Below, in pieces: positions 1 through 64,000 of a stretch of 64,000 nucleotides of DNA. The stretch comes from Escherichia phage pEC-M719-6WT.1: the sequence record OQ845957.1. One strand, written 5' to 3'. Each line of letters starts with the position of its first letter. Positions within the stretch are counted from its first letter, which is position 1. The notes beneath the pieces were generated by a model. It was given only the letters and a program-made list of their open reading frames with translations. It ran no database searches and was not told the DNA's origin. A program made the position numbers and the translations under genes.

Positions 1-692
1 AGCGCGACAAACCAACACCTGCTGAATTGGGGGCTTATACTAAAGCTGAAACTGACCAGAAGATTGCAACAGCTATCACAAACTCTACAGACCTTAATAT
101 GATTTACCCTGTGGGTATGGTTACACTTTTTGCCTCTAATGTCAACCCTAACGTAGCCTTTGCAGGAACTACTTGGACTTACTTGGCAAATGGACAGTTC
201 AGAACTATTAGGGTAGCTGCTGAGGATGGTTCAGATGTTGGTTCAATTGGTGGTTCAGACTCTAGAACACTTTCTGTAGGCAACATCCCAAGCCATACAC
301 ATAGCTTCTCTGCAACCACAAGCTCATTTGACTATGGTACAAAAACATCTAATACAACTGGTGCTCACACTCACACAGTAAGTGGTAGTGCAGGTTCTGC
401 TGGTGCTCACACACACACAGTTAGTGGAGTATGGACAAGTAGTACAAAACGTAGTGGTGGTTCTGATTGGAATACTCCTTCTACTGTTAGTACTGTAACG
501 TCATCATCATCTGGTGCTCACACTCACTCCGTTAGTGGTACTGCTGCAAGTAATGGTAACCATGCTCATACAGTTAATATTGGTGCTCACGACCACACTT
601 TCAGTGGTAATACTGATGGTACGGGTTCTGGTGCAGCATTTGACGTCACTAACGCATTCATTAAATTGATGGCATGGGTTAGAACTGCGTAA
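1..692 (+). CDS. tail fiber-like protein, C-terminal fragment (5' end lies outside window)
   Basis: Reading frame open to window edge; Gly/Ser/Thr-rich with repeated GAHTHxVSG-type His-x-His boxes typical of phage fiber tips. Confidence 0.45.
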   Translation, partial: RDKPTPAELGAYTKAETDQKIATAITNSTDLNMIYPVGMVTLFASNVNPNVAFAGTTWTYLANGQFRTIRVAAEDGSDVGSIGGSDSRTLSVGNIPSHTHSFSATTSSFDYGTKTSNTTGAHTHTVSGSAGSAGAHTHTVSGVWTSSTKRSGGSDWNTPSTVSTVTSSSSGAHTHSVSGTAASNGNHAHTVNIGAHDHTFSGNTDGTGSGAAFDVTNAFIKLMAWVRTA

Positions 693-778
693 TCAACTTA
701 TTGACTAATTGTTAAGATGGTGTTAATATTTCTTAGTAGGTATTCTCACCATCTTGGCTTAAGAAGTAAGGTGATTAA

Positions 779-973
779 ATGCCAACTATCCTAGCAATCC
801 TCTTAAAAAACCTTGGGGCATTCTTCTGGAAGCTTGCACTTTCTCTTCTAAGTGAATACATGATTGAAAAAGCGTTCTTCAGACTTGCAAGATACCTTGC
901 GAGTAAGACTCACACGCCTATCGATGATGAATTTGTAGATAACTTGGAAAAAGCTTTTAAAGGTGAGAAATAA
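779..973 (+). CDS. hypothetical small protein
   Basis: 64 aa ORF, stop overlaps next start (ATGA). Confidence 0.25.
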   Translation: MPTILAILLKNLGAFFWKLALSLLSEYMIEKAFFRLARYLASKTHTPIDDEFVDNLEKAFKGEK

Positions 974-1347
974 TGAAGTGGTTAGAAGATGCTTTCAAGA
1001 ATAATATCGGTGCAATTGTTGTAGGTATTTTCAGTGTAATTGGGATGTACACTACAATGCAGGTCTCTGACGGAAAGCAGGAAGTTTCCGTTTCGACAAA
1101 GTTACAACAGCTTGATAGTTACAGCAAAGGCAACTATTCAGCTATTCGTGATTTACAATCTGACATGAAACTCCTGCAATTAGGCATGGAGAACCAGAAG
1201 GTTCAGTTAGAGAATGTAAAGGGTGAAAACGCCAAGTTGACCAAAACCCTTGATAAATTCTCTGACAGTGTTAACAACCTAGCACAGTCTGTATCAGCTT
1301 TGCAAGCAATCACTGAACAGAACACTCAAAATGCTAAGAAAAAATAA
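973..1347 (+). CDS. membrane-anchored coiled-coil protein
   Basis: N-terminal hydrophobic helix then heptad-like Q/L-rich region; intrinsic terminator follows. Confidence 0.3.
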   Translation: MKWLEDAFKNNIGAIVVGIFSVIGMYTTMQVSDGKQEVSVSTKLQQLDSYSKGNYSAIRDLQSDMKLLQLGMENQKVQLENVKGENAKLTKTLDKFSDSVNNLAQSVSALQAITEQNTQNAKKK

Positions 1348-1353
1348 GTTTAA

Positions 1354-1378
1354 GGCTCCCGTAAAAAGGAGCCTTTTT
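1354..1378 (+). terminator. intrinsic terminator
   Basis: GGCTCC..GGAGCC hairpin followed by TTTTTT between convergent genes. Confidence 0.55.
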
Positions 1379-1386
1379 TGTATCTA

Positions 1387-2283
1387 TCAACCTACTGACA
1401 AGGGAGCTTCAATCTTCCCTGCATGTCGATAGTCTTTGAAACCACCGATAAAGTCACTTGCAGTCATATGTTTGAGGTCATCCAGACATTTCAAATCTTG
1501 AACAATCTCAAACTTCGGTGCAGGAAACTCTTCATTACCTAAAAGCTGGAATACCTGATTCATGTGGTTCTGGTAAATCTGAGTATCACCAAAAGTACCA
1601 ATCAGATAACGAGGTGTATATCCAGTCATCTTGCAAAGCACTTCTAAGATAAAACCATAAGATGCAATGTTAAATGGCAAACCTAAGAAGCTGTCTACAG
1701 AACGTTGATACCATTTTAAATCCACTTCACCAGTATTCGAGATGTAAATCTGGAAAAGCACATGACAAGGTGGTAAAGCCATTGCATTAGCTGAGATATC
1801 AGCAGCATTCCAAGCATTAACCAGCATGTAACGGTCTGTAGGAGACTTTTTCATCTTGGTAATCAGATTGTCTAGCTGGTCAACTGTAACACCACCATGA
1901 CCTTCTGAGGCTCTCCACTGTACACCGTAGATACGTCCACCTGCATCATCTAACCAATCTTGCTCGCTTGCATACGTTGTTTTAAGCCAGCGTCTAAAGT
2001 CATTTGTCCAGATTGTCCAACGCTCTCCATCGTTTTCTCCCCAAGTACGATAACGAAGATGACCAAGTTTATTCTCACCGTTCAAGAACCATAAAGCTTC
2101 CCCGATAACTTGTCTGGTCAGAACCTGTTTAGAGGTCAGTAAAGGGAAACCAGTACGCATATCAAAACGAAACTCTGGAGGTGAGAACGTTGAAATTACA
2201 GAACCAGTTCTGGTTTTACGTTGCTCACCAACTGTTAAAACGTGGTTCAAGATATTTTTGTAGCTTACATCTGCTTGTGACAT
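1387..2283 (-). CDS. thyA: thymidylate synthase
   Basis: 298 aa; ThyA-like active-site region ALPPCH and overall ThyA-like sequence. Confidence 0.85.
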   Translation of the reverse strand: MSQADVSYKNILNHVLTVGEQRKTRTGSVISTFSPPEFRFDMRTGFPLLTSKQVLTRQVIGEALWFLNGENKLGHLRYRTWGENDGERWTIWTNDFRRWLKTTYASEQDWLDDAGGRIYGVQWRASEGHGGVTVDQLDNLITKMKKSPTDRYMLVNAWNAADISANAMALPPCHVLFQIYISNTGEVDLKWYQRSVDSFLGLPFNIASYGFILEVLCKMTGYTPRYLIGTFGDTQIYQNHMNQVFQLLGNEEFPAPKFEIVQDLKCLDDLKHMTASDFIGGFKDYRHAGKIEAPLSVG

Positions 2284-2284
2284 A

Positions 2285-2830
2285 TCAGAATCGTCCTCTT
2301 ACTTGTGGAACATAAATGTTGAATACAACGCTGTCATCCTTCGATGGTTTTGACTGTATTCTAGCAAAGGTTGACTCATCATACAAGTACTCAAAGAAAC
2401 CCTTGTAAGGAAGCTTCACAGTTGCTTCTTCAGTGACTTCACGAATATATGTTTGGCAAACTGCATCTGCATATGGTAAAGCTTGGATTAGAATGCTTAC
2501 CCCGCCAATTATACAAACATCTTGCTCGATACTATTATCAAGATGTTTTAAGAATGCCCCAAAAGCGTCTGAATGAACCTTAGCAAACATTACATCTTCT
2601 CTACCAAAATCTATACCTTCATACGGTAATGAGTTTGTCAGAACAAGATTATCACGGTCTGGTAAAGGTTTGCTTCCAAGACTCTTGAAAGTGTCATTAC
2701 CCATAACTACCAATTGACCTGTGGTAATCTTTTTGAACTCTTGCATGTCTTGCTTATTACGAGGCCAAGGCATACCAGAAGGGCAACCAAACTCCCCGTT
2801 AAGGCCATTTGCAAAAACTAATTTAATCAT
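2285..2830 (-). CDS. folA: dihydrofolate reductase
   Basis: 181 aa; DHFR-like N-terminus (GxPW, VVMG..T..S); immediately upstream of thyA in same operon. Confidence 0.75.
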   Translation of the reverse strand: MIKLVFANGLNGEFGCPSGMPWPRNKQDMQEFKKITTGQLVVMGNDTFKSLGSKPLPDRDNLVLTNSLPYEGIDFGREDVMFAKVHSDAFGAFLKHLDNSIEQDVCIIGGVSILIQALPYADAVCQTYIREVTEEATVKLPYKGFFEYLYDESTFARIQSKPSKDDSVVFNIYVPQVRGRF

Positions 2831-3099
2831 TGTGTGAACCCATTTACAATAAACCAGTTAGCAATATTCTTCACAGTTCTTACTGGATGGAACACTAAAC
2901 GTGGTTGTGGTTGATAACTACCATAAGCCCAGAAAGAGATGATGTTATTACAATCAGTGCAACGTGTGTACTCTTCTGCTACATTACCTGTGACAATCTC
3001 TGTAACCTCACCTTGGAAATTTGTACCCCCACAATGGGGGCATTTTAAAGGTTCGCCGTCTTGACTGTAGCATTGCTCAAACTTCTCAAACAGTTTCAT
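2827..3099 (-). CDS. zinc-ribbon protein
   Basis: CPHCGG ... CTDCNN paired Cys motifs. Confidence 0.3.
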   Translation of the reverse strand: MKLFEKFEQCYSQDGEPLKCPHCGGTNFQGEVTEIVTGNVAEEYTRCTDCNNIISFWAYGSYQPQPRLVFHPVRTVKNIANWFIVNGFTQ

Positions 3100-3617
3100 T
3101 TTTTATTCACCTTAAAAGTTTGCTGGATATCAACTACAAAATCTAAGTCATCATGTTCACTTGAACAGAAATCTGTAAAGTGTTTTGGAACAAAGCTTAG
3201 GAACTCCATAGAGCCATAATCACCAGTTAAGGTAATTGAATAGCCATTAGGACATTCAGCGTTTACCACATGTCTTCCAGCAATAGGCTTAACAATCTCT
3301 CTGATATCCTCTATGAAGATATTCAGCAGTGCTTTAAAGCTTTTAGGGTACTGTGTACCAGTGTACAACTCAATGCTTGCATCCAAACTCACAGTTATGG
3401 ATTTAGAATCTCTCAACTCAGTTGTAAACAAATGAGATGGAAGAATGCACAGTGAGTCTCCAGTATCTGAATCAACAAAATCTATAGTTCCAGCATCATA
3501 GTTTGTCTCTATCAAAAACTCACCTTCAAGCAAGTTACGATTTTTTAAATGGCTAAGAATCGTACTTTTAAGCAAGACTGCTTCGGGTTGCTCTAGTGTA
3601 GTTCCTATCTTCTGCAT
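3096..3617 (-). CDS. hypothetical protein
   Basis: 173 aa ORF in operon-like minus-strand block. Confidence 0.3.
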   Translation of the reverse strand: MQKIGTTLEQPEAVLLKSTILSHLKNRNLLEGEFLIETNYDAGTIDFVDSDTGDSLCILPSHLFTTELRDSKSITVSLDASIELYTGTQYPKSFKALLNIFIEDIREIVKPIAGRHVVNAECPNGYSITLTGDYGSMEFLSFVPKHFTDFCSSEHDDLDFVVDIQQTFKVNKK

Positions 3618-3618
3618 A

Positions 3619-4122
3619 TCAAACCTCTACAAATGTTTGCTTCACGTTATCGTATGAGTAGAATTTTATACACTTTTGAGTATTCCAGTCAACCTTTTCT
3701 TTGTAAGAGATACCTTTTGAGATTCTCTTACCAAGAGTTTGATAGATGATATCTCGCAGCTTTCTGTACTCAGGTGCATCATCTAAAACTTTTGCATCTG
3801 TAGTTGCCTTGTAACCATCTATAGAACGTTGATTCCAATCCTGCTGAGTTGGTGACATTGGCTTGTAAAGCTGTGGTAGATGGTTGTAAAGCATGTTACC
3901 TTCTTCTAAAGCAAGCTTCAGTTGGTGAAGATACTCATTCAAACGACCATCCTCTTCAAGCCATTCATACAGAGACTGTAAAGCTCCTAGATTGTTATTG
4001 TAATGTGCAGCACGTTTCACAGAACCTTTGTCAGTACGATAAGGTGACTTTGGCAGACTCAGTATCTGACCTTTCAACACATTAAACCCAAAGACCAAAT
4101 CTATTTTCATGGGAAGAGACAT
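3619..4122 (-). CDS. hypothetical protein
   Basis: 167 aa ORF, tightly packed with neighbours. Confidence 0.3.
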   Translation of the reverse strand: MSLPMKIDLVFGFNVLKGQILSLPKSPYRTDKGSVKRAAHYNNNLGALQSLYEWLEEDGRLNEYLHQLKLALEEGNMLYNHLPQLYKPMSPTQQDWNQRSIDGYKATTDAKVLDDAPEYRKLRDIIYQTLGKRISKGISYKEKVDWNTQKCIKFYSYDNVKQTFVEV

Positions 4123-4466
4123 TTGATATCCTCATTTTTAAATACAAAAGTTGTGTAGTTAGTACCTTCAACATCTAACCAGATAGCAGTAGCATCAACA
4201 CCATCAAGGTTGTTGAAAAGTTCTTTGATGAACGAGTTACGAACATCCTTTGCACAGGTTGTCTCAAGTTTAATGTTTGAGATTGCTGAACCAATTGCCA
4301 TATAGCCTTTGACACGATTCTTCTCAGAATGCTTGATATCACCTTTCTGTAGTTTAGCAATCATCTCTACAAGAATCCCATGCCCCCATACCTTCTCAGC
4401 CTCTGTAGGCTTACTATAAAAACCAATTGCAAAGTTGCCTTTAAAGATTGCATTTTCACGTTTCAT
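4107..4466 (-). CDS. hypothetical protein
   Basis: 119 aa ORF. Confidence 0.3.
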   Translation of the reverse strand: MKRENAIFKGNFAIGFYSKPTEAEKVWGHGILVEMIAKLQKGDIKHSEKNRVKGYMAIGSAISNIKLETTCAKDVRNSFIKELFNNLDGVDATAIWLDVEGTNYTTFVFKNEDIKCLFP

Positions 4467-4467
4467 A

Positions 4468-4767
4468 CTAATCTACCTTACTTAAGTTGAAGTTTAAGCC
4501 AAGTTTATCACAAACACTAATCATGTAGTCAAGAGATACTTTCCCACTACCATTCAGAATGTTTGAGACTCTGGCTTGAGATATTTCACAAATCTTTGCT
4601 ACCTGAATCTGTGAAAGGTTGTTTCTTTTCATGTGGATGTTTAACTTTTCAGAGATGTAAAACTTCATCTCATCAACATCCATTCCTGCTATATAAGCTT
4701 CCATTTCAGCCTCTCTATCTGCCCCCCAATCATCTTGAGGTGCATAAGGGTCAAAGATACTATTCAT
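4468..4767 (-). CDS. HTH (XRE-like) DNA-binding protein
   Basis: C-terminal helix-turn-helix-like segment LSQIQVAKICEISQARVSNILNG. Confidence 0.4.
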   Translation of the reverse strand: MNSIFDPYAPQDDWGADREAEMEAYIAGMDVDEMKFYISEKLNIHMKRNNLSQIQVAKICEISQARVSNILNGSGKVSLDYMISVCDKLGLNFNLSKVD

Positions 4768-4963
4768 CTTTCTTTCTCCGTTTACGAGAAGTGTCGATTA
4801 ACGAATCAAGGTTAGTAGCTCTAACTTGTTCACGAGTACCATTGATGTAGTTATCAAGGGACTCTACAACAGTGTTGAAGTCTTTAGCCCAAACTCTGTA
4901 AATAACTACGCCGTCATCGTCAATAACTTCACCATAGTCTACTCTACAGATACTCTTCTTCAT
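4760..4963 (-). CDS. hypothetical protein
   Basis: 67 aa ORF with basic C-terminus. Confidence 0.25.
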   Translation of the reverse strand: MKKSICRVDYGEVIDDDGVVIYRVWAKDFNTVVESLDNYINGTREQVRATNLDSLIDTSRKRRKKDE

Positions 4964-5340
4964 TGTGGAAGACCCATGCAGTGACGGTTAATGATAAAGT
5001 GTTCAACACCGTCTAAAGCACCCTGAGAAACGTGCTCTTTCACAACTTCAATTTCAGCAATCTGCTCAGGGTTAAGAACGTCAATGTTTTCTGTAACCAT
5101 CATATCAGAAACATCAAGGTAGTACTGCCCCATTGTGTGGTAATTGAAATCAATTATCTTGTCAGTTAATTCATAAACAGTGTCTTGAGAAATTGGCTTG
5201 GTCAATTCTCCAGCTTTAGAAACAACCTTTTTAGCAACCTGACAAGCTTCTACTCTGACGTTGTTGTAATCAATCTTTGGCATATCTGCATAAGCATTGA
5301 GGCTTAGTGCTGCAAAGAGACATAATGTAATCTTTTTCAT
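4960..5340 (-). CDS. secreted/periplasmic protein
   Basis: N-terminal signal peptide MKKITLCLFAALSLNAYA. Confidence 0.4.
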   Translation of the reverse strand: MKKITLCLFAALSLNAYADMPKIDYNNVRVEACQVAKKVVSKAGELTKPISQDTVYELTDKIIDFNYHTMGQYYLDVSDMMVTENIDVLNPEQIAEIEVVKEHVSQGALDGVEHFIINRHCMGLPQ

Positions 5341-5515
5341 AACTTACTCCTATATAATATTTTGTATATCTACGAGTATAAAAATAAGCTATAACACCTG
5401 ACTTGTCAACAGATTTTATAGCTTATTTGGCAGATTTTTTATAAGGCTACTGCCATCCTTCCATACCTTACCACACAAGACCAAACCATGCCGTACTCCA
5501 CTTCACAGTACCAAG

Positions 5516-5731
5516 CATCACTTAAAAATCCTCTTAAAGACCCTTAAGTGATGTAAGTCTCATTTTAATGTAGCTGAGACTAACTACCCATACCATGCCT
5601 TACACCACCGAACCACACCAAACCACACCAAACCATACCAAACCATACCAAACCATACCATACCAAACCAGAGCCTACTATACCATACCGAACCTCACTT
5701 AAAAACCCTCTTAGAAGACTCTTAAGTGATG
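5516..5731. repeat. composite repeat: two ~36-bp palindromic elements (CATCACTTAA-N18-TTAAGTGATG) flanking tandem decamer repeats (CCAAACCATA x5-6)
   Basis: Direct reading of 5516-5553, 5607-5675 and 5695-5731; intergenic. Confidence 0.7.
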
Positions 5732-5795
5732 CTGGTGAGTACCCGTTGGTTTATGCTGCTCAGTATACTCACCAAATTTTCTATGTCAACAACTT

Positions 5796-6896
5796 TTATT
5801 CATAATCTCGAATAACTAACCCAACAGGGAACTGTAAAGAACCCTTACGAGTCATCTTCTGGAACTGAACCGTTAAAGGTTTCCCGATAAACTCTTCAGG
5901 ATGTTCAGCAAGATACTGTTTCTTCTCATGGGTAGTCTTCCATGAAACATCTACAAAGACATTAGGAAGAGTCTCTACAACGAACTTACCATGACCACGC
6001 TTATCAGTCTTCACACCAGTTACTTTAAATTCCTCTGTGTGCATCTTCTTATGTTTAATCAGGAAGTAAGAACGGTGACCACACTCATAGAAAGAATCTG
6101 CTGAAATGGAACGGTACATTGCCCCTTCAAACTTCAGCTTAACCCAATTATCATGGGCTTTGTCAAACTCTTCCCAAGAGTTAACACGTATAGTTTGAAC
6201 AGGTACAACCTTGCAAGCATCGCCAAGTTCAACGATTGGTGAATTATCAATGATTTCACGTCGCTCAGGCCAAGACTTAGTGCTATCACAGATATCATAC
6301 CAGTAGAACTTAAGAAGGTGACGGTCTGGATTGTCAGCATTCTTAATCATTGAAACAATATCTTCCAAATCCCAACCATGAGCATAAATCTCACCATCGA
6401 AGTCTGCAACTTGTGGATGGCATTTAAGCAGTAAAAGTAAGTCTGGAATTAACTCTTCAGGTACGTTGTACACAGTATTTTCACGGGAATAAGCTGTGAA
6501 GTTCACTGAGTCAACATCTCTTGAAATCCTGCAACGAACACCATCAAGTTTTGGTTGAGCGTCAGCAGGGAATTTCAAATACTTTGCATGACTAACCTTG
6601 GAAGCATCATGAGCAAGCTGTACACCTACCTTTTCAGTATTCTGTGCAGACTCTTTTGTGTAAGCATAACCTTTGCGGTCAACTTGCTTCTTGTACTTAG
6701 CAGCAACTTCAAAGAGAGCTTGCTGTTCAGCGTTACGCTCATTCTTTTTACCGATGTTTTTCGGTTCTGCTGTGTACTCTTCAAACATCATCTTGCCATT
6801 CTCTTTACCATAGGTGGTAACAACTTTGTCACCTACAGCAACACATGACCAGACGTTAAAGGAACCATCTTTATTTTGTTTGTACAGAATTGTCAT
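5796..6896 (-). CDS. ATP-dependent DNA ligase
   Basis: 366 aa; adenylation motif KLDGVRC (KxDG). Confidence 0.7.
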   Translation of the reverse strand: MTILYKQNKDGSFNVWSCVAVGDKVVTTYGKENGKMMFEEYTAEPKNIGKKNERNAEQQALFEVAAKYKKQVDRKGYAYTKESAQNTEKVGVQLAHDASKVSHAKYLKFPADAQPKLDGVRCRISRDVDSVNFTAYSRENTVYNVPEELIPDLLLLLKCHPQVADFDGEIYAHGWDLEDIVSMIKNADNPDRHLLKFYWYDICDSTKSWPERREIIDNSPIVELGDACKVVPVQTIRVNSWEEFDKAHDNWVKLKFEGAMYRSISADSFYECGHRSYFLIKHKKMHTEEFKVTGVKTDKRGHGKFVVETLPNVFVDVSWKTTHEKKQYLAEHPEEFIGKPLTVQFQKMTRKGSLQFPVGLVIRDYE

Positions 6897-6987
6897 TTAT
6901 TTCTTTCCTCACAAGCTATGCAGCCTTTTGAATAGAAGGAGTGCCAAGCACATCCACCAAAGTCTTCTTCAATGATACTATAAATCT

Positions 6988-7194
6988 TCATTGCCATTTA
7001 CCCTTTAAGTGTACATTAACAATTTGGTGGTCGTAGCCAGTTTTCAGTTTGTGTTCAATAAATTCAACTTTGTGCTTCCAACCATCAATTTCAACAATCT
7101 CACCTTCTCGTGGGATTACCGGATTTCTTTGAGCAACGGTTGTAGTAGAGTGGACAACATCATAACGGTAGATATAGTTTACTAAAACTTGCAT
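6988..7194 (-). CDS. hypothetical protein
   Basis: 68 aa ORF. Confidence 0.25.
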   Translation of the reverse strand: MQVLVNYIYRYDVVHSTTTVAQRNPVIPREGEIVEIDGWKHKVEFIEHKLKTGYDHQIVNVHLKGKWQ

Positions 7195-7203
7195 AGGTTT
7201 TCC

Positions 7204-7431
7204 TTAAAAGAATAAGTCAGATGCTTTTGGAGAATCTTGCACAATACTCCAACCAGTCTTCTGCCAATCATACCCACAATACCATGAAGCCATTGGGTAA
7301 CCCATCTCACATACAATCTTTCCATCTTTCATTTCAAAGAACTCATCAGATGTGAAGTTCTTGTTACGAACTTTCTTACCTTTCTTCATTGCTTCAACAG
7401 CTTCTTCATAAGTCATTTTTGGTATCTCCAA
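7204..7431 (-). CDS. hypothetical protein
   Basis: 75 aa ORF. Confidence 0.25.
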   Translation of the reverse strand: MEIPKMTYEEAVEAMKKGKKVRNKNFTSDEFFEMKDGKIVCEMGYPMASWYCGYDWQKTGWSIVQDSPKASDLFF

Positions 7432-7738
7432 TATTCAATATCAATAAGTTCTTGTGCAATGCTTTTCAGATTACCTTTCGTAGTCTAAGCCCCTGCTCCA
7501 AGCGTCAGCGATTAAGGCTGTAGCTTTATCTTTGCTTCTGATAACTTCATCAGATTTTTCAATCTTACTGTTCACGATGCTCTACCTCTCTGTATGTTTG
7601 TCGGTAATTTATAATAAGTTGTGCCAACTCGTTACTCTTGACGTTTGAACGTAGAAGTTGCCAATCAAAGCCTTTACCAACCCTGCCATATAAGCTAAAC
7701 AGTTTTACCTTGCGTTTCATTTTTGGTATCTCCAATAC

Positions 7739-7951
7739 TCAAAAGTCAATATTAATACGCTCACCCTTAAGGACTCCTGTACGGTCTCTTGCAATCTTAC
7801 CGTCAACAATAAGGATATGTGCAGCCCTTAAAGAGTCACGATTAAAACCTTTTACAAACTTACTAGTCATCACCACAATAAGCATCTCCTGAATTAAATC
7901 TGGAGTGTAGCAGTTGTCGTGGAGTTGTTGAATAACGTCTGCAAGTGTCAT
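7739..7951 (-). CDS. hypothetical protein
   Basis: 70 aa ORF upstream of DNA polymerase. Confidence 0.25.
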   Translation of the reverse strand: MTLADVIQQLHDNCYTPDLIQEMLIVVMTSKFVKGFNRDSLRAAHILIVDGKIARDRTGVLKGERINIDF

Positions 7952-8012
7952 ATGGCCTCCTATATAAGTTATTGTATAAGGTACTCTTCCATGAGCACCT
8001 TGTCAATACCAA

Positions 8013-10718
8013 TCAGTGTACCTCATACCAGCTTTTACCAACCTTACCAGTGCCAGTTACAAGCGTCTCACTCTTCAAACCTAAATTCTTAGATGCCTGA
8101 CCATACATCCAGTCAGTTATAGCTTTAACTTCTTGAGTCATACTTTCTGGGCATTCCCAACTGTTTTCATCGTGGTATGCCAGCAAAAGTCTAGCACCGA
8201 TTGCTGGTTTTCGTCCATTTAATTTTGTCAACCCTTCTTCACATGCCCTTCTACAAGCAAGGTTAATTGCCTCGTTCTGAATCTGGCTTTCCGAACCCAT
8301 GAGCAAATAATTCAATAACTTATGTGGAGATTTACACCACAACCACGCTCCAGCAACCTGAACAAACCCACCTTTAGCAATTGCAGCAGTCTTCCCAAAG
8401 ACCTCTTCAAGAGCCTTCTTAGTCGCTTTAAAATCAGCTTCTAAGTTATCAATCAGTTTCTTAATCTTCGGCAAACGAACAAAGTAAGTCTGCTTAGTCA
8501 ATGCACCTTCCTGAGTAGTTGCTGCTTTAATGGTCTTAGCAAACTTCTCATCACCTGCACCGAACAGCAGTGCATAGATACCATTCTTAGCTTTCTTACG
8601 ACCCTTACTAATCTCGTGAAGAAGATTTTCATCCTGTGTCATACGACAAGTCAAGATATCCTGCTCATCATTCAAGCTAAAGTAAATACTGTTCAGCGTG
8701 TGAGCATCAGTACCTGAATAAACTACGTACAAGTCGTTTTCAGAGTCATAACGCAGATACTTGTCAATTTCTGGATTAAGGTATTCGTCAAAGTGTTTGC
8801 AGTAATAGCGACCATCTTCTTGACGAATAAACTCAACCTCTTCCTTACCTTCTGTTACCGCTTTGGTGAACTCTTTGTCACCCATAAAGTTACACAGTAG
8901 AACAAGCTGTGCAGAGTTCATATCAACAGATACTACGTTGGTTCCCTCTTCACAAATCCAGACTGCCCTCATTGGTTCACCGTAAACAGCAGCACCAGAA
9001 GGTACGTTTACAATACCATATTGTGTCATACGACCAGTTGAAGTACCAAACACCATTGCACCAGCACTTAAACGACCATCTGGACGAATCTGGTTCAACC
9101 AACCTTTCTCATCATCCTTTGAGTTCTCAATAGTTCTGCGTCGGTGCATCAAAGTATAGTACTTCGCAATCTTCTGCCCAAGTTCACCTTCGATGGTATC
9201 ATAAGAAGATTCAGTCAGTTTTGGTGAAGTACGAATCAAGCAAGGTTCAAGCACATCTGTGTATTTCTTCACAGACCAATTATGCTCGATGTACTGTACC
9301 CCTTCATGCTCAACATAGTTTAAACCGCAGCGTTCAACCATTTCATCCCACTTAGGATGTTTACGAATCATCTTCTTATTATCTTTGAAGCGACAAACCT
9401 TAACAGGACGACCATCTGAGTCTTTCTTGTAGTTCCAATCATCAGGAATCCAACCAACAGATTTCAGATACTCTTTAACTACTGCAACCTGAGTCATGCG
9501 TGAAACTTCAAACTCAATTGGTGTATATGGTGCATCAATCAAACCTGTGTAACGACTTGACTCAAGTTCAAAGTGATTAACAACATGATTGTTGTAGTAC
9601 TTGACAGTCTTAACAGTTTTAACTGGCTTCCAATCTTTGCACTTCTTGTCAACCTTCGCATTTAGCTCATTACATACTGCACGAGCATCTTTCATTGCCA
9701 CGAAACCTTCTTTGTACTCTTCTCCGGTTACCGTGTTAGTTGGTGTGTAGCAGTTACGTTTCTCTACGCTGAAAATCTTGGTAGTTGGTTTACCAAATGG
9801 CTTAATAGGATAACTTTGCATTTCCCCATTACGAACCTGCTGACGATACTTTGTCTTAGGATACTTGGTAATGCGTTTCAAACCATCTGCTTCACCAAAA
9901 GTTTCAACATACTCATTCCAAGCTTTTGCAAATTCTTCACCAGTAACTTTCCCTTTTGTCTTGATAGTTGGTGGTAAGAATGGCTCAACATCTGAAGCAA
10001 GGTCAGCAGTCATCTTATCAAGCTCTTTAACACAACTCTTCATCATGTTAATGTCAGCTTTCCAACCATTGATAGCTTGCTGGCTCATCCAGAAAGATGT
10101 TTCTTTAGCTCGCATGTAGGTTTCGTAGGTATCCACACCACACTTCTTCAGCTTCACATACTCATTATCAAGGGCACGTTTAGTTTTGGCGTTGATTCGA
10201 ATATCCTCAACAACACGAGTTAAGATTTCAGCGTTCCAAACTCCCCACTCTTCAATCTCAGGCTTACGGACACCGACACGAGCACCCCATGCAGCCAAAC
10301 CATGAGAACCTTTGTAACCTTTAGGTGTAGGTCTGTCCATCCACTGAACACGAGATTGGATAAGTGAATCTTGTAAGAAATTACCCCAAGGTTTGCATTT
10401 AGGGTTATCAAAGTTCCACAGGTCAGGTGCAATGTGGTTGAACACCCACCAGTCATAACCAAGACCATTGTGAATGCAAAGACGTTTCGCCTTTAAAGCA
10501 AACTCAACACCTTCTCTCAAGCCACCCTTGATATACTTGGTGTACTTGTGACCAAGAATAGGCTCATCAGTGAATACCCACACAGGTGGTTCGTCACTGT
10601 CATCTTTGTAATCTGCAAAAGCCATTACGTGAGCTTTAGTGAACTCAAGCAGTAATCCGTCAGTTTCTGTATCGCCTACCAGATGCAAATTTTTAAAGTC
10701 TACGTTTTCCATTTCCAC
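8013..10718 (-). CDS. DNA polymerase, family A, with 3'-5' exonuclease domain
   Basis: 901 aa; N-terminal Exo motif VGDTETDGL and HNGxxYDWWVF resemble T7 gp5/Pol I exonuclease motifs. Confidence 0.85.
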   Translation of the reverse strand: MEMENVDFKNLHLVGDTETDGLLLEFTKAHVMAFADYKDDSDEPPVWVFTDEPILGHKYTKYIKGGLREGVEFALKAKRLCIHNGLGYDWWVFNHIAPDLWNFDNPKCKPWGNFLQDSLIQSRVQWMDRPTPKGYKGSHGLAAWGARVGVRKPEIEEWGVWNAEILTRVVEDIRINAKTKRALDNEYVKLKKCGVDTYETYMRAKETSFWMSQQAINGWKADINMMKSCVKELDKMTADLASDVEPFLPPTIKTKGKVTGEEFAKAWNEYVETFGEADGLKRITKYPKTKYRQQVRNGEMQSYPIKPFGKPTTKIFSVEKRNCYTPTNTVTGEEYKEGFVAMKDARAVCNELNAKVDKKCKDWKPVKTVKTVKYYNNHVVNHFELESSRYTGLIDAPYTPIEFEVSRMTQVAVVKEYLKSVGWIPDDWNYKKDSDGRPVKVCRFKDNKKMIRKHPKWDEMVERCGLNYVEHEGVQYIEHNWSVKKYTDVLEPCLIRTSPKLTESSYDTIEGELGQKIAKYYTLMHRRRTIENSKDDEKGWLNQIRPDGRLSAGAMVFGTSTGRMTQYGIVNVPSGAAVYGEPMRAVWICEEGTNVVSVDMNSAQLVLLCNFMGDKEFTKAVTEGKEEVEFIRQEDGRYYCKHFDEYLNPEIDKYLRYDSENDLYVVYSGTDAHTLNSIYFSLNDEQDILTCRMTQDENLLHEISKGRKKAKNGIYALLFGAGDEKFAKTIKAATTQEGALTKQTYFVRLPKIKKLIDNLEADFKATKKALEEVFGKTAAIAKGGFVQVAGAWLWCKSPHKLLNYLLMGSESQIQNEAINLACRRACEEGLTKLNGRKPAIGARLLLAYHDENSWECPESMTQEVKAITDWMYGQASKNLGLKSETLVTGTGKVGKSWYEVH

Positions 10719-10908
10719 TCCCTCTCAAACATATGACTCCATACCTTACTGCAAAACGACACAAAAAGCAAGTTGACAAATCACTTGACAGGGTGTTAGT
10801 CTTGTATGCAGTGGGTTTTAACTTAAAAGACTCCCTTTACAGATTAACTATACAGATTCTTTAAAACCCTTAAAAGACTTTTAATAGCTTTTAAAAAGCT
10901 TTAAAGTA

Positions 10909-10927
10909 TTACGTATAGAATACGTAA
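10909..10927. promoter_or_regulatory. palindrome TTACGTATAGAATACGTAA in divergent intergenic region
   Basis: Perfect inverted repeat between divergently transcribed polymerase and plus-strand genes. Confidence 0.3.
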
Positions 10928-10969
10928 AGAAAGAGATTAAGACTTAATAGAAACTATAAAGAGGCTGCC

Positions 10970-11392
10970 ATGCAGAGAATGTTTGTTCACCCTGACGTAG
11001 CAAATTTCCTAAAAGCTTTGGAGAAGTTAGAAGAACTTGACATAGCTGCTCAGAAAGAATATGCTTACCATCATCGTCGAATGGTTGATGTTCAACACGA
11101 GATAGAACTTTCAGAAGGTTACGACGAAGATTTGAAATGCTCTGTTTTCGAGCATATGAAAGAGATTGCTTCTGATAGGCGTAAAGCAAAAGATACATGT
11201 TTTTTGATAGATGCCTTAAAAAAGAAGTTGCAAAGTGGAACAGACTTGTGTAGTCTAGCAACACTTCTTCAGGATGTTGAGAGTTCTTGGGATAGACATT
11301 ACTTCCCAAGGTCTGAAAAGACACTTGACTTCTCTTCACCGGAAGGATTAAAATTATCACGACTTACATTAAACAAAATGAGAGAGAAATAA
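10970..11392 (+). CDS. hypothetical protein
   Basis: 140 aa ORF. Confidence 0.3.
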   Translation: MQRMFVHPDVANFLKALEKLEELDIAAQKEYAYHHRRMVDVQHEIELSEGYDEDLKCSVFEHMKEIASDRRKAKDTCFLIDALKKKLQSGTDLCSLATLLQDVESSWDRHYFPRSEKTLDFSSPEGLKLSRLTLNKMREK

Positions 11393-11393
11393 T

Positions 11394-12194
11394 ATGAAAA
11401 CTGTAAATGAAATGCTGGCAGAAAAGAACATCAACGAACAATTCCTATTAACTACTGTGGAAAGCCTTGCTGTAATTTTCCGTAGCAATACTTTCACTTC
11501 TGGCTTTATGCCAGAATCACTTAAAGTTACAGATATTGACAGTGACGAATCTTTCCGCTCAACTGTAGAGTTGCTTACCAGCAATCGTAAAATTGCTCTG
11601 GCCTCTATCGTTGTTGGTGTTGACTCTCTGGCTAAATTTCTGTTTGAGAACATGCAGAGTGGTGATTACTCTAGCATGGATGAACAAAGCATTAATATGC
11701 TGCTTAACGAGATGACTGAACAGCAAATGGTAATGGGTATTGTTGGTGGAGTATCAAGTGTCATGGCTATGCTGGAAAAGCGTATGGAAGATAAATCTTC
11801 ACGCTATGACAAACTTGATTGGGGTTTCAATGTAATTTCTGAACGTGCTAAAGCGCTGGCTATTGAAACTTACCAGAAACTGGAAGACTTGACTAAACAG
11901 GATGTAGACATTAAACTTGATGACATTCAGGTGATGGTCACTGCTCTGACGCCTGCAATTATGGTTATCATGAATATTCACGCAATTCTTGAAGTTGCAG
12001 ATTTGCTGAAGTCTCCACCTTCTTTCATTGAAGAAGTCAGTGGTGGTGCAAGTGTATCTGCTTTACAAGATGTTCTTATGCAGACTAACGTAGCAATTGT
12101 ACGTGAGAAAATTGCCATTAACTTTGGTGATGAGTTCTTGCAGCAGATTGAAGCAATGGCTGAAAAGAACGGTGAAGCTATTACAATCCACTAA
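11394..12194 (+). CDS. hypothetical protein
   Basis: 266 aa ORF, good RBS. Confidence 0.35.
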   Translation: MKTVNEMLAEKNINEQFLLTTVESLAVIFRSNTFTSGFMPESLKVTDIDSDESFRSTVELLTSNRKIALASIVVGVDSLAKFLFENMQSGDYSSMDEQSINMLLNEMTEQQMVMGIVGGVSSVMAMLEKRMEDKSSRYDKLDWGFNVISERAKALAIETYQKLEDLTKQDVDIKLDDIQVMVTALTPAIMVIMNIHAILEVADLLKSPPSFIEEVSGGASVSALQDVLMQTNVAIVREKIAINFGDEFLQQIEAMAEKNGEAITIH

Positions 12195-12211
12195 TTGTTA
12201 ATACCCAAATA

Positions 12212-12235
12212 GCCTCCTTAATTGGGGGCTTTTTA
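12212..12235 (+). terminator. intrinsic terminator
   Basis: GCCTCC..GGGGGC hairpin plus TTTTT. Confidence 0.45.
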
Positions 12236-12252
12236 TTATGGAGAGACTAAGT

Positions 12253-12993
12253 ATGAAAAGTATTATTGCATTCACTGGTAAGGCTCGTTCTGGAAAAGAC
12301 ACTTCCTGTACTCTGGTAAGAAATGCCTTGACTGAGAAAGGTTACGAAGTTAAAGTTTTTGCGTTTGCAGATAACCTTAAAAACACTGCTGGAGATATCT
12401 TCAACCTGACTTGGGAAGATTTGTATGGAGACACAAAAGAAACTCCACAGGTCTTCACACTGACTCATGCAGCACTGTCTTCACAGGTTATTTGGGCTTT
12501 TTTCAGACACATGCAAGATAAGAATATCCATAAGGATTCAAAACTGTGTGGTGAATTAACCGATAAACTAATCAAAGAACTGAAAAAGGTTGGTAAACCA
12601 ACATTACTCACCAGACTCGGCTTGCGTAATGAATATAAAGTCTCTTCACGTCAAATCCAACAAGTTTGGGGAAGTGAAGTTGTCCGTAAAATCTTGGGTG
12701 AAAGGTTCTGGATTATTGACTTAGCAGAACGCATGGAGAAGTTCTTTGGTGAATGCCATACAGAAGACCATGAAGGTATTGCACTAATCTGTGATTTAAG
12801 ATTTGACATTGAGGCTGAGTTTCTGCAAAGTTATGACAGTCAAATCATTGAGGTGAAGAGAAGCAACGCTACACAAGTTGCTTCACATCATTCTGAGAAA
12901 GGTATTTCAACCTTATTTGAGCGTGACATTATTCAAAACAATGGCACAGTTGATGAGCTTGAAAGTAAATTAAAAGCTATCGTTGGAATTTAA
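12253..12993 (+). CDS. deoxynucleoside monophosphate kinase-like P-loop kinase
   Basis: P-loop FTGKARSGKDT at N-terminus; start placed at internal ATG after GGAGAG RBS. Confidence 0.5.
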   Translation: MKSIIAFTGKARSGKDTSCTLVRNALTEKGYEVKVFAFADNLKNTAGDIFNLTWEDLYGDTKETPQVFTLTHAALSSQVIWAFFRHMQDKNIHKDSKLCGELTDKLIKELKKVGKPTLLTRLGLRNEYKVSSRQIQQVWGSEVVRKILGERFWIIDLAERMEKFFGECHTEDHEGIALICDLRFDIEAEFLQSYDSQIIEVKRSNATQVASHHSEKGISTLFERDIIQNNGTVDELESKLKAIVGI

Positions 12994-13201
12994 AAAGAGA
13001 GATATTAAGATGAGAGTAGATAATTTAAAAGTAATTGACCACCGTTCTGTAGAACTCTCATCTCTTTCTAAAGAAGTAATGATGGAGCGACTTGAAAGGG
13101 TCGCTTCACGAAGGAAAGAGATTGCTGAGGAAATTCATGAACTAGACAAGATTGAAAATGGTTTAAAAGCTGAACTGCAACGTAGAGGTGCTAATGTCTA
13201 A
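12983..13201 (+). CDS. hypothetical coiled-coil protein
   Basis: 72 aa ORF. Confidence 0.3.
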   Translation: MEFKKRDIKMRVDNLKVIDHRSVELSSLSKEVMMERLERVASRRKEIAEEIHELDKIENGLKAELQRRGANV

Positions 13202-15110
13202 AGGTCGTAAATTGAAAGAAGCTGGTCAGTTTGTTGGTCACTGTGCATGTCCTAAGTGTGGTTCATCAGATGCAGGGTCTATCTATCATCATGACGATGA
13301 TTCTTATTCGATGACTTGCTTTAGCTGTAACAAAGGTTTTCCAGAGTGGGATTTTGATAAGGGTCAGATTGTGAGCACATATTCTACAGGTTCTGATAAT
13401 AAGAATCGTACTTTCCGTGGTATGGATTTAGATGAAGTAAAAGAAAACCTTGAAGCAATGGATTTAAAAGACCGAAAGATTCCTGCAAAGGTTCTTGAAC
13501 GTCTTGGTATTAAGGTTGACATTGATGAAAACGGTGATATTGACGCTCACTTTTACCCAACTTATAAGAAAGATGAAAATGGGAAGTTGAAACATGTTGG
13601 TTATCGTGTTCGCCACAAATACCCTGAAGACCACCCTAAAGAGCATCTTCGTGGCAAGTTAAAAGACTTCTCAGGTGGTGTAGGAGACATTAAAGGTGAA
13701 CTGGCTATGTTCGGTTCATGGATTGCTCCAGAAGGTGGTAACCGTCTTTTCATTTGGGAAGGAGAGATGGAATGTGCTACAGCAATCTATATGACTTCTT
13801 TGGCAATCAAAGATAAGTCACGTAGAAAGAATTACTGTCACGTTTCTGTACCATCTGGTGCAAACATTAAGTCTATCAAAGAAAACTATCAGTACATTAC
13901 ATCGTTTGATGAGATTTACCTGTGCTTTGATAATGACGAAGCTGGAGCCAAAGTAACTAAAGAAGCTGCTGGTATTCTGCCTATCGAAAAGGTTCGTTTA
14001 TTCCAGTATCCAGAAGGTGTTAAAGACCTTAGCGAGTGGTGGACTAAATTCTTCAAAGACAAAGATACAGTCCTTGAAGGGTTTAAGCAGAGAATTTACA
14101 ATGCACCTCGTTACTGCCCTGCTGGTATCAAGAACTTCGCAGATGGTTTTGAGGCTATGAAGAATCGTGGTCAGATTCCACTGATTCCCTTCCCAGATTC
14201 CTTCGGAGACCTTAACAGGTTGACTTATGGAGGTTATGGTTTAGGGGAAATCACAACTCTGGCTGCACCATCTTCAGTTGGTAAATCCGCATACACTCGT
14301 GAAATGATTTACACAGCTTGGAAAGAAACTGACTACAATATCGGTGTAATTCCTGTGGAAGACACCTATGAAGAGTTAATGGAAATGCTCTGTGCAATTC
14401 ACCTGAGTAAGCAGATTTCAGAAATTCCTTATGATGAACGTAATTGGGATGAAATCAAGGTTGCACATGCTGAATTGTCTGCTGGTCGCCGTATCCATAT
14501 CGTTGACCACCAAGGAGCAATTGACCAAGATAACCTTCTGGAGTTTGTTGACTATCTGGTTAACAGTCTAGGTTGCAAGATTATTATTCTTGACCCTATT
14601 ACGTTGGCACTGTCACGTTCTGATACAGATGAAGAAGAAGTTCTGTCTGAGTTACTTCGTCGTTGCAAGCGTTACCAATATGCACAGGTAAACGTCTGTC
14701 ACGTTCGTAAGAGTGCAGGTGGTCAGAAAGCTAACTCTGAAGGTGGTGATATTTCTGAAGAGGATATCAAGGGTTCTGGTGCATACTTCCAGATTTCCAT
14801 GAACAACATTCTGTTAATGCGTAACAAGGTTGACCCAGACCCTGTGAAGAAAAACTTGACCAAAATCAAGTTAACTAAATGTCGTCGTCATGGTAAGTCA
14901 ACTGGTATTGCTGGTCACACTTGGTATAATCCAGATACAGGCCGTCTTATCAAGGCTGCTGGCAGTGGTGTTGATATTGATGGTGCAGCAGAGAATATTC
15001 GTCAGCAGTTTGGTATTGGTGAAGCCGATGACCACTATGATGATTCTATGTCACATTATGATGATGAAGCCTTTGACCGTGATACTGGAGAAATTTATAC
15101 TCAAGAGTAA
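13188..15110 (+). CDS. bifunctional primase-helicase (T7 gp4-like)
   Basis: N-terminal Cys4 zinc ribbon (CPKCGS...CFSCNKG), TOPRIM-like acidic motifs, helicase Walker A (SSVGKSA) and Walker B (IIILD). Confidence 0.8.
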   Translation: MLMSKGRKLKEAGQFVGHCACPKCGSSDAGSIYHHDDDSYSMTCFSCNKGFPEWDFDKGQIVSTYSTGSDNKNRTFRGMDLDEVKENLEAMDLKDRKIPAKVLERLGIKVDIDENGDIDAHFYPTYKKDENGKLKHVGYRVRHKYPEDHPKEHLRGKLKDFSGGVGDIKGELAMFGSWIAPEGGNRLFIWEGEMECATAIYMTSLAIKDKSRRKNYCHVSVPSGANIKSIKENYQYITSFDEIYLCFDNDEAGAKVTKEAAGILPIEKVRLFQYPEGVKDLSEWWTKFFKDKDTVLEGFKQRIYNAPRYCPAGIKNFADGFEAMKNRGQIPLIPFPDSFGDLNRLTYGGYGLGEITTLAAPSSVGKSAYTREMIYTAWKETDYNIGVIPVEDTYEELMEMLCAIHLSKQISEIPYDERNWDEIKVAHAELSAGRRIHIVDHQGAIDQDNLLEFVDYLVNSLGCKIIILDPITLALSRSDTDEEEVLSELLRRCKRYQYAQVNVCHVRKSAGGQKANSEGGDISEEDIKGSGAYFQISMNNILLMRNKVDPDPVKKNLTKIKLTKCRRHGKSTGIAGHTWYNPDTGRLIKAAGSGVDIDGAAENIRQQFGIGEADDHYDDSMSHYDDEAFDRDTGEIYTQE

Positions 15111-15159
15111 CGTCAGAGTTCTACCATCCCACCAGTGTTAAACGAAGACGGAGAAGACG

Positions 15160-15438
15160 ATGACTGCCCGTTTGAAACTGACTGATACGTATCTTAAGGA
15201 GGGCTTTACACCCTTCTATGAAGAAACAAATTCAGTAAAATTTAAAAAAGAGTGCTTGACTCGTATAGACGATTTCTGTAAAGTACTCATCAACAAAGGA
15301 CATACGGTTGAGTTAGAATATAGAGAACTTGAGAGTGTCCTTGATGGAATCTTAGTTTCTGTTGATAATGATACCGGATATATGTTTAGGTTAACTGACA
15401 AAACATTTGAATACGAAATTTATCGGAGAGTTGTATGA
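15160..15438 (+). CDS. hypothetical protein
   Basis: 92 aa ORF. Confidence 0.3.
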   Translation: MTARLKLTDTYLKEGFTPFYEETNSVKFKKECLTRIDDFCKVLINKGHTVELEYRELESVLDGILVSVDNDTGYMFRLTDKTFEYEIYRRVV

Positions 15439-15591
15439 AACATTCTAAAGCGTTTGAAAAAGTATTTGGCGATTCACTGAAAGCAACTGCTGGTAAGTCT
15501 GCTGCACATTATGAAGCAAAGCGTGTTCGCACTGGTAAGACAGCACGTAAAGCAGCTAAGAAAGCTGCTTAAAAAGATTTGACAAAGGAGT

Positions 15592-16509
15592 ATGAAGTCT
15601 GTAACATTGTACTCCTTCAAGTTTGAAAGAAATAATTTTGAGAAAGAGGATTTAAGAATGTCTAAAGTTGTTAAAATGAAATCTCCGGTAGAAAAATACA
15701 ACGGTACTGAACGTCAGACTCTGCGTTACTTGCTGAAAGATGTTTGGTTCTACTACCTGAACACTATTCCACGTCCGGGAAAAGGTAAGTCAGTTGACAA
15801 GAAATTCCCAGGCAAAGACTGTAACTACAGCGTTTCGATTCTGGCAAAAGACGGTAACAAACTCTTCAAAGAGTTCACCAAGTCTAAAAAGAATCCTGAT
15901 GGTTGGGACAAGGTTACAACTGAAGCAGTTGATGCAGATGACTTCGAAGAGAAGTTTGGTTGCAAACCACCATTTGAAGCAGATACTTATCACATTCTGA
16001 AAGTAAGTCGTGCTGCTGCTTATAAAGATGGTGCAGTCTGGACAGCGAAACAGTCATTCCCTGTTATGCTGATTGAAGAAGTTAATGGTAAACGTGTTGC
16101 AGTTAAACAGCCGATGAAGAAAATCAAGGCTCAACATTCTGACAAACACGATGACGACAAAACTTATGATATTATTCACCCAGATATCGCAGTCGGTAAC
16201 GGTTCATTTGGTAGTGTGATTCTTGCAACTCACTTCTACACTTTTGAAAGCAACGTTCTGACGAAGCCGATTCAGGAACAGTTTATCATTGATACTCTGG
16301 TTCCGTACACTGGTGGTACAGGTGGTAACGGTGAGCCTGAACTGGATGAAGATGAACTGGCTCTGCTTGGTCTGGATGGCGTTGAAGATAACGGTGAAAT
16401 TACCGAAGAAGATGCGAAGGATTCTGAAGATACTAACTCTGACGATGACGACGATGATATGCCAGACCCAGATGACTACGACGAAGAAGATTTCGATACT
16501 GAAGATTAA
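15592..16509 (+). CDS. putative ssDNA-binding protein
   Basis: 305 aa with strongly acidic C-terminal tail (DDDDDDMPDPDDYDEEDFDTED) as in T7 gp2.5/T4 gp32; AAGGAG RBS. Confidence 0.4.
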   Translation: MKSVTLYSFKFERNNFEKEDLRMSKVVKMKSPVEKYNGTERQTLRYLLKDVWFYYLNTIPRPGKGKSVDKKFPGKDCNYSVSILAKDGNKLFKEFTKSKKNPDGWDKVTTEAVDADDFEEKFGCKPPFEADTYHILKVSRAAAYKDGAVWTAKQSFPVMLIEEVNGKRVAVKQPMKKIKAQHSDKHDDDKTYDIIHPDIAVGNGSFGSVILATHFYTFESNVLTKPIQEQFIIDTLVPYTGGTGGNGEPELDEDELALLGLDGVEDNGEITEEDAKDSEDTNSDDDDDDMPDPDDYDEEDFDTED

Positions 16510-16529
16510 TTCTCAGTAGTTACTACAAA

Positions 16530-16555
16530 GCCCTGTACTTAGTATGGGGCTTTTT
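16530..16555 (+). terminator. intrinsic terminator
   Basis: Hairpin plus TTTTT after putative SSB gene. Confidence 0.45.
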
Positions 16556-16571
16556 CGTATTGGAGATACAA

Positions 16572-17612
16572 ATGGAAAAGTACACGTTAACAAAACTCCC
16601 AGATACTGTGACACATGTCTTTATTGACTCTGACAGCATCGCTTACAAGGGAGCCTGTGTCGTTGAGAAAGCAAAGTACAAGTATGTGAATAAACTCACT
16701 GCTGAAGGGTCTGATGCCTTTGAAAGTGCTAAAGATGCTAATCAATGGCTATCTGACCAGAGAGTTCTGACAGAGGAACTTGGTCTTGCATTCGATGAAG
16801 ATGAATGGGAAAGACAATCTTGGAAAGAAGCAAAGAGTGAGAAAGAAGCTATTATGGCAACTCAACAAGTTCTTCAGGAATGGTTGAAAGTTGTCGGTAA
16901 AGAACGAACTTGGATGGGATACCTCACTGAGAAAGGTGTACATAAACACAAAGACATTAAAGGTCTTGAACACCAGTATCAAGGTAACCGTAAAGAATCA
17001 GTAACCCCTACGCATTTAGTTGCTTGTCGTGAGTATCTTCTGTCACGACCTGAGTTTAAGCTTCTCAAAGGTGGCTTTGAAGCTGACTCCATTGTTATTG
17101 CAAAAGCTGAGAAGATGGGTAAGAAGGCTGCTCTTATGAGCATTGATAAAGACCTTCGCCAAGCGGAAGGAACTTACTGTATTGATATGACTTACGAGAA
17201 AGCCCCTCTTATTTTCATTGCAGATGGTAACGTAGGTAATATTTGGGATTGCCCTATCAAGTCTAAGCCGAAAGCTAAAAAGACTGTTGGTGTAGGCTTC
17301 AAATTCCTCTGCTATCAAGCTGTAGCAGGAGATAACGCAGATAACTACTTTGGCCTTAAGGGTGCAGGGAAAGTTGCTGTAATGAATGCTCTGGAAGGTA
17401 AAGAGACCTATAAAGAATGCCTTGATGCTATCTATGAACTTTACGCTAAGAAAGAGTCATACACTTATGAATCGTGGGATGGTCAGGTGATTACAAGAAC
17501 ACCTCTTGAACTGATGCACCAGCACTTCTGGATTGCCTATCAAGAGCGTAACCCTAAAGATGATTTCACCTTTGCTAAATATGGTTGGGAGCCTGTTATG
17601 AATGAAGATTAA
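16572..17612 (+). CDS. flap endonuclease / 5'-3' exonuclease
   Basis: FEN-like segments VFIDSDSIAYKG, SIDKDLRQ and GDNADNYFGLKGAG; start at ATG after GGAGA RBS. Confidence 0.55.
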   Translation: MEKYTLTKLPDTVTHVFIDSDSIAYKGACVVEKAKYKYVNKLTAEGSDAFESAKDANQWLSDQRVLTEELGLAFDEDEWERQSWKEAKSEKEAIMATQQVLQEWLKVVGKERTWMGYLTEKGVHKHKDIKGLEHQYQGNRKESVTPTHLVACREYLLSRPEFKLLKGGFEADSIVIAKAEKMGKKAALMSIDKDLRQAEGTYCIDMTYEKAPLIFIADGNVGNIWDCPIKSKPKAKKTVGVGFKFLCYQAVAGDNADNYFGLKGAGKVAVMNALEGKETYKECLDAIYELYAKKESYTYESWDGQVITRTPLELMHQHFWIAYQERNPKDDFTFAKYGWEPVMNED

Positions 17613-18102
17613 AGGTTTTGGCAATTGCCCTGAATATGGACATTGGATTTCACTGTGCGGGGAGATTGACCCCGCTAAGTATTTTGGTTTCGTTTACTTA
17701 GTGTACTGCAAAAAGACTGGACAGTACTATTTGGGTAAGAAGCAGTTTAACAATGTCACCAAGAAGAAAGTAGCTGGAAAGACCAGACGTAAGATTGTGA
17801 CAAAAGAGAGTGACTGGATGGTTTACCAGACCTCTTCTGAATACATTAAGAAAGATATTGAAACTTTCGGTGAAAAAGAGTTTGACTTCTATATTGTCCA
17901 AACTTATTATACGCGAGGTGGGTTGGTCTACGGAGAAGCTAACCTTCAGCATAAGTTTGACGTCATGACAAAAAGGATTGACTCCAAGCTTCGACTCTTC
18001 TACAATGCAAACATTGCAGCAATCAAGTTTCTGACTAAAGAGACTTATGAAGATGCTGAGAAGAGAATCCATAAAATCATGAAACTTAATGAGAGAGAAT
18101 AA
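17602..18102 (+). CDS. GIY-YIG-like endonuclease (possible homing endonuclease)
   Basis: FVYLVYCKKTGQYYLGKK resembles GIY...YIG motif spacing. Confidence 0.35.
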   Translation: MKIKGFGNCPEYGHWISLCGEIDPAKYFGFVYLVYCKKTGQYYLGKKQFNNVTKKKVAGKTRRKIVTKESDWMVYQTSSEYIKKDIETFGEKEFDFYIVQTYYTRGGLVYGEANLQHKFDVMTKRIDSKLRLFYNANIAAIKFLTKETYEDAEKRIHKIMKLNERE

Positions 18103-18316
18103 TATGATATTTAACAAAATTAATAATGACCACGTAGCTAAGATTGACAGCCACATTGCAGCACTGAAAGATGCAATCGTAAAAGCGAAAGCAGCTACGG
18201 AGTCCGAAATGGAGGCTCTTGAGTCCCAGATTCAGCACCTGATTAACAAACGTGTTGAACTGAAAGGCCGACTGGATTATATTGAGTCTCAGCAGAAACT
18301 GTTTCAGGAGGTTTAA
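18089..18316 (+). CDS. hypothetical coiled-coil protein
   Basis: 75 aa ORF. Confidence 0.3.
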   Translation: MRENNMIFNKINNDHVAKIDSHIAALKDAIVKAKAATESEMEALESQIQHLINKRVELKGRLDYIESQQKLFQEV

Positions 18317-19071
18317 TGTTTAATTCCAGAGAATCCGTTTTAACTTGGAATCAGCGTTGTGGTAATACCCCGTTGACTCCTTATACACCTGAGTATTGGT
18401 CTTCAATGCATAGTCAAGCACTTTGCATGTTAGAAGAGGCAAAAGAGCTTTTGAAAGCCATTGATGAAAAAGACCCTATTGAGGCTCTTGATGCTCAGGC
18501 AGATTTACAGTATGTTCTTGATGGACTGATTTACCTTTCACAGCATGACCATGACGGAGCTATGAAAGCAGTCTGTCAGAATAACAACCTGAAGTATACC
18601 GATAACTACGAAGAAGCTTTGAAGCGTCTTGCAGATATCGAGAAGCGTACTGGTGATGAATGTCGTGTACGTGCTTCAATGATTGACGGAAAAGAATGGT
18701 ACGCCATTGTCCGTGAATCTGATAAGAAGATTATGAAGCAGTCTAATCTTCCTAAAGTACAGCTTGCAGAGTTCATCGCGGAACTTGAAAGCAAAGAATT
18801 GTTCGTGGTAACATCTGACACATGTGTTATCTGTAAAGGTCTTGTAGGAAGTTTGAAAGACCTTGGATTGAGTGACTTCACAGAAGTTCGACCAATCAGT
18901 TCGAAAGCAGACAAAGACTTCTGCCGAGAAAACGGATTATGGCTTGCAGATATTGTTTACTATGACGGTGAGAAGTTCCATGTGACCTCATACCCGAAAC
19001 TGAACTATGATGCAAATAACCTGAAGAATTGGTTAAAAGGGGTTGGTTATAATGGATTCACAGAACATTAA
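18316..19071 (+). CDS. hypothetical protein
   Basis: 251 aa ORF; CxxC (CVICKG) in C-terminal part. Confidence 0.3.
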   Translation: MFNSRESVLTWNQRCGNTPLTPYTPEYWSSMHSQALCMLEEAKELLKAIDEKDPIEALDAQADLQYVLDGLIYLSQHDHDGAMKAVCQNNNLKYTDNYEEALKRLADIEKRTGDECRVRASMIDGKEWYAIVRESDKKIMKQSNLPKVQLAEFIAELESKELFVVTSDTCVICKGLVGSLKDLGLSDFTEVRPISSKADKDFCRENGLWLADIVYYDGEKFHVTSYPKLNYDANNLKNWLKGVGYNGFTEH

Positions 19072-19375
19072 TACTGAAGAGGTGGCTCCAAAGAGCCATT
19101 TCTCAAACTATAATCTCTCTATGACAGTGTTTATGAATGATTCACTGCTAGAGAAATATGGTGAGACTCCAGATACTATTCTGGACAATGAGCAAGTCTT
19201 ACGGGCAGTTCTTTACAAATATGGGCTAGATATTGATAAAGACTACTCTTATGAGATTTGTCAGCACAGAAACACTTTTGGTAAAGTTGTTCTGGCTCCA
19301 CTATTCATGGGTGTTGAGCGCGTCGATGAACAGTGGACTTACTTAAAACGTAACTTGGATAGATACCATGTCTAA
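19043..19375 (+). CDS. hypothetical protein
   Basis: 110 aa ORF. Confidence 0.3.
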   Translation: MVIMDSQNINTEEVAPKSHFSNYNLSMTVFMNDSLLEKYGETPDTILDNEQVLRAVLYKYGLDIDKDYSYEICQHRNTFGKVVLAPLFMGVERVDEQWTYLKRNLDRYHV

Positions 19376-19703
19376 AACTAAAAAGTTGACAGTAGAAGAA
19401 ATCAAATCGGGTGTTGAACTCGGTGTCGATAAGTTTGGAGAATCAATTCATTTCGGTGACTTTGTAATGTACACTCAGGACTGTAAAGGCCGTAGTAACA
19501 TTTGCTTTGGTAGAGTTGTCTGTAAAGTTCGTGGTAACTTTGCAATAGCCAGAATTGATGACAACATTTACGAGAAGCTTGATAGGGTTATGGGTGAGAA
19601 CTACGGATACTGGTATTGCAATGCAATGTCAAAAGGTTCTATCACCAAAGTCTCTCAGAAGTTTTATGAACTCTGGGAAAATAAAAAGATTTTTAGCATT
19701 TAA
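19368..19703 (+). CDS. hypothetical protein
   Basis: 111 aa ORF followed by terminator. Confidence 0.3.
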   Translation: MSKTKKLTVEEIKSGVELGVDKFGESIHFGDFVMYTQDCKGRSNICFGRVVCKVRGNFAIARIDDNIYEKLDRVMGENYGYWYCNAMSKGSITKVSQKFYELWENKKIFSI

Positions 19704-19711
19704 TCTCTAAG

Positions 19712-19734
19712 GGGTCTCTTCGGAGACCCTTTTT
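19712..19734 (+). terminator. intrinsic terminator
   Basis: GGGTCTC-TTCG-GAGACCC hairpin plus TTTTT. Confidence 0.6.
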
Positions 19735-19755
19735 CACCTGTAGGACTCTAAAATA

Positions 19756-21990
19756 ATGATTAAGACCATTCGCAAATCTGACGGTACAATCGTACCGTTC
19801 GAACCAGAACGTTTAAACAAATGGGCTTCATGGGCTGACAAACGAGGAATCATTTGGTCAGAAGTCACTATGGAAGCTATGAAGCATATCTATGAAGGTT
19901 GCTCTACCAAAGAGATGCACCAAGCTATGATTGACGTTTGTATTGATAAGCAGACTCAAGAATACTCTGATATGGCTGGTCGATTACTTCTTGGTATCAT
20001 CTACAAAGAAGCTTTTGGGGGTTTCACAAAAGTTCCTCAACTGTTTAACTTCGTCATGAAGATGGAGCAGATGGGTTTGTGGGAACACATGGATTACACT
20101 GAACAAGAGATTGACTATTTACAAGGTCACATTGTTCACTCAAAAGATATCTCTTACGGTTATGCAGTACTGAAACAGTTCCGTGACAAATACGGTATCC
20201 GAGATATCAAGTCAGGTCGTCTGTTTGAGTCTCCACAATTTATGTTTATGGGTATGGCTATGAAAGCCTTTGAGAGACAACCTAAGCACCGTAGACTGGA
20301 AGATGTTATCAAACTGTACACTTACCTGTCTGACCTGAAGATTAACGCTCCTACGCCTTATCTGAATGGTTTACGTGCTACTAAGTCAGGTTATGCGTCA
20401 TGTTGCTTAATCAAAGCTAATGACACTGCTGAGTCTCTTGGCATTGCTACTAAGGTAGCTTATGATATGACCACGAAGCAAGCTGGTATTGGTATGCTGA
20501 TGGAGACCCGTACAATTGGTGACGGTATTCGTCAAAACACCATTGAACACATGGGTAAGCTGCCTTATTACAAGCTTGTACGTGCTGCTGTAGAGGCCAA
20601 TAAGCAGAAGAGTCGTGGTGGTTCAGCTAACAACTTCTACACTGCCCTAGACCCGCAGATTGAAGATTTACTACGTTTGAAGCATCCTACAACGGTTCTT
20701 TCGAAGCGTATTAATGAGATGGACTATTCATTTGGTGCAAATGACTATTTCTGGCAGTGTGTGCAGTACGATACAGATTGGTTGCTGTTCTCTTACAAGG
20801 ACGCTCCAAAGCTTTATGACATGTTCTACACAGCATCTGCTGATGAGTTTGCTATGGCAGTTGGTCACGCAGTTCATTCAGGTGTTAAGCATAAGCGTGT
20901 TAAGGCTCGTGAAGTTGCCAAGCTGTTCATCCAGCAACGTTATGCTACAGGTCGTGTGTATCCGTTCTTTACGAACAATGCAAACACTCACACACCGTTT
21001 AAAGAACCTTTGAAAATGTCTAACCTGTGTATGGAGATTGTATTGCCAGTTCATGGATTCGAAGATGAACGTGACCTTTACAGTTACACAGCACCTAAAG
21101 AAGATGGTGAAGTTGCTCTTTGCTTCTTGGCTAGTCTGGTAGCAGGGAGAATCACAGAAGATGAATACGCTGACGTTGCTTATTATGCTCTTGCAATGGT
21201 TGACTCCGTTATTGACCTTATGGACTATCCGTATCCGTCAATGCGTAACCACGTTCAGAAACGCCGTTCTGTTGGGATTGGCCTTACGAATGTGGCTCAC
21301 TACCTTGCGAAGAACTACGTGAACTATTCTTCAAGAGCAGGTAAAACGAGACTGCATGAACTTGCAGAGATGCACTCTTACTATCTGCATGAGGCATCAT
21401 TAAGACTTGCAAAAGAACGTGGTGTACCTGAGTATATGCAGTTCACCAAGTATCCTGAAGGTTGGGTTCCTCCGAAGACAGCTAACAGGAAGATTGATAC
21501 AAAACACGATGCAAAACTTCGTTATGATTGGGATGACTTAGCAGACCGTATTAAGGCAAACGGTGGTATCAGAAACTCTGTGCTTGAGGCTTACATGCCT
21601 AACGAGAGTTCTTCACTGGCAACTAATACAACAAACGGTTTGTACCCAATTCGTGACTTCATCTTAACCAAGAAGTCAGCAACTGGTAACGTACTGTTTA
21701 TCGTTCCAGACTACGAAGAGTTGAAGTATATCTATGAAATTGCTTGGGATATTGACACCTTTGATATGATTGATTGCTATGCAATTGTTCAAAAATTCAC
21801 TGGTCAAGCTATCTCTTCAGATTTCTATGTTGACTATTCAAAATCAAAAAAGGTATCATTAGAGCAAGCTTTGAAGTACATGATTTATGCTAACTCAGTT
21901 GGGATGAAAACTATGTACTACCTTAACAGTCGTATTGGTGTTGGTAAGTCAGCACTTCAAGATGCTTACTGTGAAGGTTGTGGCGTTTAA
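19756..21990 (+). CDS. nrdA: ribonucleotide reductase class I alpha subunit
   Basis: 744 aa; ATP-cone-like N-terminus; co-located with nrdB and glutaredoxin. Confidence 0.8.
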   Translation: MIKTIRKSDGTIVPFEPERLNKWASWADKRGIIWSEVTMEAMKHIYEGCSTKEMHQAMIDVCIDKQTQEYSDMAGRLLLGIIYKEAFGGFTKVPQLFNFVMKMEQMGLWEHMDYTEQEIDYLQGHIVHSKDISYGYAVLKQFRDKYGIRDIKSGRLFESPQFMFMGMAMKAFERQPKHRRLEDVIKLYTYLSDLKINAPTPYLNGLRATKSGYASCCLIKANDTAESLGIATKVAYDMTTKQAGIGMLMETRTIGDGIRQNTIEHMGKLPYYKLVRAAVEANKQKSRGGSANNFYTALDPQIEDLLRLKHPTTVLSKRINEMDYSFGANDYFWQCVQYDTDWLLFSYKDAPKLYDMFYTASADEFAMAVGHAVHSGVKHKRVKAREVAKLFIQQRYATGRVYPFFTNNANTHTPFKEPLKMSNLCMEIVLPVHGFEDERDLYSYTAPKEDGEVALCFLASLVAGRITEDEYADVAYYALAMVDSVIDLMDYPYPSMRNHVQKRRSVGIGLTNVAHYLAKNYVNYSSRAGKTRLHELAEMHSYYLHEASLRLAKERGVPEYMQFTKYPEGWVPPKTANRKIDTKHDAKLRYDWDDLADRIKANGGIRNSVLEAYMPNESSSLATNTTNGLYPIRDFILTKKSATGNVLFIVPDYEELKYIYEIAWDIDTFDMIDCYAIVQKFTGQAISSDFYVDYSKSKKVSLEQALKYMIYANSVGMKTMYYLNSRIGVGKSALQDAYCEGCGV

Positions 21991-21997
21991 CTAAACA

Positions 21998-22018
21998 GGG
22001 GGCTGTAAAGCCCCTTTT
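21998..22018 (+). terminator. intrinsic terminator
   Basis: GGGGC-TGTAAA-GCCCC hairpin plus TTTT. Confidence 0.5.
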
Positions 22019-22027
22019 GGAGAAACC

Positions 22028-22303
22028 ATGTTAGAACTCATTCAAGATGCAAGGAGCAGAGAACCAAACTGTGCTTTGTATCTGTATTATATTCCAAGGG
22101 AGTCTCTATATTATATCGCAGACTATCACCTGAAAGTTAAAATGCCAGATGGTTCTTGGAAAGAGCATCTCCGTTACATTGATTGCTTTAATCCAAGCAA
22201 CACTTATGCAAGGTCTCTTGACATGTTTAAAGTTGACCGTTGGCAAGTTTTAACAGCGTCAGAAGCCAGAGAATTTTATGAAACAGGAAACCTACCATTA
22301 TGA
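22028..22303 (+). CDS. hypothetical protein
   Basis: 91 aa ORF between nrdA and nrdB. Confidence 0.3.
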   Translation: MLELIQDARSREPNCALYLYYIPRESLYYIADYHLKVKMPDGSWKEHLRYIDCFNPSNTYARSLDMFKVDRWQVLTASEAREFYETGNLPL

Positions 22304-23373
22304 TTAACCAACATCCAATCTTTTTAGGCGGTGAGCGAAAAACTTTTGACTCACTCAACAAACACTATCCAAAAATCTTTGAACTGTACAAACAGCAGAA
22401 AGCACAAGACTGGTCTGAAGATGAGTTCCCATTTGAGCAGTCACGATTAGATTTTGAAAGTGTTCCAGAATCAATGTCTGGTGTAATGCTTGAGATTCTT
22501 AAGTGGCAGTGGGAAGCTGATACACAGGTTGCTAAGAGTTTGGCATTTGCTTTTGCACCATTCATCTCTGATGATATCTACGCAACGGCAATTATGAAGC
22601 AATCTGAAATTGAGAACCTTCATGCCTTAACTTATTCAGAGATTGTTCGTCAGTGTATTAAGAATCCTGAAACAATCCTTGATGAGATTAACCAGAATGC
22701 TGCTGTACAAGACCGTCTGAAGACTGTGAACAGAGCACTGGAAGAACTACTTGACGAAGGTATCAACTATCGTCTAAGTTATGTTCGTGATTCACTGCTT
22801 GATAAAGACCCTTTACACTTCCACAAAGTGATTTTGAAAGGTCTCTTTGCAGTAACAGCCTTGGAAGGTGTATCCTTTATGGCATCCTTTGCATGTACCT
22901 TTGCACTTGATGCACAAGATAAGTTCCAAGGTATTGCTCAGGCAGTACAGAAAATTATGCTTGATGAAATCCTTCACACGAAGATTGACATTGAAGCACT
23001 GAAAGAGACTTTGAAAGATGAAGAATGGCAAGAAGCTTTCCGTCAGGTTCTTCCAGAAATCAAAGTAATTCTTGATGAAGTAGTTGAAAGTGAAGAGAAA
23101 TGGTCTTATTATATTTTCTCTGAAGGTCGTGCCGTAGTTGGTTTGAATACAAAACTTCTGCATGAGTGGGTTTACTATAATGCTGCACCATTGTATGATA
23201 TGTTTGGTATTCCAAGAGACTTCGTAGCTCCTAAAGAACCACCTTTGAAATACATGATTAAGAAGATGGAAATTGACAAAGAGCAGAATGCTAACCAAGA
23301 GCAACAAAACGGTGCGTACTTGTTGAATACCGTTGTAGATGATTTAAACTCAGGATATTTAGAGGTTCCTTAA
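22300..23373 (+). CDS. nrdB: ribonucleotide reductase class I beta subunit
   Basis: 357 aa; position and size next to nrdA; helical ferritin-like composition. Confidence 0.7.
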   Translation: MINQHPIFLGGERKTFDSLNKHYPKIFELYKQQKAQDWSEDEFPFEQSRLDFESVPESMSGVMLEILKWQWEADTQVAKSLAFAFAPFISDDIYATAIMKQSEIENLHALTYSEIVRQCIKNPETILDEINQNAAVQDRLKTVNRALEELLDEGINYRLSYVRDSLLDKDPLHFHKVILKGLFAVTALEGVSFMASFACTFALDAQDKFQGIAQAVQKIMLDEILHTKIDIEALKETLKDEEWQEAFRQVLPEIKVILDEVVESEEKWSYYIFSEGRAVVGLNTKLLHEWVYYNAAPLYDMFGIPRDFVAPKEPPLKYMIKKMEIDKEQNANQEQQNGAYLLNTVVDDLNSGYLEVP

Positions 23374-23615
23374 TGACTTACGTAATTTACTCCAAAACTG
23401 GTTGCCCTCAGTGCGAAACTGCAAAGAACTTTGCGAAGGCTCGTGGTATTGACCACGTTGTAAGAATGTTGGGGCAGGATTATGAACTGTCAGACCTGAT
23501 GGATATTGCACAGATGCCAGTTCGTCAGATGCCATTCATCATGAAGACTGACGACACTGTTCTGACTCCGGTTGGAACACTACAAAACTTTATGGCAGAG
23601 GTGAACAATACTTAA
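23373..23615 (+). CDS. glutaredoxin-like protein (NrdH/Grx)
   Basis: 80 aa; CPQC redox motif near N-terminus. Confidence 0.6.
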   Translation: MTYVIYSKTGCPQCETAKNFAKARGIDHVVRMLGQDYELSDLMDIAQMPVRQMPFIMKTDDTVLTPVGTLQNFMAEVNNT

Positions 23616-23619
23616 GCGT

Positions 23620-23814
23620 TTGTGGGAAGGTTTCACAGTTGATGCACCGATGATTGTACTAGGTTTCTTCTTTGTGAACCTGTTTATTGATATCAAACAA
23701 GGTGCTTTGTTTGGTGCTATGTTAGTATGGGTAATCTTTGAGATTCTAGAAATCCATCTTGACATTAGCGGAAAACTTAAAAAGTTTGTTGAGAAGATTT
23801 TCAAAAAGAATTAA
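23620..23814 (+). CDS. small membrane protein
   Basis: 64 aa, mostly hydrophobic. Confidence 0.3.
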   Translation: MWEGFTVDAPMIVLGFFFVNLFIDIKQGALFGAMLVWVIFEILEIHLDISGKLKKFVEKIFKKN

Positions 23815-23819
23815 TATAA

Positions 23820-23842
23820 GGGTCTCTTCGGAGACCTTTTTC
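23820..23842 (+). terminator. intrinsic terminator
   Basis: GGTCTC-TTCG-GAGACC hairpin plus TTTTT. Confidence 0.55.
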
Positions 23843-23861
23843 GTATATAAAGGAGCACAAA

Positions 23862-26002
23862 TGGTCAAAGTACAAATTATTAAAAAGAATGGCTCACTTG
23901 AAGAACCAGATATTAAGAAAGTCCTAGCAGCAGTTACAAAATCAGCTAACCGAGTTGGCTATAAAGAACTCCCGTTAGAAGTTGTTCATGCTCTTGAGTC
24001 AGCTTTTATGCGGATTCTTGTAAAGGCTTCTAACCAGAATGCTTTGCTGATTTCTGTAGATGATATTCACAGCATTGTTGAAGGGACTTTAGCAGAAGTT
24101 AATCACGAGATTTATGAATCTTATTCAACCTATCGTAACTACCGTAAAGAGGTTGCACAGAATTGGGATGAACTCTATCAGAAGACTAAAGACACCCTCT
24201 TCTTAGGTGACCGTGAGAACGCTAACTTTGACAGCAGTTTAATCTCTACAAAGGGTTCTATCATTCGTGGATATCTGACTAAAGAAATCTTCAAGCAGTA
24301 TCACTTGACACCAGAAGAACTCGAAGCTATTGAAGCAGGTTTCATCTACATTCATGACCTGAGAGATTTGGTATTTGGTGGTATTAACTGCTGCCTGTTT
24401 GACATTGGTAAAGTCCTGAAAGGTGGCTTTGAAATGTCTGGTATTGAATACTGTGAACCAAAGTCTGTTCTGTCAGCTTTACAGGTTATTGGTGATGTTG
24501 TATTGTCAGCAACTGCACAGCAATTTGGTGGATTTACTTTAGCAGAGATTGATAAGGTGCTTGTACCGTATGCTAAGAAGTCTCTACGCTATCATGCTGA
24601 GAAAGCAGCATCTTACGGTATCCCTAAAGAACATTACCACAATTATGTCATGGAGCAGCTACAGATTGAATTAACTCAAGGTTTTCAGTCACTTGAGATG
24701 AAACTGAATACTGTACCTTGCAGCCGTGGTGACTTTGCATTCACAACTTTAACATTTGGTTTACTTGACTCAGACATGTCTAATGAAGACAACCGACTAC
24801 AATACATGATTGCAAGCACTCTCCTAGATGTTCGTATGAATGGACAAGGTAAGAGCAAGAAGCCTGTTGTATTTCCTAAACTGGTTTATATCTATGACCA
24901 GAAGAGACATGATGAAAATATCTGTCAAGGACACCTGTACAGTAAAGCTATTGAGTGTTGCTCTAAAGCAATGTATCCAGACTTCTTAAGCGTATCTGGT
25001 CATGGTGCTGTAGCAGAAGCTTTTGAGCGTTCTGGCAAGGTAATTTCACCGATGGGTTGCAGAGCGTTTTTATCACCATATCTTAACGAAGATGGTGAAG
25101 AATTTTATGTAGGTCGTGCAAACATTGGTGCAGTATCTTTGAACTTGCCAATGATTTACCAGTATGCTAGAGAGAATGGTTTAGACTTCTGGAGAGAGAT
25201 TGACAAATACCTTGAAATGATTCGCAGTTTTCATAAGAAACGTTATGAGATGATTGCTAACATGCCAGCAAGTTCAAACCCTCTAGCATTCACACAAGGT
25301 GGATTGTACAAAGGGAATAAGAAGCCAACTGATAAGATTGGTTGGGATACTGTGAAATCCTTCACAGCATCTTTCGGTGTAACTGCACTTGATGAGCTTT
25401 CTGTACTGGCTGGAGAAGGTAGACTGCATGAGTCTCAGAAAGTGATTGCACAGCAAGTTCTAGACTACCTGAATGACCGTCTGGCATACTTTAAAGAGCA
25501 AGATGGCTTCTTGTATGCCCTTTATGGTACACCTGCTGAGAGCCTTTGTGGGACGCAATTGAAGCAGTTCCGTAATATGTTTGGTGTTGTGAAAGATGTG
25601 TCTGATAAAGAATACTTCACTAACAGCTTCCATATGAACGTTGCAGCAGATATTACTCCGTATCAGAAGCAAGACTTGGAAGAATCTCTGTTCCATAGCT
25701 GTAATGGTGGTCACATCCAGTACATTCGTCTGGCTAACCCAGAGAACCATAAAGCTATCAGGGCTTGTGTCTCAAGAGGCATGGGTAAAGGATTCTATCA
25801 AGGGGTTAACTTTGACTTAGCAATCTGTGAGAATTGTGGTCATCGCCCTAATTCAGATGTTGAAGAGTGTCCTAAGTGTCATTCACATGATATCTCAGTT
25901 ATCAACCGTGTCTGTGGTTACCTTGGATGGACTAAGATTAAAGGAACCTCAAGAATGAATGATGCAAAAATTGCTGAGATTCGTGACAGAAAATCTATGT
26001 AA
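23862..26002 (+). CDS. nrdD: anaerobic ribonucleoside-triphosphate reductase
   Basis: Start at ATG after AAGGAG RBS; C-terminal Cys cluster (CENCGH...CPKCHSH) and glycyl-radical motif RVCGYLG. Confidence 0.8.
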
Positions 26003-26157
26003 GTAGTTGACAAGGTAGTGTAGGTCTTGATAGGCTTGCACTACCTTTTTTATTGGATGTTAGATATGGCAGAGAACATCATTGGACTATTCATAGTTTC
26101 AATCTTACTAGGGTTCTTTTTAGGACTCCTTTATTGTGAATTAAGAGGAAAGTTAAA

Positions 26158-26556
26158 ATGTTTAAAATCTCAAAAGCGTTAATGGAAGTGCTGAAAGAAT
26201 GCACGTTAGATGATGGAAAGTGTGAGAAAGAGCATCGTCGTGGTTCAAGCTTTTATCTCACCAGTGAACTCACAATCACTCAAGAGCTAATTGACTCAAT
26301 CAAAGAGGATGAAAACTTAGTAGTGCCTGATTGGTTACTTGATAAAATCATTACCATAACAGGTACTTGGGACGGTGATTGGGGAACTGAGATTTTTGAT
26401 ATCTCATTCTACAGCTACATCCAGAAGATGAATCCTAAGTATGTGGCCTTGATGACTGCTGCGCAAGATAGTAAAATCTTGCAAGACTTCATTTACAAAC
26501 ACTGTCCAGAATATGTTATATCTTACGAAAAGATTGAAGTGGAGGTAGTAGAATGA
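26158..26556 (+). CDS. hypothetical protein
   Basis: 132 aa ORF between nrdD and nrdG. Confidence 0.3.
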   Translation: MFKISKALMEVLKECTLDDGKCEKEHRRGSSFYLTSELTITQELIDSIKEDENLVVPDWLLDKIITITGTWDGDWGTEIFDISFYSYIQKMNPKYVALMTAAQDSKILQDFIYKHCPEYVISYEKIEVEVVE

Positions 26557-27038
26557 ATTTTATGGAAATTCGAGGATTCGATACAGCTAATGGTGAAGGT
26601 GCTCGTGTGAGTATCTTTGTAGCTGGTTGCAAGCATCACTGTGAAGGTTGTTTCAACAAAGAATCTTGGAAATTCAATGCAGGTAAAGAGTTTACTGATT
26701 TTGATATGGCTGATATCTTAGCTATGTTGAAAGATGATGGTATAGAAGGTTTGTCAGTGTTAGGTGGGGAACCTTTAGAAGAACGAAACATTGACACTGT
26801 AGCGTATATCTGCAAGACTGTTAAAGAGCATTATCCAGAGAAATCTATCTGGCTTTGGACAGGTTTCCAGCTTCACCAAAAAATTCACCATGAAGTAATG
26901 GAATATGTTGACGTGGTGATTGATGGTAAGTATGATGCTTCTAAACCAACGAACAAACCGTATCGTGGTTCTGATAACCAAAACCTTTGGAGAAAAGAAT
27001 ATGGCTGGCAAGGCGATTGTCAATGGCGTACAGAGTAG
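26553..27038 (+). CDS. nrdG: anaerobic RNR activating protein (radical SAM)
   Basis: 161 aa; CxxxCxxC cluster (CKHHCEGC). Confidence 0.65.
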   Translation: MNFMEIRGFDTANGEGARVSIFVAGCKHHCEGCFNKESWKFNAGKEFTDFDMADILAMLKDDGIEGLSVLGGEPLEERNIDTVAYICKTVKEHYPEKSIWLWTGFQLHQKIHHEVMEYVDVVIDGKYDASKPTNKPYRGSDNQNLWRKEYGWQGDCQWRTE

Positions 27039-27321
27039 TGGTGGATTCAAACGTGGCGAGATTGTTATGGTAACCTGTAACATGTCTCTGTTTGGTAGCT
27101 ACAAAGTCAATCCAGAAACTCTCGAAGAGTGGAGAAACTACACAAAAAGCCTATTTGATTCCACTGGAATGATAGCCTTGAAGCAGATTGAGGACGCTGG
27201 AGTATTTAAAGTAAAATACAAAGCACATTTCTCAAACTTTTACGCGACAAACTTGAGAGTTGATGATAAAGTTGTCGCAGTTACCGAAGAAGAACTGAAT
27301 AAGTTCTGTATTAAACTTTAA
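27001..27321 (+). CDS. hypothetical protein
   Basis: Start moved to internal ATG (MAGKAIVNG) preceded by GGAG; overlaps nrdG end. Confidence 0.3.
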   Translation: MAGKAIVNGVQSSGGFKRGEIVMVTCNMSLFGSYKVNPETLEEWRNYTKSLFDSTGMIALKQIEDAGVFKVKYKAHFSNFYATNLRVDDKVVAVTEEELNKFCIKL

Positions 27322-27337
27322 TAAGAGAGATATTAAA

Positions 27338-27595
27338 ATGGGAATTTTTAGCAATATGAAAGCTGGTTTCTTAGCGGCACTGGCAAAAGCAGCAGCAATT
27401 GTTTCTATGACAGGTAAGCAAGTTGGTGTAGATGCTTCAGCAGTTGCACAGGTTCTTGCAAGCCAGATTGAAAACCAACCTTACATTCACGTTGGACGTG
27501 GTAAAGGTGGTAAGAAGCAAGCTCACCGTCAGTCTGGTGCAGCAGCAATTAAACGTGCAGCTAAGAAAGCACGTAACCGTAAACGTAACAAGTAA
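27338..27595 (+). CDS. small basic protein
   Basis: 85 aa, Lys/Arg-rich C-terminus. Confidence 0.3.
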   Translation: MGIFSNMKAGFLAALAKAAAIVSMTGKQVGVDASAVAQVLASQIENQPYIHVGRGKGGKKQAHRQSGAAAIKRAAKKARNRKRNK

Positions 27596-27606
27596 GGAAA
27601 ATTGTC

Positions 27607-27918
27607 ATGAGCAAGATTTATAACACTCGTAAAATTCAGATTTTAGCACTGTGCCAGTTTATGTATGACAAACACAATGCACACTATTGTGGTACAGGCT
27701 TTCAATCTTTTAGTGGTGAGTACACACCATTTAAAAAGGCTGTTGAGATGTACAACACTCAGGATGAATCTGATAAAGAACTGCATCAACTGAAGCTGAC
27801 TTATGACAAAAAGCACAAGAAGATTGTATGCACAAACAACCTTGTCAAGCCATCTGAATCACTCAAGATGGATGTAACCCAAGAAGGGTTTGTAAGAGTC
27901 TTGAAAAAGCTTCAGTAA
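27607..27918 (+). CDS. hypothetical protein
   Basis: 103 aa ORF followed by terminator. Confidence 0.3.
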   Translation: MSKIYNTRKIQILALCQFMYDKHNAHYCGTGFQSFSGEYTPFKKAVEMYNTQDESDKELHQLKLTYDKKHKKIVCTNNLVKPSESLKMDVTQEGFVRVLKKLQ

Positions 27919-27931
27919 TTCGTTATGATTA

Positions 27932-27958
27932 GGGAACTGTAAAAGGTTCCCTTTTTAT
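27932..27958 (+). terminator. intrinsic terminator
   Basis: GGGAAC..GTTCCC hairpin plus TTTTTATTT. Confidence 0.6.
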
Positions 27959-27970
27959 TTTGGACAGAAA

Positions 27971-28486
27971 ATGTACTTATCTAACTTGAAACGTGCTGCT
28001 GCAATGTCTGTTCTAAGACTTGACTTTGATGAACGTCAAGAGTTCATTGATTCCCATCAGTACGACCCTTCTAATTCTAATCACATGGTTCTTTGGAATC
28101 GTGGGAAGTTTCGTGACAGTTCCCTCTTTGCATACTACCCTCATTATACAATTGACAATCTTTATGAGTACTGTGTTGTCAAGAACACTATTGCAACTCT
28201 TAACAAGCTTTGTCATTATTCTGGCAAGCAAGCCTTTACATTAGGCCACCACAAACCCGTCACAAAGGGTGGTGAACATCATTGCTCTAACTGGTTTATC
28301 CAGACTCAGCTTGATAACCAGAAGCAGGGAGAAACTATTCTGGACACTCCTAAGATGACTTATGAAGAACAAAAGGCTTATCTTAAAAATAATATGCCAC
28401 CAATGCTTGACAAAGAATATGCAACTCTGGCAATATCTCTCTTGTTGAAGTTCGAGACAGTTTATAGGGCAACTTATCATGGCTAA
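27971..28486 (+). CDS. HNH endonuclease-like protein
   Basis: GHHKPVTKGGEHHCSNWFIQTQLDNQKQG resembles HNH motif spacing. Confidence 0.35.
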   Translation: MYLSNLKRAAAMSVLRLDFDERQEFIDSHQYDPSNSNHMVLWNRGKFRDSSLFAYYPHYTIDNLYEYCVVKNTIATLNKLCHYSGKQAFTLGHHKPVTKGGEHHCSNWFIQTQLDNQKQGETILDTPKMTYEEQKAYLKNNMPPMLDKEYATLAISLLLKFETVYRATYHG

Positions 28487-28766
28487 AGAGAAATGGGAAA
28501 TCTTACAATTAATTAGTGATGCTGGCAATGGTTGTGAGATGTATATGATTCGTGGTCATGTACCAGACTCATTAGCTCTTGAGATGCTTGACCATCACAC
28601 AAACGGATTCTACAAAGAACTATGTGAACTTGGTGAACCACGTATCCAACGCACTTGGACAAAACCAGTACCAGATGGCACAGGCAACTGTTCAGTCATC
28701 TATCACATTGTGAATCCACAAAAATGTAAAACAGCTATGGCTGTGACCTTTGTAACTTTTGATTGA
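28479..28766 (+). CDS. hypothetical protein
   Basis: 95 aa ORF. Confidence 0.3.
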   Translation: MAKEKWEILQLISDAGNGCEMYMIRGHVPDSLALEMLDHHTNGFYKELCELGEPRIQRTWTKPVPDGTGNCSVIYHIVNPQKCKTAMAVTFVTFD

Positions 28767-28778
28767 GAGAGATTAAAG

Positions 28779-29660
28779 ATGAAAACTATTATTAGCGTAC
28801 TGTTGCAATCACAGAAAAAAGGTGCTTACCAAGAAGAGTTCAACATTATCCAGTTCCCGTCTGGAGAAATTGGTGGTAACTTCCCTGAAGACCTTGTAAC
28901 CTATGCTGAAGAGAACGCTTCCCAGATTGAGAACGTAATCTTCACTGTACGGGGTTACGACAAAGACACTCTGTTTGCTTTAGCTCTGGCAAAAGAGGCA
29001 ATCGACAAAATGATTCCTCAGAAAGCAACTATGAAGACTGTCATCTTTGCTTATCTTCCAAATGCTCGATATGACCGTCACATGTTTAAAGGTGATGCAG
29101 CAGCACTGAAAGTGTTTGCTAATCTGGTTAATGCAATGGATTTTGATGCAGTATGTGCTCTGGATGCTCACAGTGACGTTGCAGACAACCTGTTCAAATG
29201 CTTCCAGAACATCCATCAAAAAGATGTTGCAGCACACTATGCCAGTGAGCCTACCATTGATTTCTTGGTAGCACCAGATGCAGGGGCAGCTAAGAAGATT
29301 GCAGAGACCGCTAAAGAGGTTGATAAGCCTTATGTAACAATGGCTAAGGTTCGAGACCTGAAGACTGGTGAGATTACGGGTATGCGTCTCCTTGATGATG
29401 TAGACCTGACTGGTAAAACTGTGCTAATCATTGATGATATCTGTGATGGTGGTCGTACATTCATCGAAGCAGCTAAGTATCTACGTGAAGCTGGAGCAGC
29501 TAAAGTTGAATTGTATGTAACACATGGTATTTTCTCAAAAGGTGTTGAAAACCTGCTTGACAATGGGATTTCACACATCTACACTACAGACTCTTTAGGT
29601 AGTGCAAAAGACCGTGGCATTACTCATTTCGGTCAAGTAACTGTAGCAAACATTGAATAA
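28779..29660 (+). CDS. ribose-phosphate pyrophosphokinase family protein (Prs-like; candidate ADPR-pyrophosphate synthetase)
   Basis: 293 aa; PRPP-binding loop VLIIDDICDGGRT; directly upstream of Nampt-like gene. Confidence 0.7.
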   Translation: MKTIISVLLQSQKKGAYQEEFNIIQFPSGEIGGNFPEDLVTYAEENASQIENVIFTVRGYDKDTLFALALAKEAIDKMIPQKATMKTVIFAYLPNARYDRHMFKGDAAALKVFANLVNAMDFDAVCALDAHSDVADNLFKCFQNIHQKDVAAHYASEPTIDFLVAPDAGAAKKIAETAKEVDKPYVTMAKVRDLKTGEITGMRLLDDVDLTGKTVLIIDDICDGGRTFIEAAKYLREAGAAKVELYVTHGIFSKGVENLLDNGISHIYTTDSLGSAKDRGITHFGQVTVANIE

Positions 29661-29670
29661 AAACTTTAAA

Positions 29671-29694
29671 GGGGCTGCATAGCCCCCACTTTGA
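29671..29694 (+). terminator. hairpin, weak terminator
   Basis: GGGGC-TGCATA-GCCCC hairpin with poor U-tract. Confidence 0.3.
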
Positions 29695-29707
29695 GAGAGA
29701 CAAGAAG

Positions 29708-31534
29708 ATGACTAAATCAATCTACGCAGTTCCAGCAGGTCTTAATGCAGATGCCTACAAAGCAGGTCACGTCTACCAGTATCCAAGTGCTACACAGTAT
29801 TTGATGCTGAACCTTACACCTCGTGGTGATAAGTGGTTTAACAGCCCCTTAGAAGTTGACGGTGTAGTTGCTTTCGGTATTCAACGTTTCGTTAAAGATT
29901 ACTTAGTAGACCATTGGAACGAAACTTTCTTCGAACGTGATAAGAAAGAGGCTGTTGATGAAATCTTGGAAATCATGAATGGTGTTCTTGGTGCAGATGC
30001 TATCAAGCGTCATCATTGGGAAGAACTTCACGACTTGGGTTATCTGCCAGTTGCAGTGTACTCTGTTGAAGAAGGTACAATCGTTCCTATGCGTGTTCCA
30101 ATGATTATCTTCAAAAATACCGTTGAAGGTTTCCATTGGGTAGCTGGTTATCTGGAAGATGCTTTCTCTGCTGAAATCTGGAAAGCTTGTACCATTGCCA
30201 CTATTGCACTGCATTACAAACGTATCTGTAAGTCTTGGGCTGAGAAGACCTGTGACAATGACTTCCATCTTCCTTGGCAGTGTCATGACTTTGCAATGCG
30301 TGGTATGTCTGGCTTCACAGATGATGCTTTCAATGCTGTAGGTCACCTGACCAGCTTTAAAGGCACTGATAGCTTCCCTGCTGTGTATACTGCTAAACGT
30401 GCATATGGTCAGTTCATGACTGTAAGTGATATTGGTAACTCTGTTCCAGCAACTGAACATTCCGTTATGTGTGCAAACATTTCATGGAATATGAAAGACC
30501 TGACAGAAGATAACATTCACTCACAGTACATCATGCAGTCTGATAGCTTGCTGGATGCTAAACGCTGGCGTGGAGAGGTTCAAACCTTTAAGCACCTGCT
30601 GGTAGATGTTTACCCAACTGGTATTGCAAGTGTTGTGTCCGATACTTACAACTTCTGGCGTACAGTTACAGAGATTCTTTCAGAACTCCGTGAAGTAATC
30701 TTGAATCGTGATGGTAAGCTGGTAATCCGTCCAGATTCTGGTGACCCTGTACACATTGTTACTGGTTATCGTGCAATTGAATGGGAAAATGCTAAGAGCA
30801 TGTATTACAAACACATGGCAACCATTTCTCCTGACAATACTTATCTGCTTGATGCAATCTTGAATTGTAACATGACAGATATGGGTTACGGTTTCTCTGC
30901 TTGGCTAATCTCTGAAGGTTATGAGTTAGTTGTTGATGCAGAAGACTTTAACGTTGCCGATACAGTTAACCTGAAAGAGACTTACAAGACTGGTAAAGTT
31001 GTTGTTAAACGTATGCTGACAGCAGAAATTGATGGTGCTATCAAGACTCTGTACAACATCTTTGGAGGCACTGTAAACTCTAAAGGTTACAAAGTTCTTG
31101 ATGAACACATTGGCTTAATCTACGGTGATTCTATCACTCTGGAACGTGCTGAAGAGATTCTTAGCCGTCTTGCTGAAAAGGGCTTTGCAAGTTCTAACGT
31201 TGTCTTTGGTGTTGGTTCATACACTTACCAGTACCTGACTCGTGATACCTTTGCATTCGCTGTTAAAGCAACTCTTGCACAGATGGATGGTGAAGAAATC
31301 ATGCTGGCAAAAGACCCTAAAACTGACAGTGGTCTGAAGAAGTCTGCTTTTGGTGGTGTAGTCCCTATGTGGGATGGTGATAAGCTGGAAGCTGTAGATG
31401 GTTTTGGTTTTGCAGAGTTTGAAAGTGTACTGGATAACCCTCAGTGTGCTCTGAAGCTGGTATTCTGTGACTCTCAGCCATATGGCTACGTTAACCTTTG
31501 TGATGTACGAAATGTTATTGACAGAGAGCTTTAA
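29708..31534 (+). CDS. nicotinamide phosphoribosyltransferase family protein (Nampt/Namat-like)
   Basis: 608 aa; N-terminal DAYKAGHVYQYP and FGVGSYTYQYLTRDTFAFAVKAT match Nampt signature regions. Confidence 0.7.
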   Translation: MTKSIYAVPAGLNADAYKAGHVYQYPSATQYLMLNLTPRGDKWFNSPLEVDGVVAFGIQRFVKDYLVDHWNETFFERDKKEAVDEILEIMNGVLGADAIKRHHWEELHDLGYLPVAVYSVEEGTIVPMRVPMIIFKNTVEGFHWVAGYLEDAFSAEIWKACTIATIALHYKRICKSWAEKTCDNDFHLPWQCHDFAMRGMSGFTDDAFNAVGHLTSFKGTDSFPAVYTAKRAYGQFMTVSDIGNSVPATEHSVMCANISWNMKDLTEDNIHSQYIMQSDSLLDAKRWRGEVQTFKHLLVDVYPTGIASVVSDTYNFWRTVTEILSELREVILNRDGKLVIRPDSGDPVHIVTGYRAIEWENAKSMYYKHMATISPDNTYLLDAILNCNMTDMGYGFSAWLISEGYELVVDAEDFNVADTVNLKETYKTGKVVVKRMLTAEIDGAIKTLYNIFGGTVNSKGYKVLDEHIGLIYGDSITLERAEEILSRLAEKGFASSNVVFGVGSYTYQYLTRDTFAFAVKATLAQMDGEEIMLAKDPKTDSGLKKSAFGGVVPMWDGDKLEAVDGFGFAEFESVLDNPQCALKLVFCDSQPYGYVNLCDVRNVIDREL

Positions 31535-31548
31535 ATAAGTATTATAAG

Positions 31549-31571
31549 AGGCTCCTACTGGAGCCTTTTTA
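31549..31571 (+). terminator. intrinsic terminator
   Basis: GGCTCC-TACT-GGAGCC hairpin plus TTTTT. Confidence 0.6.
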
Positions 31572-31587
31572 ATTTCTGGAGAATGTT

Positions 31588-31923
31588 ATGAAAATTAAGC
31601 AGATGAATGTCAATCTTGTCTTGGAAGAGAATTGGGATGACATTAAGCGTCCAGAGGATGGTCACAAGTTCATTAACAGCCTGATAGTAGCAGCCAGAGA
31701 TGAGCTACAAAGTGATATCCTTACCACAGTCACACTGAAAGTGTTTATTAAAGGTTTACCACAAAATCACCAATTAGCACTTGACCAATTCTTAGACGGG
31801 TTCTATAATCCGAACAAGAAAATACTTGAAGACAGTTTTGCAGTTTCTTCAAGCATTGTCCATGACAGAAGCTTCACACTTTATAAAACTGTTGGAGAAA
31901 AGTTATGCAAGGTTATTGGTTAG
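31588..31923 (+). CDS. hypothetical protein
   Basis: 111 aa ORF. Confidence 0.3.
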   Translation: MKIKQMNVNLVLEENWDDIKRPEDGHKFINSLIVAARDELQSDILTTVTLKVFIKGLPQNHQLALDQFLDGFYNPNKKILEDSFAVSSSIVHDRSFTLYKTVGEKLCKVIG

Positions 31924-32084
31924 AAGTTGCTCTTTCACTAGGTTGCATTGTTGCTATTGCAGTGGTACTTTGTAAGTACTTTGCAGAGACCGAACCTTGT
32001 GAAGAGTGTGAAGGAACTGGTGTAGTAGGTATGGGGCATTGTTGCCCTCACTGTAATGGTTCGGGAAAGAAATTTAAAAAATAA
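31905..32084 (+). CDS. small membrane-anchored zinc-finger protein
   Basis: 59 aa (below ORF-track cutoff); hydrophobic helix then CEECEGTG...CPHCNGSG (DnaJ-like CxxCxGxG pair); GGAGAAAAG RBS. Confidence 0.3.
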   Translation: MQGYWLEVALSLGCIVAIAVVLCKYFAETEPCEECEGTGVVGMGHCCPHCNGSGKKFKK

Positions 32085-32148
32085 TTTGACAGGGCTATAC
32101 AGTTTTCTGCATAGCCTCTTAACCAAAACAACATAGAGGAATATAGTT

Positions 32149-34524
32149 ATGCGCATGGTAAATGACCACGCAGAAGTAATTAAGAGTTCAACCACGTTAG
32201 AGACTGCTCAAGCATCGATTACCATGACTCCTGAGATGTTTAGTCTTCTGAGTTCTGGTGTATACACACATAAGGAACGTGCTGTAATTCGTGAGCTTTC
32301 CTGTAATGCTGTAGATGCTCATGTAGAAGCTGGAAATCCAGATAAACCATTCAGGGTTCACTTACCAACTCGTTTTGAACCTTACTTTGAAGTACGAGAT
32401 TTTGGGACTGGTTTAACACACGATAAAGTAATGTCTCTGTATCTCAACTACGGAGAATCAACAAAGAATGATTCTAATGATTACATTGGTGCAATGGGTA
32501 TTGGTTCAAAGTCACCCTTTGCAATTGCTCAATCATTCACTGTGTCAAGCTATGTAGATGGTGTTGTAAACAAGTATTCTGTATATCTGGAAAACGGTAT
32601 TCCGAGGGTTACTAAACTGACAACTAACCCTACTGTTGAACCAAACGGATTAGCTGTACGTGTAGCAGTTTCTGACCAACGTATCAGCAAGTTTGCAGAT
32701 GAAGCAAGTAACGTATTCTCTTACTTCAAAGTAAAACCGGAATGTAACATTAAGTATCGTGATATCCTTGCAGAGATGACTTCAATCTCTCGTGAAGCAA
32801 ATGTCTACGATGCTATGAAGTACAAAGAGAACTGGCGTTCAAGCAACAACGTAGTTAACTTTAACGTGGTCATGGGTAATATTGCATACCCTGTTGATGT
32901 ACCAACTTTGTTTGAAGGTAACTATGCAGATGCTGTTCCACAGTTCTTCAGGAATGCAGTAGACCTTGTTAACATCTATATGCCAATTGGTTCAGTAGCT
33001 ATTGCTGCATCTCGTGAAGCACTACAGATGAATGAGGCAACTAAACAGAAGATTATTGATGCTGTTAACCGTATCACAGAGACTATTGTTGCAGACGTTA
33101 TTAAGGCTGTTGCTGATAAGCCAACTTTGCTGGATGCTGCACAAGCTTATAGTGACATGTTTAAAGATTCTCGTGAAATCTTCATGCACGTTCAAAACAA
33201 GCTTGAGTGGAATGGTCAGAACTTAGCAGAACTTGACAGAAAACTTAACAGTATTCGTCGTGGTCAGTTAACTGAAGCAGATGGTTCACCGTCATTTATG
33301 AAGAATGATGCAGGTGATTTCATGCTTGATAAAGATGGTAATAAGATTCCTAACATTGGGAACCTATATGAACCAGTAGCTTATTATAAGTTTAGCAGTC
33401 TTGAGAACCGTATACGTGCAACTTCAGCAACTTATACACAAGACTCTTCAATGTTCAATATCTTCAGTGGTATGAGCAAAGATAAACTGTATAACTACAT
33501 GTTTATGATTAATGACCGTCGAAACAAAAACGGTACTGAGAAGACAACTGGTAAGAATCAGATTATCCGTGGAGCTTGCCGTGACCGTGAACTTGAAGAA
33601 CCTAAGTTCCGTCGCTACAATGGTATAGTTTTCATGTTTAGTTCTGAAGAACAATTGGATGACTTTATCAAGCTTCATATGCTGGATAAGAGCTTGCTTA
33701 ATATTGTCACAATGTCTTCTAAAGAGCACCACTATGTTAAGCGTACCGTTGTACGTGGTGTTGTTAAGCTGTATAAAGCATTCATGGATAGTACACCACG
33801 GATTGCCTATACAGAAGTGAAAGAGAACTTTGATGATATTGAAGAACCTCAATATTACATCAAGGCACAAAGTGATACTGTTGTGGGTGATATCTTCAGT
33901 TGTTCCCCAGAGACAGCAGCAAAACTGACTGCTCAACTTATTGGACAACCTGTGTATGTCTTCCGTAAGGCTAACTGGAAGAAAGTACCTGAAGATTGGA
34001 TTGAAATCAGTGACCAAGTTTTCAAAGATTTTATTGACAGCAGTTATTGGGTTGATTATAATCGCTACCTCACTCACCAGTACATGAGTGGAAGTAAAGG
34101 TACTAGCATTCTTGACTGTAATGTTATCTCAAGAAACTTCACATTTAAGGATAAGAAGATTTCTAAAGGTTACGTGTACAGCAAAGACTTTGAGAAGGTA
34201 ATGTTCCTTGAAGGGAATGAAGAAGCAATTGAGGATGTATTCGGTCGAATCGCCTACACTGCTGCACCTATTGCTTACATGTTTGAGACAAGTGTTTTAA
34301 ATGACATTCGTCGTCACACAAAGAGTGGAAGCAAAATTAACAAGAGTCTAAAGAAAGCTAAGAACCATATGGAGAAGAAACTTGAAGTTTATTTCTCTAA
34401 AAGAAAGTCAAAAAACTTCTTGCTTTCACATCTTGATTGGGGTAAAGTAAGCCCTGTTGAAGTGAGTAACTTCTTAGGTCACCAAGTCCGGTCAATCCCT
34501 TCAGATACAACTGCTTGGGACTAA
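32149..34524 (+). CDS. GHKL-type ATPase protein, rIIA-like
   Basis: 791 aa; Bergerat-fold motifs ELSCNAVDAH, DFGTGLT, GAMGIGSKSPF at N-terminus. Confidence 0.45.
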   Translation: MRMVNDHAEVIKSSTTLETAQASITMTPEMFSLLSSGVYTHKERAVIRELSCNAVDAHVEAGNPDKPFRVHLPTRFEPYFEVRDFGTGLTHDKVMSLYLNYGESTKNDSNDYIGAMGIGSKSPFAIAQSFTVSSYVDGVVNKYSVYLENGIPRVTKLTTNPTVEPNGLAVRVAVSDQRISKFADEASNVFSYFKVKPECNIKYRDILAEMTSISREANVYDAMKYKENWRSSNNVVNFNVVMGNIAYPVDVPTLFEGNYADAVPQFFRNAVDLVNIYMPIGSVAIAASREALQMNEATKQKIIDAVNRITETIVADVIKAVADKPTLLDAAQAYSDMFKDSREIFMHVQNKLEWNGQNLAELDRKLNSIRRGQLTEADGSPSFMKNDAGDFMLDKDGNKIPNIGNLYEPVAYYKFSSLENRIRATSATYTQDSSMFNIFSGMSKDKLYNYMFMINDRRNKNGTEKTTGKNQIIRGACRDRELEEPKFRRYNGIVFMFSSEEQLDDFIKLHMLDKSLLNIVTMSSKEHHYVKRTVVRGVVKLYKAFMDSTPRIAYTEVKENFDDIEEPQYYIKAQSDTVVGDIFSCSPETAAKLTAQLIGQPVYVFRKANWKKVPEDWIEISDQVFKDFIDSSYWVDYNRYLTHQYMSGSKGTSILDCNVISRNFTFKDKKISKGYVYSKDFEKVMFLEGNEEAIEDVFGRIAYTAAPIAYMFETSVLNDIRRHTKSGSKINKSLKKAKNHMEKKLEVYFSKRKSKNFLLSHLDWGKVSPVEVSNFLGHQVRSIPSDTTAWD

Positions 34525-34602
34525 ACAAAAGCTTGACGGGGGCTGAAAAGCCCCTTAGGATACGAAACACAAACTTTTAAACAATAAAGAGAGAGATTTA
34601 AA

Positions 34603-35712
34603 ATGACTACTAAGACTAAAGCACAAATTGATGCAGAAATCTATGCACTGGTTCAGGAAGGTAAACTGACCAAAACCGCCATTGCAATGAAGTATAACAC
34701 TTCTACTCGTTCCGTTGGTCGTGCTGTAGAACGTCACGAAGCAACACTGAAAGGTGCTAAGAAAGCAACTTCCAAGCCAGCTAAACAGACTCTGAAACAG
34801 ATTGCAAAGTCTGCTAAGAAGACGGCTACTAAGCCAGTTGCCAAGGCTGTTAAAGAGGCAGTGAAGAAAGAGCCTGTTAACCAACTGCACGAAGCAATGC
34901 AGAATGGTAACCAGATTGAGTACATGATTACTGGTGATTCTGTTATCATGACTTTCGGTGCAGATTCTGAAATCGTAGAGTCTACCCATCCGAACTACAA
35001 AGAAATCGTGATGGCTGTTGTAGGTGGTGAGTACAAGAAAGCTTTCGAACTGATGAACATTCGTAAGTCTATCGAGAACTTCACTCAGGGTGCAATCACT
35101 ATCAAAGGTGATAACCTGTACTACGGTGCTGTTCAAATGCGCTCCACTCTGGTAGACCGTATTCTGGACATGATGAAAGTTGGTGATGATGGCTTTAAAC
35201 GTCTGGTAGCATTCTTCGAAAAACTGATGGAAAACCCATCCAAAGATTCTGTAGAACAACTTTGGGGTTTTGTGTCTCACCTCGATGTTGAGATTGATGA
35301 AGAAGGTTATATCATCGGTTGGAAGAAAGTTACAACTCGTGGTGGTAAGCTGTTTGACTCCCGTACCTGCAAAGTTCCTAATGATTTGGGTAACGTTGTA
35401 GAGATGCCACGCTGGATGGTTGATAATGACCGTACAGTAACTTGCTCTCAAGGTCTGCACGTTGGTGCTTGGGGTTATGTACGTAGCTTCTCTGGTGATA
35501 CTATCCTGAAAGTTCGTGTACATCCACGAGACGTTGTATCTGTACCAACTGACTATAAAGATATGAAAATGCGAGCTTCCCGTTATGAAGTTGCAGCAAT
35601 CGTGAATGGTCAGCGTCAGGTTGTCAAAGAGTGGGATGGCAAATCTGAAGCACTGCATATTGTTGTAGGTACTGCTGGTGAACTGATTTCTCAGCGTAAA
35701 CGTGAAATCTGA
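34603..35712 (+). CDS. hypothetical protein, possible rIIB-like partner
   Basis: 369 aa directly downstream of GHKL ATPase; assignment by position only. Confidence 0.25.
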   Translation: MTTKTKAQIDAEIYALVQEGKLTKTAIAMKYNTSTRSVGRAVERHEATLKGAKKATSKPAKQTLKQIAKSAKKTATKPVAKAVKEAVKKEPVNQLHEAMQNGNQIEYMITGDSVIMTFGADSEIVESTHPNYKEIVMAVVGGEYKKAFELMNIRKSIENFTQGAITIKGDNLYYGAVQMRSTLVDRILDMMKVGDDGFKRLVAFFEKLMENPSKDSVEQLWGFVSHLDVEIDEEGYIIGWKKVTTRGGKLFDSRTCKVPNDLGNVVEMPRWMVDNDRTVTCSQGLHVGAWGYVRSFSGDTILKVRVHPRDVVSVPTDYKDMKMRASRYEVAAIVNGQRQVVKEWDGKSEALHIVVGTAGELISQRKREI

Positions 35713-35728
35713 TAAGTAAATTCTTAAA

Positions 35729-35752
35729 GGGCTGCTTCGGCAGCCTTTTTTA
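35729..35752 (+). terminator. intrinsic terminator
   Basis: GGCTG-CTTCG-GCAGCC hairpin plus TTTTTT. Confidence 0.6.
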
Positions 35753-35812
35753 TTTGTGTTTTGTGCAGAGTAGTGTATAATTACCCCTATGTTTAATAAA
35801 ATAGGAGAACCA

Positions 35813-36361
35813 ATGAAGAAATTCATTTTAGGTTTGTGCTTACTTTTTACAGCACAAGTAGCTGTGGCAACTGACTGCCCTGAGTTAACTATCGGCCAGA
35901 AAGTAAACATGCTTAAAGCTTACAACTATGGCGAAAACAAAATGGGAAAAGGTTGGGGCATTACACTTGCAGCTATAGCCTTACAAGAGTCAGAGTTAGG
36001 TCTTAACCTAGAAAATAGAAAGACACATGATTATGGCATCTTCCAGAATCACTTGAAGACTGTTGTAAAGCGTAACAAAGTTAACCCTAATGTAGCTAGG
36101 AAGAAGCTTATCAGAGACTTTCAATATGCTGCACAGGAGACTCACAAAGAACTTGAATTCTGGACTAAGGTACATGGTACACCAAAAGGGAAGAAGTCTC
36201 TTAAAAAGGTGTTAGCCTCTTACAATGCAGGATATAGCTACAGCATCCCAAAAGCTAGACAGTACTCTAAAGATGTGTATAATAATATGAAAGTGCTTGC
36301 TCAATGTGAGTTTGCAACAAACATTCAAAAGGTAAAACATGAGCGTATTAAGTCAATCTGA
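35813..36361 (+). CDS. secreted lytic transglycosylase-like protein
   Basis: Signal peptide MKKFILGLCLLFTAQVAVA; ALQESELG ... YGIFQ resembles SLT-domain catalytic region. Confidence 0.4.
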   Translation: MKKFILGLCLLFTAQVAVATDCPELTIGQKVNMLKAYNYGENKMGKGWGITLAAIALQESELGLNLENRKTHDYGIFQNHLKTVVKRNKVNPNVARKKLIRDFQYAAQETHKELEFWTKVHGTPKGKKSLKKVLASYNAGYSYSIPKARQYSKDVYNNMKVLAQCEFATNIQKVKHERIKSI

Positions 36362-37034
36362 TAGTGTCCTGTGTCATGCTTATGACATTCAACCACTTGA
36401 CTTAGGTCTGAGTGCAGCAAGCTGGGCAGACTGGATGAAGGAAGATTTTGCAGACACCGCAAGGCTTGTTGAGTGTGAATTTGAAGAGTTCCATTCACCA
36501 AAATCTTTTGTCTGTTGTATAGATGTGACAACTAGAAAGGTTGTATCTGTAAAGCGTGACAGTTTGATACTTGTCGCAAAAGAATTTGACGTTAAACGTA
36601 AGATGGTGCTTACTGATATTGACGGTGTGCTAACACGATTTGATAAGTCACTGAATGCAACTTACTTGCAAGATGGTACTAAATCACAGTACACCAATCT
36701 GGTTGATTCTGTTCATGCAGAAGCTACTTATGTGTTTAACATCCTGAGAGCTATCTCAAAGAATGCTGATATTGGTGTATTAACTGCTCGTGGTGATTCA
36801 CAAAGAATCCCTACTGAGTTGTTTTTAAACGAACATCTTGACAGCATGTACTCACTCTTTATGCGAGGCTTTGGATGCAATAAGATGAGTGCAGAAAGTT
36901 TGAAAGTTCGTATGATTCAGTCTTGCATTCTCCCATACTATGACGTAGAATGTTTTATAGAAGATACAGTAAGGAATGTGCAGAAGGTTAATAGAATCCT
37001 TCCACATATTAAAACAATGATTGTTAAACACTAA
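36339..37034 (+). CDS. HAD-family phosphatase-like protein
   Basis: Motif MVLTDIDGVLT (DxDG[VT]) typical of HAD hydrolases/nucleotidases. Confidence 0.4.
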   Translation: MSVLSQSDSVLCHAYDIQPLDLGLSAASWADWMKEDFADTARLVECEFEEFHSPKSFVCCIDVTTRKVVSVKRDSLILVAKEFDVKRKMVLTDIDGVLTRFDKSLNATYLQDGTKSQYTNLVDSVHAEATYVFNILRAISKNADIGVLTARGDSQRIPTELFLNEHLDSMYSLFMRGFGCNKMSAESLKVRMIQSCILPYYDVECFIEDTVRNVQKVNRILPHIKTMIVKH

Positions 37035-37044
37035 GAGAGAAATC

Positions 37045-37509
37045 ATGCAAAACATTATCACTGTAGCAATTGATGCAACTGGTAACAAATCACAAGTTGT
37101 ACGTAACATCATCAAGGAAAACTTTGATGGTAAAATCTTTCGTGCAGTAAACGTTAAAGCTGACGGAGAAATCCGTGAATATCGTGCAATGCTTAACGTT
37201 ACTAAGCATGTCAAAGGTGTCGGTTCTACTACAGCACATAAAGAAAACCTGATGACCATCTATGACATGGGTATGGCTTCAGAGTTGGGTGCTAAAGGAA
37301 TTGTACAGTCCGGTGCTCCGTACCGCTCTTTCAATCTGGAAACTGCTCTTATGCTTTCCTTTACAAGTGGTTCACAAACTACCACATATCTCTTTACTGA
37401 TGCTGCAACGGTATCTGCCATTAAGGATAGCACTATCAAGGCTGGTGTAGCTGCTGCTGCAAAAGCTTCAACGATGGCTGCAAATGTCCTTGCTAAAGTC
37501 CTCGGTTAA
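37045..37509 (+). CDS. hypothetical protein
   Basis: Start at internal ATG (MQNIITV); Ala-rich C-terminus. Confidence 0.35.
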   Translation: MQNIITVAIDATGNKSQVVRNIIKENFDGKIFRAVNVKADGEIREYRAMLNVTKHVKGVGSTTAHKENLMTIYDMGMASELGAKGIVQSGAPYRSFNLETALMLSFTSGSQTTTYLFTDAATVSAIKDSTIKAGVAAAAKASTMAANVLAKVLG

Positions 37510-37522
37510 GGTTACTATATAG

Positions 37523-37543
37523 GCTCCTTCGGGAGCCTTTTTC
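37523..37543 (+). terminator. intrinsic terminator
   Basis: GGCTCC-TTCG-GGAGCC hairpin plus TTTTT. Confidence 0.6.
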
Positions 37544-37849
37544 GTTTATGTAAGGGGGTACATTATGATTAAAGTTATCAAGATAATACCATCATTGGTA
37601 ATGCTTATAGTAGGAGTAGGTATAATACTTATGCTTTGCCCTGCTTTTTGGCCTTTTATCTTATAAGATTCTAGGAGATTATTATGAAGTACAAAGTCTA
37701 CATTGTAATACAAGGTGTTGAGATTGCTATTGATATCTACTCTGACACAGATTCTGATGATGCTTATGAGCTTGAAGAAGAACTTAGAATGAAAGCCAAA
37801 CTATTATTCCCACATGCAGAATGCTGTTATCTTTAAGAGGGTGAGTTAA

Positions 37850-38197
37850 ATGACATTTAAAGAATTTTGTCAAGCTGCTTTCATAGTTGTTTTTCTGATT
37901 GGTGTAGGTGTCTGGGGAGGTTATTCTTACAAGGATTACCAAGTCACTCAGACAGAGTTGGCTAATCAGAAACTTATCAGTGTTGCTAAGGATGCTTACC
38001 AAGAGGGTTTAGCAAATCTTAGCTCCAGTTACAAAAATGATTTGAAAGACGTGCTTGCTAAAAACAAACACACAAAAGAGGTATTGACATATGAAAAGAC
38101 TAAGCCAGAGTTTTATAACATTTGTGCTACTGATACTTATGTCAGGGTGTTCAACGAACAAAGCGAACTTTACGTTCAAAAACTCCCAAGTAAGTGA
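37850..38197 (+). CDS. i-spanin-like protein (membrane anchor plus periplasmic coiled-coil)
   Basis: N-terminal TM helix; 3' end overlapped out of frame by a lipoprotein ORF (Rz/Rz1-like architecture). Confidence 0.35.
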   Translation: MTFKEFCQAAFIVVFLIGVGVWGGYSYKDYQVTQTELANQKLISVAKDAYQEGLANLSSSYKNDLKDVLAKNKHTKEVLTYEKTKPEFYNICATDTYVRVFNEQSELYVQKLPSK

Positions 38198-38360
38198 AAG
38201 TGATAAGTACACTCAAGAAGAATCACGCTATGTTGTCAAGGGTAATACAGGCACAGACCTGTCACAAGCCCTTGAATTTTATCGTGATGGGTACTATCAA
38301 TGTACGATGAAAGCAAATAATTTGATTGATATGATTTTGTTAGGGAATAAGCAGCAATGA
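38091..38360 (+). CDS. o-spanin-like outer-membrane lipoprotein
   Basis: Signal peptide with lipobox LMSGC (MKRLSQSFITFVLLILMSGC); embedded in 3' end of upstream gene in another frame. Confidence 0.4.
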   Translation: MKRLSQSFITFVLLILMSGCSTNKANFTFKNSQVSESDKYTQEESRYVVKGNTGTDLSQALEFYRDGYYQCTMKANNLIDMILLGNKQQ

Positions 38361-38626
38361 GTCAAGAGACAGAACTGTTCTACACAGAAGGTTATCTACT
38401 TCTTCCAAGACCAAAAGATACTTACATGCGCATTGACTTTATGCCGATGGTTATGGATGATGTGATGTGCCATATCTTTATGAAGGGTATCACAACACAG
38501 TTGAAAGATACTGGAAGAGATTGCAAATTAAAGATTGACACTCATCCAGAAATCAAAGAGAATCACTACACATGGTTCTTAGAAGATAGCAAAGAAATTA
38601 TGGCAGTTCTCAAAACGAGGAAGTAG
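38357..38626 (+). CDS. hypothetical protein
   Basis: 89 aa ORF. Confidence 0.3.
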   Translation: MSQETELFYTEGYLLLPRPKDTYMRIDFMPMVMDDVMCHIFMKGITTQLKDTGRDCKLKIDTHPEIKENHYTWFLEDSKEIMAVLKTRK

Positions 38627-38784
38627 CATGTCAAGCAAAGAGAAGTTGATTAAACTCATTAAAGAATACGGTCAAGCACGTTACAACGTTGCTGGAGAAA
38701 GCTGTTGTGGTGATATTGACAGTATGATGATGTGGGAAGAAACTTCAGAAGCAATTCTACAACAAATTGAAGAGGTAATCTCTG

Positions 38785-39111
38785 ATGGAGTTGAACGGTA
38801 AAACCTTTGTAGCTGTCATTCAAGATAGTGAAAAAGATATTGGTGTAGCACAAGTCACATATGGTAACGGTGAGTTCCTTTATGGTGTTGTGGCAATGGT
38901 TGGTACAAGAGGTGACACACCAACCTTTCATGATTGTGTAGATAAACTCGAAGAGTCTGTCAGGAATTATTGGTGTCTTATCTGGATGAATGAGAAAGAT
39001 ATCAAAGAGCGATATGCTAAACTCGGTATTGACATTGCTGGCATAGAACATGTAGACTTGTATGAGTTGACAGAGAAAGTTCTCTTTGAAAAAGGTAAAG
39101 AAAATGGCTGA
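38785..39111 (+). CDS. hypothetical protein
   Basis: 108 aa ORF. Confidence 0.3.
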   Translation: MELNGKTFVAVIQDSEKDIGVAQVTYGNGEFLYGVVAMVGTRGDTPTFHDCVDKLEESVRNYWCLIWMNEKDIKERYAKLGIDIAGIEHVDLYELTEKVLFEKGKENG

Positions 39112-39304
39112 TTTTTGCAAAGACTGCTCTATCGAAATGTTTGGACGTGACACAGGAGACTTGAAAGGTCTTATCTCTGAAGAAGAGTTCAAAGCTGGTT
39201 ATGCTATGCCAACACTCTGTGAAGGTTGTGGTGGAATCTGGGTAGACCACGAAGGACAGCGCGTGAAGCCTTCTAAAGATAAAGAATCATGGGAGAAATG
39301 GTAA
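39086..39304 (+). CDS. small zinc-ribbon protein
   Basis: CKDCS...CEGCGG. Confidence 0.3.
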   Translation: MKKVKKMADFCKDCSIEMFGRDTGDLKGLISEEEFKAGYAMPTLCEGCGGIWVDHEGQRVKPSKDKESWEKW

Positions 39305-39305
39305 A

Positions 39306-40088
39306 ATGGGTATTGTAAAAGTCATCAAAGGTGATATCTTCGCAGACTTTGAGAAAGGTAAGTTTGATATCATCGGTCACGGTTGTAACTGTATGAATCT
39401 GATGGGTGCAGGTATTGCTGACAAGATTTCTAAGGGCTACCCAAAAGCCTATGAAACTGATGCTGAAGTCTACCGTGTAGCAGGAGGAAGAGAGCATAAA
39501 CCTTGTCAGAAACTGCTTGGTAAACTCTCTGTAGCACGTCTTAAACAAGGCCGTATTGCTAACCTGTACACTCAGTTGAAGACTGGTAAAGATGCTCGCT
39601 ATGATGCTCTTGAGAGCGCTCTGTTGAGCCTTAACCAGTACTGCAAAGTGAATAGACTGAAGAAAGTTGGGCTTCCAATGATTGGTGCAGGGATTGGTGG
39701 GCTTGACCCGAAAGCTGTTGTGGTGATTATGAATCACATCCTGAAAGATGTTGATGTTTACCTTTACGTGTTTGAAGAGGCAATGTTTAATACTCTGTCA
39801 ACATGGGGTAATCACAGTGAGCCACAATACTTTGCAGGTGTAGCCGTTGTCAACGAAGATGGAGTTACCCTCTTCAGGCATCGCCAGTACAAGGTACATC
39901 GGAGTAACCCTCCGGTTGAGCGAATGTCTCTAAGTAACGCTCAAGTTACCCCGCCGTTGAAAGGTAGTATGCAACGTGCAGTGACATTTGGAAGTGAACC
40001 TGATGTGTACATTCTTGCAGCAAATGAGAAAGATGCTGAAGCAATTATAGACATTTCTAATATCAAGTTCTTAGCTGCAAAGAACTAA
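39306..40088 (+). CDS. macro-domain protein (ADP-ribose binding/processing)
   Basis: N-terminal VIKGDIFADF...FDIIGHGCNCMNLMGAGIADKI matches macro-domain core; C-terminal extension. Confidence 0.6.
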   Translation: MGIVKVIKGDIFADFEKGKFDIIGHGCNCMNLMGAGIADKISKGYPKAYETDAEVYRVAGGREHKPCQKLLGKLSVARLKQGRIANLYTQLKTGKDARYDALESALLSLNQYCKVNRLKKVGLPMIGAGIGGLDPKAVVVIMNHILKDVDVYLYVFEEAMFNTLSTWGNHSEPQYFAGVAVVNEDGVTLFRHRQYKVHRSNPPVERMSLSNAQVTPPLKGSMQRAVTFGSEPDVYILAANEKDAEAIIDISNIKFLAAKN

Positions 40089-40157
40089 GAAACTCTGTAG
40101 CATATTCACAATAGACTAAGCCTTTCTTATCTGGTGAATTTTCAGGTAAGGAGGGCT

Positions 40158-40338
40158 TTTTCATTTTAAAATTGTGCAGGTAAAAGTCTGGACAGAAATC
40201 TGTAGAGAAAATTTTGAACTCCAAAGGGAAAATTCATTTTCAATTTGTGCAGGTGGACTCCAAAGAGATTTTTCATTTTCAAAACGTGCAGTCCCGGCGA
40301 GTGTCGGGCAAGAAAAATCATTTTAGAATTGTGCAGGT
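40158..40338 (+). repeat. four direct repeats of TCATTTTNNNAANTGTGCAGGT
   Basis: Copies near 40158, 40229, 40268 and 40314 in the intergenic region ahead of the small-gene array. Confidence 0.7.
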
Positions 40339-40516
40339 AGGTGGGTGCAGGTGGGGATGCCACCATTTCTCACAAGGCTACCACATCTGAAAAGAAAAGT
40401 CAACAGAAAAATTTGTAGTGGATTGAAAAATAATTCTTGATTGTAGTTCTGTTTTGTGATAGTTGCATGTGCCCGTCTCATTACAGTTTTTGCAAAAAAT
40501 ATTTTTAAAAATTTGC

Positions 40517-40545
40517 TTGACCTGTAAAACAAAGGCGTTTAGTAT
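40517..40545 (+). promoter_or_regulatory. sigma70-like promoter (TTGACC-N17-TAGTAT)
   Basis: Hexamers with 17-bp spacer, followed by GC hairpin and CCTAAACTGGAGA leader. Confidence 0.5.
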
Positions 40546-40594
40546 TTGCATCAGACGGGCAAGCAAGCCCACTTCCTAAACTGGAGATTCCAAA

Positions 40595-40801
40595 ATGTTA
40601 TATCAACGCCAATTGATGATTGTAGACAATAACAAGACTAAAAAGCGCCGTTTCTTTATGCTTATCTGTGACGTGTGGCAAAGAATATCAGAAAAAGATT
40701 TTGATAAGTATGTTGATACGTCTATCAAGTCAGATTGTTACTTGACAAATCACACAAGACAGTTTACAAGACATACAGCAATTTACTACTATGACGTTTA
40801 A
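40595..40801 (+). CDS. small hypothetical protein (leader-cassette gene 1)
   Basis: 68 aa; ATG 8 nt after conserved CCTAAACTGGAGA. Confidence 0.4.
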   Translation: MLYQRQLMIVDNNKTKKRRFFMLICDVWQRISEKDFDKYVDTSIKSDCYLTNHTRQFTRHTAIYYYDV

Positions 40802-40813
40802 AAGGTCTTGACA

Positions 40814-40975
40814 ATGATTAAAGAAGACTATGTAATAAAATACAAAGGTAGTGACGGATACACAAAAATAGGTCGCGTCTTCTACCTTTACAAGTCAGTT
40901 ACGGGTAATGACTGCATAGCTCTAACAAATGGCGACAAAATAACCATGAAAGATTTTATAAAAATTATTTCATAA
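40814..40975 (+). CDS. small hypothetical protein
   Basis: 53 aa ORF below track cutoff; no own cassette. Confidence 0.2.
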   Translation: MIKEDYVIKYKGSDGYTKIGRVFYLYKSVTGNDCIALTNGDKITMKDFIKIIS

Positions 40976-41059
40976 AGTACTTTACATGGGGTTTAGAGTT
41001 CGATAGTATAAGCCCCAGATAAAGAGCTTTACCAACAATCCTAAACTGGAGAATCTAAA

Positions 41060-41443
41060 ATGAAAAAATACTACATGCCTAAATTCATCAAAAAAGAAAA
41101 CTTTCGTGGTGCTCTGGAAAAATCTATGGGCGAACAATTCAAAGGCAAAATAATTGTTGTACACGCATATAATTTTAAGTATGATGTAAATGGTAACAAG
41201 ATAAACCACTATAAAGCTACACTGTTAGATGGTACACTCTCAGGAGAAAAGGCTGTTATCCATGCACTTGCAGGACGTGGTAAGACGCTAATCCGTTGCG
41301 ATAAACGCCGCTATCAAGGTAGTGCTTACGGTTATGAGGATGCAATCTATCATCTTGATAATATGGGTTACAACGTGGTAAAAGCTGGAGTATCCCAAAT
41401 GATTGGTAGTGATGGTTACGTAACAATCTTTGAAATTAACTAA
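41060..41443 (+). CDS. small hypothetical protein (leader-cassette gene)
   Basis: 127 aa; conserved leader at 40977-41059. Confidence 0.4.
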   Translation: MKKYYMPKFIKKENFRGALEKSMGEQFKGKIIVVHAYNFKYDVNGNKINHYKATLLDGTLSGEKAVIHALAGRGKTLIRCDKRRYQGSAYGYEDAIYHLDNMGYNVVKAGVSQMIGSDGYVTIFEIN

Positions 41444-41531
41444 TAAAGTGCTTTACATGGGGTTTATAAATTGCTAGTATAAGCCCCAGATAAAGAACTT
41501 TATCCAACAACCTAAACTGGAGATTCAAAAA

Positions 41532-41789
41532 ATGGCTACTATCAAAAACATCATTGTTACTGCAAAATCTCGTGATGATGCTCGCGCAACTGCTAAAAAA
41601 TTAAATGGTAAAGTGGTTGACAATGGTAAAAATTCTAATGTAAGATGGGGTGTAAAGACAGACAAAGAATTAACCTTGAAACATAGCTCTAAAAACCTGT
41701 TTAAAGGTGTACAGACTATCGGTAAAACAAATGTATTTACAAAACAAGGTTACAAAATGCACTTGGCATTAACTGACAATTTAATCTAA
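41532..41789 (+). CDS. small hypothetical protein (leader-cassette gene)
   Basis: 85 aa; conserved leader at 41447-41531. Confidence 0.4.
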   Translation: MATIKNIIVTAKSRDDARATAKKLNGKVVDNGKNSNVRWGVKTDKELTLKHSSKNLFKGVQTIGKTNVFTKQGYKMHLALTDNLI

Positions 41790-41879
41790 AAGTACTTTAC
41801 ATGGGGTTTATAAATTGCTAGTATAAGCCCCAGATAAAGAGCTTTACCACTAAACAATCCTAAACTGGAGAATCTAAAA

Positions 41880-42392
41880 ATGAAATTTGTTGAAAGTACC
41901 TTTGAAGTTCAAAAAGAAAAATTCACCATTATCTATGAGGCAATGAATATTTGTGAGCCTTCCCATTGTGTGGATAACTGGCAATTTACTGATGAGCATA
42001 AAGGCGGGGTTACAATCAAAGTTAAGAATGCAGAACGTAACAGCTACAAATATGCAATTCCCACACATTACACGCTTTCACAGCTTGCCAGTGACTACGC
42101 AAAACAGGGAAGGGATAACCCATCATTGGAAGCTTACAAGAGCTTACAGGATGAGCTAGAAAGGGATTTAGAAGCTAATAGCTATATCTTATATGCCTCA
42201 GTAATTGACGCAGAAGGAAACACGGTTTTAAATAGCTTTTCTCTTGCTTATGCCTTTGATTGGTGCTATCTTGACGGTGAAGATTTAGAGGAAAGATTAA
42301 AAGAGGAAGTAAGCAATTCAGACTCTGAAAAGGAAGTTTTAGAGCACTTGGAAGATTTAAAAGACAGTGTGATGAATATCTTTAATATCTAA
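41880..42392 (+). CDS. small hypothetical protein (leader-cassette gene)
   Basis: 170 aa, acidic C-terminus; conserved leader at 41790-41879. Confidence 0.4.
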   Translation: MKFVESTFEVQKEKFTIIYEAMNICEPSHCVDNWQFTDEHKGGVTIKVKNAERNSYKYAIPTHYTLSQLASDYAKQGRDNPSLEAYKSLQDELERDLEANSYILYASVIDAEGNTVLNSFSLAYAFDWCYLDGEDLEERLKEEVSNSDSEKEVLEHLEDLKDSVMNIFNI

Positions 42393-42485
42393 AATAAATT
42401 GCTTTACATGGGGTTATCAGGCTGATAAGATAGCCCCAGATAAAGGAGATTTATCACTAAACAATCCTAAACTGGAGATTCTAAA

Positions 42486-42782
42486 ATGTTTATCGCTGCA
42501 AATGTACGTTCCAAATTGAGCAAGCTTTTACAAGATATCAAATTTGTAGAATCTATGCGCCGCACTCATGGAGTAACGGAGTGGTATCATGGGAAAATAA
42601 ATGGTAAAGAAGTTGTTATTTGTATTTGGAATTTTTGTAAAGAATACAAAAAGCCGTTGCTTCAGGTGGATATCTATGATAATGCAAATAAAAGTTCTGT
42701 TAAGTCTACAAGGGATATGATAGATTCTTTTGAGATTAGCCACACTGGTAGACTATTTCACAAAGGAAAATCATCATGCTAA
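42486..42782 (+). CDS. small hypothetical protein (leader-cassette gene)
   Basis: 98 aa; conserved leader at 42395-42485. Confidence 0.4.
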   Translation: MFIAANVRSKLSKLLQDIKFVESMRRTHGVTEWYHGKINGKEVVICIWNFCKEYKKPLLQVDIYDNANKSSVKSTRDMIDSFEISHTGRLFHKGKSSC

Positions 42783-43099
42783 TTTCTGGAGTTGCCTTAC
42801 TCATTGCTATTTTAGCACTGTATAAATCATGTAAAGCACATCATGCGGCAAGTGATGCAATCACAAGACAAATCAATAATAAACTTGTGACGTCCTTTCT
42901 AGAGCGTTTAAACGTGGAACAATTGAAGCGCTTAGAGATGGGCTTCAGATTCAAGGCTGATACGTATCAGGTGGGCGACATTCTAAGCGGTGATTTTCAA
43001 TTGATTGATGATTATAACGCTTTATTAAATGCTTTAAATATCAGTGACTTGAAAGATTATCATGCTGTTATTGTTCACGAAATAAGCAAACGAAAATAA
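42776..43099 (+). CDS. small membrane-anchored protein
   Basis: 107 aa, N-terminal hydrophobic helix; overlaps upstream stop. Confidence 0.35.
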   Translation: MLISGVALLIAILALYKSCKAHHAASDAITRQINNKLVTSFLERLNVEQLKRLEMGFRFKADTYQVGDILSGDFQLIDDYNALLNALNISDLKDYHAVIVHEISKRK

Positions 43100-43114
43100 A
43101 TTACTAAAAAGGGA

Positions 43115-43143
43115 TTGCAAGACCAAACCAAAATAAGTAAAGT
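43115..43143 (+). promoter_or_regulatory. sigma70-like promoter (TTGCAA-N17-TAAAGT)
   Basis: Conserved -10 block TAAAGTACT shared across cassettes. Confidence 0.45.
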
Positions 43144-43194
43144 ACTTATCAACGGGGCAAGCAAGCCCCAATAACCTAAACTGGAGATTCAAAA

Positions 43195-43596
43195 ATGACT
43201 ACTAATCATGATATCGCTATTCTGAAAGCACGTTTGACCGTTAACCGCATTAATGCTATCACGTCAACCGCACCGGATGAGGTTTTACATAGCATTATCG
43301 GTAAAGTTCAAGGTGTAATTTTAGACGTAGAAAACATCAAAAATTCACTTGCAAACGTTGCAAATGGTGATACACTTGACGGCGCACAATATGAAATGGC
43401 TGATATGTTATCCAAATCAAAAGTGCTGAATAAAGAACTTGACTTGAAAATGTTTAGATTTGCTGTGAAAGTGTGGTTATCTGTTGAGTTCGGTGCAAAT
43501 TTTGCAATTTCTGATTTCTTTGCAACATGGTTGCAACGTAACCTGTCAAAACAAGACTTTGAAGATATCTGCGACACAATTTACGCAGAACTTTAA
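43195..43596 (+). CDS. small hypothetical protein (leader-cassette gene)
   Basis: 133 aa. Confidence 0.4.
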   Translation: MTTNHDIAILKARLTVNRINAITSTAPDEVLHSIIGKVQGVILDVENIKNSLANVANGDTLDGAQYEMADMLSKSKVLNKELDLKMFRFAVKVWLSVEFGANFAISDFFATWLQRNLSKQDFEDICDTIYAEL

Positions 43597-43603
43597 AAAA
43601 CGT

Positions 43604-43632
43604 TTGACACTAATTTTTAAATAGATTAAAGT
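43604..43632 (+). promoter_or_regulatory. sigma70-like promoter (TTGACA-N17-TAAAGT)
   Basis: Consensus -35 with 17-bp spacer. Confidence 0.55.
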
Positions 43633-43684
43633 ACTTATCAACGGGGCAAGCAAGCCCCAACAATCCTAAACTGGAGATTCAAAA

Positions 43685-44242
43685 ATGAAATGCTTTCATG
43701 GAACTACTCAAGAAAACTTTGCAAACCTGCTAAGTGGTGGAGAAAAACCTTCAGGGGCTTGGAATTGCACTGATAGTGATGGATGCTTTTATGTTTATCC
43801 TGAAAGCAAGCTTGACGACGTGGAAAACTTGGACGCAGAACAAATAACTGATGAGGGTATTAGAAACGCTCTGGATAGTGCAAGTATCACAGCGGCTTTC
43901 CAGATGAAATCACAAAAAATAGTTATCTTAGAGCTTGACATTCCAGAGGATGAATTACAAGATGACTGGAGTTGTGAGAACATGAGCGATGTTGCAAGCT
44001 TTACAGAATACTTTGATAAAGCTTGGATTAAAAAGATTTACACAACTGAATTTAATGCTATGTATGCACCGTTTTTTGTACCTAACTTGAACAATAGAAA
44101 TCTTGGCTATGTGCCTGATGAATTACGTAACATTGCTGTAATGGTTCAACGTAGCGATGAGATGAATAATGTCTATTGTGGCATTTTCGAAAATATGCAA
44201 TCTAACATCACAGAAAGCAATATAAACGACTTTACAGCATAA
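43685..44242 (+). CDS. small hypothetical protein (leader-cassette gene)
   Basis: 185 aa. Confidence 0.4.
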   Translation: MKCFHGTTQENFANLLSGGEKPSGAWNCTDSDGCFYVYPESKLDDVENLDAEQITDEGIRNALDSASITAAFQMKSQKIVILELDIPEDELQDDWSCENMSDVASFTEYFDKAWIKKIYTTEFNAMYAPFFVPNLNNRNLGYVPDELRNIAVMVQRSDEMNNVYCGIFENMQSNITESNINDFTA

Positions 44243-44305
44243 ACCATAGAATCATACCAGATAACCATAAAAGCCCCGCATAGGGGCTTACAGGAGCTTT
44301 AAAAG

Positions 44306-44536
44306 ATGCTTACAACAATCTATCTTATCCTTTCCTTGTCTAATGGTGCTGAATGGGACTTCAAAGGGCTTGAAGAGTTCACAGGAAGCAAGGAAAACGC
44401 CATCGCAGCCTGCCAAATAGCAAGACTTGACTACCCCGCCAGTGATGATATACAATGCTACTTCAAAACAGAGGATGAGGATTCTATTTATTTTGATAGT
44501 GTAGATGGTCAATATGAAATTCTTATAGAAAAATAG
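44306..44536 (+). CDS. small hypothetical protein
   Basis: 76 aa; preceded by hairpin and CAGGAG RBS rather than the conserved cassette. Confidence 0.35.
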   Translation: MLTTIYLILSLSNGAEWDFKGLEEFTGSKENAIAACQIARLDYPASDDIQCYFKTEDEDSIYFDSVDGQYEILIEK

Positions 44537-44565
44537 TTGACACTGAAAAACAAAACAAGTAAAGT
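44537..44565 (+). promoter_or_regulatory. sigma70-like promoter (TTGACA-N17-TAAAGT)
   Basis: Consensus -35 with 17-bp spacer. Confidence 0.55.
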
Positions 44566-44618
44566 ACTCATCAACGGGACAAACAAGCCCCTAACAATCC
44601 TAAACTGGAGATTCTAAA

Positions 44619-44960
44619 ATGGCATACGTAACAGTTATTACTGACAAAGAAAATTCCTCTTGGTCTACTCAGGTTAGCGACAAAATGACACCTATGCAGT
44701 GTCTCAAGTACTTTGAACAATGGAACCGTGGAGAAGACGTAAGCCCATTTCAAGTAATGAAAGTTGTACACGTTGATAATGACGGCAACAAAACAACTCT
44801 TAACACTGAATACTATACAACACGCTTTGAAACTAGAGCGGAAACCATGAAACAATTACGTGAAAAGGGTTATAGCCATATAGCGGGGTTAATCTGGAAT
44901 GATTTACTCCAACAACAAAGATTAACCTATGTCAAGCCTGAAAAAATCTTTATAAGCTAA
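44619..44960 (+). CDS. small hypothetical protein (leader-cassette gene)
   Basis: 113 aa. Confidence 0.4.
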   Translation: MAYVTVITDKENSSWSTQVSDKMTPMQCLKYFEQWNRGEDVSPFQVMKVVHVDNDGNKTTLNTEYYTTRFETRAETMKQLREKGYSHIAGLIWNDLLQQQRLTYVKPEKIFIS

Positions 44961-45144
44961 TCAGTAACTTACAAAAATCTTTGAAAAAACTGTTGACATT
45001 ACCCCTTGACAATAGTACATTTGTTCGAGGGGGTTTATCTAAAAGGATTCACTTAAAAGATTCTTTATAGATAAGCCTTGCAATTGCTTAAAAGATTCTG
45101 TATAGTTCTCTCAGTTGGTTAACTTCCTAAACTGGAGACATAAA

Positions 45145-45264
45145 ATGATTATCCTGTATATGATGGTACTCTCAGTAGTGACACCTTTCCTGCTTTTAGT
45201 AGCTAGTGAAATAGATGATAAAATCTTTGATAAAAAGCTTGCAAAGGTAAATCAAAACAAGTAA
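45145..45264 (+). CDS. tiny hydrophobic protein (leader-cassette gene)
   Basis: 39 aa, below ORF-track cutoff; ATG 7 nt after CCTAAACTGGAGA; single predicted TM helix. Confidence 0.3.
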   Translation: MIILYMMVLSVVTPFLLLVASEIDDKIFDKKLAKVNQNK

Positions 45265-45267
45265 AGT
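45239..45267 (+). promoter_or_regulatory. sigma70-like promoter (TTGCAA-N17-TAAAGT)
   Basis: Hexamers with 17-bp spacer. Confidence 0.45.
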
Positions 45268-45330
45268 ACTCATCAACGGGAGGGAATAAAACCTCCCAAT
45301 CTGATAAAATCCTAAACTGGAGAATCTAAA

Positions 45331-45858
45331 ATGAACAAGTCCACAGCAATCAACACTATCCGCTCGAAAGATGTAATGAAAAAACCTGTGAAAGACACTT
45401 TCGAATTTACTCTTAAAGATAAGTTGTTTGCAGTCATCACAAGAGGGGAAGATAAGAAATATTACATACATCGCCCAAATCAACAAATGTTAACAGCTAA
45501 CAACTTTATGAAAGCTGTTGCAATGATTCTACCGGACTATCTGGCTATTGTTGCAGAGATTCACGAAATGGCTATCAAATCAACTAAAAACGAGCTAAAC
45601 CGTTACAAAATGGCTTACGAGCGCTCTATCAAGTCTCATAATCTTTTTATTGCAATTCATCATACAGGGATGTATGCTATGGGAACGGGTAACCAACAAT
45701 ACCCGCTCTATGATGTAGAAAATCTCTTTACGGGGGATTATCCAACAACTAGATTCAAAGTAACGTTAGGGGAAGCATTGACTAGAGGCATCCGACTTTA
45801 CGAACAATCTCTAAAAAACTTAGAAAATTCACTTGACGAAACGCTAGCGAGTCTTTAA
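45331..45858 (+). CDS. small hypothetical protein (leader-cassette gene)
   Basis: 175 aa. Confidence 0.4.
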   Translation: MNKSTAINTIRSKDVMKKPVKDTFEFTLKDKLFAVITRGEDKKYYIHRPNQQMLTANNFMKAVAMILPDYLAIVAEIHEMAIKSTKNELNRYKMAYERSIKSHNLFIAIHHTGMYAMGTGNQQYPLYDVENLFTGDYPTTRFKVTLGEALTRGIRLYEQSLKNLENSLDETLASL

Positions 45859-45861
45859 AGT
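45833..45861 (+). promoter_or_regulatory. sigma70-like promoter (TTGACG-N17-TAAAGT)
   Basis: Hexamers with 17-bp spacer, overlapping 3' end of upstream gene. Confidence 0.45.
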
Positions 45862-45918
45862 ATCTATCAAGGGGAGGGAATGACCTTCCCCAACAATCCT
45901 AAACTGGAGACTTGAAAA

Positions 45919-46182
45919 ATGGAACACGTAGAACTGATTGAACTGTTAAAGATTGCCACCGTATCAGAAGATGTTTCTTTATTCCACCGTGTAGAATCCG
46001 ATATGTTTACAGGTGACTTTATCAAAGAGTCTTACGAAGTAGTCGGGTTTAAAGATAATCAAGTATTTGGGTTTTATGACTTGACAAAATCACAAGCAAT
46101 TGTTAAATATGACGTTTTATCTTGTGAGATTATCACAAAATATAATGAGAAAAGACTTGCAACCTATGCAGAGATGAATTAA
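45919..46182 (+). CDS. small hypothetical protein (leader-cassette gene)
   Basis: 87 aa. Confidence 0.4.
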   Translation: MEHVELIELLKIATVSEDVSLFHRVESDMFTGDFIKESYEVVGFKDNQVFGFYDLTKSQAIVKYDVLSCEIITKYNEKRLATYAEMN

Positions 46183-46246
46183 TATTATTTTCAACGGGGA
46201 GGGTAAAACCTCCCAATCTAAAAATCCTAAACTGGAGACTTCAAAG

Positions 46247-46498
46247 ATGGCAACTATCCGCGCAACTGTAAACACTTTTGGTTTTAACGTGTTAGATGTT
46301 AAGTTCGACATGGTAGGCACTGGTGATGCTTTTGGAATGGTTGAAATGTGCCTAAAGGCAACTATTCAGGACTATAAACCAACTGAAAACTTCTGGAAGG
46401 GAGTAAAACAGGAAGTCTTAAAAGATGGCGTGACGTCTTACTATTGGGGTGATTCTCTTATCACGCTTTACCATCAAAAATTTGGTTATAATGACTAA
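46247..46498 (+). CDS. small hypothetical protein (leader-cassette gene)
   Basis: 83 aa; last gene of array. Confidence 0.4.
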   Translation: MATIRATVNTFGFNVLDVKFDMVGTGDAFGMVEMCLKATIQDYKPTENFWKGVKQEVLKDGVTSYYWGDSLITLYHQKFGYND

Positions 46499-46540
46499 CA
46501 AGACGCCGCAACGGGGCAAATAGCCCCAGACCCTATACAA

Positions 46541-46561
46541 GCCCCTTCAATGGGGCTTTTT
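46541..46561 (+). terminator. intrinsic terminator closing the small-gene array
   Basis: GCCCC-TTCAAT-GGGGC hairpin plus TTTTT. Confidence 0.6.
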
Positions 46562-48089
46562 AACGTCTATCTAAACCCTTCCTAGAATCTTACCAGACAT
46601 TTAGAGCAATAACTCTATAGCTTACTCTATAATCCCTTATCAAATCAACTAAAATATAAGCCCATAACCCCAGAAAGGGGATGGCATTCTAATTGGTATT
46701 GTTACCAATCCCTTAAACGCTCTATAACGCTCTATAACGGCTTATCATCTCAACTTAAGCAATCATATTAACCCGCTCTTAAAAGCCCTTTATAGAGCTT
46801 CCTAGAGCCTTAAAAGAATCTTATAAGGGTGTAAGCTTTATCATCTCGTTAGTCTCTTGTGAATATCTAAACGGGGCTATGAGATAGGACTCTATAGTGG
46901 TTATAAAGTATCGTAAAAGCTAGCCCCCTTAACATTTCTTTAACAAAATCTTAACAATCCCTACATAGTTATGCTTATTAGCAACTTGTTAGCACCTTGT
47001 TAAATCCTTGTTAAGACCATGTTACAACCTTGTTAGACTCTTTGGAGTACCCTTAAAAGCCCCTGTAAAGGGCTATAAAGAGCTATACAGTCAGTTGGGC
47101 TATAGTTACTATGGAGAACCTTAGAAATAGCTGTATAGAGCTATACAGGGCTTTTAAGAGGTATGTTTAGAGAATCACTGAGAGGGATAGGGAGCGATAA
47201 GAGAAGAGATAGTGACCATGTTAATAGACTGTTAAAAAGGTTAAGAACTTATTAGCCACTTGTTAATTATCTTAACAAAATAACTTTTAAATTTAACATG
47301 TTAGCATCTTGTTAGACCCTTGTAAGAACTGTTAAGCTCTTGTTACATCCTTGTTAGTTCTGTTAAGAGACTGTTAAGAACTATCGAGACTTGTTAGAGA
47401 CTTGTTAGAGACTTGTTAGAGTTGTAAAGAAATTGTTAATGATATTTTAAAATTTTGCAAAGGGTATGTTACAAGGCTGTTAAGGGCTACCAAGCAGATA
47501 TACACCCTTTGTAGATATTTTTCAGATTCTCTACAAACCCTAAATAAACACTTGACAACTCTATTTTATAAAAATTTTATAGAACTGAATAACTATCTAT
47601 ACACTATCTTCTATAAAACAGGTAAATACAGGCTTATAAGATACCTTGTTAATACCGTGTTAGACCTTGTAGAATAAGCCTTAGAAGGGAATACCTGTTT
47701 AGTGCTATATAACAGTCTATATAGAGGGTTAGTAGAACCTAGTGAACATCCTATAGAGAGTCACATAGCTTACATAATGGGTTACTGTTAAGTAACACAG
47801 ATAACCTAGAGATTAAGATGGGTATAGGGGCTTCTAAGGGGCTATGAAGAGATGGTTAAGGTGATTGTATAGGTTTGGAAGAGGATTGCTTAGAGGGCTA
47901 TTTAGAAGGGTTATACAGAGAGCTATAGAGACTCACTGTTAAGGGACTAAGATACTATATAGTACTATATAACTATATAGAGAGTAAGGTTAAGTAGGTT
48001 GTTTAGAAGGGCTAGATATTTTATCACATATCATGGTGACCCAAGATGAACGAAGTGAATCCAAATTTTATAAAAATATTTTACTCAAT
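46562..48089. repeat. ORF-free repeat island with phased YTGTTAR motifs, GCTATACAG-type palindromes and a tandem CGCTCTATAA duplication
   Basis: No ORF of 60 aa or more on either strand; tandem 11-bp units at 46985-47040; 12-13 phased units at 47296-47432; bounded by convergent terminators. Confidence 0.75.
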
Positions 48090-48124
48090 AAAAAAGCCCC
48101 TATGAGACAGACTCTATTAGGGGC
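48090..48124 (-). terminator. intrinsic terminator for minus-strand block
   Basis: Hairpin GCCCC..GGGGC with T-run on minus strand (A-run on plus). Confidence 0.5.
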
Positions 48125-48133
48125 TGTATAGTT

Positions 48134-48817
48134 TTACATCACTTCTCGTAACATTACCTGTAGAGAAGTTTTAGTCGTCTGGAAGAAGTGTGTGAATCCA
48201 TTGTGACGTTCTCTTACCTGAAGCATTATCTGGTCACCCTTAATTGGATGTGAACTAATGTGATACTCATTCAGGTTCAAGACTGCACTTCCACCTTCAA
48301 AGATGTGGCTCAGGTACGTAGCATCAATAAACTCTTCTTTATCTGTGACCTTGATACAGATACCTCTGTTAACTCGTTTAGGATTGATATCTTCCATCAC
48401 AAGCATTTGTTGTCCACCAAGAGAAATCATAGTGAACTCTTTACGGTTCTGCTGTTTAACGTACATTTCAAGTTTCTGCAAAGTATCTTTATAGAACGGA
48501 TAAGACTCCTTAACAAAGATACCTTTAAGTTGCTCTTTACCATCTACAAACTCTCTTGAATGTCTCAGTGACATTACAATCTGTTGAAGCTGGTCTCTGC
48601 ATTCCGGTGAAAGATAGTTATCAATATCTTCCAAACTCAGTATCAAGTACTTTCTCTCTAGCTCAAATTGTTTTTCCATATCTATCAAATCCTGAAAACA
48701 TTTCTTAGTGACTTTTGACCACTCTTCAGAAGCAATCTTTTTCTTCCTCTGAAGGGGAATCATATCTTTCAAGTTCATCCAACTCTTCTTGAGAAGGTGA
48801 GCCATAGCTTTCTTCAA
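48134..48817 (-). CDS. hypothetical protein
   Basis: 227 aa ORF. Confidence 0.35.
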   Translation of the reverse strand: MKKAMAHLLKKSWMNLKDMIPLQRKKKIASEEWSKVTKKCFQDLIDMEKQFELERKYLILSLEDIDNYLSPECRDQLQQIVMSLRHSREFVDGKEQLKGIFVKESYPFYKDTLQKLEMYVKQQNRKEFTMISLGGQQMLVMEDINPKRVNRGICIKVTDKEEFIDATYLSHIFEGGSAVLNLNEYHISSHPIKGDQIMLQVRERHNGFTHFFQTTKTSLQVMLREVM

Positions 48818-49013
48818 CGTACAACTTCATAGCGTGGCACACCAAATATATCACCATAATCTCGTATCAAATCTTCTTTAGAAATGATTAAACGATACCC
48901 ACGAAGGTGAGCATAAGATTTGGCATATTGATAGATGACAACTTTTTGGTCTTCTTTCAGATTTAAACTCATTTCCGCTACCTTATAAAGAGGGGCTGTT
49001 ACACCCCTTTAAA

Positions 49014-49250
49014 TCACTCTTCAGTCTTCTTCTCATCAGACTTTTTAGTTTTCTTATCATCTTTCTTAGGCTTCTCTTCAACCTTAGCTTCTGGTTCATT
49101 TTGAGTTGCCTGAATAGCAATGTCCAGAAGTTTTGCCAAGTCTGATTTAATCACCGTAACAGGTTGCTCATTGTAGTAGCTCTTGTCAAGGTGCTCTTTC
49201 AGTTCATTAAGAGAGTTAAAGCCGAATGGCTGGATAGGTGTCTTAATCAT
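49014..49250 (-). CDS. hypothetical protein with Lys/Glu-rich tail
   Basis: 78 aa ORF. Confidence 0.3.
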   Translation of the reverse strand: MIKTPIQPFGFNSLNELKEHLDKSYYNEQPVTVIKSDLAKLLDIAIQATQNEPEAKVEEKPKKDDKKTKKSDEKKTEE

Positions 49251-49324
49251 TCATTACTCCTTATAAGCATCTTTCAAAATTGCCTGATTAATCATCTCTG
49301 CGATTGCATAACGAATACAGATAA

Positions 49325-49831
49325 CTAGAATTTTAGGTTGCATTCTTTACTCACTTCTTCAAATTTCTGTTCATGTTCCAAGGCTTTCTTCCTGTGGAAC
49401 CTCATTCTCAAGTAGGCTGCAATCATACCACCTACAGGAAGCACATACAAGAACCAAATTTCTTCGATTTTGTTTATTGACTGCTTAATAGTCATTTCTT
49501 GACCGTAAAAAGCTGTTATAGCCACTGCACAGACCATGATAAAGAACATTGCCAAGAATACAATCATTCCTGCATAGGCTCTTACGTGCTGTTCTGATAA
49601 AGTCTGCTTGTTCTTTGCATCAATCAGTCCGTTGTAGTCATTTGAAAAGTCCCTGTAGAAAGCTTTCAAGTATTCTCGGCTATAACCTTCAAAACAACCT
49701 GTGCCAAACCAATCATCCCCTCCAAAGTGGGAAATTACACCTGTTTCGCCATTTGCTTTAACAATCTTGATAGAAACGTGGTGCTTAGATTTTGTATGAG
49801 AAATCTGGTCTCTTTCTTCTAACATAATCAT
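49325..49831 (-). CDS. membrane protein (2 predicted TM helices)
   Basis: Hydrophobic segments VFLAMFFIMVCAVAITAF and FLYVLPVGGMIAAYL. Confidence 0.35.
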   Translation of the reverse strand: MIMLEERDQISHTKSKHHVSIKIVKANGETGVISHFGGDDWFGTGCFEGYSREYLKAFYRDFSNDYNGLIDAKNKQTLSEQHVRAYAGMIVFLAMFFIMVCAVAITAFYGQEMTIKQSINKIEEIWFLYVLPVGGMIAAYLRMRFHRKKALEHEQKFEEVSKECNLKF

Positions 49832-50049
49832 TGTTTAATCCTCTCTAAACGTGCATTCCACTCAATGTCAATCATTTTCTTAAAAGTTTTTCCCCTTGGG
49901 GTTACATTTGGAATGCCTTCATCTGCTGTGCAGTAAAGAATATCCCCTCTTGCTGCTTTACCGTAGCACTGTTTGATTTTCTTGGCTCTCCTGTATGACT
50001 CTGCTGCTGCAATCATCCAGTACTCGCCTAAAGTTGTAAACTTTTTCAT
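49828..50049 (-). CDS. hypothetical protein
   Basis: 73 aa ORF. Confidence 0.3.
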   Translation of the reverse strand: MKKFTTLGEYWMIAAAESYRRAKKIKQCYGKAARGDILYCTADEGIPNVTPRGKTFKKMIDIEWNARLERIKQ

Positions 50050-50762
50050 TCGTTCACCATTGCGTTGTAAAACTGTCTTTGAATTTCTTCAGCAATTTGA
50101 TGAGGTGTCAAACCAGCTTTCAGCATCATTCTAACGGTGTATTCAATATCTCCGTGGTTTACTACTCTGTCAGCGATAAAGGCAGCCTCTTTAAACTCTT
50201 CAGCTTTCTTCTTAGCATCTTCACAAGCACCTGTCAATAACGAAGATAACTTCTGTTGAGGCGGTAACCAATAATGATGTGTATTGTTGGAAGCAAATGC
50301 TTTGAAGAATTCTCCAACATGGTCAACAACTCTTGAATCTCCACCTTTTGCATTCAGTTCTGAACTGTAACGTTTTTCATGCTTTGGTAAATCTTCAATC
50401 TGAAGAATCTTATGTGTAGGTTCAATAGTCACGTCTACAGAACGAATCTTTGGAGTTGTCTGAGATTCTTCGTGACGAATGAACAGAATGTCTTTAAACT
50501 GACCTGTGAACTGACCACTTGAGTACTCATCAGTAGAGTAGATAATCCCTGCGTGTAACACTCCGAGAGTACCTTGTGGGTTATGTCGATAGTCTTTAAA
50601 CATCAGTCTCTTAAGTGGTCTGAAAAAGATACGTCCAGATTCTGCTACGTGCGTAATCTCAGCCTGAGTAGACTCTTGACCATTATAACGGTTTCCTAAA
50701 GAAACCTGAATAGTAATCTTGTCACCAGCTTTTGGTTTAGTGTTCATTTTCTTTCCTCGCAT
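50046..50762 (-). CDS. hypothetical protein
   Basis: 238 aa ORF. Confidence 0.35.
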   Translation of the reverse strand: MRGKKMNTKPKAGDKITIQVSLGNRYNGQESTQAEITHVAESGRIFFRPLKRLMFKDYRHNPQGTLGVLHAGIIYSTDEYSSGQFTGQFKDILFIRHEESQTTPKIRSVDVTIEPTHKILQIEDLPKHEKRYSSELNAKGGDSRVVDHVGEFFKAFASNNTHHYWLPPQQKLSSLLTGACEDAKKKAEEFKEAAFIADRVVNHGDIEYTVRMMLKAGLTPHQIAEEIQRQFYNAMVNE

Positions 50763-50820
50763 ATGAAAAAGGGAACTACCTTTCGATAGCTCCCATGTTA
50801 TACGTTTTTATGTATCACTG

Positions 50821-51423
50821 TCAAGTGTGTTTTTTAGGCAGTAATGCACTTCTTTTATCCCTGACATTATCAAGAATACCAATAAAGGTATCTTTAGCAC
50901 CCTTCCAAGGGCTGAAGTCTGGGATGTGCTCTCGAATTCCTTCAATAACAACCTTCAAAGCATTGTTCTTCATCCACCAATCAGGACTTGAAGCAGACAT
51001 GACATAGAACTGCTTATCATCTGTCAAAATAGGTTCTTTAGTCATTGGTGAGATGTAAGTTGTAACAACTGCACCACTATTCATGTAGTAAGTACGTTTT
51101 GTAACCTTGCTCAATGTTTTGTGCAGGTCTGCAAACAGTGTCACAACATCTTTGTGGTCAATGTCTTTTTCAAGGTCAACACGATACTTCAATAGAGCCT
51201 CATCAACCTCTTTATCGGTAAACTTGAAGTACTGTACCTCATCAACAAGGCAAACAGATACGTTGTTTACGTTAAAGGTTTGTTTAACAACCTTTGCAGG
51301 TGACGTTATAGTTGGCTGAAAAGCTGCAATCAGACCTTCAATGTTTCCGTAGAAACTTACAAGCTGAACTTGAGGCTGTTGAATGTACTCATCAGGGGCA
51401 TTTTTATTTTCTATTTCTGACAT
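50821..51423 (-). CDS. hypothetical protein
   Basis: 200 aa ORF. Confidence 0.35.
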   Translation of the reverse strand: MSEIENKNAPDEYIQQPQVQLVSFYGNIEGLIAAFQPTITSPAKVVKQTFNVNNVSVCLVDEVQYFKFTDKEVDEALLKYRVDLEKDIDHKDVVTLFADLHKTLSKVTKRTYYMNSGAVVTTYISPMTKEPILTDDKQFYVMSASSPDWWMKNNALKVVIEGIREHIPDFSPWKGAKDTFIGILDNVRDKRSALLPKKHT

Positions 51424-51424
51424 G

Positions 51425-51769
51425 TTACAATTTCCTTACAAGATATTTCTTAAGTGGGGTGTTAGGCTTTTCGAAGACCTCCAGAGAATCTATCTTAATA
51501 TGTTCACCTCTCATTCCTGTGGTTTGGTAGATGTAATATTCAAGCATACCAACCTGTTTAGCTGGTAGGTCATGTTTTACAAAAACAACAACTTTATCTC
51601 TGGATTTATAGATGATTGTGCCATCTTTGAAACTTAGCTTCTTAGGTCTCTCATAATCACCTAGCTCACACATGATGAAGAGTTTTGACAGACAGTTGTC
51701 AATTTGTGAAGTCAAAGCTTCTGGGATATCTGCAAAACTCTTGTAAACGACCACATGCAACTTAATCAT
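51425..51769 (-). CDS. hypothetical protein
   Basis: Start set at internal Met (MIKLHVVVYK) to give 8-nt overlap with upstream gene. Confidence 0.3.
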   Translation of the reverse strand: MIKLHVVVYKSFADIPEALTSQIDNCLSKLFIMCELGDYERPKKLSFKDGTIIYKSRDKVVVFVKHDLPAKQVGMLEYYIYQTTGMRGEHIKIDSLEVFEKPNTPLKKYLVRKL

Positions 51770-52055
51770 CGCGGTATTCCCTGACGAAGAAGTAGTTAAC
51801 CTTGTTGCCACCAACTAAAAGGTTAAAGCAGGTGTTTTCAAACTTGACGTTTGCTGCATCGTATGTGTTATACGGGTCTGCAACCTGCTCTGTTGAGACT
51901 TTCTTATTTTGGGGATTCAAGAGGCCACCATAAAGTTTCTTGATAGACTCTGAAACAACTTCCCAAATCATCTCATCAGTAATTTCTTCGAACAGGTCAA
52001 ATTCACGTTCAAGACGAAAGTCACAAATCGGGAATACAACCTGTATCTTACTCAT
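51762..52055 (-). CDS. hypothetical protein
   Basis: 97 aa ORF. Confidence 0.3.
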   Translation of the reverse strand: MSKIQVVFPICDFRLEREFDLFEEITDEMIWEVVSESIKKLYGGLLNPQNKKVSTEQVADPYNTYDAANVKFENTCFNLLVGGNKVNYFFVREYRDD

Positions 52056-52441
52056 TAGCGGATTACCTGAGATACCTGAATAGCTTCTGTTACAGAAATG
52101 TCACCGACCTTTTCTTCAGTAATAAAAGTGAAGGTAACAAGAGCTTCTTCAGCTTTTTCTTCTTCAAGTGGTACTCCGTTCAGTTCGTCACGGATAGATT
52201 GTGTAGTCCAATCTTCCTGACCGTCTGGGTAATGGATTGCATACAGAGGGAAGTCTGTACCATACCAACCAAATACCGGACAACCATCTTCATCATCACG
52301 AGTGTGTGAAAGAATGCTTCCAGACACTTCAAAACGAAGGCGTAGATTACCTTGATATTGATAGATGACAGCATCTGCCAGATTGTGTGTGTCATGACCA
52401 TGACGTGAAGTATCAACTTTTACATGAATCTCTTTATTCAT
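52055..52441 (-). CDS. hypothetical protein
   Basis: Start set at internal Met (MNKEIHV) after GAGAGG RBS. Confidence 0.3.
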   Translation of the reverse strand: MNKEIHVKVDTSRHGHDTHNLADAVIYQYQGNLRLRFEVSGSILSHTRDDEDGCPVFGWYGTDFPLYAIHYPDGQEDWTTQSIRDELNGVPLEEEKAEEALVTFTFITEEKVGDISVTEAIQVSQVIR

Positions 52442-52832
52442 AATAACCTCTCTCAGCTTTCTCAATTTTGTCCAGAAGTTTGATGCACTGGTTGTTGTGA
52501 TAAGTTGCCTCACGGTTGTGCATCTCTTTCTGTCTCTCAAGTAGAGTTTTATAGTAACCTGCTAACTGCTCTCTTGTCAAGGGTTGCTCTGAAATAATAT
52601 CTAAAGAACTTTCTCCAAGTGAGCAAAACATACCGTCATCGTTGACTTCATAGAGTTCATTTGTAAAGAAACCCTTGTTAGCCATCGTGATAGGTGAACG
52701 ATTGATAACCTCAATGATAAACTTGGTAACAACCTTCTCACCATAAGTGATTAGCTTGCTTCCATAGATACGTACCTTCATACCACCTCTCGTGTACTTG
52801 AAAGTCCCAACATCACTAGCCCAAATCTTCAT
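52434..52832 (-). CDS. hypothetical protein
   Basis: 132 aa ORF. Confidence 0.3.
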   Translation of the reverse strand: MKIWASDVGTFKYTRGGMKVRIYGSKLITYGEKVVTKFIIEVINRSPITMANKGFFTNELYEVNDDGMFCSLGESSLDIISEQPLTREQLAGYYKTLLERQKEMHNREATYHNNQCIKLLDKIEKAERGYYE

Positions 52833-52849
52833 AACTTTTCTCCATAGAA

Positions 52850-52880
52850 ATAAAAAAAAAAAGGCTCCCGAAGGAGCCTC
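52850..52880 (-). terminator. intrinsic terminator downstream of endolysin gene
   Basis: GGCTCC-TTCG-GGAGCC hairpin with long T-run on minus strand. Confidence 0.55.
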
Positions 52881-52888
52881 TGAATATA

Positions 52889-53353
52889 TTACTTTGGATA
52901 TACAGCGTCAAGATAAATTTTTGCTTCCATTCTACGTCTGTTTGTCAGACCCTTAGAAGGTACTTTCTTACCTTTGACCGTAATCTTGTTCCACCATTGC
53001 ATAGCTTCTGCACATCCAACTTTATCTCCAGCATTATGACGCTTGATAAATGTTGAGGTTTGCATAGCTGCAATACCAATGTTATAAGTCTCAATGACAA
53101 GAGCATCAAACTCATTCTGTGTAGTAGGAACTTTAATCGCTCTTGCTACAGCACCAATGTAGTTTTCAACATCTGCCAGAAGATACTGTTCAGCTTGTTC
53201 AGCAGTAATCTTCATACCCATAGTTACTGGTTTTCCGTGGATACGGATTGTACCATACCCGATTGTAGGAATCCCAGCGGAGTCTGGATATGCTTCTAGC
53301 TCAAGCCCTTCAAAGAACTTGATAGCATCAAGACCTTTCTGTGAGAGCCTCAT
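52889..53353 (-). CDS. endolysin, lysozyme-like
   Basis: 154 aa; FEGLELEAYPDSAGIPTIGYG resembles catalytic region of T4/lambda-type phage lysozymes. Confidence 0.65.
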   Translation of the reverse strand: MRLSQKGLDAIKFFEGLELEAYPDSAGIPTIGYGTIRIHGKPVTMGMKITAEQAEQYLLADVENYIGAVARAIKVPTTQNEFDALVIETYNIGIAAMQTSTFIKRHNAGDKVGCAEAMQWWNKITVKGKKVPSKGLTNRRRMEAKIYLDAVYPK

Positions 53354-54240
53354 TATTCACCTCCAACTACATTAACGACAACTGTTGCGGTATTTGAAGT
53401 AACACTTCCACCAGCACCAGTTACAACACATGTGTAAGCTCCTGCATCATCAGCAGTTGTTGCATTTTCTTTAGTATACGTTGCAGATGTAGCAGAAGGG
53501 ATGTTCACATTGTCTTTCTTCCACTGGTAACCAGTTGCACCAGTAGCTGTGATACTCAGGTTAAGAGTTTCACCTTCGTTGATAGTCTGATTAGTTGGTT
53601 GGACAGTGATTACAGGTAGTGCATTTACAGTTACTGTAGCTGCATCAGAAGTTACACTTGAGCCACCTTCACCGGAAACTACACAGGTGTATGAACCAGC
53701 ATCATCAGGAACTACAGAGTTTTTTGTGTAGGTTGCAGAAGTTGCACCGGAGATGTTAGAAGCACCCTTCTTCCACTGGTAACCAGTAGCATTTGAAGCA
53801 ACAACCTGTAGAGTCAGGGTATCACCTTCATTAACCGTCTGGTCAGTTGGCTGTGTAGTAATTGTTGGAGGCACTACAGCATCTTTCAACTTAGCATTCA
53901 GCATAGAGAAAGGTTTAACTCTTGCAAGCCATTCACAGTAAACGGTGTCAACATCTTTACCATTGATAATTGCATATTGCAAATCCATGAAGAAGTCAGC
54001 AGTCCTCATCTGTGAGCCAATTGCATATAGCAACTCTTCATTAAATGGAACGTCATAGTCTGGAACGTATGTGAAGTTTGTCACTTCAGCAATATCAGCT
54101 TCAGGCCAAGGTGAACTGTATGTGAGTGGCAATACAGCAGCTTGGTAAGTTCTGAAGTCATATCTTTTACCAGCTTTAACATTCGCAATAAAAACTTTCA
54201 CGAATTCTTTAAAGTCTGGATATGTTTTTGCTTTAATCAT
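53353..54240 (-). CDS. protein with two Ig-like domains and N-terminal domain paralogous to upstream gene
   Basis: Two repeats containing GYQWKK...ATYTK...DAGxYTCVV (Ig I-set-like); N-terminal ~110 aa aligns with ORF 54237-54605. Confidence 0.45.
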   Translation of the reverse strand: MIKAKTYPDFKEFVKVFIANVKAGKRYDFRTYQAAVLPLTYSSPWPEADIAEVTNFTYVPDYDVPFNEELLYAIGSQMRTADFFMDLQYAIINGKDVDTVYCEWLARVKPFSMLNAKLKDAVVPPTITTQPTDQTVNEGDTLTLQVVASNATGYQWKKGASNISGATSATYTKNSVVPDDAGSYTCVVSGEGGSSVTSDAATVTVNALPVITVQPTNQTINEGETLNLSITATGATGYQWKKDNVNIPSATSATYTKENATTADDAGAYTCVVTGAGGSVTSNTATVVVNVVGGE

Positions 54241-54605
54241 TTATTAGCCTCTAATCTAGCATTTAATCTAAAATAACCTCTGTGGCGAGGGGAAGCATCA
54301 CCAACCACAATGCCACCAATCTTATAACCTTTCCCCATGACGTATTGAATATCCATTAAGAAAGTCCCAAGGCCAACAATGTGAAACATTGGGTAAAGTA
54401 ATTCTTCAGAATCTGGTAAGTCAATTACAGGGGTATAATTAAAGGTGTTTAGAGTGGGGTTGATATCTTCTTCAGGCCATTGGCTATCACGCCATGTTAA
54501 GGGTGTTGGAAGTACATCATCAAGATTATACCTTTCACCTTTTTGAACACTTTGAACATAAGATTGTAGGAAGCAGTAAAAGTCCTTTCCACTCTTTGCT
54601 TTCAT
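54237..54605 (-). CDS. hypothetical protein, paralog of N-terminal domain of downstream Ig-like protein
   Basis: Shared blocks (PDSEELLYP/PFNEELLYA, FLMDIQYVMGKG/FFMDLQYAIINGK). Confidence 0.35.
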   Translation of the reverse strand: MKAKSGKDFYCFLQSYVQSVQKGERYNLDDVLPTPLTWRDSQWPEEDINPTLNTFNYTPVIDLPDSEELLYPMFHIVGLGTFLMDIQYVMGKGYKIGGIVVGDASPRHRGYFRLNARLEANK

Positions 54606-54648
54606 TATCTTTCCTTAACAAAGAAAAGGGGCTTTCACCCCAAATCAC

Positions 54649-55239
54649 TTAAGCCATAGTCTTAAGCATGTTTTTAAGTTTTTTGAGATTCATAGCCTCA
54701 TCTAACTCAAATCCAAATCCATTGACATACTCAATGAAATCAGATTTCTTACTCAGAGAGAGTGCATAACTCATATCAAAGTCATTACTAGGAGTTGACT
54801 CTGGAGAAGTGTTCACATCGAAAGAAATCTCAGTGGCTGTTGATTCTTCATCTCTCATGTTATCAATTACAACACATGTATAGTTGGCTGGAGAGAAGTT
54901 TGTTGAACCTTCCACATAGCTATACTTTTCGTTGTGAATAAGGTTTGAGAATACCTTGAAGAAAGTTTCAGAATCGTGGCAGACGAGTTTAAATTCACTC
55001 TTTCCACCAAGAGCCATAAGTGAATATGGGTTTTCACCATCAATGTTATAAGCAGGGTTCATACACTGAACTGTCACACGCATGAGGTTGTTTGTGATAG
55101 TCTTCTGTTTAAAAGAATTAGGAACGTAGTGCATACCTCTTCCACACTGATTAACTAATTCTTTTAGAAGGTCATCGGAGTATGGCGAAGTGATAGATAC
55201 AGACCCATCACCATTATAATTAAAACTTACATTTAACAT
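54649..55239 (-). CDS. hypothetical protein
   Basis: 196 aa ORF. Confidence 0.3.
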   Translation of the reverse strand: MLNVSFNYNGDGSVSITSPYSDDLLKELVNQCGRGMHYVPNSFKQKTITNNLMRVTVQCMNPAYNIDGENPYSLMALGGKSEFKLVCHDSETFFKVFSNLIHNEKYSYVEGSTNFSPANYTCVVIDNMRDEESTATEISFDVNTSPESTPSNDFDMSYALSLSKKSDFIEYVNGFGFELDEAMNLKKLKNMLKTMA

Positions 55240-55466
55240 TTGTTAGTTCTCCTACGATTAATAATTTTGCTGCAATAGAGAAATGAAGCAAATTCACTGG
55301 AAGAAACCATTAAAACTTGTTCACTAGATTGAGCTACAGCCCTGAAGTAAATTGCTGTCAAAGCATCATAGTGTTTATTCTTTCCTACTGAAGTGAAATA
55401 TCCATGACTCTTTGCAGTTTGATACAAATCTATAATATCTGTGATTTCTAATTGGGAGCTACACAT
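55233..55466 (-). CDS. hypothetical protein
   Basis: 77 aa ORF. Confidence 0.3.
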   Translation of the reverse strand: MCSSQLEITDIIDLYQTAKSHGYFTSVGKNKHYDALTAIYFRAVAQSSEQVLMVSSSEFASFLYCSKIINRRRTNKC

Positions 55467-55675
55467 AATAAATCCTCTTGTCTTCTATAATTCTGGAAGT
55501 ACAGGTACAAACCAATTTCAGAGGACGAATAGTGGATTGCTTCCACACGTTTTGATTCCTTACAGTGATTGGTATTATTACCTTTCTTCTTTTTGGTAGT
55601 TTTTCTCATTAAGTCTCCTTTGTAGAAAGGCAGACCTACAGCTTTAGTAAGATGGTACAGTAATCCATACAACAA
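55448..55675 (-). CDS. hypothetical basic protein
   Basis: 75 aa ORF. Confidence 0.3.
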   Translation of the reverse strand: MLYGLLYHLTKAVGLPFYKGDLMRKTTKKKKGNNTNHCKESKRVEAIHYSSSEIGLYLYFQNYRRQEDLLCVAPN

Positions 55676-55706
55676 GTCAAGAAAAATTACAATATCAAAA
55701 TTTTAC

Positions 55707-55735
55707 TTGACAAACCTCTTGACAAGGTGTAAGTT
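55707..55735 (+). promoter_or_regulatory. sigma70-like promoter (TTGACA-N17-TAAGTT), second TTGACA 12 bp downstream
   Basis: Divergent intergenic region. Confidence 0.35.
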
Positions 55736-55858
55736 AATAAAACACTTAGAAGATAACTTAAAAGACTCTTCTAAAAAGGCTATTTAAACAGATATCTTTC
55801 TGGATATCTATCTCTTATCTTAAAAGCCTTTTAAGAAGTCTTCATAGTAGGAGTCCCA

Positions 55859-56233
55859 ATGACCAAAAGAACAAACAAAGGCCAATTCAAAAAAGGCCAA
55901 TCTGGTAACCCATCAGGGAGACCAAAAGGTTCCCGTAACAAGAGTTCTCTTGTAAAAGCCCAATTAACCATTGACAACTCAGCAGAGTTTGCTGCAAAGT
56001 TGTTTGAAGCAATCGTCACCAGAGACCCTGTAAAGCTTGCAGAGTTTGGTCTTTCACCAAATGATGTTCAGCTAAAATCCATGATGGAGGCTGGTAAGGT
56101 CATCATGACCCACTCAGCAGGTGAGATGAAAGCTATTGCGGTTGATAACAAGAAGAACCCTGATAATGTCGGGGGTAATACTCCACAGGAGAATAAACCA
56201 ACGTTCTCTCCAGTGGCAGCGATTAAAAGATAA
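55859..56233 (+). CDS. hypothetical basic protein
   Basis: N-terminal KGQSGNPSGRPKGSRNK motif; 124 aa. Confidence 0.3.
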   Translation: MTKRTNKGQFKKGQSGNPSGRPKGSRNKSSLVKAQLTIDNSAEFAAKLFEAIVTRDPVKLAEFGLSPNDVQLKSMMEAGKVIMTHSAGEMKAIAVDNKKNPDNVGGNTPQENKPTFSPVAAIKR

Positions 56234-56245
56234 TTTAAAAAGGTG

Positions 56246-56274
56246 TTGACAGACTTTACTTGTTACTTTAGAGT
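56246..56274 (+). promoter_or_regulatory. sigma70-like promoter (TTGACA-N17-TAGAGT) embedded in 8-bp inverted repeat GACAGACT/AGTCTGTC
   Basis: Consensus hexamers; palindrome arms at 56248-56255 and 56272-56279. Confidence 0.55.
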
Positions 56275-56313
56275 CTGTCACATCAAACAACAAATGAGAG
56301 AAGAGAGATAAAC

Positions 56314-57729
56314 ATGAGCGAATTATTTAACCACTCAAACCTTCATCAAGGTCGTACTGAAAATGGTGCTGTAAACCACACCTCTTCAATGTCAGCCTTG
56401 GTAGACTTCTACAAAGCTGCTGGCTCTAGCCGCAACTACGTAGAGAAACTTCCAAATCTTTTCTACAAAGCTTTACGGGAAGATATTGATGTTGCTGTAC
56501 GAATCCTGCTTCATATGCGAGATGCACGAGAAGGTATGGGTGAGCGTAAAGCGTTCAGAACTGTTTTGACTGAATCCATCAAAAGCAACATCCTAGACTC
56601 TTTCCAAGTTCTACGTATCATGGAAAAGATTTCTGAACTAGGCCGTTATGATGACTTTAAAATCTTCGTAGGTACTCGATACGAAACAGATGCTTTCAAA
56701 CAACTTGAAGCAGCACTGTTAGACCCTAATACTGCACAGTTAGCTGCAAAGTGGTTACCAAGGGTTAAGCGTCGTCATATGAACTTTGTAAACCGCTTCT
56801 GTAAGTTTGCAAAGCTAAGTCAGAAAGAGTACCGACTGTTACTGTCAGCCTTGTCTGATACAGTTGAGCAGAAGATTTCTGCAAATGCTTTTGGAGAGAT
56901 TGATTACAGTAAAATCCCTTCACTGGCTGCTGCACGTTACCAGAAGCTTTTCGGTCGTAAAGATGGTGAGCGTTACAAAGCATACATTGAAGCTCTTACT
57001 AAAGGTGAGACCAAGATTAATGCTGGTGCAGTTTACCCATACGATGTGATTAAGTCAGTAAATTACGGAAACGCTACAGTTGCCAATGAACAATGGAAAG
57101 CTTTACCAAACTGGATGGCAGATGGTGAAAACATTCTCTGCATGACAGACGTATCAAGCTCTATGACTTGGGAAAGACACGGTGCAGTTACTGCTTTAGA
57201 CATTGGTGTATCACTTGCATTGTACGTAGCAGAACGCAACACAGGTTGTTTTAAAGATGAGTTAATGGTTTACTCCAGCAGACCTCACTTTATTACACTG
57301 AGTGGAGATTTAGCACAACGTAAGCGTCAGGTAATGTCTCATGTTGAGTATGGTTCAACTAACCTTCAAGCAGCATTTGACAGAATTCTTGAAATTGGTG
57401 TTAAAAATGGCTTGACACAAGAAGCTATGCCAAGTAAGCTTATTATCTTCTCTGATATGGAATTCAATCAGGTTGATGGTGCAAATGGCCTTACTAACTT
57501 TGAAGCAATTCAGAGTAAGTACAAAAAAGCTGGATATGAGATGCCACAACTGGTATTCTGGTACTTAGCTGACCGTAACGGTAATTGCGAAGTGTCTGTA
57601 AAGGATAACGGAGTAGCAATGGTTTCAGGTTTCTCTCCAGCCACCTTAAAAGCTTTGCTTGGTGGTGAGAAGTTTGACCCAATTAGCGTTATGCTTAAAG
57701 CAGTTATGATTGAGCGTTACGACTGGTAA
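56314..57729 (+). CDS. vWA (MIDAS) domain protein with N-terminal helical domain; possibly Ro60/TROVE-like
   Basis: C-terminal MIDAS-like motif CMTDVSSSM; ~270 aa helical N-terminal region; domain order matches Ro60-type proteins (architecture only). Confidence 0.45.
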   Translation: MSELFNHSNLHQGRTENGAVNHTSSMSALVDFYKAAGSSRNYVEKLPNLFYKALREDIDVAVRILLHMRDAREGMGERKAFRTVLTESIKSNILDSFQVLRIMEKISELGRYDDFKIFVGTRYETDAFKQLEAALLDPNTAQLAAKWLPRVKRRHMNFVNRFCKFAKLSQKEYRLLLSALSDTVEQKISANAFGEIDYSKIPSLAAARYQKLFGRKDGERYKAYIEALTKGETKINAGAVYPYDVIKSVNYGNATVANEQWKALPNWMADGENILCMTDVSSSMTWERHGAVTALDIGVSLALYVAERNTGCFKDELMVYSSRPHFITLSGDLAQRKRQVMSHVEYGSTNLQAAFDRILEIGVKNGLTQEAMPSKLIIFSDMEFNQVDGANGLTNFEAIQSKYKKAGYEMPQLVFWYLADRNGNCEVSVKDNGVAMVSGFSPATLKALLGGEKFDPISVMLKAVMIERYDW

Positions 57730-57746
57730 GAATTTTAAAAAGGGTA

Positions 57747-57775
57747 TTGACAAAGTGTTTAATACCCTTTAATAT
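57747..57775 (+). promoter_or_regulatory. sigma70-like promoter (TTGACA-N17-TAATAT) inside 10-bp inverted repeat AAAGGGTATT/AATACCCTTT
   Basis: Direct reading; palindrome overlaps -35 and spacer. Confidence 0.5.
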
Positions 57776-57837
57776 GTTCTACATAGAAACGAAAAAGAGT
57801 TTTTCTAAAATAAATTGAAGAGATTTTAAAAAATCTC

Positions 57838-57867
57838 TTGACAACCACTAAAAAATAGTGCTATAGT
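57838..57867 (+). promoter_or_regulatory. sigma70-like promoter (TTGACA-N18-TATAGT) for tRNA cluster, with flanking palindromes
   Basis: Palindromes AGAGATTTTAAAAAATCTCT upstream and CACTAAAAAATAGTG in spacer; first tRNA starts ~28 nt downstream. Confidence 0.5.
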
Positions 57868-57894
57868 GGTTACATAGATTGTTAAAAAGATTAT

Positions 57895-57971
57895 CTCTGT
57901 TTAGCTCAGTTTGGTAGAGCGTTCCGTTTGGGGCGGTAAGGCCAGAGGTTCAAGTCCTCTAACAGAGACCA
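57895..57971 (+). tRNA. tRNA-Pro (anticodon TGG, tentative)
   Basis: 7-bp acceptor CTCTGTT/AACAGAG, T-arm AGAGG-TTCAAGT-CCTCT, encoded CCA. Confidence 0.55.
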
Positions 57972-57978
57972 AATTAAT

Positions 57979-58053
57979 GTCGTAGAAGGCAAATGGTTAG
58001 CCACCTGACCTTCAATCAGTTGCTCGCGGGTTCGAATCCCGTCTACGACTCCA
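57979..58053 (+). tRNA. tRNA-Glu (anticodon TTC, tentative)
   Basis: Acceptor GTCGTAG/CTACGAC, T-loop TTCGAAT, CCA end. Confidence 0.5.
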
Positions 58054-58138
58054 AATTTGACAGAAGACCAAATACAGCAAACAACTTTTACTTTTCGCGC
58101 ATAGAAAACATAAAAAGCTTGGTCTGGTCATTAAGAAT

Positions 58139-58215
58139 TGCGGGTATAGAGAAAGGGCGTCTCACATGTCTCATTAGCATGGTATCGGCAGGTTCGACTC
58201 CTGCACCCGCCTCCA
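58139..58215 (+). tRNA. tRNA with CAT anticodon (Met/Ile2/initiator unresolved); 1:72 mismatch
   Basis: Anticodon arm CATGT-CTCATTA-GCATG, T-arm GCAGG-TTCGACT-CCTGC. Confidence 0.5.
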
Positions 58216-58296
58216 AATTTACAGAAGACCGTTTACAGCAATTCAAACAATTTTATCGGAAAATTAAAATGAATACGGTCTGGTAATGTTAAACAT

Positions 58297-58373
58297 GGTT
58301 AGGAAGCACATAAGGCATGTGCGGTCGGCTGTTAACCGAATGGCACAGGGTTCGAATCCCTGACTAACCGCCA
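58297..58373 (+). tRNA. tRNA-Asn (anticodon GTT)
   Basis: Anticodon loop CTGTTAA, T-arm CAGGG-TTCGAAT-CCCTG, CCA end. Confidence 0.6.
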
Positions 58374-58383
58374 AAATTTAAAT

Positions 58384-58471
58384 GCGTCGTTATCCCGTAG
58401 ATGGAAGCGGTGGTGACTGTAAATCACTTGTCATTACGACTCGGTAGGTTCGACTCCTTCACGGCGCACCA
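58384..58471 (+). tRNA. tRNA-Tyr (anticodon GTA), class II
   Basis: 88 nt with long variable arm; anticodon loop CTGTAAA. Confidence 0.6.
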
Positions 58472-58477
58472 AACAAA

Positions 58478-58555
58478 GGTTATGTAGTTTAATTTGGTTA
58501 AAATACCTCCCTGTCACGGAGGAAGATGTGGGTTCAAGTCCCATCATAACCGCCA
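58478..58555 (+). tRNA. tRNA-Asp (anticodon GTC)
   Basis: Acceptor GGTTATG/CATAACC; anticodon arm CCTCC-CTGTCAC-GGAGG. Confidence 0.65.
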
Positions 58556-58975
58556 ATTTTGAGAGGGCTTTTTAGCCCCTCCCTTAAAGAGTTCTTACGA
58601 GTATTCTTTAAAGGAGCAGAAGACCAAATTCAGCAAGTTACTTAAAATTTCAAGCCAATTTAATTTTGAAAAATTTAAAACTTGGTCTGGTTCCAACAAA
58701 TTTACAGAAGACCGTTTACAGCAATTTAAATCTATTTCTCTCAAAAAGAAAAGGTGAAGGTTCGATTCCTTCACACGTTACGGCGTGTTGGTGTAATGGA
58801 AGCACTTTAGATAATAACGGTCTGGTAATCCTCTTTGCAGTGACTTATGGAGCTAATATATCGTCCCATGAGTGCCGATGAATTTCCTTAGCATGATTCT
58901 AGATTAGCTTAATAGGAAATGACTCTACAAGCCCTTTAGCAAGGTTTGCGTAGGTTACTGCAAAGATGATTTAAT

Positions 58976-59051
58976 GGGAGTGTAGCAGAATGGTGATGCG
59001 GCAGACTTTTAATCTGACAGGCGACGGGTTCGAATCCCTCCACTCCTACCA
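58976..59051 (+). tRNA. tRNA-Lys (anticodon TTT)
   Basis: Anticodon loop CTTTTAA; T-loop TTCGAAT; weak T-stem. Confidence 0.5.
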
Positions 59052-59055
59052 ATAT

Positions 59056-59132
59056 GGTTCAGTCGCAGATAAGGTAATGCAAGGGTTTCATAAGCCCTAT
59101 GAATGTGGGTTCGATTCCCACCTGAACCTCCA
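59056..59132 (+). tRNA. tRNA with CAT anticodon (Met or Ile2)
   Basis: Perfect acceptor GGTTCAG/CTGAACC; anticodon arm AGGGT-TTCATAA-GCCCT; T-arm GTGGG-TTCGATT-CCCAC. Confidence 0.65.
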
Positions 59133-59134
59133 AT

Positions 59135-59209
59135 TGTGGGTTAGCATAAATGGTAATGCAAACGGCTGATAACCGTTAGAAGAGGGTTCGATACCCTCAC
59201 CTACAACCA
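59135..59209 (+). tRNA. tRNA-Ile (anticodon GAT)
   Basis: Anticodon arm AACGG-CTGATAA-CCGTT; T-arm GAGGG-TTCGATA-CCCTC. Confidence 0.65.
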
Positions 59210-59224
59210 ATTTCAATAAAGTTG

Positions 59225-59253
59225 TTGACATTGAGATGTGACTACTTTATAGT
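59225..59253 (+). promoter_or_regulatory. sigma70 consensus-like promoter (TTGACA-N17-TATAGT) inside tRNA cluster
   Basis: Near-consensus hexamers with exact 17-bp spacer. Confidence 0.6.
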
Positions 59254-59486
59254 TACCTTAGTTTTCGTTAGCGTAGCGTCTATTTTGCAAACTTAAAAAT
59301 AAATGCAAACGATAATGTTTTTCTGGCAGTAGCTTAATAGGCTAAACACCAGTGAGGTCTTCCAATCCCTCATCAAAGAATTTGGCGTACTAGCCCACGG
59401 TATGATTAATAAAGTGGGCAACATTCTAAAGGGTATCCCTTATGGGGCTTGGCTTAAATGCAATGAGTACCCTTTAAAATGTTAAT
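59254..59486 (+). ncRNA. candidate structured ncRNA downstream of internal promoter
   Basis: ~230 nt with no ORF and no canonical tRNA fold; nested stems GCCCAC..GTGGGC and AAGGGTA..TACCCTT. Confidence 0.3.
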
Positions 59487-59563
59487 GCACCCTTAGTTCA
59501 ACTGGACAGAGCAAATGACTTCTAATCATTGAGTTACAGGTTCGAATCCTGTAGGGTGTTCCA
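59487..59563 (+). tRNA. tRNA-Arg (anticodon TCT)
   Basis: Anticodon arm AATGA-CTTCTAA-TCATT; T-arm ACAGG-TTCGAAT-CCTGT. Confidence 0.65.
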
Positions 59564-59623
59564 ATTTAATGGTCAAGACAACACTAGTAAGTCATCTTCG
59601 ATACATGTTAAGAGATGAACGAA

Positions 59624-59691
59624 AGTCGGAAAGTTGCTGAAGGTTAGCTACCTTCGATAGTAAGTAGGTTCGACTCCTACCTTGGCTGCCA
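59624..59691 (+). tRNA. aberrant tRNA-like element (~68 nt; D-arm not resolvable)
   Basis: Good T-arm GTAGG-TTCGACT-CCTAC and CCA end, stem GAAGG-TTAGCTA-CCTTC, but no standard D-arm or full acceptor pairing. Confidence 0.3.
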
Positions 59692-59833
59692 AATAGTTAG
59701 CAGATTGCTTAGACGACCTTAACGGGTCTCCGTGTAAGGAGGTGGTCTGTATCTCATGTTTCCAGAGCATGTAAAATATTCTGAGAAGGGGCTTTACAGT
59801 GTTGTGATAATACGGTAAGCTTCGAATTATAGT

Positions 59834-59916
59834 ATGGGACGATGTTAAGACACTAAGGCATGTGCGTAAGCCTCCAAAACTTACTCAAAGGGGTTCGAAT
59901 CCTCCGTCCCATGCCA
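59834..59916 (+). tRNA. atypical tRNA-like element (possible anticodon CCA/Trp; ~8-nt insertion between acceptor and D-stem)
   Basis: Perfect acceptor ATGGGAC/GTCCCAT, T-loop TTCGAAT, CCA end; body 83 nt without a class II variable arm. Confidence 0.35.
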
Positions 59917-59929
59917 AAGTCTTATTAGG

Positions 59930-60017
59930 GGTAGGTAGCGGCTAATGGAAGCCAAACTGTCTTGAAAACAGTTGCCACTGTAGAGATACGGTGAGGGTTC
60001 GACTCCTTTACTTACCG
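59930..60017 (+). tRNA. tRNA-Ser (anticodon TGA), class II
   Basis: Anticodon arm ACTGT-CTTGAAA-ACAGT; long variable arm; CCA not encoded. Confidence 0.6.
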
Positions 60018-60019
60018 CC

Positions 60020-60272
60020 TAATAAGATTTGAAATCCACGCTACTGTTATTACGTGCGTTCGGTTTCCTCTAACGTGTATTGGCGTACACGGCACTGATG
60101 GAGCACCTAGTAGGTGTCACGGAGAAGAGATAGTATCAAGCTCTCCAAAGGTTCTAGTCACCGGATTAAACAAGACTATGCAAAGACTGATTAGGTCTTT
60201 TTAGAGAACTTCTGAGGCAAACTATACCATTGTTGCTTTGGGGTCTTGGAAGTTCTCTACAAAGATTTTAAT
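60020..60272 (+). ncRNA. candidate structured ncRNA / spacer within tRNA cluster
   Basis: ~250 nt without ORF or tRNA fold between two tRNAs; multiple local stems. Confidence 0.25.
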
Positions 60273-60350
60273 GGGAGATTGACGGTAATTGGTAAACCTA
60301 CCATCCTTAGAAGTTGGTGTTTGAGGGTTCGAATCCCTTGTCTCCTACCA
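60273..60350 (+). tRNA. tRNA, class I length, anticodon TAG (Leu anticodon; isotype uncertain)
   Basis: Acceptor GGGAGAT/GTCTCCT, anticodon arm CCATC-CTTAGAA-GTTGG, discriminator A. Confidence 0.45.
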
Positions 60351-60357
60351 AATTAAT

Positions 60358-60433
60358 GCAGGTGTAGCAAAATGGTTATGCGGCTGACTCTTAATCAGTA
60401 AGACGATGGGTTCAATTCCCTCCACCTGTACCA
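60358..60433 (+). tRNA. tRNA-Lys (anticodon CTT, tentative)
   Basis: Anticodon arm GCTGA-CTCTTAA-TCAGT; T-loop TTCAATT. Confidence 0.5.
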
Positions 60434-60439
60434 AACATT

Positions 60440-60515
60440 GGGGATGTAGTTTACATGGTTAAAACGTAAGTTTTGCAAACTTAAGTACAGGGTTCAATTC
60501 CCTGCTTCTCCACCA
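60440..60515 (+). tRNA. tRNA-Ala (anticodon TGC)
   Basis: Anticodon arm TAAGT-TTTGCAA-ACTTA; T-arm CAGGG-TTCAATT-CCCTG. Confidence 0.6.
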
Positions 60516-60521
60516 ATTAGT

Positions 60522-60596
60522 GCATCCATAGTTTAAACGGGAAAATTACAGTCTTCCAAACTGAGGTTGAGGGTTCGATTCCCTCTGGATGCTCCA
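60522..60596 (+). tRNA. tRNA-Gly (anticodon TCC)
   Basis: Perfect acceptor GCATCCA/TGGATGC; anticodon loop CTTCCAA. Confidence 0.6.
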
Positions 60597-60610
60597 AATT
60601 AAGGTGTGAT

Positions 60611-61024
60611 ATGAAAATATGTAGTACTTGCAGAATACCAAAAGATGAAAGCTTATTCCATAAGAATAAGAACAAGAAAGATGGTCTTCAAAGTCAATGC
60701 AAAGACTGTGCAAGACTTCGTGATGCAAAGAGTTATCAAGCAAATGATAGAAGGAAAGAGTCTATTAAAAGCACTCGTAACTTCAAGAGAGAGTATAACA
60801 AGGCTCTAGCTAGAAGGTACAAAGCTTTATGTAAATGTCATATATGTGGTGAGAAAGAGCCAGTTGCACTGGATTTACACCATACAGACCCTTCCAAGAA
60901 AGATTTGAATCCTGCATCGCTTTATTCATACTCCACAAAAAGATTAAAAGATGAAATCAGAAAGTGTATTGTCTTGTGCGCTAACTGTCACAGAAAAGTA
61001 CATGCTGGTATTATTAAAGTTTAA
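60611..61024 (+). CDS. HNH endonuclease (zinc-finger type), inserted between tRNA genes
   Basis: HNH core LDLHHTDPSKK...CANCHRKVHAG plus CxxC pairs. Confidence 0.6.
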   Translation: MKICSTCRIPKDESLFHKNKNKKDGLQSQCKDCARLRDAKSYQANDRRKESIKSTRNFKREYNKALARRYKALCKCHICGEKEPVALDLHHTDPSKKDLNPASLYSYSTKRLKDEIRKCIVLCANCHRKVHAGIIKV

Positions 61025-61025
61025 T

Positions 61026-61102
61026 GCTGCTTTCGTATAATTGGCTATTACACATCCCTTGTAAGGATGGAGATGCGGGTTCAAGTCCTGTGAGCAGCAC
61101 CA
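61026..61102 (+). tRNA. tRNA-Thr (anticodon TGT)
   Basis: Anticodon arm CATCC-CTTGTAA-GGATG; acceptor GCTGCTT/GAGCAGC. Confidence 0.6.
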
Positions 61103-61198
61103 ATTTTGAGGTCAAGTGAAAGACCGCTTGAGTCAACTGAAGACCGTAACAAATTCCACGGAGTTGAGTTAGCGGCACAACTTCAGACCTCTTTCAAA

Positions 61199-61273
61199 GC
61201 TCGCTTAGTTTATATGGTAAAGCCCCATCCTTACAAGTTGGTGAAGAAGGTTCAAGTCCTTCAGCGAGTACCA
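61199..61273 (+). tRNA. tRNA-Val (anticodon TAC)
   Basis: Anticodon arm CCATC-CTTACAA-GTTGG (same stem as 60273 element); T-arm GAAGG-TTCAAGT-CCTTC. Confidence 0.55.
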
Positions 61274-61274
61274 A

Positions 61275-61352
61275 GTTCCAGTATCCCAATTGGCAGAGGA
61301 TGCAAGCTCAAACCTTGTATTAGTGACGGTTCGAATCCGTCTTGGAACACCA
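61275..61352 (+). tRNA. tRNA, class I length, anticodon CAA (Leu anticodon; isotype uncertain)
   Basis: Anticodon arm GCAAG-CTCAAAC-CTTGT; T-arm GACGG-TTCGAAT-CCGTC; discriminator A. Confidence 0.45.
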
Positions 61353-61369
61353 AATTTTAGGAGATTCCT

Positions 61370-61582
61370 ATGAAGCCTTATGGTAGACACGGTAAAGTTG
61401 AAATTGCAAGTTGTGGTTGCTGTGCTTCTCACGATGGTGAAGAAGATTACTACAAGTGGCGTACAGACCATCGTAGACGCTTTCTCAGAAGAGATAAGAA
61501 GAAAGCTAGACAGGAATCTCGAAAAGATATTGCAGAATTAGTTCAAATGGATAGAGCAGCAACCTACGAAGTTGTCTGTTAG
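61370..61582 (+). CDS. small Cys-rich basic protein (doubtful; 3' end overlaps tRNA-Arg)
   Basis: 70 aa with GGAGA RBS but ~50-nt overlap with a well-formed tRNA. Confidence 0.2.
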   Translation: MKPYGRHGKVEIASCGCCASHDGEEDYYKWRTDHRRRFLRRDKKKARQESRKDIAELVQMDRAATYEVVC

Positions 61583-61608
61583 GGGTTCGAATCCCTTATT
61601 CTGCACCA
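61532..61608 (+). tRNA. tRNA-Arg (anticodon ACG)
   Basis: Perfect acceptor GCAGAAT/ATTCTGC; anticodon arm GCAAC-CTACGAA-GTTGT. Confidence 0.65.
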
Positions 61609-61628
61609 ATTTTAAAGAGGCTATTTAA

Positions 61629-62186
61629 ATGAGATATTTGAAGTATGCTTCATGGATTTTCCTAGCTTTGCTAGAGCCATTTGCAGCAATCTTAGCAGTT
61701 ATCTTAGCACCTTTCGTAGTTCCATTCTACAATGAGAAGAAAGGTCACTTACCTTTTGGATTCAGATGGATGGAGACTTATGATAATCCAATTGACGGTG
61801 ACAAAGGCCACGTTGAACGATGGGCTAAGATTCGAAAGATTGGCAAGCTCGGTGTTTATATGCAGAGAGTTGGATGGCTCTGGAGAAACAAAGCTTATAA
61901 CTTCTCTTACCATGTATTAGGGAGAGATGTAAAAGATGTTACTAAGTGGAAAGGTAATATCAACGTAAGTTCTAACCCTGAAGATAATCAGACAGGTTAT
62001 CTCCTGATGTGGAACAGTAATGCTTGGGGATTATTCGCTTTTATACCGTCAATTAAAATCTTTGGTAAACAGTTTTACTGGAGAATTTATGTTGGATGGA
62101 AGCTTAAAAGTGTTGTCCCAGAAGAAAGAGCATTCTCAAGGGAAAGAATTATGTTGGCATTCTTTATTCATCCACTAAGAAAGTAA
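61629..62186 (+). CDS. membrane protein
   Basis: 185 aa; N-terminal hydrophobic segment IFLALLEPFAAILAVILAPFVVPF; AAAGAGG RBS. Confidence 0.35.
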   Translation: MRYLKYASWIFLALLEPFAAILAVILAPFVVPFYNEKKGHLPFGFRWMETYDNPIDGDKGHVERWAKIRKIGKLGVYMQRVGWLWRNKAYNFSYHVLGRDVKDVTKWKGNINVSSNPEDNQTGYLLMWNSNAWGLFAFIPSIKIFGKQFYWRIYVGWKLKSVVPEERAFSRERIMLAFFIHPLRK

Positions 62187-62194
62187 AGATTTAA

Positions 62195-62270
62195 AGGGGA
62201 TTAGTTTACAAGGTTAAAACCTCGGTCTTTGAAATCGAAGAAGTTGGTTCAATTCCAACATCCCCCGCCA
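62195..62270 (+). tRNA. tRNA-Gln (anticodon TTG)
   Basis: Anticodon arm TCGGT-CTTTGAA-ATCGA; perfect T-arm GTTGG-TTCAATT-CCAAC; 1:72 mismatch. Confidence 0.6.
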
Positions 62271-62272
62271 AT

Positions 62273-62351
62273 GCTCCATTACTCCAATTGGCAGAGAGGC
62301 CAGACTTAAAATCTGTGTTATGTATCGGTTCGAATCCGATATGGAGTACCA
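62273..62351 (+). tRNA. tRNA, class I length, anticodon TAA (Leu anticodon; isotype uncertain)
   Basis: Anticodon loop CTTAAAA; T-arm ATCGG-TTCGAAT-CCGAT; discriminator A. Confidence 0.45.
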
Positions 62352-62357
62352 AATATT

Positions 62358-62433
62358 AGCAGTGTAGCATAACTGGCAATGCTCCAGCCTCTGAAGCTGA
62401 AAGATTAAGGTTCAAATCCTTACACTGCTGCCA
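62358..62433 (+). tRNA. tRNA-Gln (anticodon CTG, tentative)
   Basis: Perfect acceptor AGCAGTG/CACTGCT; anticodon loop CTCTGAA. Confidence 0.5.
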
Positions 62434-62464
62434 CTTCTAAGGGTTCTTACGAGAGTCCTTAAAT

Positions 62465-62541
62465 GTGGCCTTATCATAAATGTATAATGACCCATGCTGT
62501 GAACATGGTCTATACGGGTTCGATTCCCGTAGGTCACCCCA
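62465..62541 (+). tRNA. tRNA-His (anticodon GTG)
   Basis: Anticodon arm CCATG-CTGTGAA-CATGG perfect; T-arm ACGGG-TTCGATT-CCCGT. Confidence 0.65.
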
Positions 62542-62548
62542 ATTTTAA

Positions 62549-62623
62549 TAGCTCAATTAGCTTATATGGTTAAAGCGCGTGTCTGAAAAACATGAGAACA
62601 GGGTTCAAATCCCGATGGGCTAC
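62549..62623 (+). tRNA. tRNA-Phe (anticodon GAA)
   Basis: Acceptor TAGCTCA/TGGGCTA; anticodon loop CTGAAAA; weak T-stem. Confidence 0.5.
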
Positions 62624-62650
62624 CAATTATATAGGTGCATAATGAAAGAG

Positions 62651-63376
62651 ATGACAGGACAAGGTAAAGAGATTTTCAGTCTCCTTAAATCCGGTAACGG
62701 GTTCTCTAACCCTCTTATTACTGGTGCAGCAGTTCTTGGTGGTACAGTTGCTGCTTCTCAGTTATTAATCACTTCAATTAGCTCTGTATCAGACCCAGCT
62801 ACCCAGCAAATCCTTATTGCTGCTGGCTTGACAACTGCCTTACTAAGCAGCTTTACAACAAGCCTTGGTAGCACCACTTCAACGACAACTACTTTAACTG
62901 ACTATGGACAGAAGTCTGTAGATGAGTTTTCACAGCGTATGCAAGTAGCTAAAGGTTACTCTAACGTTATGGGAGCAGCAGGTGAACAAGTTGGCTGTAC
63001 ACCGTTTAGTGGAATCATGGGAGTTGCTACTGAATACGGTAACAAGGCTATGGATTTGATTAACACCTCCATAGATGCCGTAAACAGCGTTCTAAGCGAC
63101 TTACAGGATGCAATTGATAAAGGACTAGCAACTATCTCTGACCTCGCTACACAAGCTGTTACAGCGATTAATGAAGGTATGGCAAAGATTACTGCCTACG
63201 CTAATGAAGTGGCTCAGATGATTGCAGATGAAGCAGCAATGATTGCAGAGTATCTAAAAACCAATATTAATGGTTTCCTTGCAAATGTTTTACCAGATTG
63301 GTTTAACGATGATTGTAAGACGGGTGTAATTGATACAATTGCAACTCCAGAGATGAAAGAAGCTCTAAACAAATAA
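62651..63376 (+). CDS. hypothetical membrane-associated protein
   Basis: Track ORF 62579-63376 trimmed to internal ATG past tRNA-Phe; hydrophobic segments LITGAAVLGGTVAASQLLITSI and ILIAAGLTTALLSSF. Confidence 0.35.
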   Translation: MTGQGKEIFSLLKSGNGFSNPLITGAAVLGGTVAASQLLITSISSVSDPATQQILIAAGLTTALLSSFTTSLGSTTSTTTTLTDYGQKSVDEFSQRMQVAKGYSNVMGAAGEQVGCTPFSGIMGVATEYGNKAMDLINTSIDAVNSVLSDLQDAIDKGLATISDLATQAVTAINEGMAKITAYANEVAQMIADEAAMIAEYLKTNINGFLANVLPDWFNDDCKTGVIDTIATPEMKEALNK

Positions 63377-63379
63377 TTT

Positions 63380-63472
63380 GGAAGATTAACCCTAAAAGGT
63401 AAGGGAGCAGTTTGCTAAACTGCCAGTAGCTGAGAAATCGGTGTACCAGTTCAAGTCTGGTATCTTCCTCCA
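63380..63472 (+). tRNA. tRNA-Ser (anticodon GCT), class II
   Basis: 93 nt; perfect acceptor GGAAGAT/ATCTTCC; anticodon arm GCAGT-TTGCTAA-ACTGC; long variable arm. Confidence 0.65.
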
Positions 63473-63478
63473 AATTTT

Positions 63479-63554
63479 GCATTGGTGTCAGAAATGGATA
63501 TGTACCTGTCTGCAAAATAGGTTTATGAGGGTTCGAGTCCCTTCCAATGCTCCA
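63479..63554 (+). tRNA. tRNA-Cys (anticodon GCA)
   Basis: Perfect acceptor GCATTGG/CCAATGC; anticodon loop CTGCAAA; T-loop TTCGAGT. Confidence 0.6.
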
Positions 63555-63590
63555 ATTTACTTTAATATCTCTCTCTCTCAAAGTATATAT

Positions 63591-63650
63591 GCCCTGCTAT
63601 GAGTATTCTCCCTTTCGCTACCGGAGAGTATTTTTAGACAGGGCTTTTTT
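63591..63650 (+). terminator. long hairpin plus T-tract terminator closing tRNA cluster
   Basis: GCCCTG...CAGGGC outer stem with inner stem, followed by TTTTTT; preceded by (CT)5 microsatellite. Confidence 0.5.
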
Positions 63651-63717
63651 GTAGAGTTATACTTTATAGGAAAGACCTATACAGTATGTCTCTGGCATAC
63701 ATTGTGGTTTCTCCTTG

Positions 63718-63742
63718 ACGGTCTCTGCGCCGTCTTTTTTCA
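63718..63742 (+). terminator. intrinsic terminator
   Basis: GACGG-TCTCTGCG-CCGTC hairpin plus TTTTTT. Confidence 0.5.
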
Positions 63743-63778
63743 GAGGAACCATTAACTTATTATCTTTGGAGAAATACA

Positions 63779-63979
63779 ATGAACGAGACTAACATTTATA
63801 AAGATTTTTACGAAGCACAGCAGCAAGTTAATCTGCTGAAAAATACTATCATGTCTATTGCTGAACGTCTAATTACGGCTACTGGTATTAAACCAGGAGA
63901 AGCAACAATGGACAGTCTTCTTGATGCTGTAGATGCCAAGTTTGGTGTATGTAAAGAAGAAGAAGCTAAACCTGAATAA
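63779..63979 (+). CDS. hypothetical small protein
   Basis: 66 aa ORF with GGAGAAA RBS. Confidence 0.3.
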   Translation: MNETNIYKDFYEAQQQVNLLKNTIMSIAERLITATGIKPGEATMDSLLDAVDAKFGVCKEEEAKPE

Positions 63980-64000
63980 TTCTATTTGCAGAGGTGCTTA

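What the first reader, a model, noticed from the sequence alone, without database searches (positions are those of the whole stretch)
40517..46561. Array of about 15 small genes, 12 with a conserved promoter/hairpin/SD leader cassette
Twelve ORFs of 39-185 aa are each preceded by the invariant string CCTAAACTGGAGA 7-18 nt before the ATG (motif starts near 40575, 41041, 41511, 41859, 42466, 43175, 43665, 44589, 45126, 45311, 45898, 46226). Upstream of it sits a GC-rich hairpin whose sequence varies while pairing is kept (GGGGC-loop-GCCCC, GGGAGG-loop-CCTCCC), indicating selection on RNA structure. Further upstream is a conserved -10 block TAAAGTACT, often with TTGACA/TTGCAA 17 bp upstream. Two sub-families exist (ACTTTACATGGGG at 40977-42420 versus ACTYATCAACGGG at 43137-46200). 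The proteins show no recognisable domains; this layout is typical of host-takeover or anti-defence gene sets and has the look of a modular, recombination-prone cassette system.
Basis: seen in the sequence. Interest (0 to 1): 0.7.

Follow-up and report, generated by a model that had tools for sequence, protein, structure and literature searches.

The report
Standardised leader cassettes before phage genes
A Felix-O1-type phage places the same ready-made leader (host-type promoter, RNA hairpin, invariant ribosome-binding block) in front of almost every small early gene, and relatives have gained, lost or swapped genes at these leaders; the repeat is real, was noted once in passing in 2015, and most resembles the PeSL cassettes of T4-like phages.

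Summary
CCTAAACTGGAGA occurs 12 times exactly, all on the + strand between 40575 and 46238, each 6-8 nt before an ATG, and nowhere else in the 64 kb. The window is an Ounavirinae (Mooglevirus-like) phage.

Pooling 257 unique copies from relatives shows two leader types:
- **Type P:** a sigma-70 promoter (TTGACA/TTGCAA, 17 nt, TAAAGT), then a GC hairpin starting exactly 10 nt after the -10. The hairpin would sit at the 5' end of the transcript.
Its upstream TAAAGT has no -35. A TTTACA-17-TAnnnT promoter lies inside the hairpin, with the TA invariant in the loop across four genera.

The 13-mer is itself a small hairpin, (U)CC-UAAACU-GG(A), that half-buries the Shine-Dalgarno sequence. Variant forms keep the pairing.

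Gene gain and loss, and switches in closest relative, map to the leaders. One window leader is a demonstrable recombinant.

Best reading: PeSL-like autonomous expression cassettes that also serve as recombination linkers. No transcript data exist. The function of the invariant block is unknown. The gene products have no recognisable function. The repeat was noted once (phage Mordin, 2015) as "SAS-like".

The parts
40118..40167 (+). Intrinsic terminator closing the upstream transcription unit (after the macro-domain gene at 39306-40088)
   Evidence: 17-pair stem followed by a T run. Same sequence as Felix O1 terminator t13.
40517..40594 (+). Leader 1, type P. -35 TTGACC 40517-40522; -10 TAGTAT 40540-40545; hairpin GGGC-AAGCAA-GCCC 40557-40570; SAS 40575-40587; ATG 40595.
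   Evidence: It is the first leader after the terminator, and the first leader is type P in all 9 loci compared.
40973..41059 (+). Leader 2, type S. Three-tier hairpin 40973-41031; nested -35 TTTACA 40981-40986 and -10 TAGTAT 41004-41009; SAS 41040-41052; ATG 41060.
   Evidence: (MFE -24.5 kcal/mol, z -3.8).
41443..41531 (+). Leader 3, type S. Hairpin 41443-41503; nested TTTACA 41452-41457 and TGc-TAGTAT 41475-41480; SAS 41511-41523; ATG 41532.
   Evidence: TG before the -10; z -4.8.
41789..41879 (+). Leader 4, type S. Hairpin 41789-41845; nested TTTACA 41796-41801 and TAGTAT 41819-41824; SAS 41859-41871; ATG 41880.
   Evidence: (z -4.0).
42394..42485 (+). Leader 5, type S. Hairpin 42394-42454 with inner stem GGGGUUAUC/GAUAGCCCC; nested TTTACA 42403-42408 and TGa-TAAGAT 42426-42431; SAS 42466-42478; ATG 42486.
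   Evidence: (z -3.7).
43115..43194 (+). Leader 6, type P, and a recombinant. -35 TTGCAA 43115-43120; -10 TAAAGT 43138-43143; hairpin GGGGC-AAGCAA-GCCCC 43154-43169; SAS 43175-43187; ATG 43195.
   Evidence: One search shows the 5' part matches the EcSzw-2 leader before gene family 20, and the 3' part is identical to the KMM4 type S leader before this gene.
43604..43684 (+). Leader 7, type P. -35 TTGACA 43604-43609; -10 TAAAGT 43627-43632; hairpin 43643-43658; SAS 43665-43677; ATG 43685.
44537..44618 (+). Leader 8, type P. -35 TTGACA 44537-44542; -10 TAAAGT 44560-44565; weak hairpin GGGAC..GCCCC 44576-44591; SAS 44599-44611; ATG 44619.
   Evidence: (z only -0.9).
45078..45144 (+). Leader 9. Promoter TTGCAA 45078-45083 and TATAGT 45101-45106; no hairpin; SAS 45126-45138; ATG 45145.
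45239..45330 (+). Leader 10, type P. -35 TTGCAA 45239-45244 lies inside the 3' end of the 39-aa ORF. -10 TAAAGT 45262-45267 contains that ORF's stop codon. Hairpin GGGAGG-GAAUAAAA-CCUCCC 45278-45297; SAS 45311-45323; ATG 45331.
   Evidence: (z -3.2).
45833..45918 (+). Leader 11, type P. -35 TTGACG 45833-45838; -10 TAAAGT 45856-45861; hairpin GGGGAGGG-AAUGA-CCUUCCCC 45871-45891; SAS 45898-45910; ATG 45919.
46157..46246 (+). Leader 12, type P. -35 TTGCAA 46157-46162; -10 TAATAT 46180-46185; hairpin GGGAGG-GUAAAA-CCUCCC 46197-46214; SAS 46226-46238; ATG 46247.
   Evidence: (z -3.0).
40595..46498 (+). The 15 passenger ORFs (39-185 aa). Twelve are led by the SAS. Three are not: 40814-40975; 42776-43099, whose start overlaps the stop of the preceding gene; and 44306-44536, which has its own hairpin and GGAG.
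   Evidence: Pfam gives no family above cut-off and PHROGs gives only 'unknown function' families for the 10 ORFs scanned.
46513..46563 (+). End of the array. An orphan leader-type hairpin GGGGC-AAAUA-GCCCC (46513-27) without a SAS, then an intrinsic terminator AAGCCCC-UUCAAU-GGGGCUU plus T run (46539-46563).
   Evidence: A terminator is annotated at the same place in phage Moogle.

Best explanation
The region is the hyperplastic early-gene array of a Felix-O1-type myophage (Ounavirinae, closest to Mooglevirus). Almost every small ORF carries its own portable expression cassette, which fills the whole space from the stop codon of the previous gene to the ATG.

The cassette has three layers:
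1. **A host sigma-70 promoter** (inferred from consensus and fixed register).
2. **A GC-clamped hairpin formed in sense-strand RNA** (pairing shown, function inferred).
   - In type P leaders the hairpin starts 10 nt after the -10. That is 2-4 nt from the predicted 5' end, where a stem-loop is known to protect E. coli mRNAs from 5'-end-dependent decay.
   - In type S leaders a 20-bp three-tier hairpin is wrapped around the promoter itself: the -35 sits at its 5' foot, the -10 in its loop and 3' arm, and the predicted start just after it. This hairpin exists only in read-through transcripts from upstream. It most likely acts there as an intercistronic stabiliser, insulator or processing site.
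3. **An invariant translation-initiation block.** CCUAAACUGGAGA folds into a weak hairpin, (U)CC-UAAACU-GG(A), that pairs half of the Shine-Dalgarno sequence. It gives every passenger ORF the same ribosome-binding context and possibly a common handle for regulation (inferred).

Because the same 60-90 nt recur between unrelated ORFs, and supply both a stop codon at their 5' edge and a start at their 3' edge, they also act as homology patches. Recombination between leaders deletes, inserts or exchanges whole ORFs without breaking expression (shown by comparison with relatives). This works like the PeSL cassettes of T4-type phages.
For: **Identity of the phage.**

**Motif statistics and spacing.**

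**Distribution.** The motif occurs in multiple copies only in ~86-93 kb Ounavirinae contigs, clustered in one few-kb stretch per genome.

**Type P promoter.** In 95 of 96 pooled copies that carry the ATCAACGGG anchor (of 130 non-S copies), a box matching TTGACA at 4-6 of 6 positions lies 17 nt upstream of TAAAGT/TAAATT. The hairpin begins directly after ATCAAC in 31 of 32 distinct versions.

**Type S promoter.**
- The upstream TAAAGT has -35 matches no better than random.
- TTTACA-17-TAnnnT lies inside the hairpin in 109 of 127 copies.
- Many copies have G at -14, or TGn.
- The T and A of that -10 are invariant although unpaired.
- The independent promoter scan lists these sites.
- The same layout holds in Erwinia phage SunLIRen, a different genus.

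**RNA pairing.**
- MFE z-scores are -3.7 to -4.8 for type S.
- 98.4% of cells are paired, against 33-59% when the partners are slid.
- Three pairs show compensatory changes, including GGGG:CCCC to GGUG:CACC between genera.
- The covariation score is 0.163 against 0.071 in shuffles, reached by 0 of 500 shuffles.
- Frequent U.G pairs fit only the sense strand.
- Type P stems fall into two incompatible solutions, GGGGC/GCCCC and GGGAGG/CCUCCC. Cross-family chimeras lose about 5 kcal/mol.

**SAS mini-hairpin.** The forms CC-N6-GG and CCU-N6-AGG occur with no single-insertion intermediates: 73 copies of the second form and none of either intermediate. The Kolesnikvirus form is CCUU-AYA-AAGG.

**Recombination.**
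- Differences in gene order are whole-ORF indels flanked by leaders.
- The nearest relative of the window switches gene by gene: EcSzw-2 for genes 1-2 and 8-9, Moogle for 3-4, 12 and 17, and KMM4/ESh22 for 5-7, 10-11 and 14-15.
- Leader 6 is a chimera of two parental leaders.

**Timing.** Several Felix O1 ORFs of this array peak 5 min after infection by RT-PCR.

**Precedent.** PeSL papers.
Against: - No transcript 5' ends, half-lives or reporter data exist for any of these phages in the searchable literature. Every promoter and every RNA function is inferred from sequence.
- Over the whole region, promoter-like hits are only mildly enriched: 31 against 22 +/- 4.7 in shuffles. The argument rests on register and conservation.
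- Most hairpin pairs never vary. The compensatory events are few and partly inherited, so formal covariation is modest. Within the Moogle/Felix set alone only 1 of 16 pairs covaries.
- One leader (45126) has no hairpin and one (44599) has a weak one, so the hairpin is not indispensable.
- The SAS mini-hairpin is marginal (-1.1 to -3.6 kcal/mol). Its loop is not conserved in Kolesnikvirus.
- The recombination role is inferred from end products. Recombination anywhere in short intergenic DNA would also give whole-gene indels.
Confidence: 0.62

Rival explanations
1. Type S elements are not promoters. They are RNase III (or other endonuclease) processing sites in one long early transcript from the promoter at 40517, as between the early genes of phage T7. 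Cleavage would leave a protective hairpin on the 3' end of each upstream message.
For: - The three-tier hairpin has 20 bp interrupted by a 1-nt and a 2-3-nt symmetric internal loop. That is the size and shape of T7 early RNase III sites (the T7 comparison is from my own knowledge).
- Type S leaders always abut the stop codon of the previous gene.
- Type S is never the first leader after a terminator in the 9 loci compared.
- U.G pairs show that the structure is read in sense RNA.
- The upstream TAAAGT has no -35.
Against: - The unpaired T and A of the nested -10 and the -35 TTTACA at exactly 17 nt are invariant across four genera, while neighbouring loop positions vary. An RNase III site would not require this.
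- The two roles are not exclusive.
- No cleavage data exist.
Confidence: 0.3
2. The hairpins are transcription terminators or attenuators that isolate each cassette, as shown for PeSL stem-loops in RB49/phi1. Each gene would then be read only from its own promoter.
For: - In T4-type PeSLs a GGGG...CCCC stem-loop terminated transcription in a lacZ fusion.
- Annotators of phage ASO1A called several of these hairpins rho-independent terminators with WebGeSTer.
Against: - None of the leader hairpins is followed by a T run. The terminator scan finds none at a leader. The two hairpins that close the flanking units (40118 and 46539) do have T runs.
- In type P leaders the hairpin lies downstream of its own promoter, at about +3 to +22. 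It would be transcribed by every initiating polymerase.
Confidence: 0.12
3. The invariant 13-mer is the operator of a phage-encoded RNA-binding protein, a translational repressor or endonuclease in the manner of T4 RegA or RegB. This protein would switch the whole accessory array off together. The promoter and hairpin parts would be secondary.
For: - The conservation is far beyond what an SD needs: 13 of 13 nt in all 12 copies, and the same across Mooglevirus, Suspvirus and Felixounavirus.
- There is no extra complementarity to E. coli 16S rRNA. The longest Watson-Crick run is 5-6 nt, below the shuffled mean.
- The block forms an SD-containing mini-hairpin whose stem is kept through a paired double insertion and in a third form in Kolesnikvirus.
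- Genus-specific variants suggest co-evolution with a partner.
Against: - No candidate protein was identified.
- The loop sequence varies in Kolesnikvirus (UAAAC, ACA, AUA), and the SD core changes from GGAG to AGGA. That argues against a GGAG-specific nuclease.
- The hairpin is very weak on its own.
- Identity among copies could partly reflect gene conversion between leaders.
Confidence: 0.22
4. The repeats are selfish or neutral intergenic DNA (a MITE-like repeat, or a product of repeated duplication) with no regulatory role of their own.
For: - Copies are nearly identical within a genome and spread among unrelated genes.
- One relative shows a tandem leader with a 7-codon remnant ORF between the copies.
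Against: - Orientation is always with the genes.
- The distance to the ATG is fixed at 6-8 nt, and the SD is embedded.
- Promoter boxes are in register.
- Pairing is maintained across genera with compensatory changes.
- The elements are retained over the sequence divergence that separates four genera.
Confidence: 0.04

Closest known systems
PeSL (promoter-early stem-loop) cassettes of T4-type phages RB49/phi1, PST/T4 and nt-1/KVP40 (Arbiol et al. 2010, PMC2839356; Comeau et al. 2014, PMC4122927)
   Same: - Short composite intergenic elements made of a sigma-70-type early promoter plus a GGGG...CCCC stem-loop, ending in the SD and start codon of a small ORF of unknown function.
- Clustered in a hyperplastic region.
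- Found at the borders of indels and replacements between close relatives.
- The promoter variant TTTACW-N17-TAYWAT reported for PST/T4 matches the nested type S promoter here.
   Different: - A different phage subfamily, with no sequence homology tested or expected.
- Here the stem-loop lies downstream of the promoter (type P) or around it (type S), not upstream.
- It lacks a T run, so a terminator role is doubtful.
- Here there is in addition an invariant 13-nt start-associated block.
- Mini-circle formation and promoter/terminator activity were shown experimentally for PeSLs and are untested here.
[quoted passage not shown] 2011, PMC3203893)
   Same: - A 13-nt asymmetric sequence containing an SD-like core, 3-8 nt before the start codon of 11-19 genes per genome, in one orientation.
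- Conserved beyond what 16S pairing explains.
- About half of the copies are preceded by an inverted repeat with a variable spacer.
- Function still unknown in 2025 (PMC12699233).
- The Mordin genome announcement made this comparison for the present repeat.
   Different: - Unrelated sequence (GGGATAGGAGCCC) and host phylum.
- In cluster K the authors found little support for an mRNA hairpin in the inverted repeats. Here pairing is supported by compensatory changes and sense-strand U.G pairs.
- Here the leaders also contain recognisable promoters.
RNase III processing sites between the early genes of phage T7 (own knowledge: Dunn and Studier)
   Same: Conserved irregular hairpins of about 20 bp with internal loops. 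They sit between consecutive small early genes downstream of strong host-type promoters at a genome end, directly before the next gene's ribosome-binding site.
   Different: Cleavage is untested here. T7 sites contain no promoter, whereas type S elements carry a conserved -35/-10 pair inside the hairpin.
5'-terminal stem-loop mRNA stabilisers (ompA 5' UTR; own knowledge: Emory, Bouvet and Belasco 1992)
   Same: A stable hairpin within 2-4 nt of the predicted 5' end, followed by a single-stranded ribosome-binding region. This is the geometry of type P leaders.
   Different: The 5' ends are only predicted. No half-life data exist. The type P hairpins are repeated before many genes rather than belonging to one message.
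T4 RegA translational repressor and RegB endoribonuclease regulons (own knowledge)
   Same: Many early messages share a recognition element at the ribosome-binding site. This allows joint shut-off after the early phase.
   Different: No RegA or RegB homologue was sought successfully or found. The GGAG core is not conserved in Kolesnikvirus. This is a functional analogy only.

Membership tests
PeSL cassettes (T4-type phages) | A sigma-70-like early promoter (-35, 17 nt, -10) inside the repeated intergenic element | tested here: met
   By consensus and register only. Type P has a 4-6 of 6 match at 17 nt in 95 of 96 copies. Type S has TTTACA-17-TAnnnT in 109 of 127 copies. The independent scan lists both. 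Activity was not measured.
PeSL cassettes (T4-type phages) | An adjacent stable stem-loop, typically GGGG...CCCC | tested here: met
   11 of the 12 window leaders have one. Its position relative to the promoter differs from the published PeSLs (downstream of or around the promoter, not upstream).
PeSL cassettes (T4-type phages) | The stem-loop acts as a transcription terminator or attenuator | tested here: inconclusive
   No T run follows any leader hairpin, and the terminator scan finds none there. Function cannot be measured with these tools.
PeSL cassettes (T4-type phages) | Clustered in a hyperplastic region of small ORFs of unknown function | tested here: met
   15 ORFs, none with a Pfam family above cut-off, PHROGs 'unknown function'. 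Gene content varies among 9 loci.
PeSL cassettes (T4-type phages) | Indels and replacements between relatives have their junctions in the elements | tested here: met
   (chimeric leader 6; whole-ORF indels bounded by leaders; gene-by-gene switches of nearest relative).
PeSL cassettes (T4-type phages) | Recombination between neighbouring elements releases mini-circles | not testable with these tools
   Needs inverse PCR on infected cells or virion DNA, as in PMC2839356.
Start-associated sequences (cluster K mycobacteriophages) | A roughly 13-nt asymmetric repeat a few nt upstream of many start codons, in one orientation, with an SD-like core | tested here: met
   12 copies, all on the + strand, 6-8 nt before the ATG, with a GGAG core.
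Start-associated sequences (cluster K mycobacteriophages) | Conservation not explained by pairing with 16S rRNA | tested here: met
   The longest Watson-Crick match of the SAS to E. coli rrsH outside the SD is 5-6 nt, below the shuffled mean.
Start-associated sequences (cluster K mycobacteriophages) | Sequence relatedness to GGGATAGGAGCCC, or occurrence in cluster K phages | tested here: not met
   Different sequence and a different phage group. This is an analogue, not a member.
T7-type early RNase III sites | An irregular hairpin of about 20 bp with an internal loop, between early cistrons | tested here: met
   Type S has 5-6 + 5 + 9-11 bp with 1-nt and 2-3-nt internal loops.
T7-type early RNase III sites | Cleavage by host RNase III | not testable with these tools
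   Needs an in vitro cleavage assay or an rnc mutant.
Rfam families | A match to any curated RNA family | tested here: not met
   Only one chance-level hit in 39900-48200 (E = 0.92, 21 bits against a gathering score of 90).

The most novel reading that the evidence does not exclude
The invariant block is not just a good ribosome-binding site. It would be the operator of a dedicated post-transcriptional regulon. A still unidentified Ounavirinae protein (or RNA) would recognise the SD-containing mini-hairpin, (U)CC-UAAACU-GG(A), and switch the translation or stability of the whole accessory-gene array on or off together. The operator would co-evolve with this partner across genera: CC-N6-GG, CCU-N6-AGG and CCUU-N3-AAGG. 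Any ORF captured between two leaders would then automatically join the regulon.
Probability: 0.2. Interest if true: 0.7.

Novelty: new variant of a known kind. Interest (0 to 1): 0.45.

Why it matters
**What it would show.** If the reading is right, Felix-O1-type phages, which are widely used for Salmonella and E. coli typing and biocontrol, carry a plug-and-play system for accessory genes. Each captured ORF receives a promoter, an RNA-stability or insulation element, a uniform ribosome-binding site and even a stop codon for its upstream neighbour. The same elements let relatives trade genes one at a time across genus borders. That extends the PeSL idea beyond T4-type phages.

**Link to an open question.** It gives a Gram-negative, genetically tractable counterpart to the still unexplained start-associated sequences of mycobacteriophages. 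It also points to a specific, testable RNA feature: the SD-sequestering mini-hairpin.

**Practical uses.** The leaders mark where foreign genes could be inserted into these phages with predictable expression. The array they define is a set of early ORFs of unknown function that could be screened for host-takeover or anti-defence activity.

Tried and rejected
1. **Rfam.** A search of 39900-48200 at a permissive E-value gave nothing but one chance-level miRNA hit.
2. **Extended pairing of the leader with 16S rRNA (an epsilon-like enhancer).** The SAS and its flanks show no complementarity to E. coli rrsH beyond the SD, and less than shuffled sequences. Rejected.
3. **The TAAAGT block as the -10 of type S leaders.** Its -35 matches follow the random distribution. 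Rejected in favour of the nested TTTACA-17-TAnnnT.
4. **Intrinsic terminators at the leaders.** There are no T runs and the scan finds none. Considered unlikely.
5. **A GGAG-specific, RegB-like nuclease target.** Weakened because the Kolesnikvirus leaders use AGGA rather than GGAG.
6. **Protein function.** Pfam gave nothing above cut-off and PHROGs gave only unknown-function families. The remaining five small ORFs were not scanned.
7. **Literature.** Searches for transcript maps, TSS data or any description of these leaders in Felix-O1-like phages found only the one-sentence note in the Mordin announcement.
8. **Overall promoter enrichment.** It is weak (31 against 22 +/- 4.7), so I did not use it as evidence.
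9. **Searching for a candidate SAS-binding protein.** Not attempted.

Full report
**1. The observation**

CCTAAACTGGAGA occurs 12 times exactly in the window. All copies are on the + strand, at 40575, 41040, 41511, 41859, 42466, 43175, 43665, 44599, 45126, 45311, 45898 and 46226. With up to two mismatches there are 13 hits against 1.56 expected from shuffles, and the only hit outside the array is a poor minus-strand match.

Each copy ends 6-8 nt before an ATG that opens an ORF of 39-185 aa. The array has 15 ORFs. Three lack the motif:
- 40814-40975;
- 42776-43099, whose start overlaps the stop of the preceding gene;
- 44306-44536, which has its own hairpin and GGAG.

**2. What the window is**

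The region matches 261 phage records, all Felix-O1-like myophages (Ounavirinae). The best matches are Citrobacter phage BSwM KMM4, Escherichia phage EcSzw-2, Shigella phage ESh22 and Citrobacter phage Moogle, at 82-86% identity over half to three quarters of the query.

The array lies between the macro-domain gene with its terminator (Felix O1 t13) and a 1.6-kb non-coding repeat region. In Felix O1 the homologous ORFs are 15-23. Several of them peaked 5 min after infection in the published RT-PCR survey.

**3. Prior knowledge**

The Felix O1 genome paper lists a few host-type promoters and terminators. It says that how transcription is organised is not known, and it does not mention these leaders.

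The only mention I found is one sentence in the 2015 announcement of Citrobacter phage Mordin. It reports a 26-bp repeat, CCAACAATCCTAAACTGGAGAATCTA, upstream of 8 gene starts, 'reminiscent of start-associated sequences' of cluster K mycobacteriophages, with role unknown. No transcript map or TSS data turned up.

**4. Two leader types**

I pooled copies from the window, eight GenBank relatives and IMG/VR contigs. The motif is multi-copy only in ~86-93 kb Ounavirinae contigs and is confined to one short stretch in each. This gave 257 unique leaders.

*Type P (130 copies).* The layout is TTGACA/TTGCAA/TTGACG, 17 nt, TAAAGT/TAAATT/TAGTAT, then ACTYATCAAC, a short GC hairpin, a short linker, and the 13-mer.
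- In 95 of the 96 copies that carry the ATCAAC anchor, the -35 box matches at 4-6 of 6 positions at exactly 17 nt.
- The hairpin starts directly after ATCAAC, 10 nt after the -10, in 31 of 32 distinct versions.
- With a start 7-8 nt after the -10, the transcript would begin 2-4 nt before the stem. This geometry is known to protect E. coli messages from 5'-end-dependent decay (own knowledge: Emory, Bouvet and Belasco 1992).
- The stems come in two mutually incompatible solutions, GGGGC/GCCCC and GGGAGG(G)/(C)CCUCCC, with varied loops. Chimeras between them lose about 5 kcal/mol.

Its -35 matches are indistinguishable from random.
- The best promoter is inside the hairpin: -35 TTTACA in 109 of 127 copies, spacer 17, and a -10 of the form TAnnnT, commonly preceded by G at -14 or a full TGn.
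- The T and A of this -10 are invariant in 55 of 55 aligned sequences, although they lie in the loop, where neighbouring positions vary freely.
- The independent consensus scan lists these four sites in the window, three with TG.
- TTTACW-N17-TAYWAT is also the promoter form reported for PeSLs of T4/PST.

**5. RNA structure**

Type S elements fold into a three-tier hairpin. It has an outer helix UAAAGU/GCUUUA, a middle helix CUUUA/UAAAG and an inner GC-clamped helix of 9-11 bp, about 20 bp in all. MFE values are -24 to -26 kcal/mol with z-scores of -3.7 to -4.8.

Within the Moogle/Felix set nearly all pairs are invariant, and only one shows compensatory change. Adding the Erwinia phage SunLIRen (Kolesnikvirus) helps. 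The same architecture is kept, and the inner clamp has changed from GGGG:CCCC to GGUG:CACC.

On a 16-sequence, four-genus alignment:
- 98.4% of cells pair, against 33-59% when the partners are slid;
- three pairs have compensatory changes;
- the covariation score is 0.163 against 0.071 in shuffles, reached by 0 of 500 shuffles.

Frequent U.G pairs fit the sense strand only, so the structure is read in + strand RNA. For type S this means read-through transcripts from upstream, because the nested promoter starts after the hairpin.

The hairpin is the size and shape of the RNase III sites between T7 early genes (own knowledge), but cleavage cannot be tested here. No leader hairpin is followed by a T run, whereas the hairpins that close the flanking units are. 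A terminator role, shown for PeSL stem-loops, therefore seems unlikely here.

**6. The 13-mer itself**

RNA folding repeatedly pairs (U)CC with GG(A) around a UAAACU loop, which buries half of the GGAG.

Across all loci there are two main forms, CC-UAAACU-GG and CCU-UAAACU-AGG. The second differs by two insertions that together add a U-A pair. It occurs 73 times, and neither single-insertion intermediate occurs at all. The base before CC is T in most form-1 copies, which allows a U-A closing pair.

SunLIRen has a third form, AACCCUUAnAnAGGAAUC, folding as CCUU-AYA-AAGG or CCU-UAAAC-AGG.

The CC...GG pairing is therefore kept at spacings of 6, 7 and 8 nt. That fits an RNA stem better than a DNA half-site pair. 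The stem is weak, at -1.1 to -3.6 kcal/mol. The block has no extra complementarity to 16S rRNA. What reads it is unknown. One option is a uniform, mildly self-masked ribosome-binding site. The more interesting alternative is a handle for a phage-encoded regulator.

**7. Recombination**

Clustering the ORFs of nine loci shows a common order with whole-ORF presence/absence differences. A given gene can carry a type P leader in one phage and a type S leader in another.

The usual pattern is A-P-X-S-B in one phage against A-P-B in another. This is what recombination between two leaders would produce.

Leader 6 of the window is a direct example. Its 5' part, up to the hairpin, matches the EcSzw-2 leader that precedes gene family 20. 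Its last roughly 35 nt are identical to the KMM4 type S leader that precedes the 43195 gene. Gene family 20 is absent from the window.

The nearest relative of the window also switches gene by gene:

| Window genes | Nearest relative | Identity |
|---|---|---|
| 39104 and 39306 | EcSzw-2 | 92-95% |
| 40595 and 40814 | Moogle | 94-96% |
| 41060-42392 | KMM4/ESh22 | 86-88% |
| 42486 and 42776 | EcSzw-2 (others 71-76%) | 91-92% |
| 43195 and 43685 | KMM4/ESh22 | 89-91% |
| 46247 | Moogle | 95% |

Leaders supply a stop codon at their 5' edge (the TAA of TAAAGT) and the start context at their 3' edge. Exchanges within them therefore leave intact, expressed ORFs.

**8. Conclusion and limits**

The best-supported picture is a PeSL-like system of autonomous expression cassettes in a different phage subfamily, with two new twists:
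- the hairpin sits after or around the promoter rather than before it;
- an invariant, SD-sequestering start-associated block is added.

Promoter activity, transcript ends, RNA processing, the role of the 13-mer and the functions of the 15 proteins are all inferred or unknown. Pfam and PHROGs give no function. The suggestion of host takeover or anti-defence is reasonable for an early, hypervariable array, but it is untested.

Noticed in passing
window 40137-40360: Between the upstream terminator and the first leader promoter there are four direct repeats of about 38-45 nt. Each ends in (T)TCATTTTnAAwTTGTGCAGGT, and there are extra GTGCAGGTGG copies at 40331-40354. Some relatives annotate a small reverse-strand ORF here. 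Function unknown.
   Followed up: partly
window 46560-48130: A 1.6-kb non-coding stretch after the array is packed with short repeats at 10-11-bp phasing (CTTGTTAG/CTGTTAAG, GCTATAnAG, GAGACTTGTTA x3.3). The record of phage ekra starts inside the homologous region and annotates repeat_regions there. In EcSzw-2 a similar block sits inside the gene array, next to a truncated type S leader. It looks like an origin, packaging or terminal region.
   Followed up: partly
window 46513-46527: An orphan leader-type hairpin, CAAC-GGGGC-AAAUA-GCCCC-AGA, with no 13-mer and no gene behind it. It lies between the last stop codon and the true terminator, and looks like a remnant of a lost cassette.
   Followed up: no
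window 44243-44305: The motif-less gene at 44306 is preceded by a different hairpin, AAGCCCC-GCAUA-GGGGCUU. On the minus strand it is followed by a T run and scores as a terminator. There is no obvious minus-strand gene for it to terminate.
   Followed up: no
window 44961-45100: An unusually long intergenic region, conserved in Moogle and ESh22. It has two overlapping TTGACA boxes and a C-first/G-last inverted repeat (ACCCCTTGACAA...TTGTTCGAGGGGGT) upstream of the hairpin-less leader 9. The homologous site in phage ASO1A is annotated as promoter plus terminator.
   Followed up: no
window 45145-45264: The 39-aa ORF reads through a promoter module. Its last 9 codons (KLAKVNQNK) are encoded by the -35 and spacer of leader 10. 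The same DNA is intergenic in phage KMM4. Leaders can therefore become coding sequence.
   Followed up: partly
an IMG/VR Ounavirinae locus (sequence listed; locus id not recorded): Two leaders in tandem. A 13-mer and ATG are followed by a 7-codon ORF (ATGTTTGGTTTTAAAAGCAAGTAA) that runs straight into a second type P leader. This looks like a recombination scar or the stump of a deleted gene.
   Followed up: no
L129 (Erwinia phage SunLIRen) 8161-8531: Two leaders with TTGACA-18-TAAAAT in which the -10 lies in the loop of the hairpin GAGGGG-UUAAAAU-CCCCUC. A promoter nested in a hairpin therefore recurs in a second, unrelated-looking leader family of a distant genus.
   Followed up: partly
window 57895-63554: A cluster of 24 tRNA genes on the + strand, including two tRNA-Met, as expected for a Felix-O1-type genome.
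   Followed up: no
window 39306-40088: The gene just upstream of the array encodes a 260-aa protein annotated in relatives as macro-domain protein or phosphatase. Its N-terminal 150 aa have homologues next to the valyl-tRNA-synthetase modifier gene of T4-type phages. Its nearest relative (EcSzw-2/EP1, 95-98%) differs from that of the first array genes.
   Followed up: no

What the first reader, a model, noticed from the sequence alone, without database searches (positions are those of the whole stretch)
46562..48089. 1.5-kb ORF-free island with 10-11-bp-phased YTGTTAR repeats, bounded by convergent terminators
In a genome otherwise coding at high density, this stretch has no ORF of 60 aa or more on either strand. 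It contains five tandem 11-bp units CCTTGTTANNN (46985-47040) and 12-13 consecutive units of CTTGTTAGNNN / CTGTTAAGNN spaced one helical turn apart (47296-47432), with more copies at 47460-47480 and 47640-47700. It also holds palindromes of the GCTATACAG/CTGTATAG type (47060-47140, ~47920-47960) and a tandem CGCTCTATAA duplication (46718-46741). Helically phased short repeats are typical of protein-binding arrays such as replication-origin iterons, partition/centromere-like sites, packaging sites or nucleoprotein-filament loading sites.
Basis: seen in the sequence. Interest (0 to 1): 0.8.

Follow-up and report, generated by a model that had tools for sequence, protein, structure and literature searches.

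The report
Phage genome-end repeat region with phased motifs
The gene-free stretch is where this Felix O1-like phage's DNA is cut into unit genomes: a ~570-bp terminal repeat packed with a short motif spaced one helical turn apart, probably a docking platform for the still-unidentified protein that recognises the genome ends.

Summary
Window 46499-48133 has no ORF of 60 aa or more and lies between two convergent terminators. It holds 21 same-strand TGTTA copies in 569 bp, where 1 is expected. Spacing is exactly 11 bp in one array and averages 10.4 bp in the other.

The window is a Felix O1-like (Ounavirinae) phage. The island is homologous to the region where relatives have their physical genome ends. 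Two relatives' records carry exact 579- and 581-bp terminal repeats. A third carries an annotated 618-bp DTR. All map to window 46921-46929 and 47489-47493. A 608-bp DTR was mapped experimentally in UAB_Phi87. The predicted DTR here is about 46923-47491, and both TGTTA arrays lie inside it, against its two boundaries.

The flanks carry a second motif, CTCTATA, in mirror orientation. The whole island is conserved at least as well as neighbouring genes in 21 relatives, and repeat number and phase are kept.

Best reading: this is the concatemer junction, with phased protein-binding arrays that serve end recognition and cutting. The closest analogue is the T7 terminal-repeat arrays. A replication-origin role is not excluded. 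No RNA family, conserved ORF or DnaA box was found.

The DTR is already known in this family. The repeat architecture appears undescribed, and interest is moderate.

The parts
46513..46563 (+). Two GC-rich hairpins. The second (46539-46558) is followed by a T5 run (46559-46563). This is the terminator of the + strand (right-arm) gene cluster that ends at 46498.
   Evidence: Fold of 46499-46570: -27.8 kcal/mol, z -4.8. A terminator is annotated at the homologous place in phage Michonne.
46564..46922 (+). Left flank: the unique non-coding DNA that would precede the right-end DTR copy in the virion. It holds CTCTATA on the + strand five times (46613, 46625, 46720, 46730, 46890) and the tandem AACGCTCTAT duplication at 46716-46739. 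The + strand is C-rich.
   Evidence: Mean conservation is 0.73 and most columns are 0.9 or higher. All 21 relatives have 3-5 CTCTATA and 0-1 of its complement here.
46921..46934 (+). Left bracket TAGCCCCCTTAACA. The predicted left boundary of the DTR, and so the left genome end, starts at G46923.
   Evidence: The CRP22 and D4 records both begin GCCCCCTTAACA. Boundaries of three relatives map to 46921-46929. The query start coincides with base 1 of the CRP22 record.
46923..47491 (+). Predicted direct terminal repeat (DTR) of 569 bp. It is present once here because the sequence is in the junction (collapsed) form.
   Evidence: Homology to exact 579-bp (CRP22) and 581-bp (D4) terminal repeats and to the annotated 618-bp DTR of UAB_69. 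A 608-bp DTR was mapped with Bal31 and run-off sequencing in UAB_Phi87 (PMC4837284).
46929..46957 (-). Three TTAACA copies (TGTTAA on the - strand) at 11-bp spacing, directly at the left DTR boundary.
   Evidence: The same element is annotated as repeat_region in phages mio and dune.
46985..47039 (+). Left array: five CTTGTTA/CATGTTA units at exactly 11 bp.
   Evidence: The period is 11.0 in all 22 genomes.
47048..47163 (.). Centre of the DTR: an imperfect palindrome (33-nt arms, 50-nt spacer) built from 10-bp units CTRTAnAGRG. It includes the conserved pair CTTAAAAGCCC / GGGCTTTTAAG.
   Evidence: I3, I5, D4, D5. The fold is -41.8 kcal/mol, z -2.5. Pairing is only partly kept in relatives.
47217..47265 (+). 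Three further TGTTA copies (47219, 47230, 47261) leading into the main array.
47297..47440 (+). Main array: 11 exact TGTTA units plus 2 degenerate TGTAA units (47321 and 47423). Local spacing is 11 bp with two 9-bp steps, which gives a mean period of 10.4 bp. It includes three perfect GAGACTTGTTA units at 47386-47421.
   Evidence: The best period is 10.2-10.5 in all 22 genomes. Length differences between relatives are mostly 11 bp or multiples.
47441..47462 (.). AT-rich element GATATTTTAAAATTTTGCAAAG, 30-50 bp inside the right boundary.
   Evidence: Nearly invariant in relatives. It lies inside the only stretch of the island that BLAST still aligns with the distant Pectobacterium phage Wc4-1 (86.5% over about 50 bp, window 47413-47462).
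47465..47491 (+). The last two TGTTA copies (47467, 47478) and the right bracket TGTTAAGGGCTA(CC). The predicted right boundary of the DTR, and so the right genome end, is C47491.
   Evidence: The CRP22 and D4 records both end TGTTAAGGGCTACC. The sequence is invariant in 21 relatives, but the IMG/VR loci among them were fetched by an exact 21-mer that covers 47484-47504.
47492..48089 (+). Right flank: the unique non-coding DNA that would follow the left-end DTR copy. It has an AT-rich trough at 47520-47640 (GC 0.21-0.24). It also has TGTTA at 47647 and 47658. TATAGAG (CTCTATA on the - strand) occurs four times (47720, 47752, 47924, 47976). CTATATAG-type repeats lie at 47953-47981. The + strand is G-rich.
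   Evidence: Mean conservation is 0.745. All 21 relatives have 0 CTCTATA and 2-4 TATAGAG here.
48090..48125 (-). Terminator of the - strand (left-arm) gene cluster that ends at 48134.
   Evidence: -16.3 kcal/mol, z -3.5, followed by U6. A terminator is annotated at the homologous place in Michonne.

Best explanation
The island is the genome terminus of a Felix O1-like phage, seen in its junction form.

In replicating concatemers the right arm of one genome meets the left arm of the next here. The two share one copy of a ~569-bp direct terminal repeat (46923-47491). That repeat is flanked by about 360 and 600 bp of conserved non-coding DNA, then by the terminators of the two outward-transcribed terminal gene clusters.

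Shown by homology: relatives' virion DNA starts at the sequence GCCCCCTTAACA and ends at TGTTAAGGGCTACC. Both sequences are present here.

Inferred:
1. The packaging enzyme cuts the top strand at 46922/46923 and the bottom strand at 47491/47492. The repeat is then duplicated by strand-displacement synthesis, as proposed for T7, so that each packaged genome carries it at both ends.
2. The 26 TGTTA/TAACA copies inside the repeat sit one helical turn apart, so they lie on one face of the DNA. They are cooperative binding sites for an oligomeric DNA-recognition protein of the packaging machinery. That protein marks the junction and positions the two cuts. The outermost copy at each boundary, together with GGGCTA, forms a short inverted 'bracket' (TAGCCC..TTAACA / TGTTAAGGGCTA). 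This would present the same site to the nuclease on opposite strands.
3. The mirrored CTCTATA motifs in the flanks belong to the same recognition complex.

The binding protein is not identified. No small terminase is recognisable in this family. The 66-aa gene just upstream of the large terminase gene is a candidate by position only.
For: 1. Family: the island matches 256-265 Ounavirinae phage records.

2. Termini:
- UAB_69 annotates a 618-bp DTR inside the homologous island.
- D4 has an exact 581-bp repeat at both record ends, and CRP22 an exact 579-bp one. GE_vB_7A has 581-583 bp at 99.5% identity.
- All map to window 46921-46929 and 47489-47493.
- The query 46923-47491 aligns end to end with CRP22 bases 1-579. 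In that search, 258 records yielded 290 matched places, so some records carry a second copy.
- The DTR of the relative UAB_Phi87 (608 bp) was mapped with Bal31 and run-off sequencing (PMC4837284). D4 was reported to have direct terminal repeats by PhageTerm (PMC11737134).

3. Uniqueness: in the complete D4 genome, TGTTA(+) clusters only at the two DTR copies (21 per 600 bp; the next highest counts are 8 and 5). CTCTATA(+) clusters only just before the right DTR copy, and CTCTATA(-) only just after the left copy.

4. Selection:
- The island is at least as conserved as the flanking genes.
- TGTTA cores score 0.91 against 0.745 for the rest of the DTR.
- Copy number (18-23), orientation and period (11.0; 10.2-10.5) are kept in 21 relatives.
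- DTR length changes are mostly 11 bp or multiples.

5. A distant subfamily member (Wc4-1) also has an ORF-free island rich in TGTTAAC/TAACA.

6. A T7-type replisome is encoded in the window: PolA and a gp4-like primase-helicase. This fits a T7-like strategy for handling genome ends.

7. T7 itself has arrays of a short motif next to and inside its terminal repeat.
Against: - No reads from this phage were available, so its own ends are inferred by homology only. The window holds a single copy of the repeat.
- No binding protein is identified. No small terminase is annotated in the family. The 66-aa gene upstream of the terminase gene has no known domain.
- The inverted bracket is only 12-14 bp. 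A longer alignment of the two boundaries is not better than shuffles (score 34 against 25 +/- 4.3, maximum 43).
- The mapped cut positions sit 6 and 8 nt from the TTAACA core, so they are not perfectly symmetric.
- 1.6 kb of tight conservation is more than the end-processing signals of a phage are expected to need (my assessment, not measured). Other functions probably share the island.
- The function of the analogous T7 arrays was, to my knowledge, never settled, so the analogy does not prove the mechanism.
Confidence: 0.6

Rival explanations
1. Replication origin. The TGTTA arrays would be iterons for a phage initiator, and the neighbouring AT-rich stretch would be the unwinding element. This could coexist with the terminal-repeat role.
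For: - Direct repeats lie next to an AT-rich trough (GC 0.21-0.24 at 47520-47640).
- From my own knowledge, T7 has secondary origins at its ends; the T7 record lists the promoter phiOL at 405, beside its repeat array.
- The strong conservation of the whole 1.6 kb suggests more than one function.
Against: - The unit is 11 bp with a 5-7 bp core, whereas typical iterons are 17-22 bp (established knowledge).
- There is no DnaA box in the island at one mismatch or fewer.
- The neighbouring genes have no recognisable initiator domain.
- The replisome is T7-type, and in T7 that kind of replisome does not use an iteron-binding initiator (plus established knowledge).
- An origin has no reason to coincide exactly with both mapped DTR boundaries.
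Confidence: 0.15
2. Platform for a host protein. The 11-bp head-to-tail TGTTAA repeats would be bound by a host OmpR/PhoB-family regulator such as PhoP, whose box is (T/G)GTTTA-N5-(T/G)GTTTA. Binding might serve regulator titration, DNA entry, end protection or compaction.
For: - The PhoP box is a hexamer direct repeat with 11-bp period, bound head to tail. Footprinted boxes include the half-sites TGTTAA and GGTTAA (PMC3335776).
- A matrix built from 19 footprinted boxes gives the second-best hit of the 64-kb window at 46939 on the - strand (15.5 bits). It gives two more DTR hits at the median of real boxes. Six of the 55 hits above the lower quartile lie in the DTR, which is 0.9% of the sequence.
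- The recorded hosts of nearly all matching phages are enterobacteria, which to my knowledge carry PhoP.
Against: - Most array units (CTTGTTAG) do not score well with the PhoP matrix.
- The matrix is weak and the AT-rich genome gives 55 hits.
- The resemblance is one base short of the consensus in every unit.
- No experiment links PhoP to these phages.
- An 11-bp head-to-tail spacing is common to many DNA-binding proteins.
Confidence: 0.07
3. The island encodes non-coding RNA(s), or small proteins, rather than DNA-level signals.
For: - The conservation is high for DNA with no ORF.
- Weak sigma-70-like sites in both flanks face the DTR (46560-46588 on +, 47993-47964 on -).
- Several records annotate small ORFs in the island.
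Against: - No Rfam match at E of 1 or less.
- Consensus folds of 120-nt windows across 22 genomes are weak (-1.5 to -11 kcal/mol among the 12 top-ranked windows) and show no covariation signal.
- No ORF is conserved across the 22 genomes, and four of them have none of 35 aa or more.
- The number of promoter-like sites is at chance level (9 against 6.5 +/- 2.6).
Confidence: 0.04
4. Partition or centromere-like site, resembling the two sets of five 11-bp repeats of plasmid R1 parC (recalled from memory).
For: Five units at exactly 11 bp (46985-47039), plus further 11-bp arrays.
Against: - These are lytic phages; the D4 announcement reports a predicted lytic lifestyle and no temperate markers.
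- No parA, parM or parR-like domain was found in the neighbouring genes or in the D4 annotation.
- The arrays coincide with the terminal repeat.
Confidence: 0.03

Closest known systems
Direct terminal repeat of Felix O1-like phages (UAB_Phi87 608 bp, UAB_69 618 bp, vB_EcoM_D4 581 bp, CRP22 579 bp)
   Same: The DNA is homologous (74-87% identity) and the boundary sequences are identical: GCCCCCTTAACA... and ...TGTTAAGGGCTACC. The setting is the same, between two outward-transcribed terminal gene clusters (PMC4837284).
   Different: The predicted length here is 569 bp. The difference comes from gain or loss of 11-bp units. The papers I read report only the existence and size of the repeat, not its internal architecture. 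The ends of this particular phage have not been mapped.
Short-repeat arrays at the ends of phage T7 DNA (called SRL and SRR by Dunn and Studier 1983; name recalled from memory)
   Same: A short motif occurs many times in one orientation at regular spacing, in non-coding DNA at the terminal repeat of a phage with a T7-type replisome. In T7, CCTAAAG/TAAAG occurs at 13-bp steps from 175 to 334, and three more times within the first 66 bp of the 160-bp repeat.
   Different: - The motif differs (CTTGTTA against CCTAAAG) and there is no sequence homology.
- Spacing is 10.4-11 bp (helical) against 13 bp.
- The arrays lie mostly inside the repeat here and mostly just outside it in T7.
- The phage is a myovirus with no phage RNA polymerase. 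In T7, the RNA polymerase takes part in starting packaging (PMC3276506).
Terminase recognition sites built from repeated short elements (P1 pac hexamers, lambda cosB R sites, SPP1 pacL/pacR boxes); from established knowledge, not tested here
   Same: Several copies of a short element lie on either side of the cut site and are bound by the recognition subunit of the packaging enzyme.
   Different: - Those sites hold 3-7 copies, against about 26 here.
- Those phages use headful or cos packaging, not exact direct terminal repeats.
- No small terminase subunit is recognisable in this family.
Head-to-tail tandem sites with 10-11-bp period, such as the PhoP box or the 11-bp repeats of R1 parC
   Same: Direct repeats of a 6-7-bp core with 11-bp period, so that successive protomers sit on one face of the helix (PMC3335776). 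The half-site TGTTAA occurs in real PhoP boxes.
   Different: Those sites have 2-10 units at promoters or plasmid centromeres. Here about 20 units sit inside a phage terminal repeat. The match to the PhoP matrix is partial.

Membership tests
Ounavirinae (Felix O1-like) direct terminal repeat / concatemer junction | Homology to the stretch that forms the terminal repeat in relatives, with the same boundary sequences | tested here: met
   Boundaries of UAB_69, D4 and GE_vB_7A map to 46921-46929 and 47489-47493. CRP22 bases 1-579 match window 46923-47491. Boundary sequences are identical and invariant in 21 relatives.
Ounavirinae (Felix O1-like) direct terminal repeat / concatemer junction | The sequence is present at both physical ends of this phage's own virion DNA | not testable with these tools
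   Only a single-copy (junction-form) sequence is available, with no reads. This needs PhageTerm-type read-start analysis, Bal31 mapping or run-off sequencing.
Ounavirinae (Felix O1-like) direct terminal repeat / concatemer junction | Experimental proof of fixed ends and a short exact repeat in the family | tested here: met
   The literature reports Bal31 plus run-off sequencing in UAB_Phi87 (608 bp; PMC4837284) and direct terminal repeats by PhageTerm for D4 (PMC11737134).
Ounavirinae (Felix O1-like) direct terminal repeat / concatemer junction | Large terminase of the Felix O1 short-DTR clade | not tested
   By synteny with D4, the terminase gene lies just beyond the window end. Only the 66-aa gene upstream of it is inside the window (63779-63979).
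T7-type terminal short-repeat arrays | Many same-strand copies of a short motif at regular spacing at the terminal repeat | tested here: met
   There are 21 TGTTA(+) copies in 569 bp. The T7 pattern was verified on its sequence.
T7-type terminal short-repeat arrays | Sequence relatedness to the T7 motif and the same placement (just outside the repeat) | tested here: not met
   The motif, the spacing (10.4-11 bp against 13 bp) and the placement (inside against mostly outside) all differ. This is an analogue, not a homologue.
Iteron-type replication origin | Repeats of 17-22 bp, an adjacent initiator gene, DnaA boxes and an AT-rich unwinding element | tested here: inconclusive
   The unit is 11 bp. 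There is no DnaA box in the island. No initiator domain was found in the neighbouring genes. An AT-rich trough does lie at 47520-47640. Origin activity itself is not testable here.
Partition centromere (parC/parS type) | Adjacent partition operon (ParA/ParM plus a centromere-binding protein) | tested here: not met
   No such domain was found in the neighbouring genes, and none is named in the D4 whole-genome annotation.
Structured non-coding RNA | A match to a known RNA family, or a conserved secondary structure with covariation | tested here: not met
   No Rfam match at E of 1 or less. RNAalifold consensus energies across 22 genomes are weak.

The most novel reading that the evidence does not exclude
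Felix O1-like phages lack a recognisable small terminase. They might instead define their ends with a new kind of recognition system. In this reading, a helically phased filament of an unknown small protein assembles on the roughly 26 TGTTA sites of the terminal repeat and on the mirrored CTCTATA flanks. The filament would act as a ruler that sets the two cuts about 570 bp apart, and it might double as the replication start. A variant of this reading has the platform recruit a host OmpR/PhoB-type regulator such as PhoP.
Probability: 0.15. Interest if true: 0.6.

Novelty: new member of a known kind. Interest (0 to 1): 0.4.

Why it matters
Felix O1-like phages are widely used for Salmonella and E. 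coli typing and biocontrol, yet how they recognise and duplicate their genome ends is unknown, and no small terminase has been identified in them.

This analysis places the ends of this phage to within a few bases. It shows that the ~570-bp terminal repeat and its flanks form a 1.6-kb block of highly conserved, motif-dense DNA that is unique in the genome.

That provides concrete cis-elements for three uses:
- finding the missing recognition protein;
- building packaging or transduction vectors;
- correcting assemblies and annotations. Many database records open the genome arbitrarily, collapse the repeat, or annotate spurious small ORFs in the island.

It also adds a second example, independent in sequence, of the still unexplained T7-type terminal repeat arrays. 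Here the phasing is exactly helical.

Tried and rejected
- Rfam scan of 46300-48300 at E of 1 or less: nothing.
- RNAalifold in 120-nt windows on both strands over 22 genomes: only weak folds, with z-scores inflated by near-zero nulls.
- Conserved small ORFs: none.
- Sigma-70 promoter scan: at chance level. The TTGACA at 47551 has no usable -10 element.
- DnaA boxes: none in the island.
- Extended inverted repeat between the two DTR boundaries: not significant beyond the 12-14-bp bracket.
- Central palindrome as a conserved hairpin: many pairs are broken in relatives and at most one or two are compensatory.
- Small terminase: none annotated in D4. The 66-aa protein upstream of the large terminase gene has only an unknown-function PHROG, no Pfam match and just 7 homologues. 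I did not model its structure because the result would not be informative.
- PhoP-box matrix: partial match only.
- The ends of the KMM2 record are a 64-bp assembly overlap, not a DTR.
- The 'repeat_region' features of mio and dune are only automatic tandem-repeat calls.
- One literature search (RNA-seq of Felixounavirus) was badly framed and returned nothing relevant.
- GC skew cannot locate an origin here, because it follows gene orientation.
Full report
**Observation**

The stretch between the + strand gene ending at 46498 and the - strand gene ending at 48134 contains no ORF longer than 41 aa. Two terminators bound it.
- On the + strand, a hairpin plus a T5 run lies at 46539-46563.
- On the - strand, a hairpin plus a T6 run lies at 48090-48125.
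- Terminators are annotated at the same places in phage Michonne.

Tandem Repeats Finder reports the 11-bp unit at 46985-47035, three perfect GAGACTTGTTA units at 47386-47421, and the 10-bp duplication at 46716-46739.

TGTTA occurs 21 times on the + strand in 46925-47500, where 0.99 is expected. No other 600-bp stretch of the window holds more than 4. An unbiased k-mer count gives CTTGTTA 11 times against 0.07 expected.

Spacing is exactly 11 bp in the five-unit array. In the main array (47290-47440) the local step is 11 bp with two 9-bp steps, so the best-fitting period is 10.4 bp with coherence 10.2 of 11. None of 5000 random placements reached the observed power.

**What the window is**

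The island matches 256-265 phage records, all Felix O1-like (Ounavirinae: Felixounavirus, Mooglevirus, Suspvirus), at about 74-87% identity. The window also carries 24 tRNA genes. It encodes a family-A DNA polymerase, a T7 gp4-type primase-helicase, a ligase, ribonucleotide reductases and an rIIA-like protein.

**The key finding: the island is the genome terminus**

- The record of Salmonella phage UAB_69 annotates a 618-bp 'DTR' inside the homologous island.
- The same laboratory mapped a 608-bp direct terminal repeat in the sister phage UAB_Phi87 by Bal31 digestion and run-off sequencing (PMC4837284).
- Escherichia phage vB_EcoM_D4 was reported to have direct terminal repeats by PhageTerm (PMC11737134). 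Its record carries an exact 581-bp repeat at both ends.
- CRP22 carries an exact 579-bp repeat. GE_vB_7A carries 581-583 bp at 99.5% identity.
- In a four-way alignment these boundaries fall at window 46921-46929 and 47489-47493.
- A BLAST of 46923-47491 aligns end to end with bases 1-579 of CRP22. That search found 290 matched places in 258 records, so some records carry a second copy.
- D4 and CRP22 both begin GCCCCCTTAACA and end TGTTAAGGGCTACC. Both sequences are present here and are invariant in 21 relatives. The right-boundary invariance is partly by construction, because the IMG/VR loci were fetched with an exact 21-mer at 47484-47504.

I therefore predict a DTR of 569 bp at 46923-47491. 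It appears once because the sequence is in junction (collapsed) form. This step is homology-based; no reads from this phage were available.

**Anatomy relative to the repeat**

- At the left boundary sit three TTAACA copies (TGTTAA on the other strand) at 11-bp steps (46929-46957). The five-unit array follows (46985-47039).
- The centre of the repeat is an imperfect palindrome of 10-bp units CTRTAnAGRG (47048-47163). Its pairing is only partly kept in relatives.
- From 47217 to 47482 there are 16 further TGTTA copies, which run up to the right boundary.
- The outermost copy on each side, together with GGGCTA, forms a short inverted bracket: TAGCCCCCTTAACA at 46921-46934 and TGTTAAGGGCTA at 47478-47489. 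Beyond these 12-14 bp the two boundaries are not significantly alike.
- A second motif marks the flanks. CTCTATA occurs five times on the + strand in the left flank. Its complement TATAGAG occurs four times in the right flank. The whole 64-kb window has only 6 and 8 copies.
- The flanks also have mirror-image GC skew, C-rich on the left and G-rich on the right.
- An AT-rich trough (GC 0.21-0.24) lies at 47520-47640.

**Conservation**

- Across 21 relatives the island is conserved at least as well as the neighbouring genes. The mean per-column identity to the window is 0.73-0.78, and most columns are at 0.9 or above. The adjoining coding sequences score 0.10 and 0.63. Sliding-window identity against three genomes gives the same picture.
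- TGTTA cores are more conserved than the rest of the repeat (0.91 against 0.745).
- Every relative keeps 18-23 TGTTA(+) copies, the 3-5/0-1 and 0/2-4 orientation pattern of CTCTATA in the flanks, a period of 11.0 for the left array and a period of 10.2-10.5 for the main array.
- Length differences inside the repeat are mostly 11 bp or multiples.
- In the complete D4 genome, TGTTA clusters occur only at the two repeat copies, and CTCTATA clusters only next to them, facing the ends.
- The distant Pectobacterium phage Wc4-1 also has an ORF-free island rich in TGTTAAC/TAACA. The only stretch BLAST still aligns covers window 47413-47462, which includes the AT-rich element GATATTTTAAAATTTTGCA 30-50 bp inside the right boundary.

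**What it is not**

- No Rfam family matches.
- Consensus RNA folds are weak.
- No ORF is conserved.
- Promoter-like sites are at chance level.
- There is no DnaA box in the island.
- The neighbouring genes have no recognisable initiator or partition domain.

**Mechanism**

Shown: this is the place where relatives' DNA is cut, and the motif arrays are unique to it and under selection.

Inferred:
- Concatemers carry one repeat per junction.
- The packaging nuclease nicks the top strand at 46922/46923 and the bottom strand at 47491/47492.
- Strand-displacement synthesis duplicates the repeat, as proposed for T7.
- The one-face TGTTA arrays, with the flanking CTCTATA motifs, bind an oligomeric recognition protein that marks the junction and positions both cuts.

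I put about 0.9 on the terminal-repeat identity and about 0.5-0.6 on the packaging role of the arrays. The combined confidence is 0.6.

The protein is unknown. No small terminase is annotated in D4. The 66-aa gene directly upstream of the large terminase gene (window 63779-63979) has no known domain.

**Rivals**

- An origin role is not excluded, because direct repeats sit beside an AT-rich stretch and (from my own knowledge) T7 has secondary origins at its ends. It has no positive support and does not explain the coincidence with both boundaries.
- A host-factor platform is a weak lead. The PhoP box is a hexamer direct repeat with the same 11-bp period, and footprinted boxes include TGTTAA half-sites (PMC3335776). 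Three DTR sites score like real boxes, but most units do not.
- RNA, small-protein and partition readings are poorly supported.

**Comparison with known systems**

The repeat itself belongs to the known Felix O1-type DTR. Membership holds by homology and boundary identity; the physical ends of this phage are untested.

The arrays work like the short-repeat arrays at the T7 ends. I checked these on the T7 sequence: CCTAAAG/TAAAG occurs at 13-bp steps from 175 to 334 and three times inside the 160-bp repeat. The motif, spacing and placement all differ, so this is an analogue and not a homologue. Terminase sites built from repeated elements (P1 pac, lambda cosB, SPP1 pac) and 11-bp head-to-tail sites (PhoP box, R1 parC) are functional parallels that I recalled from knowledge and did not test.

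**Novelty and score**

The DTR of this family is already published. The papers I could search report only its existence and size. I found no description of the phased arrays, the bracket, the mirrored flanks or the extreme conservation, though my literature access is partial.

I rate it a new member of a known kind, with interest 0.4. It would not astonish a specialist. It does make the open question of end recognition in these small-terminase-less phages directly testable.

Noticed in passing
window 63779-63979 (+): A 66-aa ORF lies directly upstream of where the large terminase gene should start, which is the usual position of a small terminase. It matches only the unknown-function family phrog_4397 and has no Pfam match. 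It is 100% identical to a protein of Escherichia phage pEC-M719-6WT.1, so the window probably comes from that phage or a near-identical one.
   Followed up: partly
window 46247-46498 (+) and 48500-49100: The genes next to the island are poorly conserved or replaced in relatives, while the island itself is conserved. Per-column identity is 0.10 for the last 65 bp of the + strand gene. Sliding identity falls to 0-0.25 around 48500-49000. The variable cargo genes therefore sit right next to the termini.
   Followed up: partly
window 57895-63554 (+): A cluster of 24 tRNA genes lies between the left-arm genes and the structural module.
   Followed up: no
GenBank GU169904 (Staphylococcus phage SA1, 135350-137017) and OK283618 (Listeria phage LPML1, 47315-47462): Records labelled as Gram-positive phages contain DNA homologous to this island. 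SA1 matches at 78% over 88% of the query. This suggests chimeric or contaminated assemblies, or mislabelled records.
   Followed up: no
homologous island in relatives: L001 5070-5270; L004 3941-4236; L002 4535-4828; L008 1033-1170: Several database records annotate small 'hypothetical proteins' inside the island, some of them spanning the DTR boundary. None is conserved across 22 genomes, so they are probably spurious calls.
   Followed up: yes
OP902295 (Citrobacter phage BSwM KMM2) record ends; MN270892 and OR687644 marked circular: Many records of this family open the genome arbitrarily or collapse the repeat. The ends of KMM2 share only a 64-bp overlap close to the true right boundary, which looks like an assembly artefact and not a DTR.
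   Followed up: partly
window 46560-46588 (+) and 47993-47964 (-): Weak sigma-70-like sites (9 of 12 matches) lie in conserved parts of both flanks and face the terminal repeat, that is, outward toward the physical ends. This recalls the leftward A0 promoter near the T7 left end. The overall number of such sites is at chance level.
   Followed up: no
window 46520-46800 and 47640-48040: The GC skew of the two flanks is strong and mirror-imaged (-0.2 to -0.56 on the left, +0.3 to +0.75 on the right). In each flank it is opposite in sign to the skew of the adjacent genes. I have no explanation for this.
   Followed up: no
window 46776-46795, 47051-47064 and 47146-47160: A third short motif recurs: CTTAAAAGCCC and its complement GGGCTTTTAAG. 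It occurs once in the left flank and as an inverted pair in the centre of the repeat (20 nt, 95% complementary between 46776-46795 and 47141-47160).
   Followed up: no

Follow-up and report, generated by a model that had tools for sequence, protein, structure and literature searches.

The capsids of two Felix O1-like phages, Sf14 and Bas63, have been solved by cryo-EM, which located a decoration protein, called gp20 in Sf14 and Hex-Dec in Bas63, on the head (PMC11821841, PMC12609058). This protein is a monomer placed at the centres of pentamer-adjacent hexamers on a T=9 head and fills 60 of the 80; for the other hexamers, neither paper reports any density (PMC11821841, PMC12609058). In Sf14, residues Arg79 and Arg107 are reported to form salt bridges with Asp221 of the major capsid protein (MCP), and the emptiness of the 3-fold hexamers has been attributed to a shifted Asp221 geometry (PMC11821841). 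The Felix O1 counterpart, gp36, was detected in virions with 44% coverage (PMC3185647). That the family carries between one and four Ig-like domains is already in the literature. The gene directly upstream is not mentioned in either capsid-structure paper (PMC11821841, PMC12609058).

Phage pEC-M719-6WT.1 is an Ounavirinae (Felix O1/Moogle-like) myophage. In the 64,000-nucleotide stretch of its DNA that was analysed (the window), a sequence-only reading had singled out two neighbouring genes beside an endolysin, here called ORF-S (S) and ORF-L (L). Their coordinates proved right, and both lie on the minus strand.

The decoration protein L and its locus

The features of the locus are as follows:

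54628..54641 (-): short G+C hairpin GGGGTGAAAGCCCC, then a T-run; immediately before the ribosome-binding site of S
54609-54616 (-): ribosome-binding site of S, AAGGAAAG, a good site as read from the letters
54237..54605 (-): ORF-S, 122 aa, Ig-less, predicted capsid-binding domain (CapBD) only; phrog_4463
53353..54240 (-): ORF-L, 295 aa, Hoc-like hexamer-centre capsid decoration protein by its PDB and PHROG matches
53881..54240 (-): CapBD of L, residues 1-120, aligned to residues 1-120 of 9c2d_S and 9ncf_S
53623..53874 (-): Ig-like domain 1 of L (I-set/Ig_3), residues 123-206, from Pfam and repeat comparison
53368..53622 (-): Ig-like domain 2 of L (I-set/Ig_2), residues 207-291, from Pfam; 66% identity to domain 1
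52889..53353 (-): GH24 endolysin, third gene of the S-L-lysin block; Phage_lysozyme 1.7e-38, phrog_7
52860..52881 (-): hairpin resembling a strong intrinsic terminator, with a T10 run; follows the endolysin and ends the S-L-lysin block

Homology to solved structures shows L to be the Hoc-like head decoration protein of pEC-M719-6WT.1. Compared with the PDB by phmmer, it matches 9ncf_S (E 7e-238) and 9c2d_S/9c3a (E 3e-169) over residues 1-290, aligned from residue 1, and it falls into phrog_3995 (E 3e-161); its orthologs are Sf14 gp20, Bas63 Hex-Dec and Felix O1 gp36. Both arginines of the anchor are kept, in SQMR(79)TADFF and WLAR(107)VKPF, as in the Sf14 and Bas63 chains. The two Ig-like repeats that had been recognised by their GYQWKK...DAGxYTCVV signatures are borne out by Pfam (Ig_3 7e-22, Ig_2 1e-18 and I-set 6e-15, each with two stretches); the repeats, at residues 123-206 and 207-291, share 66% identity (E 5e-35), and both bear the pattern ATGYQWKK...SATSATYTK...DDAG(S/A)YTCVV. 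By analogy with its orthologs, the CapBD of about 120 aa would plug the centres of the pentamer-adjacent hexamers as a monomer, held in part through contacts of Arg79 and Arg107 with MCP Asp221, and the two flexible Ig-like domains would project outward from the capsid. As proposed for T4 Hoc, they may confer weak adhesion to surfaces or glycans. L is thus already known and adds nothing new by itself: the decoration protein of which it is a further variant, with two Ig domains, had its structure published in 2025.

The sequence-only reading had likened the pair to capsid or tail decoration proteins, and for L the cryo-EM-solved orthologs settle this in favour of the capsid. Many GenBank and UniRef records nevertheless label L, and sometimes S, as a "tail protein" or "putative tail protein", and Felix O1 gp36 was first called "major tail protein". 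That the two genes encode tail proteins is extremely improbable: for L the idea is already refuted by the position of its orthologs on capsid hexamers, and the Bas63 authors call the "tail protein" annotation wrong (PMC12609058). The phage vB_SflM_004 was considered as a natural knockout of L and set aside, as the many split genes in the region make assembly errors likely.

The place of the pair beside the endolysin had been called unusual. It turned out to be a rule of the lineage: the order S-L-endolysin is kept in 232 of 252 related genomes, and even remote single-copy relatives have a CapBD gene followed by a lysozyme gene. In this family, the decoration gene typically comes directly before the GH24 endolysin and lies apart from the structural module, as L does here; the Bas63 authors have already remarked that it lies more than 10 kb from that module (PMC12609058). 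A tblastn search of the 64-kb window with the Felix O1 MCP, gp58, gave no match, placing the head module outside the window. Two reading frames considered as MCP candidates were discarded: ORF 5796-6896 is a DNA ligase, and ORF 16560-17612 has no PDB match. The ORFs past the endolysin belong to no Pfam family, in agreement with the block of unknowns described earlier.

S and L belong to one transcription block; the stop codon of S and the start codon of L overlap as ATGA, which suggests translational coupling, and the stop of L shares one base with the start of the endolysin (TAATG). A programmed frameshift fusing S to L was considered and rejected on reading the sequence, as the overlap comes without a canonical slippery heptamer. 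A scan for sigma-70 promoters yielded seven, against 9.1 expected from shuffled sequence, and no promoter is claimed. The stem of the hairpin upstream of S is conserved in mio, a phage that lacks S, as well as in Felix O1.

Origin and conservation of S

Tandem paralogy of the two genes, proposed from shared sequence blocks, is confirmed for S and the first ~120 aa of L. BLASTP aligns S 1-119 with L 2-119 (42/121 identities, 35%; E 2e-17) across the blocks quoted before, PDSEELLYP/PFNEELLYA and FLMDIQY/FFMDLQY. Profile methods agree: S matches phrog_3995 (1.9e-14) and L matches phrog_4463 (6e-16), and hhalign joins an S-only to an L-CapBD-only profile with 98.8% probability (E 1.1e-16, 116 columns). 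Among 11 S and 8 L sequences, 33 invariant columns are common to both proteins, including the polar residues K2, K4, D8, R25, E45, D47, D85, Q87 and N115. Structure prediction, which had been suggested for the shared N-terminal domain, also retains the CapBD fold in S, in models of moderate to low confidence (pLDDT 65 and 52). The model built from an S-only alignment (pLDDT 52) finds as structural matches only the solved CapBD proteins of Sf14 and Bas63. S accordingly has homology to the CapBD and, in its predicted models, the CapBD fold. It ends at residue 122, where the CapBD ends, with neither an Ig-like nor any other display module at its C-terminus. By sequence comparison, S arose long ago through tandem duplication of the CapBD alone.

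More distant homologs of the CapBD (E 1e-9 to 7e-5) were found among 1.84 billion representatives in metagenomic Ounavirinae-like phages (P0099-P0103). Where their context exists, the neighbourhood is the same as here, namely DUF2828, DUF5681, a gene of about 185 aa, the CapBD gene and lysozyme. Unlike the phages with an S/L pair, they have one CapBD gene, whose display module has been swapped for Big_2, a Big-like domain, an I-set Ig domain or only a Lys/Ser-rich tail. These single genes with exchanged modules point to a modular CapBD anchor and to a lineage-specific duplication that gave rise to S and L. The CapBD may thus be regarded as a portable capsid anchor with interchangeable display modules, a property of interest for engineering phage display on T=9 heads.

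Orthologs of S are Felix O1 ORF37, Sf14 gp21, Bas63 bas63_0125 and VpaE1 gp40. The gene is full length in 232 of 252 genomes and a decayed pseudogene in about 20 (~8%), mio among them, with no evident compensating change; S therefore appears to be dispensable. REP7 is another phage that naturally lacks S. A divergent 87-kb metagenomic phage contig retains the S-L-lysozyme order with an S that is 47% identical, which implies that the duplication is old. In a Pfam search, S gave no domain; DUF1182 scored 17.6 bits, below the cut-off of 25, and was dismissed as sub-threshold.

Purifying selection acts on S, with a dN/dS near 0.12. The values, approximate because dS nears saturation in the deeper pairs, are 0.117 for S (15 pairs), 0.08 for the endolysin and 0.042 for the CapBD of L. 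Across 23 cluster representatives, 73 of the 122 positions of S are invariant. In Felix O1, the transcripts of ORFs 36 and 37 (L and S) both peak at 60 min, that is, late (PMC3185647). Its pseudogenes might suggest that S is a functionless remnant of the duplication in decay, but this is very improbable and effectively refuted by the selection data, as the dN/dS of S is similar to that of the endolysin. Also against it are the 232 genomes with an intact gene, its survival in a lineage at only 47% identity, the invariant positions, the good ribosome-binding site and the late transcription in Felix O1 (PMC3185647).

A changed surface and the possible role of S

Divergence between the two copies is asymmetric, and sequence comparison with the outgroups shows S to be the faster-evolving one (identity 26-27%, against 35-41% for L). 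Arg79 of L is replaced by an invariant Gly in all S sequences, and the position of Arg107 holds Q, H or R. The motif K-P-[F/Y], found without exception in L and the single-copy relatives, has become K/R-G-Y. Altogether, 36 type-II sites distinguish S from L, clustered at S74-79, 89-100 and 103-112. Where L has its charged anchor loop, S has an invariant hydrophobic one, PMFHIVGLG. The pI of S orthologs ranges from 5.1 to 9.1, with variable net charge, whereas the CapBD of L is uniformly acidic. The loss of Arg79 alone is no proof of lost capsid binding: of the five remote single-copy CapBD proteins, three that presumably bind capsids (P0100, P0102 and P0103) do not conserve this Arg either.

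Several observations bear on whether S is part of the virion. The Felix O1 shotgun list, which holds only proteins with a coverage of at least 25%, lacks ORF37, although proteins of 9.7-13.7 kDa were detected (PMC3185647). For VpaE1, where the list itself is a figure, the text and the annotation suggest that gp40 is absent from the virion proteome: the three newly detected virion proteins do not include it, and all others have Felix O1 virion counterparts. No chain in the PDB corresponds to S, which is in neither the Sf14 nor the Bas63 capsid model. The Sf14 protein table covers modelled proteins only (PMC11821841), the raw virion mass spectrometry data being deposited as MassIVE MSV000096931 and the capsid dataset as EMD-45155, and icosahedral averaging would smear a monomer sitting on a true 3-fold hexamer. 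The earlier likening of S, as opposed to L, to a decoration protein is not upheld by these data.

S is probably not a second decoration protein. Such an Ig-less virion protein could sit on the 20 three-fold hexamers free of Hex-Dec, or compete with Hex-Dec and thereby tune the density of the Ig fibres. The predicted CapBD fold and the late co-expression with L would fit, a paralog with an altered anchor loop could in principle suit the shifted Asp221 geometry of the empty hexamers (PMC11821841), and symmetry averaging could blur a monomer on the 3-fold axis. The explicit statements of no density on those hexamers (PMC11821841, PMC12609058) argue against this role, as do the failure to detect S in Felix O1 virions, in which smaller proteins were seen (PMC3185647), its likely absence from VpaE1 virions, as far as the text and annotation indicate, and its decay in ~8% of genomes, where no compensating change is evident. 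On balance, we consider it unlikely. Slightly less unlikely, yet still improbable, is a role that has nothing to do with the phage's own capsid, for example the binding of a host factor or a decoy for a host defence sensor, for which only the CapBD fold was kept. It would account for the accelerated, asymmetric divergence with its 36 family-specific invariant switches, for the hydrophobic loop in place of the charged anchor, for the wide pI range, and for a protein that is both non-virion and dispensable. However, the persistence of S directly upstream of L, with the ATGA overlap, across deep divergence argues for a function linked to L; the 33 invariant columns common to the two proteins, many of them polar, suggest a shared interaction and not just a shared core. 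Moreover, no similarity of S to a defence or anti-defence family turned up in searches that included Pfam, where DUF1182 was only a sub-threshold match.

The explanation that we favour, and hold to be fairly probable as a whole, takes L as a Hoc-like capsid decoration protein and S as an old, CapBD-only accessory outside the virion. For S itself, a non-virion accessory with a re-specified binding surface is the most likely class, at roughly even chances. S would then be no stable component of the virion; expressed late and dispensable, it would act inside the infected cell through its re-specified surface. Its mechanism can be proposed only tentatively: it may make transient or weak contact with the hexamer centres of the MCP or with Hex-Dec during head assembly or maturation. 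A bolder reading, which is unlikely, would make S a "blank" capsid-site protein, a derivative of the anchor domain without a display module: either a transient plug or placeholder at hexamer centres (in procapsids or on the 20 three-fold hexamers, for instance) or a competitor or chaperone controlling the site and time of Hex-Dec attachment. In that case, no regulatory paralog of a phage head decoration protein would have been described before S. Contact of S with the capsid or Hex-Dec could help to explain the 60/80 occupancy or the timing of attachment; if it touches neither, S offers a clear example of a structural domain recruited to a non-structural job.

Comparison with known decoration proteins

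T4 Hoc, which is non-essential, resembles L in being a monomer at the hexamer centre with a row of displayed Ig-like domains; a role in adhesion or environment sensing has been proposed for it. The order of domains is reversed, since the capsid-binding domain is C-terminal in Hoc and N-terminal in L. The topology of the Hex-Dec CapBD is distinct from that of Hoc, with no sequence similarity (PMC12609058). PHROG profiles named "Hoc-like head decoration" align only to L 116-291, the Ig region. Judged by its sequence, L works like Hoc but stands outside the T4 Hoc family. We know of no CapBD-only paralog in T4.

Two "decoration protein" chains, 8zvi_a and 5lxk_A, which we take to be T5 pb10, match only an Ig domain of L (L 216-290, E about 1e-10). 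T5 pb10 has just one Ig domain, and no similarity of its capsid-binding domain to that of L was detected. To our knowledge, it has no paralog either.

The closest systems are Sf14 gp20 and Bas63 Hex-Dec (PDB 9C2D, 9C3A and 9NCF), of which L is a direct ortholog with a CapBD about 87-88% identical. Arg79 and Arg107, the Ig-like repeats after the CapBD and the gene order from S to the endolysin are all as in the L locus; the number of Ig domains differs, being two in L, three in Sf14 and four in Bas63. S shares with these proteins the predicted CapBD fold and the 33 invariant residues, but it has no display domain, Arg79 or K-P-F and is absent from the solved capsids. It is nonetheless a conserved, selected and late-expressed anchor-only copy that stands beside Hex-Dec in hundreds of Felix O1-like genomes, those of both solved virions included.

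Gene block beside the endolysin

Three closely packed genes on the minus strand, the paralogous pair and the endolysin gene, form a single block, given here with the hairpin that precedes it:

54628-54641, minus strand: short G+C hairpin (GGGG-loop-CCCC) with a T-run, directly upstream of the S ribosome-binding site
54605 to 54237, minus strand: ORF-S, the short gene (S), 122 aa
54240 to 53353, minus strand: ORF-L, the long gene (L), 295 aa; its ATG shares bases with the S stop codon (ATGA)
53353 to 52889, minus strand: GH24 endolysin; its ATG overlaps the L stop codon (TAATG)

A strong terminator-like hairpin lies 3' of the endolysin gene. No promoter is claimed because a sigma-70 promoter scan performed no better than on shuffled sequence. 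The hairpin at 54628-54641, located between a 196-aa gene and S, is common to Felix O1 and the S-less phage mio, with a conserved stem and a different loop. Its role may be that of a weak terminator, or it may affect RNA stability or processing ahead of the S–L–lysin block.

This region shares about 80–83% DNA identity with myophages of the Ounavirinae subfamily that resemble Moogle, Susp and Felix O1, and S matches a protein of Escherichia phage pEC-M719-6WT.1 at 100% identity. The location of L next to the endolysin is kept across the group; the position that the sequence-only reading had called unusual is thus the customary one. Upstream of S lie the 196-aa gene (54649-55239, minus; phrog_4034) and a 77-aa gene (55233-55466, minus; phrog_5064), both syntenic in every lineage examined with the gene carrying the capsid-binding domain (CapBD; residues 1–120 of L). 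The remote 185-aa homolog has a faint Phage_Inh_N match. A DUF5681 gene (55859-56233, plus) and a vWA-like DUF2828/DUF7788 gene (56314-57729, plus; labelled "RNA-binding protein" in Sf14 and Felix O1) follow, then a tRNA cluster; these two genes stay beside the CapBD–lysozyme locus even in remote single-copy lineages (L011-L016).

L as a head decoration protein

L aligns over its whole length with two solved capsid proteins, Bas63 Hex-Dec (9ncf_S, E 7e-238) and Sf14 gp20 (9c2d_S/9c3a, E 3e-169). In both, the N-terminal ~118 residues are the CapBD, a single copy of which fills the centre of a hexamer in a T=9 head; it occupies pentamer-adjacent hexamers only, leaving the 20 true 3-fold-axis hexamers free (PMC11821841, PMC12609058). 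In Sf14, Arg79 and Arg107 form salt bridges to Asp221 of the capsid protein (PMC11821841). The Ig-like domains, one to four per relative, are flexible and unresolved in the maps, and both groups suggest a function like that of Hoc, in adhesion or sensing (PMC11821841, PMC12609058). The Felix O1 ortholog gp36 was detected in virions by MS with 44% coverage (PMC3185647). Given these matches, the retention of R79 and R107 in the alignment to the solved chains and the presence of gp36 in virions, L is this known protein in a two-Ig form, and with high confidence it would decorate the head in the manner described for Sf14 and Bas63. The "tail protein" label carried by many records was already corrected by the Bas63 authors, who also place the decoration gene >10 kb from the structural module (PMC12609058). 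The major capsid protein and the rest of the head module are absent from the 64-kb window; a capsid-protein candidate of 366 aa (5796-6896, minus) proved to be a DNA ligase (PDB 6imj, E 2e-7).

Residues 123–291 of L comprise two Ig-like domains (Pfam Ig_3 7e-22, Ig_2 1e-18) with 66% identity to each other (E 5e-35), which bears out the proposed extension by two repeats. L also seems mosaic: Ig domain 1 (53623-53874) has 98% protein identity to Shigella phage Silverhawkium, and the CapBD (53881-54240) just 87% to the same gene, suggesting recombination in which Ig modules are exchanged separately from the anchor.

Origin and distribution of the pair

S consists of a CapBD copy and nothing further. 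It is 35% identical to L residues 2–119 (E 2e-17); PHROG matches are reciprocal between the two families (about 1e-14 to 1e-16), and hhalign of an S-only against an L-CapBD-only profile gives a probability of 98.8% (E 1.1e-16, 116 columns). The suspected paralogy is therefore upheld by BLAST-level identity and by profile methods alike. An alignment of 11 S and 8 L sequences contains 33 invariant columns common to both paralogs. The PDB matches of S are confined to the gp20/Hex-Dec N-terminus (E 6e-14 and 3e-10), and S has no PDB counterpart of its own. When the alignment was limited to S sequences, the resulting model was poor (pLDDT 52), and its structural matches were again just gp20/Hex-Dec.

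By tblastn, the family occurs in 252 phage records, all enterobacterial Ounavirinae, and 232 of them carry full-length S plus L. About 20 records retain L alone (mio, REP5/7/8/11, SP116, fBSPA4 and others). The mio copy of S is a decayed remnant with a destroyed start codon, a deletion of about 220 nt and more indels; the hairpin ahead of it and the ribosome-binding site of L are still present. Among the blastn matches listed, those of all S-less genomes start at one identical query position, which fits a single loss event, and S appears dispensable.

In Shigella phage vB_SflM_004 (MK295205.1), several genes of this locus are broken up, namely the 196-aa gene, the endolysin, the DUF5681 gene and L, which is in three pieces; assembly frameshift errors are the most likely cause, rather than biology. 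GU169904.1, labelled as a 147-kb Staphylococcus phage (SA1), holds Felix O1-type S and L genes (77% identity; locus 143193-143558), and the record probably includes sequence of an enterobacterial Felix O1-like phage.

An exhaustive profile search returned only 12 matches among 1.84 billion representative proteins. P0097, of S type (122 aa), and P0098, of L type (a CapBD with two Ig domains), fit adjacent genes of an 87-kb metagenomic contig ordered as a 195-aa gene, S (122 aa), L (298 aa) and lysozyme, in which the 298-aa gene would encode P0098. About 4 kb downstream of the lysozyme, in the counterpart of the "block of unknowns", this relative has a Gad1-family (anti-Gabija) gene (L008 11510-12369; L009 8967-9826); in the window, eight ORFs of that block were scanned and gave no Gad1 match. 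Five remoter members are single-copy, with the CapBD fused to Big_2 (P0099, P0100), an I-set Ig (P0101), a Big-like domain (P0103) or only a Lys/Ser-rich tail (P0102). Where context exists, their neighbourhood reads DUF2828/vWA, DUF5681, ~185-aa gene, CapBD gene, lysozyme. By an HMM scan of all ORFs in the fetched loci, two CapBD genes are confined to the 87-kb lineage and the Felix O1/Moogle group, the other loci having one each.

S and L form two reciprocally monophyletic clades in a neighbour-joining tree, each including the divergent lineage. L is 35–41% identical to the single-copy outgroups and S 26–27%; S also diverges faster within its clade (47% versus 56% for L to the 87-kb lineage; 76% versus 87% to Felix O1). 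The tree and the outgroup identities therefore show an old duplication with asymmetric divergence, in which L retained the ancestral job and S became the derived copy.

Role of S and comparison with known systems

In a Nei-Gojobori comparison of seven genomes, in which dS is nearly saturated in deep pairs, dN/dS was 0.117 for S; the L CapBD gave 0.042, Ig domain 1 0.10 and the endolysin 0.08. S has 73 of 122 positions invariant across 23 cluster representatives, and in Felix O1 microarrays ORFs 36 and 37 (the L and S orthologs) both peak at 60 min alongside structural genes (PMC3185647). S is therefore a real, late-expressed gene; that it is a decaying remnant is contradicted by the selection data and is very improbable.

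The paralogs differ at 36 columns invariant within each, clustered at S74-79, 89-100 and 103-112. In the first cluster, the L anchor loop G-A/S-Q-M-R79-T becomes an invariant hydrophobic PMFHIVGLG in S; in the last, K-P-[F/Y], universal in L and all single-copy relatives, becomes K/R-G-Y. The R107 position is variable in S, and its pI ranges from 5.1 to 9.1, against a uniformly acidic 5.0–5.5 in the L CapBD. Many polar residues (K2, K4, D8, R25, E45, D47, D85, Q87, N115) stay invariant in both. The overall pattern points to a re-specified binding surface, not to drift. Loss of R79 alone does not prove that S fails to bind capsid, because three of the five remote single-copy members also lack it.

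On the available evidence, S is absent from the virion or not stably present in it. For Felix O1, the shotgun list of the whole phage, with a 25% coverage cut-off, includes gp36 and proteins of 9.7–13.7 kDa, and gp37 is absent (PMC3185647). The text of the VpaE1 report counts 22 virion proteins, of which gp54, gp58 and gp68 alone lack a counterpart in the Felix O1 virion; this implies, the list itself being in a figure, that the S ortholog gp40 (annotated "hypothetical") is not among them. Hexamers left free by Hex-Dec had no density in either cryo-EM study (PMC11821841, PMC12609058); icosahedral averaging blurs a monomer sitting on a 3-fold axis. That S is a second decoration protein, bound at low occupancy to the 3-fold hexamers, is quite unlikely.

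The likeliest role for S, given about an even chance as a class, is that of a late accessory outside the virion, dispensable and working via its altered CapBD surface. The overlap of the S stop with the L start and an adjacency that persists over deep divergence favour a role tied to L or the hexamer centre, so a function unrelated to the capsid is rather unlikely; the specific mechanism, S as a transient placeholder, competitor or chaperone there, is proposed tentatively.

The Sf14 and Bas63 structural papers leave the neighbouring gene unmentioned, and the word "paralog" is absent from them (PMC11821841, PMC12609058). A literature search for a paralog of the Ounavirinae decoration protein found none.

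L functions in the manner of T4 Hoc but lies outside its family: the match is limited to the Ig regions, and the domain order is reversed. T5 pb10 has the same domain order as L, which does not belong to that family either; there too the Ig regions alone match. L belongs to the Ounavirinae Hex-Dec/gp20 family, of which it shows every defining feature tested. S shares the CapBD but lacks the display module and the anchor residues, and is accordingly filed as a paralogous offshoot, not a decoration protein. The suggested likeness to capsid or tail decoration proteins thus holds for L and the capsid, through the solved orthologs, fails for the tail and finds no support for S. With L, the main component, already explained, the remaining interest lies in its unremarked, conserved, Ig-less paralog.
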